Below, in pieces: positions 1-64,000 of a stretch of 64,000 bases of DNA. The DNA is from Cladosporium halotolerans (Eukaryota), in the NCBI RefSeq assembly GCF_011745625.1, contig NW_027191463.1, forward strand, positions 124,001-188,000. Reading direction: 5' to 3'. The notes under the pieces were generated by a model. It did not search any database and was not told where the DNA came from. It saw nothing but the letters and a program-made list of their open reading frames with translations. The position numbers and the translations under genes are program-made. Positions within the stretch are counted from its first letter, which is position 1; the number at the start of each line of letters is the position of its first letter.

Positions 1-2103
1 ATCCTCATCCTCAGCATCGACATCAGACTCCCCGAACACCTCGTTCTTCGCCTTCGGCTCGCAAGCCGCAATCTCCCTCGCCAACCCCACCATGCTCGGG
101 ATCGTCAGGTCCGGCAGGTCGTAGACCCCGTCGCCCCTCGTGTCGTAGTGCAGCTCGAACTTGAATTTCTTCGGGTCCGGCGTGTGCTCCCTGTCGTGCG
201 GCTTCTTGCCCTTGTGCTTGCCTTCGTTCCACTTGGAATCGTCGACGCTGTCGTCCTCGCCGCTCGCCGCGCTCGACGAGGGGCCGAAGTCGTTGTTGAT
301 GTGCGTCAGGTTGGCGAGGTACTGCCTGTAGCCGAGGAGGGTGAGGGTCTGCGGGGAGTAGGCGGGGCCGGGGGGAGAGGATTTGGAGGGCGGGGAGGGG
401 ACGGTGAATTTTTGCCCTTTGCGCTTTTTGCGGAGGAGGGTGGGCGAGGAGGAGTCGTCGTCGGACTGATCGTCGAGCTCGAATGACGGGCCGTCAACAG
501 CGGCGTCCAATTCGGAGTCCAGCTCTTTGTAGCGCTGCGCGATCGCCAGGGCGTCGAAGGGCTTGTGGGTGCTCAGGCCGGAGACGTTGTACTCGTAGAC
601 TCTGACGACGGGCAGGAGGTTGGGCACGACGCTGGCGCTGGCGAAGGAGACGGAGTAGCGCTCTGCGAACTCGCCGCCGATTTCCTTGAGGTATTTCTTT
701 TCTTTCTCTTTGCGCTTCTGCTTTTTGCTCTTGCCGCCTTTCTTGTCTTTGCCGCCCTTTTTGAAGGTCTGCTCGAGCAGGTCGTCGACTTCCCACTCGG
801 GCCTTTGGTCGTCGCTGCTCGACATCAGCTGCTCGAAAGCAGCCTTCCGCTTGAGCGACTTGGGAGGCTTAGGGATCTCCGAGAACTGCCTCCTTAGATC
901 CGTAAAGTAACTCGGCGAAACCTCCACGTGCATCTCGTCGTCCGGAATCTCCCTGAACGTACCCTCCTCCAGCTCAGCGATCTTCATGCGTCCATTCTGC
1001 GTGTCGTCCTCGATCGCGTGGAAATCCTGCAACATAAAGTGATCGTAGTTCATGTGCCCCCACATGCTGGAGATGACGACGTCGCGGTACTGCTGCATCC
1101 ACAGCGTGTACTTCTGCCAGCAGGTCTCGTCCCACTGCGTCTTCGCATCCGTGCGCGCGGGCGGCACGTGTCCGATCATGATGGCCTTCATGCCGCGGTC
1201 GCGCAGGAACTGCAATTGGATGCGCAGCCACTCCATATGGCGGTAGCCGGGCTCTGACTTCGCAGCGCAGCCGTCGACGGCAGCGTTCGACTGGAAGAAG
1301 TACATGGTGTTGAGGCTGAAGACGGCGAGGTGGTTCGGAATGACTTCGACCGAGAACCAGCCGCCTTGCTCGAAGGAGTGCTTTTGTACTTCCGGGATGA
1401 ACTGCCGCCAGACATCGAGGAAGGCGCGCGTCCAGCGGTTCGGGCCCTTGGTCATGATGTTGTGCGGCAGGATGTCGTTGTTGCCGATGTTCGGGACGAT
1501 GGGCACGATGTAGTCGTTGTACGGGTCCGGGTCCTCCTCGTCGCCGTTGTGCTTGCCGAACACCTCTGCCAGCTTGCTCACCATGAACTCGTTCAGACCG
1601 ACCACTTGCTCCGCCGTGCGGGGCAGCTTCTCGTCGTTGTCGTGTCGCGCCGAGTCGCCCGTCCATATCACGAAGTCCACCTCGTCCTTCAGCTCTTGCC
1701 CGATCCATTCCATTGTCTTATTGATCAGCGCGATCGGGCTGTCGCAATCGCTGACCTCGGCGCCGTAGACGCCGGCGGGGCCTTGTCCATGATGGCAGGC
1801 ATTGTCTTCACTCGTCGATGAATATACTTTGTAGAACCGATCGGGGTGAAAATCTGCTTCGGATCAGAGACTGCGCTTGGAAAGGCATTTCTTGTCCGCG
1901 CGAGGGAATGTACCTGTGATGTGCAGAAAACGGCCGTGGAGCGGGCGCTGCTTCGACGACTGCCCCGCACCGCGACCCAATGGAATGATATTTACGTCCT
2001 CCTCGCGCAGAGGCGCTTGCTCCGTCGGGCGGGCGTATGACCATTGCGCCAGGCCACAGGCACCCAGCAGGCCGGTCAGCAGACGCATTTTGCTCGCGAC
2101 CAT
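1..2103 (-). CDS. PPN1: Endopolyphosphatase (calcineurin-like metallophosphoesterase); 3' end lies beyond the window start
   Basis: Exon 1 reads MVASKMRLL...GRFLHIT (ATG at 2103 or 2088). Removing intron 1854-1913 (GT..CTGAT..CAG) joins it to DFHPD. Downstream motifs are CDSP, WTGDSARHDND, GNNDILPHN, GHVPP and GHMNYDHF, followed by a Lys-rich C-terminal region. The frame is open to position 1. Confidence 0.92.
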
Positions 2104-2955
2104 CAGGGTGTTTTTCTCTGCGACAGGCGCTCAGGCGGCGGGCATGCCGTGGGCGGTCCTAGGGAGGGAAATGCAAGCAAGGAAGAGATGAATAACCGAA
2201 CGCTGGAAATGACGCTGGAAGCGAAAATGCGGCGTGAGCTGTGTGGTTTGTACTGCGGTGCCTGCAGCGTTCCTGAGATCGGCGGGCGTGGGAAATGTGC
2301 CGTGCCTGGCGTCTGAGGCGCAAACACACGTCACCGCGCCGCACTGCGCTCCGGCCGGCTGGGAATTGCGAGAACCCCGGGGCTGATCGTACAGTAGAGC
2401 GGCGAAAAGGGCGTGGGCGTGGGCGTGGTGGGAATTCGGGAGTGGGCGATGTGAGCGTTCACCAGAGGGTCCGCACACGGCGTATATATTGTTCGCAGGC
2501 TACACACAAGGCGAGGGCACGCGACATTCTCCTCTTTGTCCATGGCCCGATCGACCGACCGACCCCATGGCATTTGTGCATTTGTGAGGCTTTAGCAGAC
2601 GCCGCGGCCGGGCCAATCAAGCCTGCAGCACGCGCACGTTGCTCGTTGCACAGCAGACGCGCGCAGTGCGAGCGACGCCTCCCCCTCGCCTGACCCGCTC
2701 AGCTGCTCATCACTGCTCACCTTGATGGCTTCACCTGCCTGACCGCCCACTACCGCACGCCTACCCAACATTCGCAGCGTTGAGGGCGTGTGTTGGCGAA
2801 AGCACGGGAGGCCGTGTCGGCTCGACGGGGAGATCTTGGCCCTTTGCCGAGGGCGTCGATTGGCGGCTGTAGCCGTGGTGTATAGGATATGTACTTCTGC
2901 ATCGCTACTGTATACCTAGCATACAGACTACCCGCCCGGCTCGCGCACTCCAAGC

Positions 2956-3438
2956 TCAGTCGACCTTGACGCGTCCCCAGATCCCGCAGACCACGGCCAG
3001 CCGCGCGACCACGAACGGCCATGTGGTGAGCGTCACCACCCACTCCTCCGAGCTCCAGCCGCCCACCTGCGCCCACACGCTCCAGCCGCCGATCGCCTGC
3101 GCGCACGAGTGGCAGTACGCCGCGTCCGACAGCAGCATGCCCGCGCACAGGAGCCTCCACACGCGCGCGTCGTCCACCAGCCGGAGCACGACGGCCTCCG
3201 TGAAGGCGAAGTGCAGCCAGCCGCCCAGCAGTTCCGTGTAGATGAAGTCCGAGCCGGTTTGGATCGAGGTCACGGCCTGTCTGGTCATGTTGGATGTGTA
3301 GTGTCCTGGGTTCAGGAGCAGCAGGGCTGCGCCGCCGAGCGCGAAGAGCGGTTCGACATTGAGGAGGAGGAATCGCCAGATGAAGGGGATCGTCGCGGAA
3401 GCCGTTTGGCTGCCTCGCGTGGGGGCCACGTTGGGCAT
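2956..3438 (-). CDS. Small multi-pass membrane protein of unknown function (160 aa)
   Basis: Single ATG-initiated ORF with about 4 hydrophobic segments (FLLLNVEPLFALGG, ELLGGWLHFAFTEAVVLR, VWRLLCAGMLLSD, WPFVVARLAVVCGIW) and coding-like codon use. Confidence 0.75.
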   Translation of the reverse strand: MPNVAPTRGSQTASATIPFIWRFLLLNVEPLFALGGAALLLLNPGHYTSNMTRQAVTSIQTGSDFIYTELLGGWLHFAFTEAVVLRLVDDARVWRLLCAGMLLSDAAYCHSCAQAIGGWSVWAQVGGWSSEEWVVTLTTWPFVVARLAVVCGIWGRVKVD

Positions 3439-4312
3439 GATGGACGAAACAGTAGTAGGTGAATAATGTCTCTTCGGCAGGTATGCGCTCCGTCCTTGGT
3501 GTTGATTTCACGCCGTACTCGGTGCGCTCGATGATAACGATCACTCCGATGCTGTAATGGCACGGAAGCCGGAACAAGAACAGCTAAGAGTCCGCAAGAC
3601 ACCTCCGCAACGCGTGAAGCTTGACTCGCGTCCGCCGTTCAAAGTTCTACTGATCAGCCACCGCCGCTAACCGCTCCCCACTTACATCAGGCACGTCAAA
3701 GAAATTTGTCGCGACGGAAACCAGATGGAAGCACCTTATCTGAGCAGCCAGCGTGGCCGAAGCGTGCTAATTACGCGGCGGGCAAGTTCGCAGTCCTCAT
3801 GACAACATCGCCGCCGACTAGCACGCCCAAACCCCGTGGGCACGCTGGCGAACACCGTGGACACCCGACGGGAGGAATGGCCATACCGCAGAAGGGCCTA
3901 TCGCTCGATTGGCTCGCGCAGGGCAACGTTATGTAAAAAGTGTGGGCGGCCCCGAAGTCCTCACGACACCGACGTTCCACCATGCCCATTCCGCGCGGGC
4001 GCGGACGCAAAGAATTTCGCAACCGCTCTGGCGCTGCCATGTCATGCCCGTCAAAGCCGCCCTCAACCGAGCGAAGCAGGGCCCTCCTTAAGGTAGGTAC
4101 CGCACGCCTTCACCTCGCCGTGAGCATCATCGCCCCCAGACCGGTTCGCCAAAGCAAACCCCAACCCCATATCTGCGCGATCCGTGACCTGGAGACAGTT
4201 CTCTGCTGGCTTCGGGGCGACCGCGGCGGCTTTCCTTTTTCTCTTTCTCCAACTGTGTGGGAGTTGACCTTCCAACTACTGTCTTTACTGCCTTCCTGTT
4301 CAACGAGAAATC

Positions 4313-5896
4313 ATGGAGATGAACCCGAAGGTCAACGATGCCGCGGAGCATGGCGACTTGGAGCAGACCATGACGGGCGCTCCGTCGCAGCCGGGGGATG
4401 TGCAGAATGTTCAGATGAGCGATGATGTGTTCGGAGAAGTTGGCGAGGACGGGCCCAACTATCGAAATGTTCGTATTCTTGCAGGCATCGAAGGAATGCG
4501 TTGTTGCTAACGTTCGCGACAGGTCGGTTGGATCGCAGCAGCTGTGCTCATGCTGAAGTCGCAAATCGGCATTGGCGTTCTATCGATCCCGACTGCTTTC
4601 GACGTGCTGGGCATGATCCCGGGTATCATCTGCCTGCTGTTCATCGCCAGTGTTGCGACTTGGTCTGGATTCATCGTTGGTCCATTTAAGCTTCGACACC
4701 CTTCGGTGTACGGACTTGACGATGCCGGCATGATGATTGCCGGTCCGATCGCTCGTGAGATGATGGCTGGAGGATTCACTCTGTGTAAGTGCTTCGATCG
4801 ATGCAGCTCGTTCAACGAACGCTGACAATATCCCAGACTGGATCTTCCTCTCCGGCTCTGGCATGCTCGGCGTTTCGATCGGTCTCAACGCCCTCTCTAC
4901 CCACGGAGCATGCACTGCGATCTTCGTCGCCGTGGCCGCGGCCATCGGATTCATCTTCGCCAGTGTCCGGACGCTGGGCCGCCTTAGCTGGCTTGCCTGG
5001 GTCGGAACTGCCTGCGTTCTGGTGTCAGTGTTCGTTCTGACCGTTGCCGCTGGAGTTCAGGAGCGCCCTGCAGCGGCGCCACAGACTGGTCCTTGGGAGT
5101 CCAACTGGAAGATTGCTGCCAACCCTACATTCGAGGAGGCGATGGCGGCGGTCTCGTCTCTTGTCCTTGCGTACGCCGGCGTGCCGGCTTTCTTTGCGGT
5201 CGCCTCTGAGATGGCTGACCCGAAGCTGTACACGCGCTCTGTCCTGTCGTGTCAGCTGGTAGCGACTGTGACCTACTCGATTATTGGCATTGTGGTTTAT
5301 TATTACTGCGGCTCCTTCGTCGCTTCGCCTGCGCTTGGGTCTGCGGGTGTGCTTATGAAGAAGGTGTGCTACGGCTTGGTGCTGCCGGGTCTGATCGTTT
5401 CGACCCTTCTGTACATCCACGTAAGTTGAGAGACAACCAGAAAACTCGTCGAACAGCCCCGCTGACATGGACACAGTTGACCGCCAAGTACTTCATGGTC
5501 CGCATCCTGCGCGGCTCAAAGCACCTCGCCGCCAACACCTGGCAGCACTGGACGACCTGGCTCTGCTGCACGGGCGGCATCACGATCATCGCCTACTGCA
5601 TCGCGAGCGGCATCCCCGTCTTCGAGAGCCTCGTCTCGCTCGTCGGCGCCCTCTTCGGCACCTTCATGACCTTCCAGCCAATGGGCGCCATGTGGTTCTA
5701 CGACAACTGGAACAAGGTCGAGCGCGACTGGAAGTGGAAGTTGCGCGTCTGCTGGGCGGCGTTCGTCATCGTCATCGGCACCTTCCTCATGATCGGAGGC
5801 ACGTACGGCTCCGTCGTGGGCATTATCGACTCGTACAGCGCGGAGGGCGGGGGTTCGGGAGCCTGGTCTTGCGCGGACAACTCGAACTCCGTGTGA
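4313..5896 (+). CDS. Neutral amino-acid permease (AAAP/Aa_trans family)
   Basis: Four exons, with introns at 4469-4522, 4785-4836 and 5421-5476. Motifs GPNYRNVGW, KSQIGIGVLSIP, IGLNALSTHGACT, AYAGVPAFFAVASEM and ASPALGSAG; about 11 TM segments. Confidence 0.92.
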
Positions 5897-6851
5897 GGAG
5901 CTGAGATTGAGAACATGTGAAGCAGCGCTTTTATTTTATGGCCTTGACGATACCCTTACTGTATGTAGTGTTCTGCGGGACAGAATCGAACGAAAGCGAA
6001 TGGAGTGAGCTCAGCTTTTGCAGAGCCGCATCGCTTGGCGTGCTCGCCAGCTACACATGTATATATGCGACTTCCGAACGAACGAACGATTAAAACACAC
6101 TCCCATCAGTCTCGGCACGCTTCATCCATTGGCCGCCCACACCTGACTTGTGCACGCGGCTGCAGACAGCCGAGGGCGCCGTGCCCCAGAGGCGCAGCAG
6201 CGCGAATGCTTCTCTGGTCGCTTCCAGCACTCCAAACACATGATCGGCCGTAATTTAAACACCAGGGGCACGTCGTGCGAGGCTAACCTTCTGCACGCCA
6301 GCCGCAGCGCCGCATGGCCAGACGGGCCACTAACACGCTGCCCTGGCGAGCCTCTCCCGTGTCTGGGCGGATATGCCGGCACCTTTCGCACTTTGACTCG
6401 GCCAGGCGCTCCGCGGCAGCGCCTAGTGGCCAGGGCTCGCCCGCTTTATACGAGTCGAATCTGCTGCCCGCCACGGCCTCTTTGCGCCTAGCGACACCGT
6501 AAACCCAATGCAATAGTGCGACCCTCGCGCGGCCGCCCGCGCATTGGCCGCCGCCGACGACAGACTGGCCCTCTCGGATCTGAAGAGCACCCACGCCATG
6601 TCGTAGGGCCACGCTTGCAGCGCCGGCCAGGGCCCGCCCGGGTCGTCGCCCAAAATACAACTCGCCGCCGTCCTGGTGCTGGCCCTTGGGGGATCTGCCT
6701 CGCTGCCGTCGTCTCCGTCTGCCTCGAATCGACGGTGCAACATAAGTCGCTTTTCTCCCACCCACGTCGCTCTCTCGAGTCCCGCACCTGCTTTCGTTGT
6801 TCACCACATTCATTGTCCTTATTTCTATTTTCTTAATACAAATCAGGCATC

Positions 6852-8708
6852 ATGCGTGCCCAAGAGTCTCTCGTTCTTTCCCTTCTCTCCACCGCCGCCG
6901 TCGCCGCCCCGTCCTGCAAGGCCAAGCACAGCGGCGCCGCTCGCGACACCTCCGACAAGCACGTCGCCGAGCTGCGCGACCAGGTCTCCTCGCTCCGCGA
7001 GCAGCTTCAGAGCGTCTACCAGCAGCCCAGCCAGGCCTGCCAGGCTCACTCCAAGGCCACCAACTATGGCAGCGTTCCCACCGCCGGCTTCACGGCCGCT
7101 TTCACCGCCGCGATGAGCACCGGCGCCGCCAGTGCCACCATGCCCGCCGCCTACGAGTCCTACTTCTCCTCCGTGGGCCCCGTCTCTCGCCTGAAGCCCA
7201 CTTCCGTTCGCTCTTACGGCTCATCCACCGGTGCCCCGGCCCCGACTGGTGTTGGCAAGGACGATGGTAGCGACAGCGGCAGCGAGGCTGGCAAGCCCCC
7301 CGGCTACGCCTCATCTGGTGCCTCCATGGGTGCCTCTGCTGGCGCGTCTGGTGCTGCCTCTGATGCTGCTACCTCTGGAGCATCTGGCGCCGCCTCTTCT
7401 GAGGCTCCTTTCCCCACCTTCTCCACCTACTCCAACGGCACCTCTGTCAACCACCAGGCCACTGGCACTGGCGCCGTCGGCAGCTCCTCCTCCGTGGTTC
7501 TTTCCACCGGCGCGAGCAGCTCTGTCGCCACCACCTCTTCCTCTGCCGCCTCCAGCTCCAGCACTGGCGTCTCTCCCACTTACGTTCCCAAGCTCTCGGA
7601 CTACACCGACGCCGAGATCGCCAACGGTGACGCCTGGAAGGAGGTTGCCAAGATCGCCGACGACCGCATGAAGGCTCGCGACGACCTCACCGGCAGCTGC
7701 ACCTACGAGACCGCCGAGGTTCGCACTGAGTTCAGGGCCATGTCCAACGACCAGCGCAAGGCCTTCACCGACGCCGTCTCTTGCCTCCAGAACATGCCTC
7801 CCCAGGTCATGACTGCCGACCAGAGCTCCAAGTACGCCGGTGTGAAGAGCAGGTACGACGAGTACGTCGCCACTCACATCGAGAACACGCTCAACATCCA
7901 CGCCACCGCCGACTTCCTCGCCTGGCACAGGCACTTCATCTTCGAGTTCGAGCAGGACCTGAAGAACAGCTGCGGCTACACCGGCACCCTCCCCTACTGG
8001 GACTGGGCCGCCGACGCCCAGGCCGTCGACCAGAGCGAGCTCTTCAACGGTGACGAGTACTCCATGGGCTCCAACGGCGAGTACATCGCCGGCCGCGAGG
8101 ACACCTACCTCGGCCTCCAGGACATCAACTTCCCGCCCGGCACCGGCGGCGGCTGCGTGTACAGCGGCCCCTTCAGCAACACGAGCTACACCACCAACCT
8201 CGGCCCCATCGACTCGCCCTACAACAACAACGTCGAGGGCCACTTCGACTTCAACCCGCGCTGCCTCGTCCGCGACCTGAACTCCTGGTTCTCGCAGCGC
8301 TACAACACCTACACGAACGTCGCCGACCTCGTCCTCGGCGAGGACAGCGTGCAGTACTTCCAGGCGCTGATGCAGGGCTACCTCGGCGACAACAAGCTCG
8401 GCGTGCACGGCGGCGGCCACTGGCTCGGCGGCGGCCCCTCGCAGCTCGAGGACTTCCACTCCTCCCCCAACGACCCCGTCTTCTACATCCACCACGCCAT
8501 GATCGACCGCATCTGGACCGCCTGGCAGTACATGGACCGCGAGGCCCGCCAGGACGCCATCTACGGCACTTCCACCCTCAACAACTCCCCGCCCTCCGCC
8601 GACATGACTCTCCAGGACTCCCTGCCTTTCGGCCTCGTCACGGAGAGCCCCGTGCTCGGCGACCTCATGGACACCCTCAAGGGCCCGTACTGCTACCGCT
8701 ACGAGTAA
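6852..8708 (+). CDS. Secreted tyrosinase/catechol oxidase (type-3 copper) with N-terminal coiled coil and low-complexity linker, 618 aa
   Basis: Signal peptide; CuA region RYDEYVATH..IH..FLAWHR..LPYWDW; CuB region VHGGGH..SPNDPVFYIHHAMIDRIW; ends CYRYE. No introns. Confidence 0.93.
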   Translation: MRAQESLVLSLLSTAAVAAPSCKAKHSGAARDTSDKHVAELRDQVSSLREQLQSVYQQPSQACQAHSKATNYGSVPTAGFTAAFTAAMSTGAASATMPAAYESYFSSVGPVSRLKPTSVRSYGSSTGAPAPTGVGKDDGSDSGSEAGKPPGYASSGASMGASAGASGAASDAATSGASGAASSEAPFPTFSTYSNGTSVNHQATGTGAVGSSSSVVLSTGASSSVATTSSSAASSSSTGVSPTYVPKLSDYTDAEIANGDAWKEVAKIADDRMKARDDLTGSCTYETAEVRTEFRAMSNDQRKAFTDAVSCLQNMPPQVMTADQSSKYAGVKSRYDEYVATHIENTLNIHATADFLAWHRHFIFEFEQDLKNSCGYTGTLPYWDWAADAQAVDQSELFNGDEYSMGSNGEYIAGREDTYLGLQDINFPPGTGGGCVYSGPFSNTSYTTNLGPIDSPYNNNVEGHFDFNPRCLVRDLNSWFSQRYNTYTNVADLVLGEDSVQYFQALMQGYLGDNKLGVHGGGHWLGGGPSQLEDFHSSPNDPVFYIHHAMIDRIWTAWQYMDREARQDAIYGTSTLNNSPPSADMTLQDSLPFGLVTESPVLGDLMDTLKGPYCYRYE

Positions 8709-11148
8709 GCGTGCGGCGCGCACAAGGGGAAGGGGGCTAGCGGGGCGTGTCTTCAGAGAGCTCTGAGAGAGAGACACGTGGGCCTGACACAACGGCTTTA
8801 CCGGGCCGGAAATTCTTTCCTATAACGCTTCTTCTTGCCATGCATGTCTCATTTTCGTCATCATGTCTCTAGCCGTTTTTGTGTGTTTCCTTGATTTCCC
8901 TTGACTCTTTCTATTCTTACCTCGTAACTTCCATGAACCGAAGTCGAGCACATGTCTTATCTATCTATCCACCGGTAGACTAGCATTGTCCAAACGAAAA
9001 AATTGTCTCAGACACCAATCTTCGAATTTCTCTCGCTTTCGTAGTATTCAGGAACTCACCCGAAACGTCTCTATCATCTCGCATACGGCCCGCTTCGAGC
9101 ACAACAACTGACTAATGCCGCCACCTGCCCTACGCACCGGCGCGGATGCCACGCCCTCTCCAAGACCTCGCCACGCGACTGAGACTTCACTAAGGTACTG
9201 ACTGACTGACATCGTCACGCCGTGCACCGCAATGCCGGCACTGCCACGCCGCGCACAGACTCCGTCACCCGCGATGCAGAACAGAAGTAGCATCCCAGTC
9301 TTACAGCACAGTACCTCAATAACCGTAGGGCGGGAGCGGAAGGCCATGGAACCCGACTTGGAAGGCTGTGGGAGGAGTGGAGCAGGCGGGCATCATGGCG
9401 GGGAGTTTAATTTCTCGCGGCGGGCTATTCTCGTCTTGTCGACTCGTATACGTAGCTGGGGGCAGTAGACAGACGGGTCGCTGACAGAACTCTGTGTGTG
9501 TGTGCTGCTTCTGGCTTAGGTACAGTACTTGGCTACCTAGCCAGTTCCTTCGGCTGCCGCTGTGGAGAGGAGCTCGGAGGACTACTGACCGGTTGGGCGG
9601 AAACGCTATTGGGAACACGACGCGACGCGTGCGGTGCGGTGCGGTGCCGGGTTAGCCAAGCAAGCGAGGCAGGGCAGGGCAAGCGGGTTTCGTCGACTCG
9701 TGTTCGCTTTGCGCTGCAGGCGAGGGCTGCGTGGGAATTATTGGATGGCGCGGTGCGTTAGGAAAGGTGTCATGACACGCTATCGTTATTACTGAGAGAG
9801 GGCTTAAGTCGCTGCTCGCCTCGTCTCAGAACACGAACGTGGACGGGACGTGTCAGGCGTGCGTGCATGCATATGTGCCCTTCAGGTAAGGCAATTTCCC
9901 ACCGTCAGGCCAGCCAGCCAGACAGACAGAATGAGGTCACGACAAGGTTGGCGCCAGCCCACGACGACCAAGACTTCTGACCGCGTGCGCCGCCGCGGCT
10001 ATGCAGGTACGAAGCCAAAGCAAATTGTTGGCCGCCCTTCCCGCCTTTTGCCCCTGAGCAGAAGTGACATTTGTGGCGTTGGCTTGCTGTTTTGGGCGTG
10101 ATGGATGTGGGACGGCGACGAATCAGGGCTGCGCGCGGCTCAACCGAAGTCTGTTCCTGCGTGCGCGTGTGCGCCACGTATATTATTATGTTTTTTGTTG
10201 GCTGAGGCGAGTGAAGGGGATGGATGCATTCTACCTGCTGTGTGCGTGCATGGACTGCCACGGCCGCGGACGAGTGACTAGAACACTACCGCCATGCCAT
10301 GCCATGCCATGACCAGCTCGCCTTCAGGCCAGAAGGCCGTTTCCCATCTGGTCGGAACGCAGAAACGGGCGCCGTCTCGCGCGCTGCACGGCGATCCCCG
10401 TTCGGTCTGCGGCCGTTCTGCTACTGCACTGCTACTGGCCAGTTCTTCAATTCAACGGCCAGTCTCGGCCGCGGGCTGCTGCGATCGATGCGCCGGGCCA
10501 GAAAGTCTGCCGGCCGGGGCGTGGAGCGGATGGGTGCGCTGGCGGCTCGTTCATGGCGGCCTCAAGCAATCATAGCGCTGCTCGCCTCGGACTGCGCACC
10601 GCTAGACGGCGCCGGCGCGCGTATCCTGCGATCCGCGGACGGCGGCTGTCTTTGTCCTAGCGTTGCTCTCTGTCACGCTCTGCAGGCACACCCGCTCCCG
10701 CAGCAGCATCCTGGACAGCCTTCCGCCGCCGCTCAACGCCATGCCCCTTCTGCGCGCACCGGCGCCACCAAATTTAGCCGCATGGCGTGCGAAGGCCCGC
10801 AATCATCGCGGCCGCCGCCTGCTAGACCGTCTTAGCACCGCCCGGCGCTGGTGATACGAGGCGATCAGACGCCAGATGCCGCCCACGCGGAGCCTGCGGC
10901 AGGCCTCGCGCCCCATGTCCACGCCCAGCCCAAGCACTCGTCCATCCCGCCGCCCGCCAGGCCACACATCTATTACCCAGCGCTCGCCTCTGCCTTTCCA
11001 CCCTCTCTCTCCTCCTCACGTCTTTCGTTCAGCACCGCCAGCTCTTTCTTGTCAATCCGGGAGAGAAAGCCGCGTGCTCGTTCGCACACCTTTCCACCCT
11101 TTTTCCTCTCTTATTTATTAATTTATTTGTCGGGAGAAAGACGCAACC

Positions 11149-13911
11149 ATGCGCGCCGACGTGCCACTCTTTGCTTCCCTTCTGGCGGCCTCGGCCGCCG
11201 CCCAGAACGTCACGGGCTCTTACAACTCCTCCTCTTCCGTCGACAACTCCTACTCCAAGAACAACAACGCCAAGATCGTCGCTGAGCTCGAGGCCGAGGT
11301 CGCCGCTCTCCACAAGCAGATCGACTCCGCCAAGCAGCAGACCTGCGACGCTCCCGCCAGCCCCGTCGCTGGTGGCTCTGGCTCCGGCTCTGGCTCTGGC
11401 AACGGCGCTTCTTCGCCCGCTGGATACTCTGCCCCCGTCAACCCGGCTGGCTCCCAGGCCACTGCCGCGTCTGGCGAGGACAACACCCACAGCGGTGCTG
11501 ACTCCAAGGCGCCCGCTGCTGGCTCCCCGGCTGGCTACACTGGCTCCAACCAGGGCTCTTCCAACAACGGTGGCTCGCCTGCCGCTCCCGCCTCGGGCTC
11601 TGACAAGCCTGCCGGCTACTCCAGCGACGACTCCTCTGCTCCCTCTTCTGGCTCTGACAAGCCCGCTGAGTACTCCGGCGAGGGCTCCAACTCCGGCTCC
11701 AGCTCCGGCTCTTCCGACTCCGGCGACGTCAAGAACTACGGCGAGTACTACGCTCCCAACGCGCCCACCTCTGGTGCCAAGTCCACCTCCACTGTCACTG
11801 TTATTGTGACTGCTGGCCAGACTGAGACTGCCCACCTGACCAAGACTGCCACCGTCACTGACGCTGCGGAGTCCGCGTCTGAGACTGGCGACGTTGAGAT
11901 CGTCACCGCAACTGAAACATACTGCGGCAAGGGCCCGATCCCCTCGGCCCCTGTCTCTAGCGCCGGCTCGGGTAGCAACGGCAACGTTGGCAAGGCTTCT
12001 TCTGCTCTTTCCAGCGTTCTCTCTTCTGCCATCCCCAGCTACGGTTCTTCTGAGGGTGTCATCAGCTCCACCCGCGGTTACTTCACCAACGGCACCCACG
12101 TTCCTTACCCTACCGGCGCCTCTTCTGGCCTGCAGACCACCACCCGTGGTGCCTCCGACACTCTTTTCACCTCCAGCAGCGTCGCTGTCAACCCCGCCGG
12201 CAACTCTACCACTTCCGCTTTCCAGACCGGCGTCGTCCCGACTGGCACTGGCGTCTCTTCTTCTGCGTCTGCTACTGCCACCGCTGCCGTCGAGATGTCT
12301 GACTGCGCTACCTTCTGCGAGTCCCTCGACTCCTTCAACGGCTGGGATGTTACCCCTCTCACCTGCACCCAGCACACCGCTGGCACCCAGGTCAGCTCTC
12401 CGTCCGGCCAGTCTAGCGTCGGCTGCGCTGCTTCCTTCACTCCTCAGGTCGACCTTTGCCAGGTCACCATGAACATCAAGACCAGCGGCACTGCCGAGAC
12501 CTACGTCGAGGTCTGGCTCCCCAACGCCAACGAGACTTCCTGGAACGGTCGCTCGATGAACACGGACAACGGTGGCCTCAACGGCTGCATCCACTACGTC
12601 GACATGCAGTACGTCACCGGTATGGGCTTCGCCGCCATTGGTGACAACGCTGGCCACAACGGCAGCTCTTTCGACGGCACCTGGACCCTGAACAACAACG
12701 AGGCCATCATCGACTGGTCTTACCGCTCCCGTCACGCCGCCGTCGAGGTCGGCAAGGAGACCATCGACCAGTTCTACAACAAGGCTGCGGACTACTCTTA
12801 CTACGTCGGCTGCTCTGCCGGTGGCGCCCAGGGTATCCAGTCCGCCGAGAAGTTCCCCAACGACTTTGACGGTATCATCTCCGGTGCTGCTGCCAACGAC
12901 TTCAACCACCTCCAGGGCTGGTCTGCCACTTTCCGCAAGATCACTGGCTCCACTTCCAACGACACCTTCCTCACCTCCGATGATTGGGTCTTCGTCCAGA
13001 GCTACATCCTCGACCAGTGCGACGAGGCTCTTGACGGCGTTGCTGACGGTATCATTGAGGACCCCACCCGCTGCGAGTTCGACGCCTCTGTGATCCCCGT
13101 CTGCTCTGGTGATGCCACCGACAACTGCCTTACTGCCACTCAGATCCAGACTGTCGAGGACGTTTTCAAGCCCCTCTACGACACCGAGGGCAACCTGATC
13201 TACCCCGCTCTCCTTTACGGTGCCCAGGTCGACGCTTTCAAGCTTGGTCTGCTCAACGGTGGCATCCAGGGTATTGCCCAGGACTGGTTCCGCGGTGCCG
13301 TCTTCAACGACTCCAGCTTCGACATCACCACCATCACTGATGAGGATATCGCCCTCGGTGTCTCCCAGGACGACCTCCACGGCAACCCCTCCGCCTTCTC
13401 CGCCGAGCTCGGTGAGTTCAACGCCGCCGGAAAGAAGCTCATGGTCTACCACGGTATGGCCGACCCCATGACCTCCGGCGGCAACTCCCAGCGCTACTAC
13501 CTCAAGGTCGCCCAGAAGCTCGGCCTCTCCAACACCGAGATCGACGAGTTCATGCGCTTCTTCCGTATCTCCGGTATGGCCCACTGCGGTGTCGGCGGTA
13601 TCTCCGGCGCCGGTGCCTGGATGTTCGGCCAGAACGGCGCCGCCTCCGCCGCCTCTAACAACATCGTCTCCAACCTCGTCGACTGGGTCGAGAACGGCAA
13701 CGCCCCGGACACCCTCCGCGGCACCAAGTTCTGGTACGACACCCCCTCCATGGGCGTCATGTTCGAGCGCGACCACTGCCGCTTCCCCTACCGCACCACC
13801 TACAAGAGCGGTGACTCCACCCTCCCGGAGTCCTGGGGCTGCGAGATGATCGAGAACTGGCAGGACTGCGCCGACAAGTACTGCAACGCCGACGGCCAGA
13901 CTTTCACTTAA
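11149..13911 (+). CDS. Secreted tannase/feruloyl esterase with ~380-aa N-terminal extension, 920 aa
   Basis: Signal peptide; EVWLP..WNGR, GCSAGG (catalytic Ser), FPNDFDGII, CDEALDGVADGIIEDP..C, YHGMADP (Asp) and FFRISGMAHC (His) give the CS-D-HC tannase-family signature. No introns. Confidence 0.93.
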   Translation: MRADVPLFASLLAASAAAQNVTGSYNSSSSVDNSYSKNNNAKIVAELEAEVAALHKQIDSAKQQTCDAPASPVAGGSGSGSGSGNGASSPAGYSAPVNPAGSQATAASGEDNTHSGADSKAPAAGSPAGYTGSNQGSSNNGGSPAAPASGSDKPAGYSSDDSSAPSSGSDKPAEYSGEGSNSGSSSGSSDSGDVKNYGEYYAPNAPTSGAKSTSTVTVIVTAGQTETAHLTKTATVTDAAESASETGDVEIVTATETYCGKGPIPSAPVSSAGSGSNGNVGKASSALSSVLSSAIPSYGSSEGVISSTRGYFTNGTHVPYPTGASSGLQTTTRGASDTLFTSSSVAVNPAGNSTTSAFQTGVVPTGTGVSSSASATATAAVEMSDCATFCESLDSFNGWDVTPLTCTQHTAGTQVSSPSGQSSVGCAASFTPQVDLCQVTMNIKTSGTAETYVEVWLPNANETSWNGRSMNTDNGGLNGCIHYVDMQYVTGMGFAAIGDNAGHNGSSFDGTWTLNNNEAIIDWSYRSRHAAVEVGKETIDQFYNKAADYSYYVGCSAGGAQGIQSAEKFPNDFDGIISGAAANDFNHLQGWSATFRKITGSTSNDTFLTSDDWVFVQSYILDQCDEALDGVADGIIEDPTRCEFDASVIPVCSGDATDNCLTATQIQTVEDVFKPLYDTEGNLIYPALLYGAQVDAFKLGLLNGGIQGIAQDWFRGAVFNDSSFDITTITDEDIALGVSQDDLHGNPSAFSAELGEFNAAGKKLMVYHGMADPMTSGGNSQRYYLKVAQKLGLSNTEIDEFMRFFRISGMAHCGVGGISGAGAWMFGQNGAASAASNNIVSNLVDWVENGNAPDTLRGTKFWYDTPSMGVMFERDHCRFPYRTTYKSGDSTLPESWGCEMIENWQDCADKYCNADGQTFT

Positions 13912-14940
13912 GCGTATGTGCTTGAGTTGAGAGCGCTTGTCACGAAATGATACGCACACTGTCTGTTTCGCGTTTTGCACGACAAAAGGAAAAGAAAATC
14001 CACAGCGGCAGTTCCAGCACTGCTTCGCGGGGGGAGGAAGAGAACGAAAACCCCAACCACGACCACAGTCGGTCAGGACTATTTTCCTTTTCTTTTTGGC
14101 CTCTCTCTCGTAGCACTGCTTTGCCTGCTACTCTTTTTTTCCTTTTGGACAACTTGTCGACAACATTTTCTTTTCTCTGATCTAAACTTTCCTTTTTTTC
14201 CTTGTCTCTCTTTCTCTTCTTCTCTAGTGTACAATTTACTATAGATCGCCCTAGAATCTTTAGCAAGATACGCTACATACTTTGAACTACACAGATGCTG
14301 TATACGATATGGTGGAACGAATCTACTTTCATGACCTCTGTATGCAGTGAATCAATCGTGCAACTTCGGCGTTGTCTCTCCGCTGACATCCAGTGGGTGA
14401 GGTAGGCTTGCTTGCTGCTGACCGCGCGAAACCCTCGGACATGAGGTCGCGACTTTGGCTTCTTTCCAATACATACCCACGGACTCTACTTGTGTCGCTG
14501 GACTTGGACGCACTCGACTCCGCTACTCGACGTCCCGATTTGACCGCTCCGGAGGCTCGGTCAGGGACGTTCCACGGCTCTGCCTGCTGCCAGCGACACA
14601 GACTTGGACGTTTTCTCTCTGGCCTTGGGAGAGAGGGTCAGGAATCCGTCGACTTCCGCGCGTTGGATCCGATACACGATTGACACGATCGACGGCTGTC
14701 GAGGCGGGTTCTGTTCTGGCCTCTCCGTCGCAGGCGTCGGCTTGCTGAAGGAGAGTCCGGTAGCCCGCGCGCACGCTTGCCTTTCTGACTACATTACTGT
14801 ACTGTAAACTGACCGGCACGGATTCAAGCATTGTGCTGTGCTGCGCTCAGACGATTCGCATCCAAACGTCTCCCATGCAGTTCGTTCTACCCACGCATCT
14901 ATCTACCCACCAGCAAACGCGACCCTCAATTCATCACCCT

Positions 14941-16962
14941 TCAACCCCCAATCCCATCCCAAACCCTCCCCCACGCGACCTCCGTCCCCCCCTCCCCCTC
15001 CTCCCCCTCGCTGTCCTCAGCGTAAAACCGCACCCCCACATTCCCCTCGCAGCCCTCGTACAACCGCGCGCTCAGCGCCGTCCGCCCGTTGACGAACACT
15101 TCTAGCACCGAGTTGTCGCGCCACGCGCGGATGTGCAGGGGCTCGGTGGAGAGGGCGCCGGTGCGCGGGTGGCGGGTTGTGAAGAGGGTGTGCGGGGCGA
15201 GGGTCGGGGCGGTGTTGATTTGTGATGGGGTGGAGATGGAGGATGGAGGGGTGAGGGTTAGGAGTTCGGAGGCGGGCGCGAAGGAGAGGGTTGTTGTTTT
15301 GGGGTGTGTGGGGTCTGCTGCGTGTGTCAGTCAGTCTTTGCTCGGAATGGATGGATGGATGGATGTTGGGAATGGGGACAAACGTACCGCTCGAAGAATG
15401 CACGATCTGCACCCCGACCTCCCTGCACGTCTTCGCGAGCTGGAACCCGACGTCGAGCTCCCACGCCGTAGTCCGCACGTCGAACGCCAGCCCGCCTCCG
15501 TCTCGCCCCGGCAGCGCAGTGCCCGACGTTTTCGCGCTGGTCGCCGCCCTCGCGCTCCGCCGCAGCTTCTCGACGGCTTCGCGTACGGGCTCGCTCGCGA
15601 GCGTCCGCACCGTGTGCGCTCCTTGCCCGTCAGGCTGCGCTTCGACCGAAGTGATGCCCTTCAGATCCGAGCTCCAAGCGCCCACCACGTTCCTTATCGT
15701 CTGAAGGTGGATTTCTCGCGGCAGCGACAACATCCCGCTCCACCCCTGCTCGCGCCGCAGCTCGTCGCAAAGGTCCTCCTCCGTGATCCAGCCCCAGACG
15801 ACGTGCTTGCGCAGCCTGGGGCAGAAGAAGGAGTTGGCGGCGTAGAAGGCGCCGTGGTCGAGGTGGGAGCCGAAGGCGAAGGGCATTGTTACTGGACTTG
15901 AGGAATTGGAAGGGGAGGAAGGGGTCAGGGGGCCGGACATCCAGAGTTGGTTGCGGGCGGGGCGGGTTGGGGTCGTGGAGGTGGAGGAGGGGGAGAGGGC
16001 GGAGGGCAGGCAGCCTTCGGTGCCCATTATGAGGAACTCGCGGGAGAAGGAGGGGTCAGAGGGGTCGGAGAGGGTCGCGAAGTTGGTTACTTCCCAGTTG
16101 ACGCCTAGGTCGCCGGACCACTTTGAGGGGCGGAAGTTGAGGCCGAAGTTCACGAGGGGCCCGACGTAGGTCCATTTGGTGGGGTCAGCGGCTTCGATGC
16201 TGTACAGGAAGGTGGTGGGCGTGACGTCGCGGATACCGCCGGAGATGATGCCGAAGAGGGTTGTTTCGGCGTCGAGGTTCAGGGCGGCGGCCATCGAGGG
16301 CCAGGCACTGACGAAGGGGTCGCGGAAGCCGGTGACTTCGAGGTTGGGGGGTTCGCTGGGCAGGATGGGGTTGGACGCGTACTTTTGCCAGGTGAGGCCG
16401 TTGTCGTGGGATTTGGCCATGCTGAGGGATTCGCTGCCTTTGACGTGCGGCAGGGTGTGGTGGATGGGGAGGGCGCCGATGGAGGTGTAGACGTAGGTCA
16501 GGGAGCCGTCGCGGGTGGGCACGTTGCAGCCGGTGAAGACGCCTTTGCCGTCGTAGGGTGTGTCTGGCACCAGGGTGGGTTTGTGCTTGATGTCCCATGA
16601 GACGAGGTCGGGTGAAGTTGCGGTTCGCCACGAGATCTCGCCCCAGTCTGCGTTGGTGAGGTCGAGGCTTGATTGGTATGAGACGTGATAGAGGCCTGTC
16701 GCTGGGTTGTAGTGGGGAGCACATGGATCCTGGAAAGGGTGAGTCTGTGTCTTTGGGAGGTAACTGTGATGTGAATACTAACGTTCATCCATCCTGAAGG
16801 AGCTTGGAGGTGGTATGATGGTCTCCATCGTTGGAAGGCTGACTTTGATGCTCCTGATGGTTTTGTCTCGAATTCTTGAGAAGACGAGAGGCTTGTGATG
16901 TTGGTGGACCCTGATGAGTTGCTCGGACTGCGAGACATCTCTCTCGAGCTTGTGTCGCTCAT
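14941..16962 (-). CDS. Intracellular GH32 beta-fructofuranosidase (invertase/SucB-like)
   Basis: Splicing intron 16730-16782 gives the WMNDP nucleophile motif. FTG, FRDP, WEV, YAANSF and LSLPRE motifs follow. A second intron near 15317-15386 restores the C-terminal DNSVLEVFVN..SARLY, with TGA at 14941-14943. No signal peptide. Confidence 0.9.
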
Positions 16963-17560
16963 TGTGCCGGGTGTTTGAAGGTAGAATCAACCAATTTGTG
17001 CTGTACCGTCAAGACTTGCAAGCTGAAATGGAAGCAGATGAGAGAACAAGAGAATCGACGGGATGTTTTCGATAACTGACCGAAGGAAAGGTGCAGATAG
17101 CGTTTCATATTCTTCAAGCTGCCACGACATGCCGCGATCTGACCGAGCCTAGTCTTGACCAACATTTTCCACGCGTCCCCGCGTCCGGAGTAACACCTTC
17201 GGCGCTATTATTCTCTTGGTACGAGATAGCAGTTGGAATCCGGGGATACGATCTAGCCTCCGGTAATAGAGTTCATCCGGACATTCAGTCCGGCGAAACC
17301 TGCCGTTTTCGCAACATCCTCTCCGTTCCCCAGCACGCCTCCGCACAATCCCCATGCATCTGCTCCGGTCCCCAGACACTCTCTCCAGGTTATCCCGCAA
17401 AGACTATCTGGGAGACAATGCGGTATATCTTCAGCGATCTGCCGCCATGTGGTCTGAACTCCACAGCAGCATCAAGTCGATCAATCTCCACTCATCACTC
17501 ATTCACTTCCAACCCTCACCTCAGAACGGCCTTTGCCCTTGAGGCTTCGCGCTCACCACA

Positions 17561-19234
17561 ATGACTTCCAACAACACCAAGCAGTCTGTCGACGCTGAAA
17601 TGTCTTCAGTCGACAAGAAAGACATCGTTCACCTTGAGACCACTTCAATGGACTCCCAAACGAAGGAGGAAGTCCGTCAGGTCACCAACTTGACCGCGAA
17701 GGAACAGTATGCCAAACTTGGCGCAGCAATCAAGGCCGACAAGCGCTTCGTCTGGTGGACCTTCTATGTCATGCTCCTTGTCTTCAGCTGGGGCTACGAT
17801 GCTGGTCTATCAGGTGTTGCCATCGCCTTCCCTGAATTCAGAGAATACTACGGCAACTACTATGCCGACGGCAGCCAATGGGTCATTCCAGCTCTTTGGC
17901 AGTCTCTCTGGAACGCAGCTTCGACCATTGGCCAAGTCTTCGGTGGCTACGCCGCTGGCCAGTTCGCCGATGTTACTGGCCGCAAGCCCCTGCTTTACCA
18001 TGCTGTCGTCCTGTCCTTGGCTTCATCTTTCGCCCTGGTCTTCGCCCCCAACCTTCCAGTCCTCTTCGTCTCTAAGCTCTTGCTCGGATTGTCTGTCGGC
18101 CTTTCCACTGCCACGCCTCCTCTCTACGTCACCGAGAATGCCCCCGCAAACCTCCGCAGCACCGCATCGTCGTTGACCAACATCATCATCGTCTTCGGCT
18201 TCTTTGCCTCGTCCATGACTGGCTTCGGTGCTTCCAAGATCGCCGGCGAATGGTCCTTCCGACTTGCTTTCTGCATGACCTTCGCTATGCCAACCATCTT
18301 CCTCGTCGGCCTGCCGTTCTTTCCGGAAAGCCCCGTCTGGTACATGAAAAAAGGTCGCGAAGCCGATGCACGCAAGGCTATTATTAAGCTCTTCGGTGTC
18401 GATACTGATGTTGATGAGCGCATTGACATTATTAAGACCGAGCTCAAGCAGGCTGAGGCTGAGGAGAACGGCAAGAGCCAAACCAGCTGGAGCGCCATTT
18501 TCTCGAAAGAAAACCGCACCCGCACCTTCGTCTCCGTCCTTGGCCTCCAATCTCAGAACTTCTCTGGCGGTTACTTTGCTAACACGTATCAAACTTATTA
18601 CTTTGAGCTTATTGGGCAAAAGGATCCTTTTGCGTTGACCGCGGTATCGTCGACATTGCAGTTGTTGGCCAACTTCGTCGCGGTATTGCTTGCCGACGTT
18701 GTGCCGAGACGCAAGGGAGTCATCGGAGGCGGCACGATCCTCATGTTCTGGTCCGTCATCATTGCCGGAACCTCAATGGCTGGTACGGATAACATCGCCG
18801 CCAACACCGCCCTGCTGGCCTTCATGATCACCTGGTCCATGCTCTACACCGGAACCGTCGGCTGCTACGGCTGGGCCGTGGCCCAGGAGACCGCCTCGCA
18901 GGCCACCAGGCCCAAGACGATCTCCTTCACGCTCATCTGCCAGCAGCTCACCGCGCTGATGCTGTCCTCCGTCTTCCCCTACTTCATCAACCCCGATCAG
19001 CTCAACTGGGGCGGAAAGATCATGTTCCTGTTCGTCGGCGCGGAGCTTTTCATCATGACCGCTCTGTGGTTCTTCCAGCCCGAGACCAAGAACAGGAGCT
19101 ATGCGGACATTGAGATCTTGTACGCTGCTGGCATTCCCCCTCGCCAGTTCAAGAACTTTGCCGTTGTTGATGGCCAGGTGATTGAGAGGGAGCAGAAGGA
19201 CGGTTTCCTTAGCCGCTTCTCTAGGAAGGCGTAG
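17561..19234 (+). CDS. MFS sugar porter, maltose/alpha-glucoside (sucrose) permease-like
   Basis: 557 aa; GYDAG, GRKPLL, YVTENAPANLR, PESP, PETKNRSYADIEIL and IPPRQFK motifs; 12-TM pattern. Confidence 0.92.
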   Translation: MTSNNTKQSVDAEMSSVDKKDIVHLETTSMDSQTKEEVRQVTNLTAKEQYAKLGAAIKADKRFVWWTFYVMLLVFSWGYDAGLSGVAIAFPEFREYYGNYYADGSQWVIPALWQSLWNAASTIGQVFGGYAAGQFADVTGRKPLLYHAVVLSLASSFALVFAPNLPVLFVSKLLLGLSVGLSTATPPLYVTENAPANLRSTASSLTNIIIVFGFFASSMTGFGASKIAGEWSFRLAFCMTFAMPTIFLVGLPFFPESPVWYMKKGREADARKAIIKLFGVDTDVDERIDIIKTELKQAEAEENGKSQTSWSAIFSKENRTRTFVSVLGLQSQNFSGGYFANTYQTYYFELIGQKDPFALTAVSSTLQLLANFVAVLLADVVPRRKGVIGGGTILMFWSVIIAGTSMAGTDNIAANTALLAFMITWSMLYTGTVGCYGWAVAQETASQATRPKTISFTLICQQLTALMLSSVFPYFINPDQLNWGGKIMFLFVGAELFIMTALWFFQPETKNRSYADIEILYAAGIPPRQFKNFAVVDGQVIEREQKDGFLSRFSRKA

Positions 19235-20232
19235 GGGATTGAAGGGAACGATCGAACTCCCGGAACACGTGCGATTCTACTTTTACTCGTTCCAGCATAG
19301 CGATGGTTATTGAGATTTGGTCTTTGATGTGTACATATCGAATGCTAAAATACTTCATTCACACTTCACTTCGCATCTCACTTCCCTTCATCTATGTTCA
19401 CTTTACGCATCTCGTTTCGACGACATGGTCCGTCTCATGGTCTGATGACAACTTTCACAGAAACAATGGCGAATCTTGGTACTTGACTGCGCTTACATAC
19501 ATTTGTGTTCCAAATACGTATATGTTCCTCTTCTTTGCACTCCTCTGATGGATGGCCACTTTGCTAAAATAGATTGCATTACAATTAATCAGAGACGATA
19601 CTCAGTTTGATCGTTGACTGGGATCCTTCTCACAATAAACATTGGACGACGTGAGAACATGTAGTTCATTGCCGTATCTGTTCTCTTCTTATCTCTGAAG
19701 ATACATCTTGTCAACACTATGTTGCAAAGGGAAGACTACTCCGTTCACAATGTGCTTTTGCCCAAAGCGTTTCTTCGCAAGACGTCTCGTCAAGATTGAC
19801 AAGAAGCATCCTCAAACATTTCCGAAGAGACCATCGACCGCACGTGACGCTCTTGATCATCAACGACGAGATCGCCATCGATGATCCACGCTACCGGCTT
19901 GGCCTCGTGGTCAGCGGTGGCGGTTGGGGTCCGGGGAGATGTGTGTGGGGCTGTTGCGGGGCTCCGGGCATGTGCTCTGGAGAAACTGACCATATTGGGA
20001 ATACTCCGTCCGGGCTAGTCAAATGGGGAAATACCTTTTGGCAACCATTGATCGAGAGCAACACCGAGAGAAACACCGTTTGCGACAGTTGTGGGCACAT
20101 GCAAGTGTGTATGAGCTGAGGTGGGGATTCGAAGCACCATAAGTCGCTCGCAAAGCCGTGAGGAACCACTTTGCACCCCTCATCTCTCTCGTTCTTACTC
20201 GTCCAACCTTTCCTACTCACCACCCGCATTCC

Positions 20233-21990
20233 ATGTCTCCACACGCAATCATGACAAACGTACCAGAGAAAGCATGGTGGAAGGAGGCGGTAGTCTATCA
20301 GATCTACCCAGCCAGCTTCAAAGACAGCAACGGCGATGGTCTGGGAGACGTTCCTGGGATCATCAGCAAAATTCCCTACATCAAATCACTCGGCGTCAAC
20401 ACGATCTGGCTTTCGCCGATCTTTGCGTCTCCCCAAAATGACATGGGCTACGACATCTCAGATTACCGCTCAATACACGCTCCGTACGGCACCGTCGAAG
20501 ACGTCCAAGTCCTCATTGACCAGCTGCACAGCAACGACATGCGGCTGCTTATGGACTTGGTCGTCAATCACACGAGCGACGAGCACGACTGGTTCAAGGA
20601 GTCGCGAAGCTCAAAAGACAACCCCAAGCGAGACTGGTATTTCTGGCGGGATCCGAAGTATGACTCTGAAGGCAACAGGAAGGAGCCGAACAACTGGAGA
20701 TCCATCTTCGGCGGCAGCGCGTGGCACTTCGACGAGCAGACTGGCCAGTACTACCTCGCCTTGTTCCTTCCGTCCCAGCCCGACCTGAATTGGTCGAACG
20801 AAGACATGCGCAAGGCTTCTTACGACGACATCCGATTCTGGCTCGACCGCGGCGTCGACGGGTTCCGTATCGACAGCATGAACCTCATGAGCAAGCACCC
20901 GGATCTACCCGACGGCAAGGTCGTCGACGACGAGCCATATCAGTCCGGCGCTGAGTTCTTCGCTTCCGGCCCGAAGATGCACGACTACATCCGCGAGATG
21001 CGCGCTATCTTCGACGAGTACGACGCCATGACCGTCGGCGAGCTCGGGTTCACGAAAGACGAGCAGTCCGTCAGCGAGTACGTCGCGAACGACCGACACG
21101 AGCTGAACATGGTATTTACCGGCGACATCGTCGATATGGACTTCGACCCTGATTCGAAGTACGGGCGCGACGACTTCCACCCGCGCAAGATCAGGCATAT
21201 CACGAACATGTGGCAGAGAGTCATGCCGAAGGTGAATGGCTGGAACAGCGTCTATCTCGACAACCACGACAGTGGTCGCTCGCTTAGCCGTTACGGCTCC
21301 GATGCGCCTGAGCACCGCTCCACAGCGGCCAAGATGCTTGCCACATACCTTCTTACGCTGAGCGGAACGCCGTTCATGCTCGCTGGCCAGGAGATCGGCA
21401 TGGCCAACCTGGGCAAAGACTACGGAACTGAAGCGTACATCGACGTCGAGGGAAGGAACCACTACGACGCCGTCCTGAAGACCAGAGGCGGCGACCACTT
21501 CAAGATGGGCGACGTGATGCGCGAGATCCAGCTGAAGTCGCGCGACCACGGCAGACTCCCCATGCAGTGGGACGACTCCGCCAACGCAGGCTTCTCGCCC
21601 GAGGGCACAACGCCCTGGATGACCGTCAACAAGGACTACATCGACTGGAACGTCGCGAGCCAAGTTGATGATCCCGACAGCGTGCTGGGGTACTGGCGGA
21701 AGATGCTGGCGTTGCGCAAGGAGTACACCGACTTGTTCACGTACGGCTCGTACAAGCCGCTGAGCGAGCTGGACACGGGTGAGATGGTGCTTGGGTATGA
21801 GAGGGAGAGCTTCGAGACTGGAAAGAGGGCGGTCGTGCTGCTGAACTTCTCGGACAAGGAGCAGAAGGTGCATGTCGAGTCGCCTTCGCGGGAAGAATAC
21901 GAGGTGCTGGTGTCGAACCAGGAGAATGGCATCAAAGCTGGATATGTGACGTTGGAGCCGTATGGGGCTGTGACGCTTGTGAGCAAGTGA
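20233..21990 (+). CDS. GH13 alpha-glucosidase (maltase/oligo-1,6-glucosidase/sucrase type), intracellular
   Basis: WWKEAVVYQIYPASF, DMGYDISDY, DLVVNHTSDEH, EPNNW, QPDLNW, GVDGFRID, TVGE, YLDNHD and RDHGRLPMQW motifs. First ATG at 20233. Confidence 0.94.
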   Translation: MSPHAIMTNVPEKAWWKEAVVYQIYPASFKDSNGDGLGDVPGIISKIPYIKSLGVNTIWLSPIFASPQNDMGYDISDYRSIHAPYGTVEDVQVLIDQLHSNDMRLLMDLVVNHTSDEHDWFKESRSSKDNPKRDWYFWRDPKYDSEGNRKEPNNWRSIFGGSAWHFDEQTGQYYLALFLPSQPDLNWSNEDMRKASYDDIRFWLDRGVDGFRIDSMNLMSKHPDLPDGKVVDDEPYQSGAEFFASGPKMHDYIREMRAIFDEYDAMTVGELGFTKDEQSVSEYVANDRHELNMVFTGDIVDMDFDPDSKYGRDDFHPRKIRHITNMWQRVMPKVNGWNSVYLDNHDSGRSLSRYGSDAPEHRSTAAKMLATYLLTLSGTPFMLAGQEIGMANLGKDYGTEAYIDVEGRNHYDAVLKTRGGDHFKMGDVMREIQLKSRDHGRLPMQWDDSANAGFSPEGTTPWMTVNKDYIDWNVASQVDDPDSVLGYWRKMLALRKEYTDLFTYGSYKPLSELDTGEMVLGYERESFETGKRAVVLLNFSDKEQKVHVESPSREEYEVLVSNQENGIKAGYVTLEPYGAVTLVSK

Positions 21991-22909
21991 CTGTGAGGTG
22001 ACTTATAAACATATAACGAATCTTCTTATCTGTGCAAAATGCTTTTTGAAACGAGTGAGTTGCGCCAATAAGTGTGTTCATCTCCTACAAAATCTGTACT
22101 GAGATGTTTGAAGCGTTCCCCAAGCTCGTACCACTTCTCCGAGTCGTCCAGGCGCCTAGTCCGGAACTCAGTCGTTGTTCTAGAATCCCTGCGACAATCT
22201 CGTCCTCGCGGGGCTCTTTCAATGATCTCGACTAAGGCGCTTTCTCATCAACACCACCAACGTTCACGGCCGCCTCGCCGACCTTCACTTCCTTGTTAGC
22301 GCTCATCTTCTCTGTTTCTCGCCATTGCGCGACGTTACATATGGAACACTCAGGTATCAGAGCGGATGTTCCGGTCCCTGTACGCAATCGCCTTTACGAC
22401 AATCCGCTCAAGGAAATCCCAGGGAACGATGAGTTCGACGACCACAACATGGGGCTCGTGCAGACCTGACTCATGCCTTCTTCCGTGCCGCTCGCATCGA
22501 CCTCCACATCCACCGTACCCTCCGTTGCCGGTGAGAATGCTTTCCTGCGGTGCTTTGCGCAGGTGTTCGAGGTAATGCCATCAGATATAGAGGTTTGAAC
22601 CGAACGCGTTCAATGGCGATGGCTGGACTTCTCGGCCTCGGTCCAGGCCGTTCGTCGCGGTGGCTCGCCGCTGCTGCGTGGGTTGTGTGTAGTTTTTAGT
22701 ACTGAAGGGTCTCTCGGATGCGGAAGTCTTCCAGTGATCCCTTGAAAGCATCAAAATCGCAAATCCCCGCAAGTGACCTTCGGGAACTCCCATCATACAT
22801 AGGCGTTGCAAGAAGTGTCGTACCAGGAAGAGAGGTTCTCCAGATTCACTAAGCCCCGCGGAACCCGCTCATCTCCAGAGCTGAAAATACGTTGAACAGA
22901 CCCAGAAGA

Positions 22910-24988
22910 TCAGACAGCGGCTGCCCCAACGAGAGAAGCATATTTCGCCCCCAGAGCAATCGCAAACTTAGCCACATACTCGTGGTCTCCACCTCGAAAG
23001 CTCCGTATCATCTGATCAAACCGCTGCAAAAGCGCCCTTACGGTAAGACCAGCGCGCGCAGCTTCCGGCTTATCAGAAAACGGATCGCTGTTCAGGCTCG
23101 TATCCATATCCAGCTGCGCGGACGAGTTCATAGCCGTGACGAGGCCGCTGGCGATATCGTAGACCTTCTCGATCAGGCCGACGCCGTGCACTTCCATAGA
23201 TGGCAGGCTCAAGCCATTGCAAACGGCCAACAGCGCGTGCGCGATATGATACGCGAAGTCGAAGCGCAGCTCGGCGTGGTCGGACGAGTCGCGCAGCAAG
23301 CCGTGCGACATGCACAGGCTCCACAGGCGGTTGAGCAGCCAGAACTGCGTGACGGAGATGTCCGCCTGCTGGCTTTCGAGCAGCTGATCCAGGGGCAGGA
23401 GGGAAGCGGAGGGCTCGAAGGAAATGCCGCCGATGAGGCAGCCTTCGCGGGCGCGGCGCTGCGCGCGGAACATCTGGAGGGCTCGCCGCCGGTCGAAGGT
23501 CTCGCAGCAGCCGTCGCTGTATTTGCAGTAGCCCGTCCAGCATTCGACGACGCTTTCGTCGATGGCGTCGAAGGTTTCCATGAGGTAGAGGAGGCCTGTC
23601 ATGCCGATGGTGTCGGTCTGGTCTTGGCTCATTGTGCTGGACGACCCGAAGGCACGCATGAAACAGGCGTTCACAGCTGGGCTGCCGCGGAAGCCGATCG
23701 AGTGGTGCTTCTGGAGCGCGTAAGCTCTGCGGATGGTGTCAGTTCAAAAGCCCAAGGGCACATGGATATGCTCTTTAATTACCTCTCAGTCACTGACAGC
23801 ACCAGGTAAGTTCTCAGCCATTGCTCCCTTGTCTCTGAGTCCAGGCTGTCATAAGCCTGCGGCAGATGCATAGACAGAGAGTTGGCAAGGTCAACAGCCT
23901 CTCTCAAACGGTGATGTGCCGCTTTATGCAAGCCGTTGCCGAAGAGGCAGGCGAAGATGAAGAAGCTCGATAATATCATATGAACAGATGGATTCTCGCC
24001 GAAATCGATGGTCATCCTCATCTTGATTGACTCCTCAAGAAGCATCCGAGCCTGAACAGACCGCGATGGCGTGGAGGCCACCTCGTGGATCTGCACGGGC
24101 TGAGTCATGGCGAAAGCACACATTGCTAGCAACATCGCACCGAACTGAGGATCCTGTTGATGCTTCCGCAAGAGCATTTCCTGGTAGATCATCGTGCGGC
24201 TCAGGACCGGCACGGTGGGATGCAGGCGCTTGAAGTAGACGTCGATCCAAGGCAGGAGTGCCTCCTGACTGATGCTGTTCGGCCAAAACTCCACCGACTC
24301 CAGCATTGCTTGCTCGGGCATGGCAGCGAACAAGTTCATGGAGTCGTCTGGCGGCGAATCGATCGGTAGACTAGGTAATAGGAAATCAGGCGCATCCAGA
24401 TCGTAGGAGGCAGAAGTACCGGGCTGCGTAGGGCCATTTTGCGTATTCGCAAACCCAAGGTCTTCACGGACCTGATTTGGCGCATTAGAGGCTTGTGTTG
24501 CATCTCCGGTGGCAGAAGGCCAATATGTCAAAGTAGGAGAAGACTGCGCATCAGCCATAGCGAAGCCGTCAGAAGAGACCGTGCTAATACGGTGCAGCGC
24601 TGCTCCGTCCTGAGTGCTGGTCGGACTGATCTCGGCGGTCGCACCGTTCGTGCGCGGTGAAACCATCGACTCCCGAACATCCAGCACATGCATGCTCCCT
24701 TGAGAGCCCAAGTTCGACTGCTGCCGCAGGATCTTGGCGATGCGGCCGGGGGCGGGACCACGCTTCTTGCGGGCATCGTTGTATGTGCATTTCAGACCTC
24801 GGCCGGTGCACGTCTTGCACGGATTGGCCATGTCACAGCGGACCTTCTTTTGTTTGCAGAGGTCACATGCCTACAAGAGAATCAGTAAGTGCACGCGATG
24901 ACTGGCACGATCGCAGACTTGCCCTGTCTGCCGCCGTCTTCTGTCGGCCTTGCGGCACGCCCGCGGCAGCATCGAGTGTCATGAACAT
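22910..24988 (-). CDS. Zn(II)2Cys6 transcription factor, AmyR/InuR/MAL-activator-like
   Basis: ACDLCKQKKVRCD..PCKTC..LKCTY..KKRGP appears after removing GC-AG intron 24871-24922. Fungal TF middle homology region (YFKRLHPTVP, LREAVDLA, LSVTERAYALQ across intron 23727-23782) and MEVHGVGLIEKVYDIA. Confidence 0.9.
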
Positions 24989-25508
24989 TTTGCCGCGAAA
25001 GACTCAGGTGTAGAGTCCGCAGAAGATGTCGCCCGCGCGCACGCAGGTATTGCGCATATGCGGCTACCGAGGTTCGAATTCTCTCAGTCTATGCATAGCC
25101 CGTCGCTGACAATGAATTACCGAAGCATTAGACACGTAGCTGTAAGCAAAGAATACCGACGCGAACTTCTCAGAGAGTGAGGCAATACTACACTTGCATC
25201 AAGAACAGCAAGCACCGCCAAGGTTGATGTCCGCACGCCGGATGTGGCGTATCCGCATGCACGAGGTGGTTGACTTTGGGGCCGCACGCGGCACAAGCGT
25301 GTGGAGATTCTCCACAGACAGCCTCCACCCCTGCACGGAGGCCGCCGAGAGTCTCGCCGCAGCTGGCATAATCGTCAATGATTCAATTCACACATGTACT
25401 GTGCACTGTGCATATCTACAATCGACTTTGACGTTGTTGAGTGACCGTCACACGGGGAACATGCTTGAAACTCAGCCATGGAGCTACCAAAGGACGAGGA
25501 AACTTCAC

Positions 25509-27547
25509 CTAAGCCCAGGAGAAATGCTCCATGTGAAGGTACATGTCCTTCGAGCCGTCTTTCATAATACTGAGCTGTTGCTTCGCGACCGCATTGGACA
25601 GGTCGCTCTGCATGCTCAGCGGACCGCAAGCAAATACTCCAATCGAGCGACCACCCGCTTGCGCTTCTGTCTCGATGATCGCAGGCACGTTGGGGCGGCC
25701 GGCCGACTTGTGTATTCTGACATGGTGGCTTGTTGAAGTTTCGGGTTTCTGTGCGTCCGAGTCATCCGAGTCGGACTCTGGGTGTCTGGAGATGGTATCT
25801 TTCATGGAATTTTTGGGCTCGGCTGAAGGCCTGTCCGGGTCTGAAACGAATCTGTCGGTGCCGGTAAAATAGACCTCCAAGTCCAGAAGTGCCGATGACT
25901 GCACGGTAGGATACCTCGCGAGCAGCTCGCCCACCGCTTGCATGAACCAGTGCTGGGTTGCTGTATCACGGGTAGCCAGGATCACTCTGGCAGTTGGGCG
26001 ACTTGACTTCTCAATCTCGCTCTGAGCTGAAGGACTGCCGAGCCGGCGCAAAAAGCTCTCGATCATTGGGAGAAGCCATCCCGCTCCTGAGCCACCAGCA
26101 ATGAACAGGAGACGCTCCGCTCTCGCGAGTTTCGCCATGTCTACTCCGCCGTATGGACCGTCAAGGACCACCCTCGTCGGTAGACCGCAACCTGCGCCCG
26201 CGGATTTCGCAAGTTTGGAGGTAAATCCACCTTGAGGCCGGATGTAGAAGACGAGTTCCGAGGTTCTCACGTCACACAGGTGGGCTCTTTCGGGCAACGA
26301 GCATGCAGTGAATGGATGAGCTGTCCACGAATGCACACCGACACCGAGCAGGCGGATGAAGTAGTGCTGTCCGGCTTTCCACGTTGTCTTTGTGGGCATC
26401 GCGATCCGGATGAAGCCATTCGATGTGAGCGTGACATCGGCTCTTGGGATTCCGTTGCTGAAGTACGTGCGAAGCTGACTGTGGAGCCAGGATAGGGAGT
26501 ATAGAATCGCTGTAGCGATGAAGTAGTCCCTATTGTACCTGCGTCAGAGGTTGGCCGGGACTGAGCGCAAAAGTACTTACCACGATGAGAGCCGAAAGTC
26601 GCAGTGGAAGAAGAAGAACAGGATAAACACAAGGGCGGCCAGGAAGTGCGAAAACTTGAACCACTCATAGCACATGTTCCTTGGAACAGGTCAGTACACT
26701 TTACCAGATCGTTGTGGAGAGCGAGCGCTTACCTAAGGGGGCTCATTGACGCGAAGGTCAGGTATGTCTGAGCAAGTAGTGTGACGACACCGGTCCAATA
26801 CACTACCGAAGTGTTCCAGGATTTTACCATGTCACCCTTCCAGACGTGGAAGACAATGAACGGAAACGTGTGCACCAGCGCGAGAGCGTACATGGCGTAC
26901 GAGATCCACCGATGGAAAACCTGCAATTTCTCATGCGGAACTCCAGTCAAGGCAGTGATGAAGTTGCTTTTCGGCGAAGTCGCAAACACGAAAGGCATAC
27001 AAGCAAGCGACATCCAGCCGGTCCTTGTCGCAATCGGAGGCGAGTTGCCGTACGAGAGCTCGCGTGTGTTGGGCCAGTAGTACGGACGGGGGCCTAGGGT
27101 CATGGCGAAGAAGAACACGGCCCCGATGGCGCCGAGAATGAGAACTCCCAGCGATGCGGAATTCCAGTTCAGAGCATGTATGCGGAAGGATCGATTGCCA
27201 AGGTACCGGTTCAAAGCAACAACGCGGGCTGATTTGGCGGACCAGACAGACTTTCTCGAGTAGATCATGGACAGCACATAGATGATGGAGAACAAGATGA
27301 TGCCGACGAGGAAGAAAGCGATCGTCGGGAGGGCGAATCTGTGATCTGCTTCGTACCTGACAATCTGTCAGTGGGAGGGGGAATCGGAAGAATTGATTGA
27401 GGGGTTTCATTACCAGAAACGCCAGTAGCCTTGCTGCCAGAGACATTGCTCGTCAGTGTCCAGGGAACACTTGTATTTGCGAGATGAGTGAAGCATGACC
27501 GGTTGGGCGAGCCACGGCGTACCGCCGCCCATGTGCATGTCCTTCAT
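25509..27547 (-). CDS. Ferric/cupric reductase transmembrane component (FRE family)
   Basis: Multi-exon. Ferric reductase domain HEKLQVFHRWIS..LVHTFPF; FAD-binding HPFT; NAD-binding DGPYGG and IAGGSG; CGP; terminal HMEHFSW. Confidence 0.9.
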
Positions 27548-27613
27548 GCTGATCGATGCCTACACTGCGGAGTGTGGTCGCTTGGTGGAAAGGGACAAGA
27601 AACGGTCAGCAGC

Positions 27614-27912
27614 TTTGCTCACAGATGTCTGAACACAAGACAGTCAACAAGTGGGTCAAGATCGTAACGGCCGTGGAGACATCGCATCCGGGATGTTATA
27701 TTGTAGCGGTCAATAAGAGCAAGTAAAGTACTAATCACAGTGTAAGCAAGGAGTCGCTACCAAGCAGTCGGTGCTAGCTGGTCCAGCGAGGCCGCACCTC
27801 CGGCAAGGATGTGCCGTAGGCCGTCATGACTGCGATGCGTGAGCAGGATTCTGCGTGCGCAGCTTCCATCGCGCGTCGACCGTGCGAAACAATTGAGCAA
27901 GTCTGAGCAAGT
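27614..27912. promoter_or_regulatory. Putative Mac1-type copper-response elements in the FRE/CTR bidirectional promoter
   Basis: TTTGCTCA at 27614-27621; tandem TGAGCAAGT at 27894-27902 and 27904-27912; GAGCAA near 27717. Confidence 0.65.
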
Positions 27913-28103
27913 TTAGGTAGGTCCGGTGGGTCCTCTCGGACGTCACGTGCCAACGCTTTCTGGACACAGACCTTGATGGGCCTGTACAAACATGCGTGTG
28001 CTGCTTCGGCCGATTTGACCAGTAAGGTATATCTCGAAACTCACATCCTGTCCGGCAACCAATTTGGAGTCCATCCCCTTGAACAGTCGAGAACTTCGCA
28101 ACT

Positions 28104-28754
28104 ATGGATATGTCTGGAATGTCAATGAGCTCAAGCACCATGAACATGGGCGCGACGGCGACCTCTTCTGGAACGTCAATGGCAACCTCTTCGGGCATGA
28201 GTTCTCACATGGACATGGGTGGTTCCATGGGCGGTGGTATGACCATGTCGATGGCGGATATGGCCATGGTCTTTTTCACCTCGACCGTGACGCCCTTATA
28301 TTCCAACGCCTGGACTCCCAACAACGCTGGCCAGTATGCGGGCACTTGCATATTCTTGATCATCCTGCCAGTTATATTCCGCGCTATACTTGCAGTGAGA
28401 TTCAACCTGCCTGCTATCTTGGCGCGAACTACCGCCTGGCACGAAACGGACATTCTTCGACACTCATCCGACGAGAGCGGCGACTGGAAAGAAGCCAGTC
28501 AGCAGGTGCATAGACCGTGGAGCATCAACGAGGCTCTTTTACGCGCCACTCTGGACACGCTTCTTGCCGGTGTCAGTTATCTCATGTAAGTTCCGAATCA
28601 TCTCTGCCGTCACGCGTCAATGTCAGCTTACTTACCACTTTCCAGGATGCTTGCCGTTATGACCATGAACGTAGGATACTTCATGTCGGTACTTGGCGGG
28701 ACCTTCCTGGGAAGTTTCATACTCAGCGGATGGACTCCTGCGGCAACACACTGA
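28104..28754 (+). CDS. Ctr-family high-affinity copper transporter
   Basis: Met-rich N-terminus; FFTST.TPLYSNAWTP..GQYAGTCIFL. Removing intron 28586-28645 gives YLMMLAVMTMNVGYFMSVLGG (MxxxM, then a GxxxG). TGA at 28752-28754. Confidence 0.93.
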
Positions 28755-29408
28755 CGAGAAGTGCCTCTAATATTCGTGGGAAGCCCGCGAGATGGACAGG
28801 AAATTGGAACAACGATAATGCAATTCGTAATTCATGACCTTTCAGCGAACAATGTGTTTCTTCTTGCTGTTTGGAAATATCCTCCAGACAAATAACACGC
28901 ACTTGAGTCGCCGGCGTTGGTGCTGGATCTCCGAGGCTGGAGGCGGTGCTACCTTATCATGCATAGATAGTGGGATAGGCAGCGGCGGTGAGAGAGTTGC
29001 ATGATCTCAGTTTCCCACGGGGAAGTATGTCCGTCACACAATAATGATATTCAATAACCGTGCATGCCATTGAGGAAGACACATTGCGAGAGGCGCTGGC
29101 GAATCATCACGCTCGCGATTCTGGCGCGTTGCTTTTGCTTTCCCCAGAAAAACACGCGGTGGCCGGCGCCGATAGCGGGCCAGCATGAAGCTCGAACTTA
29201 GCCGACAAGCCACTGACCCATCCGCGCTGCGACCACCTGTGTGCCACAGTTGCATTGTTGAGTGACTCGAGACCCATTGCGACACGAACATTCGTTACCA
29301 GCACCCCTCTCCACTCCTCCCGACCGCGCCATTGCTTGCGCGCCTTTTCCATACCGCGACAGCGACCAAGGCCGAACACCTCAACCACACTTCGCTCACG
29401 TTCGCACA

Positions 29409-30486
29409 ATGGCCGACCCTAAGCCTCTTCCCTTCGTCTACCAGTTCGCGGCTGGCGCCGTGGCCGGTGTGTCTGAGATTCTGGTCATGTACCCTCTGGA
29501 CGTGGTCAAGACTAGAGTGTAAGAATCGCTTCACGCGCGCGACACCAGATCCGCAACATTGACACCGCGTACAGCCAGATTCAGGGCAAAGTGCCCATTC
29601 CGGGCCAGGATCACTACACCGGCATGCTGGACTGCATTAAGAAGATCGTGAAGAACGAGGGGTAAGGATACATGAGCTTGGGTAGACACTGGGCATCTGG
29701 TTGACCTGGACGTAGTGCTTCCCGTCTTTACCGTGGTATCTCGGCCCCGATCATGATGGAGGCTCCCAAGCGTGCGACCAAGTTCGCTGCGAACGACGAG
29801 TGGGGCAAGGTCTACAGAAACCTGTTCGGTGTCGCCAAGATGAACCAGTCGCTTTCGATCCTTACCGGTGCGAGTGCTGGTGCGACTGAGGCTATCGTCG
29901 TCGTTCCGTTCGAGCTGGTCAAGATTAGGCTGCAGGGTAAGCATTTTGGGACACATCGAAGCATTGCAATCGCATGCTGACGCTCGCCGCAGACAAGGCT
30001 CAGGCCGCGCAGTACTCCGGTCCTCTGGATGTCGTCCGTAAGATCGTCCGTGCCGAGGGTCCTCTCGCCCTCTACCAGGGTCTCGAGTCCACCATGTGGC
30101 GCCACATCTTCTGGAACTCCGGCTACTTCGGCTGCATCTTCCAGATCCGCGCCATGCTGCCTGCGAACCCTACCGGCGACAAGTCTGTCCAGATCCGCAA
30201 CGATCTCATCTCCGGCGCCGTCGGCGGCACTGTCGGCACCATCCTCAACACCCCCATGGACGTCGTCAAGAGCAGGATCCAGAACACCGCCCGCGTCCCG
30301 GGCCAGGTCCCCAAGTACAACTGGGCGTTCCCCGCGCTGGGCACCGTCCTGAAGGAGGAGGGTTTCGGCGCGCTCTACAAGGGTTTCATCCCCAAGGTGC
30401 TCAGGCTGGGTCCCGGCGGTGGTATCCTGCTCGTCGTCTTCACCGGCGTGATGGACTTCTTCCGCAACATGAGGGGAGACTTGTAA
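29409..30486 (+). CDS. ODC1: Mitochondrial 2-oxodicarboxylate carrier
   Basis: Three PxD/ExxKxR carrier signatures; KPLPFVYQFAAGAVAGVSE and MEAPKRATKFAANDEWG. Introns at 29519-29574, 29662-29715 and 29937-29992. Confidence 0.9.
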
Positions 30487-30856
30487 GCGTCTTGGTGGAT
30501 ATCTGTTTGGTTTTTAATACGATATGCGGTCTTGTGCATTGTGGCATGGAAAAGCATGGAGTTTATAGACGATCGGACGTTTACGCGACGGACTTCAACA
30601 TGTATGAAACGAGCACAGAACGCATGCGGTTCTTTCAGCAGCTATTTCTTGTGATCTCCTTATCTTCTAAACCATCAACCAATTTCACGGGTGTACATTG
30701 TTCTATCGTAGAAAGAACGACATGGCTCACTTCCGCCTGGGTCTTGGCGAAACGCGACCTCAGAATTCGGAGCTCGCGTTGCTGATAGATGGTCGTCCAC
30801 GTGCGTTGGACGCGCACACTTGGTCAATGGCAACGAACATATAGCAAGGATGATAA

Positions 30857-32893
30857 ATGGATGCCCAAGCCAGCTCAAAAGGAGCCAGCGGCCTAATTGC
30901 TGTGCTTCTCATCACTCGCTCTCGCCCCGGCCCTAAATTGGTCTTTCACTACCCGCCCATACCTCAAATCTTCGACCGTCAGGCGACTCGCGATCAGGGC
31001 AACTCACCTAAGGACGACTCGTCTGATTCGGATACTGATGACGATGACTCTGATCACGATGGAACGGCTCGCGATCGTGGCGCGAGCGATACTACCGTCC
31101 GCCACCTGGGGGCGACCTCCGTAGACCCCGCCAATCCATTGGAGAAGGTGCTGGGCTACAATGTTGAAAGCTTGGAGCGGCTACTATCACCTGGTCGCTG
31201 GTGCGAGAAGAAGAAGTTTGAAATATGTCTCGACGGAGTGACATTTGTTGGGCTACCAACCTACGCGAAAGAGGACGGCACATGGGCGACTCGGGACGAA
31301 CCTGAGTCGCGACGAACAGGGCCGTTAGGAGATCCTGCGTCGCATCCAACTCTCCGGAAAGATGACAGCTTGGAAGATCTCGAGCCTGAAAGTCAGCAGC
31401 ACAGCCCGGTCAAGGATCTCTCGTCAGGCGTCGCTGGCATCACGATAACAGCTCCCCAGCCGGCGACGGCAAACCTGACCGCAGATTACACCCATATGCC
31501 TGATAGTTTCGACTCACATGGGATAGCAAGTCTGGGCACCTCTATGAACAGCGCCTCAACCGCTTCCGGAGCCGTGGCGGAGCAAATGACTATGTTCCAC
31601 GTCGTCTTCGCCCTCGCCGGCAACGCCAGCGAGGGCGTCCTTCAGACAGCAGACGTGTACGAGCACATCGCAAAAAAGCTGAGCAAGGCACTCAGATACT
31701 GCCAGAAACGAGGCAATTACGTCTCCATCGAGAGCAGGAAGCTGCTCGCTATGAAACAAAGGGCTCGTGCAGAGAAGCCCAGCACCGCATCTCTATGGAC
31801 GCAGCTCACCTCCCACAGCGAGCTCGCGTGGGCTTTGCAAGAACTCTATACCAAGATTGCCGCGAATGCCATCGCCGGCGTTCGCTTGGATGGCATGGAG
31901 ATAGCGCTCCAGATCCCTCCGAAGGAGACCCGTCTGGACCACCACGTCTCTCCCCTGTCAGCAATCCTGCTTCTAGACGACCGCGAAACTCTCATCCGCG
32001 CCCTCGACGACCACCGCGATGCGTCCCTACTCTCGTACTTCATCCGCGAAAACACCCCAACGAAGTCTCTAGGCAAACAAGCCAACAAGCTCGGCGTACC
32101 CGAGAAAACCCTCCTCTTCCTCGCCCAGCACCTGGTCAAATGGCGCAAAGCGCGCCCCATAGCACCTCTGCATCCGCGCAACGTCTACATCGTCCACCCA
32201 CGCGCACCGCTAGGCAGCTTGCGCAAACTGAGCGTGGAATACGCAAGACGCTTCCCGTCCCTCCCGACTATGGAGACCATGCTCGCCATGCTCGGCGGGC
32301 GCCCGATTCGCTACGGAGCTCTGATTCAGAGCAAAGACCACCGCGTGCCGTACATGGAGATCCTGGCGTGGATGGTCAGCCATGAGCTGGTGGTGCATTT
32401 GAGGACGGTGGGGTGGCTGAGGATGGTTGATGGAGCTGAGGAAGACGATGCGAACGGCGCGGAGCACTCGGATCTGAAACCCATGGCTGTCACGCGGCTA
32501 TTGGGTGTCCGCACGAGTAGTGCTTCGGACGATGGGAGCAGTGTGGCGTCGGATCAGACGGCTTTCGCGACGGGGGCGCCTCAAACTGCGGCAACGAGCG
32601 CTACGAACGGCAACGAGAAGGCTGTTCACGAGGCTGACGAGGAAGACCAGGATGGTCTGGGTATCATCGTCGACCCGTTGAACCCGTCACCGTCGGAGAG
32701 GGCGGCAATCAGGCGCGTGGAAGCCTCGTTGGAGGACCCCGAGCTGCGCGAGCGTTTCCAATTGCTGCTGAAATACTTCGACGGCGAGCATGCTTTCGAA
32801 GAGATCGCGGGTAGAGAAGGTTTGAAGCGGGCTAAGGTGGAAGATTGGATTGCTGAGCTTGAGAGAGGAGGTTGGTTGCTGAGCGTGCGGTAA
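30857..32893 (+). CDS. NPR3: Nitrogen permease regulator 3 (SEACIT/GATOR1 subunit)
   Basis: N-terminal LITRSRPGPKLVFHYPP; KFEICLDGVTFVGLP, MTMFHVVF, LAQHLVKWRKARPIAPLHPRNVYIV; C-terminal KYFDGEHAFEEIAGREGLKR. Confidence 0.88.
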   Translation: MDAQASSKGASGLIAVLLITRSRPGPKLVFHYPPIPQIFDRQATRDQGNSPKDDSSDSDTDDDDSDHDGTARDRGASDTTVRHLGATSVDPANPLEKVLGYNVESLERLLSPGRWCEKKKFEICLDGVTFVGLPTYAKEDGTWATRDEPESRRTGPLGDPASHPTLRKDDSLEDLEPESQQHSPVKDLSSGVAGITITAPQPATANLTADYTHMPDSFDSHGIASLGTSMNSASTASGAVAEQMTMFHVVFALAGNASEGVLQTADVYEHIAKKLSKALRYCQKRGNYVSIESRKLLAMKQRARAEKPSTASLWTQLTSHSELAWALQELYTKIAANAIAGVRLDGMEIALQIPPKETRLDHHVSPLSAILLLDDRETLIRALDDHRDASLLSYFIRENTPTKSLGKQANKLGVPEKTLLFLAQHLVKWRKARPIAPLHPRNVYIVHPRAPLGSLRKLSVEYARRFPSLPTMETMLAMLGGRPIRYGALIQSKDHRVPYMEILAWMVSHELVVHLRTVGWLRMVDGAEEDDANGAEHSDLKPMAVTRLLGVRTSSASDDGSSVASDQTAFATGAPQTAATSATNGNEKAVHEADEEDQDGLGIIVDPLNPSPSERAAIRRVEASLEDPELRERFQLLLKYFDGEHAFEEIAGREGLKRAKVEDWIAELERGGWLLSVR

Positions 32894-33653
32894 CGGCTTC
32901 CTCGAGCAACGCCTCACGGAATGTCATTCACCCTACGAGTCTGTCTACTTATGGCGCTCTCCCCTCGGGTTTCTATTCGCTGGCTTGCCCCAGATCTTGG
33001 TTGCATTGATCTTGAGACTTTGAGGTCGCAGGAGATTGATAATCCTCTCCCCAAAACCCTCTCCATCCGCACCTCCCCATGACAAACACCACCATCAGCT
33101 TATCAACCACACCACAATCACACCTCACGCGCGCGTGCGGCAAACGCCGAAATCGCAACCCGCCCCCATGATCTCCAACTCTGTCACCCCAGAATCGCCG
33201 GACCCTGCGACTCCAAGAAACTCAAACCGCCCCGGATTCCCCGCTTTGGCATAGCGACACCTCTGCGACGAAGACGACTCGCCGACCCGTACGTCACGCG
33301 TGAGTGAGGCCGGCGAATTTTTCGCCTTGCCAACGCTGCGTGGTGGATCAGTGATCGTTCAACGCCGATGATAAAGCGAGACCCCTGGGGCGGCTTGGGT
33401 TGCGCGTGCGCCTGCCCGGGTGGTGGTGGTGGTGGAGGTGGAGGGTTTATAGGAACGTGACGGTCACCCTACGGTGGGGTGAGCGGCTGTATTATCTTGA
33501 TCGATAGATAGGTTGACGGCTCGGCGCTCTCTTCACTCTTATACACTCCTCTCGCTCTCTCCCTGACTCTTGCGACGACGATACTCTGATCGCAATCAAC
33601 ACCAACCAGTCACTACCCGCCTCTCAAACCAAACTCCACCCCCAAAAACAAAA

Positions 33654-33995
33654 ATGTCCAAATGTACGGCCCCCCTTCTCCCATGCCCCAAACCTCCCCC
33701 CCCCCCCACCCACTAACCCTACCCTCCAGCCCTCTCCCTCTCCGCCCTCCTGTCCTCGCGCCCCAAACCCAGCGGCCCGCCCCCGCCCTACGAAACGCAC
33801 TCGCACCCGCCCATGAGCTCGACGCGCGAGCCCAAACCCGTCGGCGGCCAGATGACGGAGGGCGTGGGAGTCTCGAGGAAGAAGCCTAAAGAGAGCAAGA
33901 TGGAGAAGTTCAGGCGGTATGTGAGGGAGGACGCGGCGAAGCAGGCGCAGGGGGATATTTGGGGCGGGACGAGGGGGATGGGGGGTCATGGGTAA
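33654..33995 (+). CDS. Putative 91-aa microprotein with PPPPY motif (two exons)
   Basis: AAAATG start context; 10-nt exon 1; intron 33664-33729 (GTACGG..ACTAAC..CAG); exon 2 is open and in frame to TAA at 33995. Confidence 0.6.
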
Positions 33996-34411
33996 GTGGG
34001 GAGACGGGGGTAGGAGAAGTGAGCGGGGTTTACTGCTGGTTTGCAGATAGATAGGTGGCGTTTTGTACTTGAGATATCCATGGGCTGATAGACGGTACCT
34101 ACTTTTTATTTTTTTTGGATTGGAGAAAGAACGTTACGTGTATTGCGGATTGTCTTTCGGGACGATGTTTCGTCAGGCGTGAGATATCGTGAAGATCGAT
34201 GTTTTTACCGGAGACCGAAGGCGCTCATTGTGCAACTTGCCTGTGGTTTGTCCTGTGAAGTAGTGATCAAAAGATGAACTACCAGTCCGGAATCGCACAG
34301 GAATATTGGTGAAGAAAGGCAACGCCTTGAAATGCGTGATCCTTACTACATTACAGAAGACCTTGGGTATCATTATTGGTTTTACAGATCCGCCACTCAC
34401 TACGCGACACC

Positions 34412-35929
34412 TCAAAACTTCCGCCTTCCCAGCGTCGGCCTCCAGTCAAGCGGGTGTCTCTCTTCCGTTGCGTTCTCATCCTGCTTCCAGACCTTGATCG
34501 TCTTGTCTGCCTCGCCAGTGATCAATCTCATGCCCGTCAGATCGAACGTCGAAGTCATGATACCCGCCTCGGCGTCCAGTGAGCCAGGCTGAGCGATCGA
34601 GTCCTCGTACTGGAATCTGTGACCGGTCTTCCAGTCCCAGAAAGCTACGCTGCCGTTGTCGCCACCAGAGAAGAGCACGTTGTCTTCGTTGACGGAGAGC
34701 GAGTTGATGACGCTGTTGTGGCCTTCGAAATTTTGCATGAAATCACCGCGGGGGCAGAGCCATTGCTTGATTTGGCCTGGAGAGGCGGATGCGAATGTAT
34801 ACTCTGTGGGGTGGATTGTGAGGTCGCGCACGCCTTTTTTGTGGTGCGTTAAAACGCCCATTGTCTTCCCGGCTGCAAGGTCGTACATCCTGATCGTGCT
34901 GTCGAGAGAGCTGGAAATGATTTGCGGGTCCGTGGACTGAGTTTGGATGTTCGACACTGTGCCTTTGTGACCGCTCAGAACGTGGATGTTGCTGCGAGTG
35001 CGCATGTCCCAGACACGAACAACACCATCGCGACCGCCGGTGCACAGAACGTCTAGAGTCGGGTGCATGGCCAGTGTGTAGACACCGCTCAGGTGACCGT
35101 GATAGTGTCTGATGACCTTGTTTGTCTCGAGATCCCAGCATTTCACCATCTTATCTTCACCGCACGAGAATAAGTATGGATGGCGAGGTGAGACTGCCAG
35201 TCCACGTACAGTGCTGATATGGCCGGTAAGAGTGACCTTCAGTGTTCCTGATGCCATATCCCAGATCTTGATCGTCCGGTCTCCCGCACCCGAGGCGAAC
35301 CACTGATTACCTGGCTCCATAGCAAGCGCACGCACCCATCCCAAATGTCCAGAAATCACACGGAAGAGCTTCCAAGGCGCGTGCCATTGAGGTTTCTGAG
35401 GTCGAACTGTATCTCTCCGGACGAGACTAGTAGCCGGTGTGTCGCGCTGAGGCGTCGGTCCGTTCGCGTTCGGCGGCGCCTTTGCGCCCGCGGTACCGTT
35501 GATACGTGTGAGAGCTGTGGAAGGAGCGCCGTTCGCTTGAGGTTGATTTGCATTCACACCTTCAATCATCTTCACCATCTTCGGGTCAGACGCCTGCTCC
35601 TCCGTCTTGGGCTTCTTCCTCCGCGCAGCAAGGCCAGCTTGTGCATTTGCCTGCTTCTGCGCCAGCGCAGCAGGCAGCTCCTTCACATCCGCATACTCGT
35701 TCCGTATCCGCGCCGCGACGCTCGCTTGCTGTGCTCTGTCCGCAGGTGATGGCTCGACCGGGGCTACCGAGGGTTGGGGTGGTTTATCAAGTGCTGAGGG
35801 CTGGCCGAAATCTGCTGCGAAGACCTCGCGCGTGCGCTTTGCAGAGCGCTGGACTGCGAGTCTCGCATTCTGTACAATGTCCTGTGGGATGTCCTGCTCG
35901 ACCGCTGCGCCGTTTGCAACGTCGGCCAT
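34412..35929 (-). CDS. PRP46: Pre-mRNA splicing factor Prp46/PLRG1 (WD40)
   Basis: [50 protein letters not shown] and [11 protein letters not shown] motifs; seven WD repeats. Confidence 0.96.
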
Positions 35930-36279
35930 ACTTGCGTGTTCGCTCGATCTGTGGTCGTGAGATCGGTCGAGTGAGTGTGAGATACAGCGAGAGGAAACCA
36001 GTATTTGCGCAATTTGTCGCGCGCGAGTGGGTGAATGATGGACAGTTCGAAAGATGTGTCGCAGCCGCGACTCGTGCCTGAGCCTGCGCAGCTTTGTGCA
36101 GCAGCCAGTGCAAGGTCATCAAGCTCGCATAAGCTCGGACCTTGACGTCGATCTTCCCGCTTTGGGAGAGTCGCCGGGGGTTCGCCGCAAATATGCACGT
36201 CGACGAGTGCTGGACGGGATACTTCGCGTTCTCTGCTCTCGTCGTCTTGCACCCGCAGTCCCTAACCCCTCGACCGAAG

Positions 36280-36699
36280 ATGCCGCCCGCCCTCCACCCT
36301 CGTTCTCGCCAGACGGGCGTCCTCTTCACTTCGACCCTCGCAATCTGCTTCCTTGTCGTGGGCGCTCCGCACATCCTCCCATGCCCCGTCAACCCGAAGC
36401 AATTCGCCGACACCATTGAGGGGCCAGATGGGCAGCCTATGAGGAGGCGCAGGAGGAGACGGCAGGCTACTGAAGACTCCGACTCTGAGGGTGGTATCAC
36501 AGAGGAATTGCTGGACCAAGCATATGTGTCCGAGCACAAGAAGAGGCGGGAATGCCCGGTCCCTAAGCCTGGTGGCATTGTTGGCCAGGTCATGGGTTTT
36601 ACGGAGCATGAGCGCGAAGTGCCTCATCAGGTCATTGTGAAGGAGCTCCAAAGCAGGAGGGCCGGATCCAAACAGTCGGAGGGCAATGACACTCCTTGA
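36280..36699 (+). CDS. Small conserved fungal protein, cytochrome c oxidase assembly factor 2 (Coa2)-like
   Basis: MPPALHPRSR..LFTSTLAICFLVVGAPHILPCP resembles the Coa2 F.ST..I.F..V....LPCP N-terminus. A C-terminal ECPVPKPGG motif follows. Divergent from PRP46. Confidence 0.62.
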   Translation: MPPALHPRSRQTGVLFTSTLAICFLVVGAPHILPCPVNPKQFADTIEGPDGQPMRRRRRRRQATEDSDSEGGITEELLDQAYVSEHKKRRECPVPKPGGIVGQVMGFTEHEREVPHQVIVKELQSRRAGSKQSEGNDTP

Positions 36700-37626
36700 T
36701 CTTTCCAAGCTACCGACATGAAGCAACTACACCAATGGGCTCAAAACACCAGAAGCCAGAATTGCATCGAAGCACAAACTTTCTGGATTGCTGGAGCTCC
36801 AAGCTCCCAACGTCCACGAGGAGCTCATATTACGCCAAGGGCGAGTCCCAGTCAAGCTTTGCACCAATCTTGGACGAAGCCGCGGCGGGTATACACACCT
36901 TACCACGCGCAGCACGATGGGATTGATGAGTTTTGCTCTCAATATTTGCAACACATAGCATCGATGCTGAGCGATTGAGTCTATACCAAGACAAAGCCAG
37001 TGAGAACAAGGGCACAGCGTCGCGCATTGAAGGCTCGCGCCAGGCCCTGATTCGGTCAGGTTGAACGTTGAAAGGAGGACTACGGAGAGATTCACTATGT
37101 TCAGGACGAGAAGATAACTCGTTCGATGGTACAGTGCCCACGCATGCTACCATCACAAATAGAAAGATAAACCAGACAATCGCAGCATTATCAGACTTCA
37201 CTCCTTTCACATGTCAAACCATGCGGGAGCTCCCGTGCTCCTTCCCATGCTGTTGCATAGCAACACCTGCGAGATCACTAATGGCAAACATCCTCCAGCA
37301 CTCAAGGACAACATAGTATACACAACCCAACCATGGGCCGACTCACCACATCAATCGCCGCCGCTGGCGTGGACGCCGGCAACCTCCCCGAGAAGCTCCC
37401 CAACATCTCCTTCTTCGACGCCCTCCTTCCAGCATCTCTCTCCAGATCAAAGAAGAGCCAGGTAAGTCCAGCCATATCCCCTCACAGCACACAGCGCACA
37501 TGCTCCGTCCGCTCCTGCCTCATCCGCCAAACCCTCCTTCCACGCGCACCTGCTCGCTTTGTCTCTTCCCTCCACTCCCCACCACCAAACCTCACACCCA
37601 AACCTCACATCCACCAACCGCCCACC

Positions 37627-38568
37627 ATGCCTTTCTTCATCCAGCCATTCTTCCGCAAACCCTTCAAGCTCATCGCCCTCGACGCTGACACCAACCAGCC
37701 GCTCGACCCCCACGTCCGCCGCCGCACTCGCGTGACTTACTACGAGCTGCAAAACGGCAGCAACGGGAGCAAGAAACTGGTCGCGCACAAAGGCAGCTCG
37801 GAGGCCGGCGCTGCGAAGCAGGAGGCTGAGGTCAAGCCCGAGGAGGGCAAGCCTGGCGAAAACAAGACGGGTGGCGACAATGCTGAGGAGAAGAAGGCCG
37901 ATGCACCGGCGGCGGAGAAGAAACCCGTCGCCGATGCCAATGCGGCTTGGACGCCGGAGGAGGATGCGAAGCTGAAGGCTTTGAAGGGGGAGGGGAAGAC
38001 TTGGAGGCAGATTGGGGAGGAGATGGGGAGGGGGAAGGCGGCGTTGCAGGCGAGGTGGAAGGAGATTGGAGGCGCGGGTGGAAATGCTGGCGGGAATGAT
38101 CAGGGGAAGAAGAACGACGGTGGCGCGAAGGGTGGGAGTGAGCAGGGGAAGAAAGACGAGGGTGGGATGGATGGAGAGGGGAAGAAGCCGGAGGGCAAGC
38201 AGGAGGGTCAGGGAAAGCAGGGGAAGAAGGGAAAGGGTGGCAAGGGTGAGGGCGGCAAGGGTGAGGGCGGCAATCAGGGAGTCGAGGCGAAGAAAGAGCA
38301 AAGTGTGGCGAAGGATGAGTCGCTCAAAGCTGCGGATGCGAACCAGGAGACTCGCTTTACGATGGGCGACTGGCTGGTTCTGCAGGAAGATGATCTGTTC
38401 TCTTTCGGCGAGTTGCAGTGTCTCAGCGAGCTGATCGCGAAAGACTGCGATCAGAGCTGGCAGCGCATCTCGGCCAACTTCTTCAACCTTACCGGGAGGA
38501 GAATCCACCCTAACGATGTGAGGGAGAAGTTTGAAAGCATGGCTCTGATGGCTGAGGGAAGAAAGTGA
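37627..38568 (+). CDS. Myb/SANT-like domain protein with Gly/Lys-rich linker
   Basis: WTPEEDAKLKALK..KTWRQIGEEMGR..LQARWKEI. A second helical C-terminal module reads DDLFSFGELQ..WQRISANFFNLTGRRI. The frame is open from 37333, so the start is uncertain. Confidence 0.72.
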   Translation: MPFFIQPFFRKPFKLIALDADTNQPLDPHVRRRTRVTYYELQNGSNGSKKLVAHKGSSEAGAAKQEAEVKPEEGKPGENKTGGDNAEEKKADAPAAEKKPVADANAAWTPEEDAKLKALKGEGKTWRQIGEEMGRGKAALQARWKEIGGAGGNAGGNDQGKKNDGGAKGGSEQGKKDEGGMDGEGKKPEGKQEGQGKQGKKGKGGKGEGGKGEGGNQGVEAKKEQSVAKDESLKAADANQETRFTMGDWLVLQEDDLFSFGELQCLSELIAKDCDQSWQRISANFFNLTGRRIHPNDVREKFESMALMAEGRK

Positions 38569-38701
38569 GAGTACCGTGGTTTGTAATCAGACAGCCGTTT
38601 GAATTCGACTGTATCGGCTAAAGCTATATGATCACTTCCTGGGCAGCGATGCCTGTCGCCTTGAACTTCGTATCCATGAACGTCATAAAACTGAGACCTC
38701 C

Positions 38702-40801
38702 TTACAAGATCGCGTACAAGCAAATGAGGAATCCCACAGCCACGGCGTTCGCGATCATAGGGGTCTGCGACGCCTCACCTTCGTAGATGGGAGGAGTGCA
38801 AGCGGTGTTGGGCGGGCAATCCTCAGGCTCAGGTACCTGAGGGCCGATGACGGTGCCATTTCCTCCGGTGGTGCTGTTACCTCCAGTCGTACCGTTGCCA
38901 TTGGTCGTGCCATTGCCGCCGTAGATTGGGGGAGTGCAAGCAGTGTCAGGTGGGCAGTCCTCGGGTTCAGGAGTTTGAGGACCGCTGGCTGTACCGTTGC
39001 CAGGAGAGCCCGCGGAGCCGTCGACGATGGCGATACGTCCGTCGAGCTCGATGTTGATGGGCGTCTGGGACTGGATGTACTGCGTGAGGATCTCGTCCTG
39101 GGTGTCCAGCGTGATCACATTGTCGAAGGTCTCGGCGAAGAAGTTGTCGCCACCACCGGCGATGAAATCGAGGGTAACGACGTTGTACTCTGTCTCAAGA
39201 TCGAGAGGTGAATCTCCGATGGTGACGCTAACGAGCTTGCTGCCGTTGTTGTTCTCAGGATTGTACTCGACCTTGATACCACGGCTGACCTGGAAGAAGC
39301 TGGTGACTTCTTCGCCGTTGAACTCATTGACGCCTGTCAGGATGCCCTCGAGCACACTCCACAGGTCCTCACCAGAGATCTGGATCTCGACCAAGGAGTT
39401 ACCGAACGGGAAGGAGTTCAAGACATCACCGCGGGTGATATCGCCCTCCTCAATGGTCGCACGAATGCCTCCTGCGTTGATGAGCGCGAAATCTGCACTG
39501 TCGCTGTTGTTGAGGCGGTACTCAAGCATGGCGTCGGCCATGAAATCGCCGAGGGTGCCTATTTAGATCAGCATCCACGTCCATAGACCATCGGCAGCAC
39601 TATAAACTTACATTCTTGCTCCTGGCAGGTTTCCTGGTCGAGAACGACCTCAGTAGAGCCAATAACCTCTGCTGCGTACTCTTCGAAGGGAATGCGCCAC
39701 TCGTCAATCTGAGCTTGCAGGGTGGCGTTCTGCTCGGTCTCGTTGGTGAGATGGATGGGGCCACCGTGGTACTCCAAGATCTTGCCCTCAGCATCGTAGG
39801 TTACGTCAATGTATCCTAGAATTGAATGGTCAGTGCCTGAATCAGTTACTGCGTCGAGGTCTCGACCAACCTAGGTACTCTCCCCACCCTAAAACATGAG
39901 TTAGCAATTTTCTTTAGATATTTCAGCAAGACGGTAACCCACGGTATGCAGTGACAACGAAGACTTCCTCGTCGTCCATGTTCCTGACGATAGTCGGGTA
40001 AGGACCCTCTTCATCCTCACCAGTACCAAGAGGCGTGTGAGAATGGCCACCCATGATCAAGTACAAGCCCGTGGTGCTCTGAGCCAGCTCCTGGTCCTCT
40101 TCGTACCCAATGTGAGTGAGAGCAGCAATGCGAGTGATGTTTGTCGTCTCTCTGATCTCATCAATGGCATTCTGGACGGCCTCGACGACATCAGAGAAGG
40201 TGGTTCCCTCCCCAGGGCTGGAGATGCCGGGTGTCGTCGGGGTCGTGACGCCGATGACAGCCAGCTCGAATTCTTCGTAGATGTGGTATGGCTGGATCGT
40301 GCGGTTGAGAGCCGGGTTGTCGGACTTGACGTTGGCGGAGATGATGGGGAAGGTGAGGTTCTCGAGGAACTCGCCGAGCATGTCGTCGCCGCCGTCGAAT
40401 TCGTGGTTGCCGAGTGTCATGCCGTCGAAGCCCAGCTGGTTGAGGGTCTCTGCGATCTTCTCGCCGCCATAGTAGGAGTAGAAGAGAGTTCCTTGAAACT
40501 CGTCGCCGGCGTTAAGGAAGAGCGAGGAGTTGAGGGTGGGCCTGATCTCGTTGATCACGGTCGAAACTCGCGCGTAGCCGCCATAACAGCCACGCGACGG
40601 ATCCTCGCAGTCGGTACCGGAGCTCCGGAATTCGTCCAAATGGGCGTGGACATCGTTGATGTGGAAAAAGCTCTGGTTCCAGTTGCCGTCCGCGTCGATG
40701 TAACGCTTGTTCAATTGCCGCTCGCTGTACAGAACGTCTTCAGCAAGCGCAGCGGATGCGATTGCTGACACTGCTAGGAAATTCTTCCAGCTGGCACCCA
40801 T
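38702..40801 (-). CDS. Secreted, probably GPI-anchored 5'-nucleotidase
   Basis: Signal peptide; HINDVHAH, LNAGDEFQG, LGNHEFD, GGHSHT, INAGGIRA and FPFGN motifs; hydrophobic C-terminal tail. Includes an 18-nt micro-exon at 39871-39888. Confidence 0.92.
38778..38985 (-). repeat. Duplicated ~23-aa Cys/Pro coding unit separated by GNGTT repeats
   Basis: GPQTPEPEDCPPDTACTPPIYGG and GPQVPEPEDCPPNTACTPPIYEG. Confidence 0.9.
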
Positions 40802-41435
40802 CTTGACAATTGATACACCTGAGACCCTTGCTTGAGTAGCGAAGTCGCACAACGCTCTTGCAGGGCGGTCTTTCTATTTCACATCACGGCCAGCCTTCTG
40901 ATCGCCCAGAGGGCTTGATACCAGAACCGGGCACGACGCCCTCGGCAGCAGCGGTACCTTCCTTTCGCAGCAGCATCTCCCGGGCTAAGCAAATCCGCGT
41001 GTTCTTGGCCTGAGGCCAGCAGCGAGTCCTGGATCGGCGACGTGCTGCATGGAGGCGGCTGGAGGTCTGGGCATCAATGAAGCGGCTTGGCGCATGTGCC
41101 GCTAGTCTTCACGCCTCTTCCTCCACGATAAGCACGTGTCTGCTCGTTTGGACCGTTGATCATCCGGAGTGCTGGGCGGCTCTTGGTTGAAGAAGGCTGC
41201 GTTTCTGATCTTTGCTAACCCAAGGGACTTTGAGAGCCTAGAGGAATCCATCATGGTTTTCCAAGACTGTGGCTTCACGATCTCTATGGACAACGGTGGC
41301 TGCGTGCTGCTACTTTGTGAGCCAGCGTTGATTCACGGCTTAATGCCACTGAAGAGTACTAGTTGAGATACTGTAAAGTATGCCCTAAGAACGACCGGTA
41401 GCAATATCACTTATCAATCCTGCATCACTCTGGGC

Positions 41436-42731
41436 TCATCGGCGACGTCCATATTCCGTACCATTCCCCCCTCCACCAGCACTACACTGCCCCAGCGTCG
41501 GCATCTTCGGCTCGATATCAACAGTCGTGACCTGCACACTATTATCCGCGCCGCCCAACCGGCCACCTCCGATGATCATGATAGTCGCCGGGTCGTCCGG
41601 CATAACCATCAACGCCCGCGTATAGCTCGCGCCCGCCGGCGTCTCCAGCACCGTCCAGGCGCCGGCACCAAGATTGTGATTTAGGAACAGCTCCCTGTTA
41701 TTGCCGTCGGAAACCACGATCGTGCCCAGAGGCCCGCCAGCCGGCGTCCAGACATTGTACGGCGAACCGACTGTAATCGTTCCGTCAGTTGCGACGAGAG
41801 CATGGTCGGGTTTGGAGCCGAACGTGCGCGGGTCGCGCGAGATGCGATAGTAGACTGCGAAGTCTGCCTCTTCGGCGCCGTAGAATTCGAAGGTCATGAT
41901 CCAGTTGCCGAAGGGCAGCTCGCTGACGGTGGGCATGCCGGGGCGCCAGGTGGCGTTTGCGTAGACGATGTCGTCGACGATCGGGCCCCAGGTTAGAGGT
42001 CTGTTGTGGTCTGGTGCACCATTTTCTGCCCGAGGGTGTTGTTGGGGTCGCGCTGGTCGGAGTAGTAGAGGATGAGTTCGCCGTTGTAGGTGAGCATGAA
42101 GGGCTCCCAGACTGGTTCGTACTGGTTCTCTGGGAGGGCGACGCCGCCTCGGGCCACAGAGGAGACAAATTCCCAGGTGTAGCTAGAAGAAGCTGGTTAT
42201 TGACGAATCATTCTGAAGTCGAGGCTAAGCGAAGACTTACCCTTTGTCAGTAGAAGCATAGACATCAATCTTAGTTTCCCTCAGATCAGCCGGAATACTG
42301 TTGGCTGCCACGAGGAGTGTTCCAGCAGGATAGCTCCCAATATCCTCGGTCATCTCATAGAGATCAGGCTGATAGCGAAGCCCCCAGCCATTTTGGGCAT
42401 CATACACTCGCGATCTCTCCGACCACGTCTCGCCCAAATCGGTCGACTCCCAAATAGGAATGTACGGATTCAGAGGGCAATTGTCCGGGCAAGGCGCCGT
42501 GTTATTCTCCGTTGGCAGGTAGTTCTCCCATGTGGCTAGGAGTGTGCTACTGCCGTCACAGTCAAGTTTTCTGACACGGGCATATAGAGTGCGAGGGACT
42601 GTGTAGTTCTCCGGTGGGTCGAAGACGGTGACGTTCGTCAGCAGCTGTCTGGTAGAGCCGCCTGCCTGGGCTGTCACCAATGGCAGGATGAGGCTGCATA
42701 GAGTGCCAACTTTGACAAGAGAGTGTAGCAT
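41436..42731 (-). pseudogene. GH93-like BNR/Asp-box exo-arabinanase with a 1-nt frameshift (pseudogene or sequencing error)
   Basis: Signal peptide; RTLYAR, LLATWENY, STDLGETW, NGWGLRYQP, STDKG|YTWEFVS, VWEPF and YYSDQRDP, then HQTTTDL-TAA at about 41993-41995. The expected TWGPIVDD..RPGMPTV continues in another frame. Confidence 0.8.
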
Positions 42732-43264
42732 CTGCGCAATCATGAGTCCAAGGATGAGCGAGCTCAAGGCGCCTTCGCGGTCTCGAAGACCAATGGCTGG
42801 TCTTTGTACCATCGCCCCTTCCCCTCACCTCGAACGCCTACGCCTGTACCCATGACGCGATGGAAGAATCAATCGCGGTAGCCGGTTCGAGATGCACCGA
42901 GAGTCTTGGTATGTCAACAAGGGCCCATGCATGAGGGGAACGTGTATGCGCAAGTGCAATGGCCTGCCAAGGACCTTATGCCTCATCCCCTCAAGAGTGA
43001 AACCAGGGTCGGATACTGTATTGGGGCATGGACAATTCTAATCCTGTACACCTTAAGAATCCTAATATGACTAATTTTCCGACCCGGTAGCGGCTGGCTT
43101 GAGCGGTTCTGCAATTGGTAGTTCTGTTTGCTCTCTACATTGCTTGAGTTGGCTGTATTTGTTCGCAGGTGCGTGTCGAGAACTTTCATCTGAAGCCTGA
43201 GGATTGTTAATGTATTATATTATTTGTGTTTTTGCCACTCATTCAAGAACAAGCCAATTACAAA

Positions 43265-43350
43265 GCGCTCTTGGTCTAGTGGCTATGATTGCCGCCTTCC
43301 AAACCCCTGTTTGATAGCGGCAGAGCGGGGTTCAATTCCCCGAGGGCGCA
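43265..43350 (+). tRNA. tRNA-Gly (anticodon TCC) with a 14-nt intron (43302-43315)
   Basis: Acceptor stem GCGCTCT/AGGGCGC; A-box TGGTCTAGTGG; anticodon stem GCCGC/GCGGC around CT-TCC-A; T arm CGGGG-TTCAATT-CCCCG; downstream T-run. Mature length 72 nt. Confidence 0.92.
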
Positions 43351-43771
43351 TCTTTTGTTTTCTCGCACGGAAACTCGACTTTTTGAGAGCTTTGCGCAAA
43401 GCAGATGCCTGCCATCTTCGCAAGAGAGACTCTGAGGCTGGTGGTAGTTGAGTCTGCCAATAAGAGAGGCAATTACTTTGCAATTGAGCCTTTGACGCTG
43501 ATACATGCCTTAATCGACGACGAGCAAACTCCTAGTCGAGATGTGTTCCTGGAGCCGATCTTGCAGGCTCTTAGGGGCGCCGGAGAAAGGCTTCTCTCCC
43601 AGTCATCAGACCTCGCCACCAGGGATGAGAAACTACAACGAGATGGTACGAAAATCGAAGAATGTCGCCTCGACAGAAATAGTTCTAAGAAGTAGAATAG
43701 AATACAACTTTTGATCTATGAGAAATGATGTTTACGAAATTGACTACGAAATGCGCCATCAGACAGGCTCA

Positions 43772-45875
43772 CTAGAGCCCATCGTCGATCTGGTCGACAA
43801 CATTACGGTTCGACCACGCGTCCCAGTCGTCGCAGGTCTGCTGCATGATATCCGGGATCTTCATCTCGTTCTCCAGCGCGTCGGGGTTCTCCAGGACGGT
43901 CCAGACGAAGCCGGCGCTCAGGTGCCATGCGATGTGGCAGTGGAGAGGCTGCGGAAGAGTCAGTAATGGTCTAGGTGTGAAAGAGGTTGCAAAACTTACC
44001 CAAACACCAGGGTTGTCCTGCGTCCACTGGAGGACGATGAACGAACCCGGCGCCACGTTCTGCACGTCGCGACGCTGCGGGTTCTCCGGGTTGGTGATGG
44101 TGCCGTCCCAGCAGGAGCCGTAGTTGTCCATCGTCTCGCCGGCCATGCCGGGCCAAGAGCCGATGTCGCGCTTGTTGAAGCCGTTGATGTTGCTGGTGAG
44201 GTTGCTGGTCTGGTTGCCGCCGAAGATGGTGTCGTTGTTGGTGCAGGGGCCCTGGGCCAGGACCTGGATGTTGTGCCCGTGCATGTGCATGGGGTGGTAC
44301 TGGTTACCGGGGTTCTCGATGATGAAGCGCAGGGTCTTGTTGGTGCCGTAGTTGTGCACGTTCTCGATCTCGGGGTAGTCGTTGTCGCCCTGGTTGGCGC
44401 GGAGGAGGATCGGGTCGTTGTAGTTGACGCGGAAGGTGCGGTTGGCCTGGTACCAGACGAGGTGAGTGCCGTTCGATCGCAGCTCGATAGGCAGTATCTC
44501 GGTCACGCTAGGGTCCTCGGCCTTCATGGGGTAGTAGGGCTTTGTCAAGCTGAGGTCGTCGTTGCTACAGTCGTTGTTGTAGGCGTTGGGTCCGGCAGAC
44601 GAGACTGGAAGCTCAGATCGATCCGCGTCCTCGTAGTAGATTGCGGCTAAGACTTCCTCGTTGCCATTGCTCAAAGCGCAGTCGGCTGGCCTGTACGCGC
44701 GCATGTAGACGGCATCAGTCGAGTCGCCAGTAGCTTTAACGACGACATCGCTGCGCTGTCCAACACCGAGAGTGATGACATCCGTCTCGTACGGCTCGAT
44801 CTCGACGAAGTCATTAGCAATGACACTGAACTTGTGGTTGTCGATGGTGATCTTCTGGACAGCGACAGACGACGGGTTGATCAAGCGAAGGCGATGAGTC
44901 TGGCCAGAGGTGAAGTTGAATGTCGACATCAACGGGTCTTCCTCACAGGGGAGGTCAGTGTCGTCGCAGGAGTAGGTTCCCTTGCCGTTGATCGTGTTCG
45001 AGTCAGCCCTGGGGACGATGGCGTTGGGGATAGGCTGGAAAAGTCCGTCAATCTGGTCTTTGTAGTTCTGGTGGTACCAGTCCATGACCATCACAGGGCC
45101 AAGGTCGACATCATAATCCATGTTCTTGGGTCCGTATACAACAATGGGGCCAACCATTCCACTACCATATTGAGCCGAGTAGTGGGAGTGGTACCAAGTC
45201 GAGCCATACAGCGACGCGCGGAAGCGGTAGGTGAACTCGCCCTCTGGCGCAATGGGGCATTGTCCGTATCCAGGAACGCCGTCCATGTACTGTGTGTTCT
45301 TCTGAAGGAAACCATGCCAATGAATCGATGTGCCCTCTTCGAGATCCGTGAGGTTGTTCCTGAGCTTCACTTCAATCCAATCTCCCCAGTTCGCCTACTC
45401 TTGATCAGCATCGTTGCCACCGAAATGTGCCAATTACTTTGCCGTACCTCGATAGTAGGACCAGGGAACTGGCCGTTGACAAGCACACAGTCGATGGTAA
45501 CGCCATCAGGAGCACATGGTGCCGACGAAACAGTCCAATCGTAATGTCTCGTCACTCCAGTGTTGGGGATTGCATCCATGTCATAGTAGTTTGTGTTCTT
45601 CGAGGTTCTGTCGCTCCAAGGAAAGCCATTGGGCAGCGGGTTATCCTTCAAGAATGACGGAAGGAGTTTCGCGCTATTTGTGCCCAATGGCGATAGATTA
45701 AGTTTCGAGAGGCCTATGTTCACTGTTAGTCTGCAAAAGAAAACAGATTCTTGTGCGAGCAAGGGACTATACCATCGTTCAGTCCAGACGTAACATCCTT
45801 GAGGGTGTTGTCGAGCCCAGACAGCAGTCCTCGCTCTGCGAGTGCCGCAGTTGCAAGCTTTGTGAACGCGGGCAT
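43772..45875 (-). CDS. Laccase-like multicopper oxidase (AA1)
   Basis: HWHG, WYHSH, HPMHMHGH and HCHIAWH copper motifs; VNGQFPGPTIE; C-terminal DDGL. Introns near 45710-45770, 45396-45446 and 43949-43999. Confidence 0.93.
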
Positions 45876-47654
45876 CTCAGTGCTGGAACGACTGAGAAGG
45901 AGCAAGAATGCACCGCGAATACAGTTTGTGGTAATGAACGGTTTCTTCAAGAAGCTGCGTGGCAAAGAAAACAAGGCAGGATCGTCGCTAAATACATACT
46001 CTCGGGCAATTGATTGATCGTTGAAGCTAGCGCAGGTAAAGATGGATCTCCGTGTGCTAATCAAGCGCATCGACCAACACGGCTGTGACGATAGATAGGG
46101 CCTCCACGATCCATATTCGGAGTTTCAGACTTGAGCCCTAAGCTTCTGTCAGTAGTAACTGTATGTCGGCAGTCCAATGGACGAGGGTCTGTGATCCAGT
46201 CGCCCGTGAGAGCTTTCGTAAGACGCATGAGCAATGAGTAGATTGATATCTTTCAAGACCAGTATGATCTGGAATACCAATCTTGTTTCTCACACCGTTT
46301 CCCGCCCATCCAAAACGGCCAACGGAATGCGCCTGCCGAAGGTGACGACTACATCGAACCAGCGGATCTTTGCCTGGTCTATCGGGACCGAACCCCGATC
46401 GACTAGATGGACGCACGGCAGGATCTACGGTGATGCAGTAGTGTCCCGTCGTGTCCGTGCTGTCGGTGGTAGTGTGTGACAAGCCCCATATTATCTGTGG
46501 GCCAAGGCAGTTTGGAAACCGCGACCACGTTGATCAACACAAACAGTCTTAACGGCTGACAGTCTTCCATGTGTTGAGTAATACACAATGACGAACCTAG
46601 AGTGGTAGCTGCATTTTTCCGTCAGACACCTTACATCAATGGTCTGCGCTCGCACAGGCATGACTGCGATTTCCCACTCACTATCGTGATAAATACGATC
46701 TCGGGCTTGACCCCGACTCATCAGCCGCTTGATGTAGACGATCGTCATAGACGCGCGGGAAGCAGACATGCGCTGCGAACTTTGGGATTAGCCCGTTTCG
46801 CGAGATTACTGTTCTCGGAACAAAGATGCCATGCGCCCACCCGGAGTGTTTCGAAGACGCCCACGGAAAGCTTTATTTGTCGTAGCTAAGGCTTATCTCA
46901 TCGCGATCTGGCGCGGCCGACGGCACATGCAAGCCGGCCGTGATTTCCATGTGAGCTGGGCACCTTTGCCATGTAGATGAGCCCTGCGTCGGAATGATGG
47001 TCGGCCAAAGGCTGATGACGCTAGCGGTTTGGCGACGCAGCAAGACTGTTTTCGATGGTATCAGGTGAATTTGTCACCGGGCACTGCTCGCGAGTCTGAG
47101 CGCAACGCTTCAGCTTCCACTTCAACTTCGAAGTCCAGCTTGCTGCTCTTCACCTAATGGTAAGAACATTGAGGAAACCAGTCAGGCAGACTTCACCTTA
47201 TCCTGCTATATAGCAGGCCGTTTTCAAGACGTCAATCGACCTCCTTTATGACTACCCTAACCCTAACCCTATTGAATGCCCTAGAATTTTACTCGAAGAG
47301 TTCGTCGCTAGGTCAATCGCGCCGTTCGCATGACTGTTCGTAGTCTACAGGTTTTGTAAACTATGGACTGATTGAAAAAGCCTGGAATTCAAAGTATCTT
47401 CGTGTGTGGCTATTCTGTTGCATCTGATCGTTGAACAGTTGGCGACGTGTTGGAGTCAGGAACTTTACATTGCTTCTCACGGATTATTACTTTCACTCCA
47501 AGTCAGGAATTGTTTTGGATTGCAGCAGTGACTGCTTCATTTGGATTGAGCTGACTTGCTGGTGCCCATGCAGCATCGTATCCTGTTTAGCGCGATATTT
47601 GACGATCCACCATCTAACTCCATTCTCCCCGCCTCCTCATTACCTCTCGCTCAC

Positions 47655-49330
47655 CTACGTGACATACGGCTGATAGACCGTCCCCTCCAGAAGCGCCTTT
47701 TCATAAAGCCTCCTATTCAGCCGCTTCATATGAAACTTCAGCGTCAACGCCGCCGTCACCGCAACAGCCGCACACACCATCATCAAGATAAACGCCAGCT
47801 GGTACCGCGGCTCGTCCCTGTCGCGAAAGAAGTACGGCGCGATCACGTTGCCCACCTGGCCCAGCACGTTGCACAGCGCGACGGAGACGGCGCGGTTCTC
47901 CGGCGTGCGGCCCATCGTGCTCGACACCCAGGTGCTGATGAGCGGGTTGGCGGTGTACATGCCGCCGACGTAGACGAAGGCGGCGCCGTAGCGGGCGCCG
48001 CCGTCCAGCGTCGCGAGGCAGACGACGTAGCCCGCGCAGCCGACGGCGATCGGGCCCGCGAAGTGGTACCCGCGCTCGCCGGTGCGGTCGGAGTGCCAGG
48101 CGTTGAGCAGCGAGCCGAGCGCGGCGAAGATGTACGGCGGGCAGGTGAGCAGCAGGCTGACGACGTCGCTGTAGCCGAAGCCGCGCACGATGGACGGGAA
48201 GAAGTTGCTGAAGCCGTAGGCGGCGGAGATGCCGATGTTGAGCGTGACCAGCAGCACCATCTTCCAGTCGAAGAGGGCCATCTTGAGGCCTGCCCAGACG
48301 CCGGTTGTGGCGGCGGAGGTCGAGACGCGGTCTGCGACGATGCGGGCGGAGGCGATGCGCCGCATGTCGGAGGTCATCGTCCACATTGCGCTACCGGATT
48401 GGGAGTGTGGGTAGTCTGGGAGGAGGAAGAGGGAGATGAGGGCCAGTCCCGTGCCGCAGACGGCGAGGACGATGAATAGCCATTTCCAGCCGGCGATGCC
48501 GTAACTCTGAGCCATGCCGTTAGTATTGGGAAGCTGTGTCGCGGGGCTCTTGGACTCTCCAAGGCAAGATACTCACCTGATCAAGTGTGCCGAAGACTGC
48601 GGCGGCGATCAGCCCTGCCGTGCAGTAAGCCAGCGTCTGACCAGTGAAGAGAATAGCAACGCGCATCGCCATTTCTTTGCGTGTGTACCAGCAACTCATC
48701 AGGTAGACTGCACCTGGCAAAAGAGGGGCTTCAACGACACCCAAAAAGAATCGCACAAGGACGAGGCCCGTGAAGTTTGTCGTCCCGCACATGGACACTG
48801 ACACGCCCGACCAGACGATCGCCATGAGGCAAAGGTAAAGACTAGGTCGGAGATATCCAATGATCATGTTGGAGGGGATTTGACCGAGAACGTAGCTGTG
48901 ATGCGAACTCCGTTAGCATCACCGACGATGACAGACGTCAATCAACATACCCCAGGGACAAGATCATAACCGCAGTCTGGAAGTGATCGTCCTCCAGACC
49001 CAAGTCTTCTTCGAAGGTGTTGAGCCGAGCTTGCGCAATAGATGCGCGATCCAGATAATTGAAAAGGTACAAAGACCACAGGCAGGGCATGAGTGTCATG
49101 TCAAGGCGTCTGACGATCTTCTTCTCCAAAGCACGCCATTCGGGAATCCCCAGGGCGTCAATCTGATCTTCAGGCGACGGGACGAAGTCGGCTTGCTTTT
49201 CGAAGACTTCCGCATCGGCGACGGCGTCTGTATTGTCTTTCAGGTTCTGCGCGGGAGTCTCTGCGGACATTCTTGCAGGTGGGTTGTTGTCTTCGACATC
49301 TTGCGGGGTGACCTTATCGCTGCCGACCAT
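47655..49330 (-). CDS. MFS transporter, anion:cation symporter (Dal5/allantoate permease) family
   Basis: EKKIVRRLDMTLMP, NYLDRASIAQA, QIPSNM, RFFLGVVEAP, SCWYTRKEMAMR, GIAGWKWLF and LLTCPPY motifs; two introns. Start may instead be the MSAETP ATG near 49270. Confidence 0.9.
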
Positions 49331-50897
49331 ATTGTTGAGCAATGCAGTGGCTGCGTGTGGCGGATTGAACTGAAAAGTCGAGGGCGACCTGTTCCTTCGT
49401 TGCCAGGTGACATACCGAAGAAGACGACTTTATATTGCACTTGGTAATTCCAGAGGACGTTCCCATTTGCGTGTGGCATGTTGATAACTTTCCGTGGGCC
49501 AGTAGTTCCACGGAAACCCAGTCAGGCACGCTCACAGGCAGTGACCAATAGTCTGAGGCTGGTCGCTCTAGTTCGCATGCGACTTCACTCACTTGGCCAA
49601 CTCAGAGACCTCAAGCCCGCGGCTAGAAGACTCGGACAAAGAGAATAGCCTATGCAACCATGCCGCTTCCCCTCAAGACCCGCCCTCCAAGGCCAAGCGT
49701 CTCCGCATTGTTGATCCCACAACCGTGCTCTCCAGGCGGGGCCCCAGAACCAAATGTCCAATTCGCATGGGGGTGGGACCTCGAAATGCTTCCAAATCTT
49801 GGACTTACGTGTCCCAAGATCTTGGAGATTCACATCGCGTCGGATCCCGAGCAGATCATTGCCGTGTACTGCCGATCGAACAAAGCCTTCGGACGAATGT
49901 AGTACGAAGCCCAGCGCACCAGTGTCTGCGTGCGGGTGGTGCTCTTCCGGCTCAGAATGGCCCGCGGTCGGCGCAAGAACGATCCAGTCTTGCAGCGTCA
50001 GGACTCTTCCTAACCGCACAATATCATGTTCGAATCAGTGATCTGCGAGCTGGATCGGAAGGTGGTGGCTTCATGAAGGAGCTCGTCCCGATCAGCTCGG
50101 CAAGTGAGGTTCCTGACAGCCCGGGAGACAGCCTCGCAGGGCGGGGAGGCTGAAGCCACCGAATCCCACGGGGTTAGGGTTGTGTCGGTTGGCGGCAGGC
50201 GGCACATGTGCCAAGTGCGGACGACACCTCGTGTATTATTCTGGCTAGGATGCTACATGAGGTACCCGCTTTGCAGGCATTAGCGGTGCGCGACGAACCG
50301 CTTCGCGTTAAGATCCTCGAGTGCCCTTTGTATTGGGGATGCGTTGTGAGAGAGGATAGGGCTTGAGTCGTGCCTGTACATTGATTGCCAAAGGTGCACA
50401 AAGGATAGGCTGGAAAGGAGAAACCAACAGACTCTATAAGCAAACAAGGTAGAGAGACGGGGGTCGCAAGCGGCCAGGCTTGGCTTCCACCGCGTGCAGT
50501 TTGCCCCTCTCGGCATGACATTGTGCGTCGGCTTCGGCAAAAGCCTCCGCCTTCGCGCGCAATCCTCCATGTTTTGGGAGGCGGGCATTGGGAGAGCGCG
50601 AGACAAACCGCAAGCTGCTTCTTCGGCCGACGCGAACCAACCGTGCGTCATCTCTCGCTTGCTGGGTGCGCACGAAGGACAATAGTATTTGTAAAGGATC
50701 GCGCCAATTCTCTTAACCGAAGGAACTCAAAAAAGATTGGACCATCAATTCTACCACAAGCATAATACGCTGTCCTATCCGCTCTCTCTTCCTCTTTCTC
50801 TCTCTCGCTATCTGCAAACTCCCCAGAACCAATAAACCCCATCAAGAATGTCCCTCCCAACCCTCTCCTCCCGCCCCCCTCCGCTCCCCATCCAACC

Positions 50898-53800
50898 TCA
50901 GATAAACCTCCCCCTCCTCCCCGCCTCCGCCCCAACCTCCTCCCTCATCCCCGGCCCATCAGCCCAGCACCAACCCCCACTCCCTCCACTCCCCCCACCA
51001 CCATCTCCTCCGCCAGCGGCACGATGAATCCCCGGCTGCCGCATCGCAAACCCACAAACCCTACAAACGAACCCCCGCCCAGGGCGAAACGAGTAGCCCG
51101 AAAGAGCCTGCTGGCCCGCGGAGCCCGGGAAAAACGCCCAGCCCGGGCTGTGCGGCGCCTGCGGGAAGCCCGGGGGCGGGAGGAAAGGTTCGTGGAGGGG
51201 CGTTGAGATGGACATTTGCGTGGTTGGGGGTTGGTAAGGGGGCGGGTGGGCGTGCGGGTGGGCTTGGAGGTTTGCGCAGTGGAAAGGGTCGGAGGCGGGG
51301 TTCATTGTGGCTGGTTGGTGTTGGAAGTCGGCGAGGGAGAGGGGCAGCCAGGCGGCGGGGTCGATGGAGGCGTGGTTGAAGTCGAAGGTGGAGGGGTTTT
51401 GGTCGGGGGCGGGCATGGTGTTGTATAGGGGGCCGGGGAGAGGGAGGGGTTGTGAGGCGGCTGGGTTGGGGTGTTGGTGGAGCGGAATATCAGGTTGCAT
51501 GTTGAAGAGAGGATTTGGTTGGGGCGGCCGTTGGTTTGTTTCTAAGTCTCTTGCTCTGCCTTTGCCTTTGCCGATGTAGGGGGCGTATTGATTGGAATCA
51601 ATGAGTTGCAGTGGCTGCCCAAGTGAGGCGTGGCGAGACGGCTGTGGTGGTAGCATGACTGGCTCAGTCGGGCCAGGGAGATGGAAGGTATCCCACATCA
51701 TCGCGTCAGCAGCGTCCTGCATAGAAGGCCGTCGCTGGTCTTGAGCAGCGACGTTGGAGGTAGGATCAGCGGCAGCCTGTTGCGAGGCAGGTTCAAAACC
51801 CGGGGCATTGGCAAGCATCTGCATGGCCGTGGGCGGTACCTGCAACAGAAGCGTTTCGTTTAGCGCAAGCTCCTCACAACATCAAGCTTCAAGGGGCGGA
51901 GGTAGGCGGTACGGCATTCTCTTCGTCCAGTGTGTCGGGGACCGAAGGCCCGTTGTATCCACCCCATGCACCGAATTGCGAGTGCGGGTTGATGTTGAAG
52001 CCTGAGTGTTGCATGGCCATAGAAGGATCATTGAAATTGAACTGCTGAGGGGCGGTCTGCTGTAGAGCAGGAGGCTGCACGGCGTAGCTCTGCGGCATAG
52101 TCGAGCCTCGTCGATAGTATTGCTGCTGGCTCGGTGGTGAGCTGTAGTGCTGAGATGGACCTGCTTCTCCGTAGTTGGGTCCTGCCGGCGCTGGCGCAAA
52201 CGCTTGGCCGGGTTGAGTAACTTGATAGAGTGGCTGTCCTTGAGCACTGTTGTGCGGCGAGCCGAAAGCGTTGCTGCTGTTGTTGCTACCAATCGAGCCC
52301 GTTGAGTTGGAATGATGCCACATGCTTGGCCGTCTTGTTCCGGCAATGACTTCCAACTCTCGAAGGCGTCCATTCAGATCGTCAAGTATTTCAGAAGTCT
52401 CGTTCTGATAACGCTGGCTCCAGCTAGAGAGCAGTCAGTCAATGTGACCTTGCGATTTGAGGGCATTTACTTACCTCATGTAACCCCATCGGACACCAAA
52501 TTGGGTCAGACATTCTGAGATGTTCTTGATGCAATGGATGCTTCTCATCGTATTGAAGTGCTGAGGGGTATCACCTGGTGGGAGGTTGACCAGCGGGAGC
52601 GGAGGTGGTGGTCTCGTCAACGCCTTGACTTCTGGTCGCTGGGCTACTACGCCGTTCAGTAATCCTTGCATGTTCTGCTGCAACACATCAAGGAACTGGC
52701 GGCCTGTCATGTACACTCTCATGGCATCGTAAAAAGTGGTCGGTGCAGTGCAATTTTTGTCGGTGATTCTTTGTAGCATTACTCTTGCGAAGCGGATGCA
52801 GTATTCGAAGATCAAGGTCTGAGCATAAGGGTTGATGATCGGTACTCGAGGTGACGGCGATAGAACATAGACATAGGAGTAGAGGAGATCTAGCTCGAAG
52901 AACAAGAGCATATTCGGCGGCGTGGATTGTGACACGTTCTCGAACCAAGTCTTCATCTGGTCGCATGCGTCCCAGATGTATGGGTATGGCTCATCCCATG
53001 CGGTTCTGCCAGACTGGAAAAGATCAGAGTACCACTTGGATTGCAGCCGGCGTAAAGCGAGGAGATCCATTGCATGTTGGTTAGACTGCAACCAGCCCCT
53101 AGCTTGAAGTTCTCTGGGATCCGGCGACTGGGGCTGGGAACACGGCGTTCGGGCGAAAGGTACTTTGACTTTGGCACTGTTGTCCGAGAAAGAGAACGCG
53201 CGCGTCTGCACAAGAGAGGTCGACCGATCGAAGCAGTAGACACACCAGAAAACTCTGCGTCGCAATTCCAGCTTGTGCTTTGACATTGCTGTGCCCTTGG
53301 GAGGGTCTTGATGAAGGCCCAGGTCAATCATAGCCCGAGAAGCTGCACCGATCAAGCTCCAGGAGTCAAAGTGATGCGGATCCAGCATGGCGTATTCCAC
53401 AAGTAGCACCAGAGCTTGTACACTAGATATAGCACCGGGATGAAGAACCGCCTCGGAGTGTTCCAGGGCAGCACACACGTGCCCTATGCCCTCAAGGTAA
53501 TGCTGGTCACCACTTCGCTCGGAGAGTGTGGCACTCGAAATGGCCAGTACCATTCGCAGCATCCAGTGGTCGATAGGCTCGGCTTGGTCAGGGCCTCCAC
53601 GATAGACATTGTTAACTGATGCGTAGAAGCTCGCCTTGTCGAAGACTGGGACCAGCTGGAAGAAGTTATTGAAATAGTACTCCACAAGTTGTGAAGCCAC
53701 GTGCCACGGCGGAAGCTCCTTAGTCGTTCCTTGTGGTAGAGGGTCTTTGGTGCATGCGGAAAGGATAAGACGTGCGTAGGACATAGCAGTGGTGAATCCG

Positions 53801-54352
53801 TAAAAGTCTCGGGCGGTGGCGTTAACGGAGAGAAATCCAAAGCCGGACACAAGCTCGTCAATTGCGGAAGCTTCCTCACGACGTTGAGCTTTGCTGGTAT
53901 TCGGAGTGGGATTGTCTGCGAGAGGTCGTGGTGGTTCATGCGAAGGCCTTCTCGATGGAACAACAGTAGCCGCATCCTCATCCGACATAGAGACGACGGA
54001 CGGCTTTCTGCGTCGCACATCTTCCAGCTTGGCCTGAAGTTTGTCGATGCGAGTCTCCAGCGTCGAAACATAGCTACGCTCCTTACCCCTAGCAAATTGA
54101 TCGTTGGTACTCGTGCATTCGTCCGCCCTGCCGTTTCTCTCGCAGGATGTGCAAGCCTGGGTTGCGAGATTAGTGATCGGTCCTGACAGCGCGGCGAAGA
54201 CACATCTTTCGAGGGCTTACCGGTAGCTTGCCGTCACACTTGATCTTCGCAGTTCTGCATCGTGAACAGGCTGCGACCGGCCGCGAGACCTTCAGCACCG
54301 GTGTCTCGAGCGGCATCAGGTCTGTAACATCGAAGTCGTCTACGGACAACAT
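50898..54352 (-). CDS. Zn(II)2Cys6 transcription factor with fungal TF middle homology region (Ppr1/UaY-superfamily-like)
   Basis: VSRPVAACSRCRTAKIKCDGKLP|ACTSCERNGRADEC..ERSYVSTLE; IDLGLHQDP and ELRRRVFWCVYCFDRS. The C-terminus lies at 51889 if intron 51840-51912 is retained, or at 50898 if it is spliced. Confidence 0.88.
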
Positions 54353-56240
54353 GGTGAGCGGCAGTCACGTGAGTAAGCTGACAGAGCAGCAAGGTGGACG
54401 CGGTGGGAGAGACGACGACAACGGTAAGAAGGACGGTGGGATGCCGGAGACATATCGTCTCAGCGCTCAGCTCTCAGCTCCCCAGGTCCACGAGCCAGCG
54501 ACCTGCAGAGCGACGGGGCAAGCGAGCGGCAACGGCGACAGCAAGGCGTCTGCCTTAGACGACGGTGCGGGAGGGTGCTGGGGTGGCATGGTAGTGGCAC
54601 GCACCTGTGGTCTTGCTTGCCGGACAGTGGTCAGCTCAGCCTCAGCCCTGTGGGAGGGCGGGCGAGATATTGGGCCGAAGGAATGGCTGAGGATGGGGGC
54701 CTGCGCGGCTAGCGTGCAGCAGGCCAATGTCACGTAGCGGCGAGGGCGAAGTGTGTCGCGGAATGAAGTGCCTTGGGCGAGCACGGCGGAGAGGCGGGTG
54801 TGAGGGCAGCGGTGGAGGAGACGGGGTGGGATGTGGCACGCGAGGCGGCGCAGGTGCTACGAGGTGGGTTGGGTGGTGAGGGCGATGCTGCTGCTGTTGT
54901 GGGCCGCGGCAATGGGTGTGGCAAGGCCGACAAGGGTTGTGCGGTGCGCATGCGACAGGCAGGTAGAGCAGCCTGAGGTAGGCACGGCAGACTCAGGCAG
55001 TGAGGCAGGAGCTTTGGTGGAGGAGCAACGTCCCTCGTCCCTCGTCTCTCGTCCCGCCCAGGCGCCCTGCACCATGCCCTGCACCAACGTTGCGCCGCCG
55101 CCCAAGCAGAGCCTGCCGGCTCGAGCGGGCAGCTCCTGAGGCTGCCGTGCTTGACAGGCGTCTACTACATTATCTCGCACCTGCACTACCGCCCGTCTCC
55201 CCACCGGCGTGGCTTACAGCATCTTCAGCACAGCAGCGCGTGGGCTGGCTGACCGGCCGGCGGACTGATGTGCCGCCGAACTCTACGCTGCGTGAGGGCA
55301 AACGGGCGCGCACCGAGGCTTGCCGGCCAGGGCATGTGAGGCCCGCGAGGCCCGCGAGGCACGCTACCCGGCTCATCTGGCTGCGAGCCTAAGGTACCTC
55401 ACCTCAACTGACTATCGCCAAAGTAGGCCTTGCGGCGAGTGATCGTTCGCCTTCCCGCTCCCGGGCCTTGACCCGGTGGGGCGTTCGGCGAGCATTGGGT
55501 GAAATTAATCCGCCCGCCTGCCAGCCTCGCCAGCCCATCACACGGCGATGCGGGCCCTGCGCCTGTCGAGCGCTCATTATTACCACTCTTGCGACTGCCA
55601 ATGCCCTCGATCATCTCCGCCGCCGGGCAGACTCCACGCCTGCTGTCCGCGCCCGTGGTTGAAGCTCCGCCCCGGTGTGCCCCCGGCGGTCTAGCCCCGC
55701 CCGGCCCATCGGCGCGTCGGCGGCCGCTGCTGCTTGTGCGCCGCTCCCACGCGCGCTCGCATGCCACCACGCCCGCCGCCACGGCCTTGCCCACTGCCCT
55801 CTGCCACCACACGCCAGCGCTGCTCTGCGCTGCTGCTGCCGCTCGCGGCCTCGCGCACCTCACCCGCGCCCTCCTCGCACACCGGTAAGGCCTCGCTACT
55901 TGCCTGCTCTATCTCTCACGTGTTTCATTCTCTCCCGGCCCCACCTTCAATCCCATCCACCCACAGCAATCGCATTTTCCCATACTGCCCATGCGCTTCT
56001 CACCTCCCACCATCCATCCCATCCCATCCCATACCTCCCCACCCCACGTTTCGCATGTCTGGCCCTGACCGCGCACACCATAGCCGGGCCTGTGGCACCT
56101 GAGTCTCCTTCAGCCGCATTGTAGGCGCTCCTCGCTTGCGCACCGCCGCGCCTTCGCCCACCACAGCTGAGAGCGGCCCTGGTCGGGGCCCTTGTCAGGC
56201 CGCTGTGGGCTGTATGCCGCCGATGCCCTAGTCGCCCACC

Positions 56241-58823
56241 ATGGCAGCACTCCAGGCCTCGCCGAACCAACCCACACAAACCATGACCGCCCGGACGAGC
56301 CTGAGGAGAGAGGGGTCCAGCGACGCCGCTGGGCCCAGCACCAGTGTCGCACATACCCTCACCGCGTGCACCAGATGTAGACAGGTATATTGCTATTGTC
56401 ATGTCCGCAAGACGAGAATGTAGGCTTACGCTTTCTAGCGTAAAACGAGATGCGATCCTACATTGCCCAAGTGCGGCCCCTGCGACCGCTCGAACTCTGC
56501 CTGCGAGTACTGGGACGCCAGCAAGGGTCGGGTTATGAACCGAAACTATGTCATCTACCTCCAACACAAGGTCCGCGAGTTGGAGGAGGAGCTGGAGCGA
56601 GAGGAGAGCGGAGAGTGCGCCGACGACCCGGAAGCCATGATGCGCGCCGCGACAGTACAAATGCACGACGCCCGGGAGTCAAAGTATCTGGGACCGTCCA
56701 GCGGGATCGCGACTACGAGGCTGGTGATGCAGTTGGCGAAGCAGTTTACCGACGCCAAGAGCATCAAGGAGATCGTACCGGATGCGCGCGCAAAGCAGAT
56801 CAACGAATTGTACAACCAAGAACAGGCGAAACCCACGTCCAAGGTCTACCCAATTACCAGTAATGTCGCGGCGCCCGACTTGCCCAACAGAAGTCTTACG
56901 GATGTCCTCCTCAGGCTTTACATACTCAAAGTCCAACCTATGTACCCAGCATTGCACGAGCCTACCCTTGAAGCGGACATCGAGGCCGTGTACAACGAAG
57001 GCATCGACGCCTCGCCTTACCAGAATTTTGTCACGCGCATGGTCATTTCAATCAGCCTGCAGAAGATGGATACACAATACGCCGGACTGGCAGACAGTTT
57101 CTACCTCGCAGCCTTACAATACTTGGAGCCCTGTGTGCGACCCATGGATCTTAGAACGCTTCAATGTTTCGCGCTAATGGCCGAATACTCATTACTCACA
57201 CCAACAAGGACAGCAATCTACTACGTGGTGGGAATCGCTGTTCGTCTGGCCCAAGCTTTGGGATTGCATGAGGAGAAGACAATCATACGTGGACCTCACG
57301 ACGGTCGCGCAGACCCTTTGGAAATCGACATGCGGAGACGATTGTTCTGGTGCATCATTGTCATGGAGTTTGGCCTATCGCACGCTCTCGGTCGCCCTTC
57401 GATTCTTGCCACAGATCAGGAACATTTCGATGTTGGATGGTTCGAGACTTGTGAAGATAAGTTCATCACCAGGAATGGAATCGATCCAGCTGCGAGACCG
57501 ACATTGAAGAAGTGGATTACGATACACTTCTTCAAGATGCGTCTGCTGCAGCTCGAGATCAGACGGAAATTGTACAGGGTTAAGCAACCGGATCCGAAGG
57601 ATGACAGCGACCCTTGGTTTCAACAGATGAACGCGAAACTGTCTGCTTGGAGAGATTCTTCTCCTGATCAAGATGAAGGTTCTGGGCTAGACAAGCGATG
57701 GTTCATTGTGCGATACAACACCATGCTGGCTTTCCTCTATCGCCCTTCGCCGCAAGTTCCACGGCCAACGCTACAAGCCGCACTCAAATGCTTTGAAGCC
57801 TGCGAGTTCAACATCTACATCCAGAGAGACCAGATCGCTAAGAAGAATGTGGACCTCACCTGGATCTTCACGCAGGCCATCTTCATGGCCATGAACACGA
57901 TGCTGTGGTCGTTGAGCTACGTCGAAGTACGGCGGAAGTACTCTCGTCAAACAGTCGAAGGCCACATGAACGTCGCGATGGACGCCATCCAGCTCGCTTC
58001 TGAACGGTGGCCCGGCGTGGCTTCCGCCGTGCAGCTGTACCAAAACCTCATCGGCGCGATCCTGAAGATCTACGAGAAGGATGGCGACATTCCCATATCC
58101 GCCGCAACTCCATCCGACGCCGCCTCGCCCGCCGTGCAATCACACGACGCAAGCCACAGCTCCGGCTCGAACGTCGCCAGCCCCGCGACCGTGGCTAGCA
58201 GTTCCGTCGCCACGCCTCCCGAGCGACAAGCGGCCCCTCCGTTCGGCTACATCAACCAGCAATCCCGACGCAGCATCGAGCAGCCCCCGCCAGTGCCCTA
58301 CCAAAGCAGCGCAACGCCTCCCATGAACAACCACACGCCCCCAATCCCGCAGCAATCCCAGCCCGGCGCAGACCAGTTCTTCGCCAACACCACCACCACC
58401 ACCAACAACGCCGCCGCCTTCAACCCCCCCGCCCCCACCAACGGCCTCCCCGCCTACGACCTCCCCGCCCAATGGAACCACCTCCCCCCCTTCGTCCCCG
58501 ACTACGCCTGGCCGCAAAACCCGCCCCAGGACCCCTACGACCAATACCAGCAGCAAAACCACCTCTACCCTCCCCTCCCCCACCAGCAGCAACAGAACCT
58601 CTACCCCACCTACCCCTACCCCGACGCTCAACCAAACGCAGACCAATACATGCAGCAGTTCTGGGACCTGGACGGCAACGCGTGGAACAACGGCCTCACG
58701 GAGGGCCAGCAGCAGGAGCTGATGCAGGCGCTCGAGACGGACGGCATGCAGGATATCAGGGGGATGATTTCGGAGGGGGAGGAGACGTTGAGGCGGATGG
58801 TTGGGGGGAAGACGGGTGGGTAG
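56241..58823 (+). CDS. Zn(II)2Cys6 transcription factor (Ppr1/UaY-superfamily-like)
   Basis: TACTRCRQ|RKTRCDPTLPKCGPCDRSNSACEY across intron 56385-56438; YLGPSSG, ALGLHEE and DMRRRLFW..ALGRPS; Pro/Gln-rich C-terminus. Confidence 0.92.
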
Positions 58824-59576
58824 GGATGGGAGAGGGAAGGGGGGGATTTGTTTTCTTTTTTTTTTCCCCCAGCGTTGGCGTTTTTTGGGCTCGCCAGGGT
58901 CCGGGGTTTCTTGGATTCCTGGAAGGTTTTTTCAATTCTTTCCGGACAGTTGATTCTGTTCCGATGGGAATCGGATGGGTGAAAAGGCGTGTGGAATGGG
59001 ATTGGGTTGGGTTGGGTTGCATGATTACCCCCGGAGCGAGGATTTAGGCTACCTACTAGGCTAAGGTATTACTCCGCCCTTTGCGAATGGTGGGTTGGAT
59101 AATGGATGGTGGGGTTTGGATGAGGAGCAAAGTTAGAGTTAGTAGGTTGTTGGATCGGAGCAGTGAGAGCGAATTCGATATCAGAGTTTTGATTGCTTCT
59201 CTTCTGCCTTCCCGCTCCTCATCTCATTCGATGTTCGGGGTAGTGGTCGGATGGCTGGGCGAGGGGATCTCGAATGTACGCTTTTTTGCTCTACCGCGTG
59301 AGGTGGAGAAGTACACCGAACAGTTGTGGAGCCCGGAGGCATGGTAATCACGAGTGGTGCGCACATATCATCGAGACAGGACGACGCTCACGTCTTCGTC
59401 GATCTTCCCGCTACAGCTTCTCCAAAACTCCCCAGTGTGAAACAAGGACAGGAACGCTTCTGCCGAATTTCCACACGATCTTCCAATATCTACAACCCGC
59501 CCACAAAGGGAGGGGAGACGTCTAACAAACACCCACCCATCTTTTCTTTCCACCCTTCCATCGTCTATCTACCCAC

Positions 59577-61737
59577 CTACGCCCTCTCCCTAGCAATCTC
59601 CACAACCCTCTCCGCCGCCTCCTCAAACCCATCAAACGCCTCCAGCCCCAGCCCGCTCTCCGCAATAATCCTCTGCCCCACCTCCTCATTCGTGCCCCTG
59701 ATCCGCACAACAACCGGCACGCCGCGCATATCCACCTCCTTGAACGCCAGCAGCACGCCCTCGGCGATCATCCCGCCATCCGTCAAACCCCCAAAGATGT
59801 TCACGAAAATCACCTTCACGCGCTCGTCGCGCAGGATGAGCTCGAAGGACTTCTTGACCGTCGCGGACGTCGCCTTGCCGCCCGTGTCGAGGAAGTTGGC
59901 CGCGCGCCCGCCGTGCAGGCGCAGCGCGTCGACGGTGTTCATCGCGAGCCCGGCGCCGTTGACGAGGGTGCCGATGTTGGCGGCCGGGGACGAGGGGTCG
60001 AGGCGGATGAGGACGATGCCGTCGCGCTCGGCTTCGACTTCGGAGGGGTCTTCGGTCGCGGGTCGCCGGAGCGCGACGAGGTCTTGTTGGCGGTTGGCGG
60101 ACTTGGGCGCGCTGTCGTCGAATTGGAGGTGCAGGGTCGGGGCGTGCAGGAGGAGGTTGCCCGCCGGGGTGATGGAGAAGGAGGCGCCGAGGGTGATCGC
60201 TTCTTTGTCGGTGTACATTTTTGAGAGGGCGAGGAGGAGCGCGGTGGTTTGGGCGTGGGCTGCTGGGGGCGCGGCGTCGAGTTGGGCGTGGGAGATTGCG
60301 GCGCTGAGGGTGGATTGGGAGGGGCCGGTTGTGTAGGGGTAGGGGAAGCGGTGGAGGCGGTGGAGGAATTGGGTTGGGTCGGTCGTGGGGGCTGTGGCGA
60401 GGGCGGGTTCGCGCGCGGTGCGGTCGACGGTTACGGAGAGGTAGAAGCCGGTTTTGGGCGCGGGGTCTTGCGTGATGGAGAGGCCTTCGATGGGGGAGAG
60501 GTAGGGCGCGAGGACGTCGGGGCCTTGGTCGGGTTTGAGGACGAGGGTGCGTTTTTGCTGGGCTGCTTCGCGGGCTCGTCGTTGGGTTTCTGCCAGTGGG
60601 CGGCGCGAGGATGTGTGGTATCCGCGTTTCTGGTTGGCGGCGTCTTGGATGATTTTGCTAGGGTCTCTGCCGGATTGGCTGAGCAGCGATTTCATGACCG
60701 GGCCGAACTTCTCGGGGTGGTCGACCATTGTCACACCAACGTCTTCCAGAATCTTGAGCTTGTCCGTGGCGCCCTTCTCGCCTCTGGACGTCCAGGCACC
60801 GGCGTGACCCATGATCCGTCCTGACGGTGCGTGGATGCCACCCAAGATCGCAGCGATGGGTTTCGGGTTCTTTACACGCTTCTTGTAGTCTTTGATCCAC
60901 TCCGCAGCATCGATTTCTGCACGGCCACCAAGCTCCCCGATGAGGATTATGCCTTCTGTCTCTGGGTCCGCTTCGAACACCTTGAGTGAATCTACCAGGT
61001 TGGTTCCGGCAACGATGTCTCCGCCCATGCCGATGCACAAGCTCTGACCGAGCCCTGCTCGTGTGACAGATGCGACAGCCTCGTATGAGAGAGTGCCTGA
61101 TTTTGCAGCAATACCGACATGTCCAGGAGCGAATGTAGGCAGTGGTTGGAATCCGATTCGGCAGTTGCCTATAGGTGCAATGATTCCAGGTGCGTTTGCG
61201 CCTACCAGACGAGATTTTGACTGAGTCTTGAGAATGCTCGATACCTGGACGAATCGCGGTCAATGTTTGCTACTTGTTGGTCTCAAAAGGTTCAAAACTC
61301 ACTCTCAGAATGTCATGTAAAGGAATGTGCTCCGCAACAGCAACGATCAACGGAATCTCCGCCTCAATAGCATCCTCAATGGCTTTGCCACAGTGAGGAG
61401 CAGCGACAAACACAGCAGTAGCATCGGGCTTGAGTTGCTCCTTGGCCTTTTTCAAGTCTGGCAAAAGTGGAAGACCCAGATGCTCGCCCTCTTTACCAGG
61501 CGTAACTCCGCCTACGATGTTGGTGCCATACTCTAAACTGTCTTTGGCGTTGCCGGTGGCGACGCGTCCAGTGAATCCCTGATATATGACACGGGTGTGC
61601 TTGCCGATGCGCAGGTTCTGTACGGTGTCCTCATACGATTGCAGGGCTCTGAACGAAGAGAAAGGTCGTGATGTTGTGCGAGTTGCGGTGATTCTCGTGG
61701 CGGCAGAGAATGCCTGACTGCGCCGTACCGTGGCCAT
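59577..61737 (-). CDS. Succinyl-CoA synthetase-like alpha-beta fusion protein with mitochondrial presequence
   Basis: Alpha part: IYQGFTG, IVGGVTPGK, SRLVGANAPG, AKSGTLSYE, GELGG and MGHAGA. Beta part: LVNGAGLAMNTVD, ANFLDTGG, VNIFGG and VVVRIRGTN. One intron at 61245-61302, otherwise a continuous frame. Confidence 0.9.
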
Positions 61738-62305
61738 GATGACTGGGTAATACAGGGGAAACAAGGAGACAGGAGGAGAAGGCGGTTCGACAATTCTATC
61801 GTCTAAGGATATTCTTGTGGTATTTGAATAAAGCTCGTGGACGTCGAGGAAGTATGTTTAGGTCCGGGAATAAGTTATGACGATCACCTCCGCCGACTTC
61901 GGGTCCTCGGGCTATTCCAGCCTGTGAGATGCTGGCCATTGGCCTCCATTAGCAATTCTGACCATGCAATTCCCGTAAAGACTAGTTATAATATCATTGA
62001 GGCGAAGGGAGAACATGTGCAGACGGCTTCGACGCACGGTGGACGCGATCATGCTGTGCTACTATAGCTCCCACGCGACACAACAATGACATCGGCCGGC
62101 GTGGAGTGAGGGCAGCCCCGGCAGGGATCTCCATCTGCCGCGGCTACCACCAAGCGGCGGCACGCGGCGCCTCCCTCTAGCGCACGGCCCCGCTCACTGG
62201 CTGGCTGGGACGCGCGAAAGCCCTCGCTGGCGATTCCGTCCTGTCTGTGCCATCGCGGAATGCGTGCGCCAACCAGACGTGAGCCCGCCAGACTCCCTCG
62301 CGACC

Positions 62306-64000
62306 ATGGACAACCACAGCATCGTCCAGATCGCCTCGCTCGCCAATAGCCAGGAGCACCAGCAGCACCACCAACAACACCCGCAGCACCAGCAGTCGCA
62401 TCCGCAGTATGCCGACAGTCCGGGCGACGCCCACGGCACCAAGAGGAAGGCCGAGGATGGCTCGCAAGGCCCTGGAGGGAAGTCACGGCGCTCGCGATAC
62501 ATCTCGCTAGCCTGCAATGAATGCAAGCGTCGCAAGATCAAGTGCAATGGCCAGACGCCGTGCCAGCGCTGTGGGAACCTGAACCTCGAGTGCGTCTATG
62601 CGCCGAACTGCTGCACTGGCTTCAAGGACTCGCAGGAGTACAAGGATATGGCGAATCACGTCGCGTCACTTCAAGAGCAGGTCAACATGCTGTATGACAA
62701 TCTGAACAATCTGCGTGGGAGCCTGGGCCAGCCAACACCTCCCGTCACCCAGCAGGTCCAACAACAGCCGCAACCTGCCCCACCGCCTCCCCAGTCGAAC
62801 ACGCCCATCGACCCGTCACTGCAGAACCATGCATTCGGCCTACCGCAAGCCGCGCCAGGTGCGCCAGTCCCGATGTCACCATCTCATGCCCGGCAACGCA
62901 GCTTCTCGCAGCAGCCTACATATCGCGGACCGACCAGCTCGGAATTTAGCTTTGGCGTCGCGAAGAATAGCCTTCAAACTATGGGTATCACGCCTCAGAG
63001 TATGGACGGGAATGGCGAGGTGGAAGCAGAGCCAACCCATAGGGCACCGCAAGAGACAACGACGCCGGCGGAGCGCAACAACCAATTGATCCAAGACACG
63101 CATGAGGAGAAAGATCCGATATACAGCGTCTCGAAAGATGAAGCGCTTCGGCTTTGCCGAGTGTATGCAGAGGAGGTTCATCTCATGTATCCAATTCTCA
63201 ACTTAGAGAAGGTCATCGCGCACACGGAGCGGCTGTATCAGTTCATCGAGGCGATCAGGCGCTCTGGCTTCATGCAGCAAGGCTTCCCTGGCGCAGACGC
63301 TATTTACGACGACGAGACGATCGTGCTGAAATTGATCATAGCAGTCACGTTGACGATGGAGGGATCAGGCGTCAGCGAGTTGGCTCGGAAGATTTTCGAA
63401 AGTCCTGGCGTGCAGGCGGCTGCTAAGAGTGCACTCAATGGGGATCCTCCTGTTTCTTTGAAGTCCGTGCGAATTCTAGCAATGATGGTAGGCTCCACTG
63501 ATTTCGCTTATTTCTCGGGACTGTCACTGACTTCAACAGGCAATGTATGAATTCCACCGCGACAATGAAGTCGCCTCGTGGCGCAACATTGGCAACGCAG
63601 CAAGACGATGTGTCGAGCTAGGTCTACACCGACATGAGACCTATGATGCGATGTCCGAGCCAAACGATCGAGTCGAGGCCAAGATGATGTTCTGGACTGT
63701 CTACATCCTCGACCGAAGATTCAGCTTTGGGACGGGCATGCCGTTTGCGTTGCAGGATACCGATGTCGATCCGTCAGTACCGAAACCCGACGACCGATCG
63801 AGCTACCTATCAGCGATGGCGCGATTCTGCGAGATCAGCAGCAGAGTCTGGCGTACTGTGTCTAAGACTCCAACAGCTGCAAACGACGGCAGTGGAAGCG
63901 TGAACGTTCCTGAGATGGCTTACCTCGATTACCAAGTCATCGACTGGCATCGCAGCATCCCGTCGTCCCTCAAATTTGAGCATCCTTCTCAGCCACCTTC
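62306..64000 (+). CDS. Zn(II)2Cys6 transcription factor; 3' end lies beyond the window
   Basis: ACNECKRRKIKCNGQTPCQRCGNLNLECVY; YRGPTSSEF and MYPIL. After intron 63488-63539: ELGLHR and FWTVYILDRRFSFGTGMP. Confidence 0.92.

What the first reader, a model, noticed from the sequence alone, without database searches (positions are those of the whole stretch)
6852..11346. Adjacent tyrosinase and tannase share a near-identical N-terminal coiled-coil + Cys module: candidate self-assembling extracellular enzyme complex
Seen: two neighbouring, co-oriented, intronless secreted enzymes have unrelated catalytic folds, yet both start MRA and carry the same segment shortly after the signal peptide. Tyrosinase has K-H-VAELRDQ-VSSLREQ-LQSVYQQ-PSQAC (about 6957-7040); tannase has K-I-VAELEAE-VAALHKQ-IDSAKQQ-TC (about 11272-11346). 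Both are three heptads with V/L, V/L, (L/I)/(V/A) at a/d positions, share K,V,A,E,L,V,L,Q,S,Q,Q and end in a Cys. Each is then joined to its catalytic domain by a 180-320 aa flexible linker. Established: such a module is not part of the canonical type-3 copper or tannase domain, and short heptad repeats mediate oligomerisation. Inference: the module is a docking tag that homo- or hetero-oligomerises the enzymes, possibly disulfide-locked, into a tethered phenolic-processing assembly loosely analogous to a mini-cellulosome. It may have been shuffled onto other secreted enzymes too.
Basis: partly seen in the sequence, partly recalled or inferred. Interest (0 to 1): 0.88.

Follow-up and report, generated by a model that had tools for sequence, protein, structure and literature searches.

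The report
Shared zipper-Cys tag, two fungal enzymes
Two neighbouring secreted enzymes of a Cladosporium-like mould, a phenol oxidase and a feruloyl esterase/tannase, start with the same short helix-plus-cysteine segment on a long flexible stalk; this conserved, undescribed tag probably joins enzyme molecules, but how is not shown.

Summary
ORFs 6852-8708 (618 aa, PF00264) and 11149-13911 (920 aa, PF07519) each begin with a signal peptide, a three-heptad amphipathic helix and a Cys at the stated coordinates. The helices are 11/24 identical, so "near-identical" overstates it. The module is conserved in all orthologues found. The two families' N-terminal profiles match at hhalign 97% (E 1.4e-11), and 0 of 150 heptad-preserving permutations reach the observed score. 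Homology stops at residue ~67-70; the linkers are unrelated. The closest relatives of the oxidase without the extension are ~391-393 aa, so the extension is an add-on.

The gene pair is syntenic in 4 of 4 close relatives with enough flank, and head-to-head in a more distant one. The catalytic domains resemble AoCO4-type short polyphenol oxidase and feruloyl esterase B. Short PPOs act on ferulic acid, so a two-step pathway is plausible.

My best reading (0.40) is a leucine-zipper oligomerisation tag, homotypic by default. A hetero-complex of the two enzymes is neither supported nor excluded. The mostly even Cys counts fit an intramolecular disulfide equally well. No third enzyme family carrying the module was found, but the searches could not see divergent carriers. 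No Pfam family or paper describing the module was found.

The parts
6852..8708 (+). Gene 1: secreted short polyphenol oxidase (AoCO4-like catechol oxidase/tyrosinase family), 618 aa, with N-terminal extension
   Evidence: ORF. PF00264. Best solved relative is 4j3p catechol oxidase, query 276-617. An RNA-library contig lies colinear on 6708-8986.
6852..6908 (+). Signal peptide of the oxidase (res 1-19; cleavage site inferred)
   Evidence: Hydrophobic MRAQESLVLSLLSTAAVAA. Mean pairwise identity among 18 orthologues is 0.81. Its DNA is the top direct repeat with 11148-11202 (71% over 55 nt). No signal-peptide predictor was run.
6909..6956 (+). Pre-helix segment of the oxidase, with Cys22; basic and His-rich in the family
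   Evidence: C22 is present in 17 of 18 aligned orthologues. His is 12.2% here against 2.3% in the rest, over 29 oxidase N-termini.
6957..7040 (+). Shared module in the oxidase: three-heptad amphipathic helix (K36-Q58) ending in PSQAC (C63)
   Evidence: L41, Q44, L48, R49, S54, P59 and C63 are invariant in 18 sequences. The helix-start to Cys spacing is 25 (26 in two). hhalign to the tannase module. Heptad table.
7041..7583 (+). Linker of the oxidase (about 180 aa; S+T 31%, G+A 28%) with conserved islands and one conserved N-glycosylation sequon
   Evidence: Mean pairwise identity is 0.46, against 0.82 for the catalytic part. No KR/RR site in 0 of 18.
7584..8705 (+). Catalytic type-3 copper domain of the oxidase, with six conserved Cys
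   Evidence: Cys 283, 311, 374, 435, 471 and 614 are present in 18 of 18. Extension-less relatives of 391-393 aa hold exactly these 6 (7 of 7).
8709..11148 (.). Intergenic region between the two genes (2.44 kb), not conserved in relatives
   Evidence: No tblastn or blastn match of this region in the 41 related loci. No promoter repeat is shared with the region upstream of 6852.
11149..13911 (+). Gene 2: secreted tannase-family carboxylic ester hydrolase (feruloyl esterase B-like), 920 aa, with N-terminal extension
   Evidence: ORF. PF07519. Best solved relatives are 6g21 and 3wmt feruloyl esterase B, query about 384-900. An RNA-library contig lies colinear on 11018-14090.
11149..11202 (+). Signal peptide of the esterase (res 1-18; cleavage site inferred)
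   Evidence: MRADVPLFASLLAASAAA. Mean pairwise identity 0.83. Aligned with the oxidase signal peptide by hhalign.
11203..11271 (+). Pre-helix segment of the esterase: N/S/T-rich, two N-glycosylation sequons, conserved DNSY
11272..11346 (+). Shared module in the esterase: three-heptad helix (K42-Q64) ending in TC (C66)
   Evidence: K42, V44, L47, E48, L54, A61, T65 and C66 are invariant in 15 sequences, including Hortaea and Cryoendolithus. The helix-start to Cys spacing is 22 (21 in one).
11347..12300 (+). Linker of the esterase (about 320 aa) with PAGY[ST]G repeats, beta-prone T/V/I islands and a second Cys (C259)
   Evidence: Mean pairwise identity 0.42. KR/RR in 1 of 15.
12301..13908 (+). 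Catalytic tannase/feruloyl esterase domain with 16 conserved Cys

Best explanation
The window holds a conserved gene pair of a Cladosporium-like fungus. One gene encodes a secreted short polyphenol oxidase, the other a secreted tannase-family feruloyl esterase.

In both proteins a 245-385 aa extension has been inserted between the signal peptide and the catalytic domain. The first ~65-70 residues of the two extensions are homologous, i.e. they share an origin. They comprise the signal peptide, a short family-specific spacer, a three-heptad leucine-zipper-type helix with consensus [VI]-A-[ED]-L-x-x-[QE]-[VIA]-x-[SA]-L-[RK]-x-[QE]-[LI], and an invariant Cys just after it. The rest of each extension is an unrelated low-complexity stalk, probably O-glycosylated.

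Most likely mechanism (inferred, not shown): the narrow V/L hydrophobic seam of the helix is buried by pairing with another copy in a parallel coiled coil. A dimer is favoured by beta-branched residues at position a and Leu at d. This would give a tethered oligomer of catalytic heads on flexible stalks, with the flanking Cys able to lock it by an interchain disulfide. Homotypic pairing of each enzyme is the default; pairing between the two enzymes is possible.

Shown: homology, conservation, heptad pattern, add-on nature and synteny. Inferred: helix pairing, oligomeric state, disulfide partner and retention of the extension in the mature enzyme.
For: 1. The module is conserved in every orthologue recovered. 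This covers 21 oxidase hits (module seen in all 21, 19 by regex and 2 by eye) and 22 of 23 esterase hits (the 23rd lacks its N-terminus). The esterase hits include Hortaea werneckii (Mycosphaerellales) and Cryoendolithus antarcticus (Cladosporiales).

2. The oxidase and esterase N-terminal profiles match at hhalign 97.4%, E 1.4e-11, and the helix alone at 95.9%, E 5.1e-9. 0 of 150 heptad-preserving permutations reach the observed score. Homology is confined to residues 1-67 and 1-70 and includes the Cys column.

3. In the heptad table the a/d positions have the lowest entropy (L at d1 and d2 in 65 of 65 strings, V/I at a1 in 65 of 65). Positions g are Q/E only and e2 is R/K in 62 of 65, a classical g-e' pair. 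5 of the 65 strings were unrelated coiled coils.

4. The module is under more constraint than its surroundings: identity is 0.68 and 0.72 for helix plus Cys, against 0.46 and 0.42 for the linkers.

5. It is an add-on. 7 of 7 complete extension-less relatives are 391-393 aa and go straight from signal peptide to catalytic domain. Solved homologues align only from query 276 and about 384 onward.

6. The nearest solved sequences to the module profile are all coiled coils, such as SYNZIP1, the disulfide-linked BST-2 ectodomain, GABA-B, GCN4 peptides and c-Jun, at E 9e-4 to 1. This is likeness, not homology.

7. Three lineages have an odd number of extension Cys (Hortaea esterase 1; L034 oxidase 1; L015/L029/L030 oxidases 3). 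There a Cys must be free or bonded to another chain.

8. No conserved dibasic processing site lies in the extensions (0 of 18 and 1 of 15).

9. A regex for the helix hits only these N-termini in 433,736 bases read in six frames (25 of 25 hits).
Against: No structural or experimental evidence for pairing was obtained.

The helix has only three heptads, which is marginal for a stable coiled coil without a lock.

Extension Cys counts are even in 57 of 62 distinct extensions (2 in 56, 4 in 1). The second Cys sits at different places in different lineages: before the helix, or +13, +55 or about +170-205 after the module Cys. This looks like repeated selection for a partner Cys within the same chain, i.e. 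an intramolecular disulfide. In terms of independent lineages the split is about 6 even to 3 odd, so this does not decide the matter.

The similarity of the helix alone can be matched by unrelated natural coiled coils (99 of 16808 windows).

The AF2 model of the whole oxidase was unusable (mean pLDDT 32.5). Its helix 31-56 has pLDDT only 35-41.

Whether the extension survives in the mature secreted enzymes is unknown.
Confidence: 0.4

Rival explanations
1. The shared module pairs the oxidase with the esterase in a heterotypic coiled coil, possibly disulfide-locked. Ferulate released by the esterase would then be oxidised next door, in a tethered two-enzyme assembly.
For: The two genes are adjacent and co-oriented in 4 of 4 close relatives with enough downstream flank (L001, L002, L004, L005) and in the window. 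They are head-to-head in the more distant L010, whose upstream gene starts with an esterase-type extension (43% identity over 166 aa to esterase P0041, E 1e-11).

The modules are homologous.

Short PPOs hydroxylate methoxylated monophenols, including ferulic acid (PMC5424327 passages; PMC11803259 passages). The esterase's best solved relatives are feruloyl esterases.

Weak hint: in the six same-contig pairs, the a3 residues are complementary L/I in 5 of 6, and oxidase g2 with esterase e3 go Q,Q / Q,Q / E,K / E,K / Q,K / Q,S (read). This represents only 2-3 independent lineages and is not significant.
Against: The Cys lies 25 residues after the helix start in the oxidase and 22 in the esterase, each fixed within its own family. 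The Cys are therefore in register only in homotypic pairs.

Oxidases of group B carry the module with no esterase within 2-10 kb on either side (0 of 5 loci with long flanks: L014-L017, L029).

Adjacency may reflect co-regulation alone.

No scaffold or third carrier was found.
Confidence: 0.12
2. Intramolecular role. The module Cys bonds to the second Cys of the same extension. The helix then packs back on its own chain as a stapled N-terminal cap, serving folding, latency, copper loading in the oxidase, or stiffening of the stalk. No oligomer forms. It may be removed on maturation.
For: Exactly two extension Cys occur in 33 of 37 distinct oxidase extensions and 23 of 25 esterase extensions. 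The second Cys lies at non-homologous positions in different lineages.

The six catalytic-domain Cys of the oxidase match the number that forms three disulfides in AoCO4 (bioRxiv 10.1101/2021.02.26.433144 passage). The extension pair is thus self-contained.

The oxidase pre-helix is His-rich (12.2% against 2.3%).
Against: Lineages with 1 or 3 extension Cys exist.

The same module heads two unrelated catalytic folds, so a fold-specific chaperone or latency role is unlikely to be the shared function.

No conserved dibasic cleavage site is present.

In the esterase the partner Cys is about 170-205 residues away in low-complexity sequence.
Confidence: 0.22
3. Anchor. The helix and Cys dock the enzymes, by coiled coil and/or disulfide, onto a third, unidentified cell-wall protein. 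The glycosylated stalk then displays the catalytic head at the hyphal or conidial surface, in the manner of disulfide-tethered yeast wall proteins.
For: The stalks have mucin-like composition (S+T about 30%, G+A 22-30%, conserved N-glycosylation sequons).

The esterase stalk holds beta-prone T/V/I islands of the kind found in wall adhesins (the adhesin comparison is recalled).

The named carriers are melanised Dothideomycetes.
Against: No partner was identified. The module profile found no further protein, though sensitivity was low.

There is no GPI signal or PIR repeat, because the C-termini are the conserved catalytic domains.
Confidence: 0.13
4. No shared function. The common 5' end is a relic of an old partial duplication between neighbouring genes, or a convergent amphipathic helix, kept only as part of a secretion leader.
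For: The signal-peptide DNA is the best direct repeat in 6000-11450 (71% over 55 nt). Unrelated coiled coils can match the helix at the pairwise level.
Against: The helix plus Cys is more conserved than the flanking spacer and linker in both families (0.68 and 0.72, against 0.42-0.47). It is kept across at least four oxidase lineages and across two orders for the esterase. The Cys and the a/d residues are invariant.
Confidence: 0.13

Closest known systems
Fungal short polyphenol oxidases (type f; AoCO4 of Aspergillus oryzae, PDB 4j3p; TtPPO 6z1s; MtPPO7)
   Same: The catalytic part (res ~276-617) aligns with 4j3p over its whole length (E 6.1e-94). There is no C-terminal shielding domain. There are six conserved Cys, and AoCO4 has three disulfides. 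A signal peptide is present.
   Different: The solved 4j3p chain is 383 aa and the extension-less relatives found here are 391-393 aa. This protein has about 225 extra residues between the signal peptide and the domain, starting with the zipper-Cys module. I did not see such an extension mentioned in PMC11803259: a term search of its text found 'N-terminal' and 'coiled' 0 times.
Tannase-family feruloyl esterases B (AoFaeB 3wmt; 6g21; 6fat)
   Same: Residues ~384-900 align end to end with these chains (E 1e-102 to 6e-115). The GCSxGG and HC motifs are invariant (the motif assignment is recalled).
   Different: The solved chains are 507-563 aa. This protein is 920 aa, with a ~365 aa extension after the signal peptide.
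Disulfide-linked parallel coiled coils of extracellular proteins (BST-2/tetherin ectodomain; from memory also COMP/thrombospondin and matrilin oligomerisation domains)
   Same: An extracellular location, a short heptad helix with Cys at its end, and flexible arms that carry functional heads. BST-2 chains are among the best solved matches to the module profile (E 0.0024-0.06).
   Different: There is no homology; the E-values are at generic coiled-coil level. Those are animal proteins. Here the helix has only three heptads and its pairing is not shown.
Disordered C-terminal tail of the LPMO CoAA9A of Colletotrichum orbiculare (PMC10990093, abstract read)
   Same: A secreted fungal oxidative enzyme whose low-complexity extension carries a Cys that makes a disulfide-linked, extended homodimer and affects activity.
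   Different: That tail is C-terminal, and the abstract mentions no coiled-coil helix. It belongs to a different enzyme family, with no sequence relation tested or expected.
Cellulosome dockerin-cohesin assemblies
   Same: The idea of a small non-catalytic tag shared by different secreted enzymes, on linkers.
   Different: No dockerin or cohesin domain was detected. A Pfam scan of both extensions at E up to 10 lists only weak helical families. No scaffold protein was found, and there are only two carrier families.
Yeast a-agglutinin Aga2-Aga1 type disulfide tethering of wall proteins (recalled, not tested)
   Same: A secreted protein held at the wall through disulfides near one terminus, with a glycosylated stalk.
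   Different: No sequence relation was tested, and no partner is known here.

Membership tests
Pfam PF00264 tyrosinase / fungal short PPO (AoCO4-like) | Match to the type-3 copper central domain above the curated cut-off | tested here: met
   183.1 bits against a cut-off of 22.6, residues 332-560. 4j3p E 6.1e-94.
Pfam PF00264 tyrosinase / fungal short PPO (AoCO4-like) | Six copper-ligand histidines kept | tested here: met
   H342, H350, H359, H519, H523 and H547 are invariant in 18 sequences. Which His are the ligands is assigned from memory of the CuA/CuB patterns.
Pfam PF00264 tyrosinase / fungal short PPO (AoCO4-like) | No C-terminal shielding domain (this defines 'short' PPOs; PMC11803259 passage) | tested here: met
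   The protein ends at residue 618, aligned to the last residues of 4j3p (query 617 = chain 382 of 383). Pfam finds only PF00264.
Pfam PF00264 tyrosinase / fungal short PPO (AoCO4-like) | o-Methoxy phenolase activity on G-type phenols | not testable with these tools
   Known for characterised members only. An enzyme assay is needed.
Pfam PF07519 tannase and feruloyl esterase | Match above the curated cut-off over the whole domain | tested here: met
   236.2 bits against a cut-off of 29.8, profile 19-489 of 490. 6g21 E 5.6e-115.
Pfam PF07519 tannase and feruloyl esterase | Catalytic Ser in GCSxGG, plus Asp and the His-Cys motif | tested here: met
   G554, C555, S556, G558, G559, D772, H812 and C813 are invariant in 15 sequences. 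The motif definition is recalled from the AoFaeB literature and was not read here.
Pfam PF07519 tannase and feruloyl esterase | Substrate: feruloyl esters or gallotannins | not testable with these tools
   The best solved relatives are named feruloyl esterase B. Specificity needs an assay.
Disulfide-locked parallel coiled-coil oligomerisation domain | At least three heptads with hydrophobic a/d and polar e/g positions | tested here: met
   Heptad table: a = V/I, V/I/A, L/I; d = L, L, A/V; g = Q/E; e2 = R/K.
Disulfide-locked parallel coiled-coil oligomerisation domain | The segment is helical | tested here: inconclusive
   DSSP helix 31-56 in an AF2 model with pLDDT 35-41. The profile's solved matches are all coiled coils.
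Disulfide-locked parallel coiled-coil oligomerisation domain | Conserved Cys flanking the helix | tested here: met
   C63 is present in 18 of 18 and C66 in 15 of 15. The spacing is fixed within each family.
Disulfide-locked parallel coiled-coil oligomerisation domain | Forms oligomers; the Cys makes interchain bonds | not testable with these tools
   Needs SEC-MALS or CD of peptides, non-reducing gels and disulfide mapping. Cys parity is ambiguous.
Cellulosome-type docking system | Dockerin (Ca-binding duplicated segment) on the enzymes | tested here: not met
   No dockerin family appears in the Pfam scan of either extension, even at E up to 10.
Cellulosome-type docking system | Scaffold protein with several receptor modules, and many different enzymes carrying the tag | tested here: not met
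   Only PF00264 and PF07519 proteins or their fragments carry the module: 6 of 6 full N-terminal matches, and 34 of 34 hits. Sensitivity is limited.
Kex2-processed propeptide | Conserved dibasic KR/RR site between the pro-region and the mature domain | tested here: not met
   0 of 18 oxidase and 1 of 15 esterase extensions hold KR or RR. The site rule is recalled, and other proteases are not excluded.

The most novel reading that the evidence does not exclude
The zipper-Cys module is a fungal extracellular docking tag. It heterodimerises a feruloyl esterase with an o-methoxy-phenolase-type oxidase on long glycosylated tethers, giving a disulfide-locked two-step ferulate-processing machine at the hyphal surface. 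The Tyr-rich PAGY[ST]G repeats of the esterase stalk and the His-rich segment of the oxidase would be working parts: oxidase-driven cross-linking into the melanised wall, and copper capture. This would be a non-cellulosomal way for fungi to assemble secreted enzymes.
Probability: 0.1. Interest if true: 0.85.

Novelty: new variant of a known kind. Interest (0 to 1): 0.55.

Why it matters
Secreted fungal enzymes are usually treated as free monomers, or as catalytic domains joined to carbohydrate-binding modules. Here a leucine-zipper-type tag with a Cys is conserved at the head of long stalks on two unrelated enzymes encoded by a syntenic pair. That points to controlled self-association or tethering of phenolic-processing enzymes outside the cell, in a group of melanised, stress-tolerant Dothideomycetes.

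If pairing is confirmed, it would add a second example, mechanistically different, to the recent finding that a disordered tail dimerises an LPMO through a disulfide (PMC10990093). It would also give a small natural tag for assembling secreted enzymes, and link feruloyl esterase action to short-PPO chemistry on ferulate.

The module matches no Pfam family above its cut-off. Six literature searches found no description of it.

Tried and rejected
1. Complex prediction on the two modules (oxidase 20-75 with esterase 19-80) returned 'no answer': score 0.25, mark 0.34, controls not folded, and the alignments were not used. This is evidence neither for nor against binding.

2. The AF2 fold of the whole oxidase with the 18-sequence alignment failed (mean pLDDT 32.5, pTM 0.30), so no fold search was made. 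The second fold job was not spent because the alignments are equally shallow.

3. No whole genome is held for this window. A proteome-wide census of carriers in this organism was therefore not possible.

4. The exhaustive profile search (A2, 13 N-termini) over 1.84e9 representatives gave 30 hits at E <= 0.001. Only 6 match the whole profile at the protein's N-terminus, and all 6 are oxidase or esterase orthologues or fragments. The other 24 are generic coiled coils. The word-seeded search for longer proteins gave 34 hits: 21 PF07519, 8 PF00264, and 5 without Pfam domains that are N-terminal fragments of the same two families. However, true divergent carriers score only 25.6-34.0 bits with this profile (E 0.0033-1.3 at library size). 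'No other carriers' therefore holds only for close relatives.

5. The ESM Atlas search on esterase residues 1-90 gave best feature scores of 0.75 (below the usable level) and single-helix structural matches. No lead came of it.

6. Earlier findings of this scan returned nothing by place, sequence or words.

7. The linkers were compared by hhalign. There is no similarity beyond residue ~70; the best match is an 11-column [FY]xNGT motif at P 0.0097, probability 4%.

8. The intergenic 8709-11148 was tested for a hidden conserved gene. There were no hits for 61 stop-to-stop frames of >=35 aa by tblastn, nor for the DNA by blastn, in the 41 loci.

9. RNA-library contigs leave 8987-11017 uncovered in run X1. 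Absence of cover is not used as evidence for separate transcripts.

10. Covariation between the two modules across same-contig pairs gave a pattern, but with only 2-3 independent lineages it was not counted as support.

11. Whole-protein BLASTP does not detect the module.

12. The runs in the look-up of sequencing runs apart from X1 are 'RNA?' guesses, and expression level was not inferred.


Full report
WHAT IS THERE. The region holds two long uninterrupted ORFs on the + strand: 6852..8708 (618 aa) and 11149..13911 (920 aa). Pfam places a tyrosinase central domain at residues 332-560 of the first (PF00264, E 1.2e-53) and a tannase/feruloyl-esterase domain at 450-898 of the second (PF07519, E 9.6e-70).

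The best solved relatives are more specific. For the first protein it is the Aspergillus oryzae catechol oxidase 4j3p (query 276-617 to chain 40-382 of 383, E 6.1e-94), a 'short' polyphenol oxidase. For the second they are feruloyl esterases B 6g21 and 3wmt (query ~384-900, E 5.6e-115 and 5.1e-102). About 225 and 365 residues therefore lie between each signal peptide and the canonical domain.

Named homologues come from Cladosporium fusiforme and C. inversicolor (oxidase) and from Cryoendolithus antarcticus and Hortaea werneckii (esterase). These belong to Cladosporiales and Mycosphaerellales, Dothideomycetes. No whole genome is held for the window.

Contigs of a library recorded as metatranscriptomic RNA lie colinearly on 6708-8986 and 11018-14090 with no joint inside either ORF. 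This fits intronless genes whose transcripts include the extensions. The tool warns that DNA can be present in such libraries.

THE OBSERVATION. The quoted segments are exact: K36-C63 is nt 6957-7040 and K42-C66 is nt 11272-11346. The two helices share 11 of 24 positions, which is similar rather than near-identical. Whole-protein BLASTP misses the segment, and the first 80 aa give E 0.030.

Against shuffles, the pairwise score of 51 is reached by 0 of 5000 plain and 3 of 5000 heptad-preserving shuffles. But 99 of 16808 windows taken from 24 unrelated coiled-coil proteins also reach it. Those proteins were themselves the best generic matches in 1.84e9 proteins. The helix taken alone is therefore not a unique sequence.

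CONSERVATION AND HOMOLOGY. The strength of the case comes from relatives. A search with the oxidase's first 330 residues found 21 proteins, and one with the esterase's first 440 found 23. Every one with an intact N-terminus has the signal peptide, helix and Cys. One esterase hit, P0043, lacks its N-terminus.

The distance from the first helix residue to the Cys is 25 in the oxidases (26 in two) and 22 in the esterases (21 in one).

Profiles of the two families' N-termini match at hhalign probability 97.4%, E 1.4e-11; the helix alone gives 95.9%, E 5.1e-9. The helix score of 34.8 compares with 14.8+-3.1 (max 24.2) for 150 column permutations that keep the heptad register, so 0 of 150 reach it. 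The Hortaea-type esterase helix also lies closer to the oxidase consensus than the Cladosporium esterase helix does.

Comparing the whole extensions shows that homology covers residues 1-67 and 1-70 only. It includes the signal peptide and the Cys column (96.9%, E 1.9e-10). The linkers are unrelated.

At the DNA level the two signal-peptide regions are the top direct repeat in 6000-11450 (71% over 55 nt). The helix DNA is only moderately alike. The shared origin is therefore old, not a recent conversion.

Within each family the helix plus Cys is more conserved (0.68 and 0.72 mean pairwise identity) than the spacer before it (0.42 and 0.47) and the linker after it (0.46 and 0.42). It approaches the catalytic domains (0.82 and 0.78).

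AN ADD-ON, AND WIDER THAN ONE GENUS. A metagenome scan with the oxidase alignment gave 41 loci. These fall into several groups:
- Close relatives carry the same module.
- A second oxidase group at ~44-52% identity (L012-L017, L029, L030) has a different signal peptide and a longer spacer, but the same helix and the same 25-residue spacing to the Cys.
- L010 (= P0021) is a third lineage.
- L034 is a fourth. A module HMM found it at E 0.012. Its signal peptide and spacer look like the esterase type.
- Seven complete oxidase genes (L018, L021, L022, L023, L025, L026, L037) are 391-393 aa, go straight from signal peptide to catalytic domain, and hold only the six catalytic Cys.

The extension is thus an insertion between leader and enzyme that some short PPOs have and others lack.

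THE GENE PAIR. In all 4 close loci with enough downstream sequence (L001, L002, L004, L005), the esterase lies about 2.7-3.3 kb downstream on the same strand, as in the window. In L010 the arrangement is head-to-head. The gene upstream on the other strand begins with an esterase-type extension (43% identity over 166 aa to esterase P0041, E 1e-11), and the contig ends before its catalytic part. In the second oxidase group, 0 of 5 loci with long flanks hold an esterase.

The 2.44 kb between the window's genes holds nothing conserved in the relatives. Other neighbours in the window are unrelated to phenolics: an amino-acid transporter, GH32, a sugar transporter, a GH13 alpha-amylase-family enzyme and a Zn-cluster regulator.

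A functional link between the pair is plausible from the literature. All characterised short PPOs are o-methoxy phenolases acting on lignin-derived guaiacyl units (PMC11803259, passages). MtPPO7 hydroxylates methoxylated monophenols, and guaiacol and ferulic acid were used as its methoxylated substrates (PMC5424327, passages). A feruloyl esterase would supply ferulate. The specificities of these two enzymes are untested.

HOW THE MODULE MOST LIKELY WORKS. Across 65 distinct module strings (5 of them unrelated coiled coils that passed my regex), the heptad a/d positions have the lowest entropy. L occurs at d1 and d2 in 65 of 65, V/I at a1 in 65 of 65, and L/I/M at a3. The g positions are Q/E only and e2 is R/K in 62 of 65. 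This is the pattern of a leucine zipper with a g-e' polar pair. By the recalled rule that beta-branched a residues plus Leu at d favour dimers, it points to a parallel two-stranded coiled coil.

The profile's nearest solved sequences are all coiled coils, among them the disulfide-linked BST-2 ectodomain (E 9e-4 to 1). No Pfam family reaches its cut-off.

A narrow hydrophobic seam on a secreted helix must be buried by something. The simplest partner is another copy of itself.

The Cys evidence cuts both ways. The module Cys is invariant, and three lineages have an odd number of extension Cys, which calls for a free thiol or an interchain bond. These are the Hortaea esterase with 1, the L034 oxidase with 1, and L015/L029/L030 with 3. 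On the other hand, 57 of 62 distinct extensions have an even number (56 with exactly two). The second Cys sits at different, non-homologous places: before the helix in Cladosporium oxidases, +13 in L010, +55 in group B, and about +170-205 in esterases. That is what repeated selection for an intramolecular partner would look like. Counted as lineages the split is roughly 6 even to 3 odd, so it does not decide.

The six catalytic Cys of the oxidase correspond in number to the three disulfides of AoCO4 (passage of bioRxiv 10.1101/2021.02.26.433144). The extension Cys are therefore extra.

No conserved dibasic site suggests removal of the extension (0 of 18 and 1 of 15).

HOMO OR HETERO. The different but family-fixed Cys spacing (25 against 22) puts the Cys in register only in homotypic pairs. 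Group B oxidases keep the module without an adjacent esterase. Both points favour homotypic use.

Conserved adjacency, the shared origin of the tag and the ferulate link keep the hetero-complex alive. So does a weak pattern of paired changes at a3 and g2/e3 in the six same-contig pairs, though it represents only 2-3 independent lineages.

I put homotypic or unspecified coiled-coil oligomerisation at 0.40, an intramolecular staple or cap at 0.22, a wall anchor to a third protein at 0.13, no shared function at 0.13, and the hetero-complex at 0.12.

OTHER CARRIERS. The exhaustive profile search gave 6 full N-terminal matches, all from the two families, plus 24 generic coiled coils. The word-seeded search gave 34 hits, all from the two families or fragments of them. 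A regex and an HMM run over 433,736 bases of related fungal DNA plus the window also found only these two families.

It is not excluded either. The profile gives true but divergent carriers only 25.6-34.0 bits, which is below the reporting threshold at that library size.

COMPARISON WITH WHAT IS KNOWN. The catalytic domains are ordinary members of their families. The tag works like the short, Cys-flanked coiled coils that oligomerise extracellular animal proteins. In concept it also resembles the Cys-bearing disordered tail that dimerises the LPMO CoAA9A (PMC10990093, abstract). It is not a dockerin-type system.

I found no description of it. Six full-text searches returned nothing on an N-terminal coiled coil in fungal PPOs or feruloyl esterases. 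The PPO classification paper does not contain the words 'N-terminal' or 'coiled'. Its supplements, and subscription papers, were not seen.

VERDICT. The feature is real, conserved and undescribed, and I class it as a new variant of a known kind. The 'self-assembling complex' reading is only partly supported. Interest 0.55.

Noticed in passing
window 6909-6956; oxidase N-termini in P0001-P0021 and L010-L030: The spacer between the signal peptide and the helix of the copper oxidase is His-rich: mean 12.2% His against 2.3% in the rest of the protein, over 29 sequences from three divergent lineages. The esterase spacer is not (1.5% against 1.5%, 22 sequences). This could be a copper-capturing segment.
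   Followed up: partly
window 11347-11700 (esterase residues ~67-185): The esterase stalk carries repeated PA[GWF]Y[ST]G motifs, with exposed Tyr in low-complexity sequence. There are 4 in the window protein and at least one in 13 of 15 orthologues. Lying next to a phenol-oxidase gene, these could be cross-linking substrates; this was not tested.
   Followed up: partly
window 11780-11950 (esterase residues ~212-265); L010:1-522 minus strand: The esterase stalk holds conserved beta-prone Thr/Val/Ile islands (STSTVTVIVTAG..., DVEIVTATETYCGKGPIP; in L010 ETQYSTVVSTITRTDSTIVSTIVLT). From memory, these are reminiscent of aggregation-prone stretches of fungal wall adhesins.
   Followed up: no
L034:652-1623: This is a fourth oxidase lineage with the module. 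Its signal peptide and N-glycosylated spacer resemble the esterase type, and its extension holds a single Cys. It looks like an intermediate between the two module types.
   Followed up: partly
L010:1-522 (-) and L010:1904-4099 (+): In a more distant relative the esterase-type gene and the oxidase gene are head-to-head, about 1.5 kb apart, instead of in tandem. The contig ends before the esterase catalytic part.
   Followed up: yes
window 11373-11715: A low-depth contig of run X8 skips 289 bases (11401 to 11691) within the Gly/Ser-rich repeats of the esterase stalk. A second X1 contig matches only short repeat units there. This may be stalk length variation between strains or an assembly artefact.
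   Followed up: no
window 15017-24870: Downstream lies a sugar-utilisation group: GH32 (15017-16777, -), sugar transporter (17543-19234, +), GH13 alpha-amylase-family enzyme (20143-21990, +) and a Zn2Cys6 regulator (23779-24870, -). It has no evident link to the oxidase-esterase pair.
   Followed up: no
window 1-1863 (-) and 2750-3583 (-): These long open frames (621 aa running off the window, and 277 aa) have no Pfam match at E 0.001. They were not examined further.
   Followed up: no
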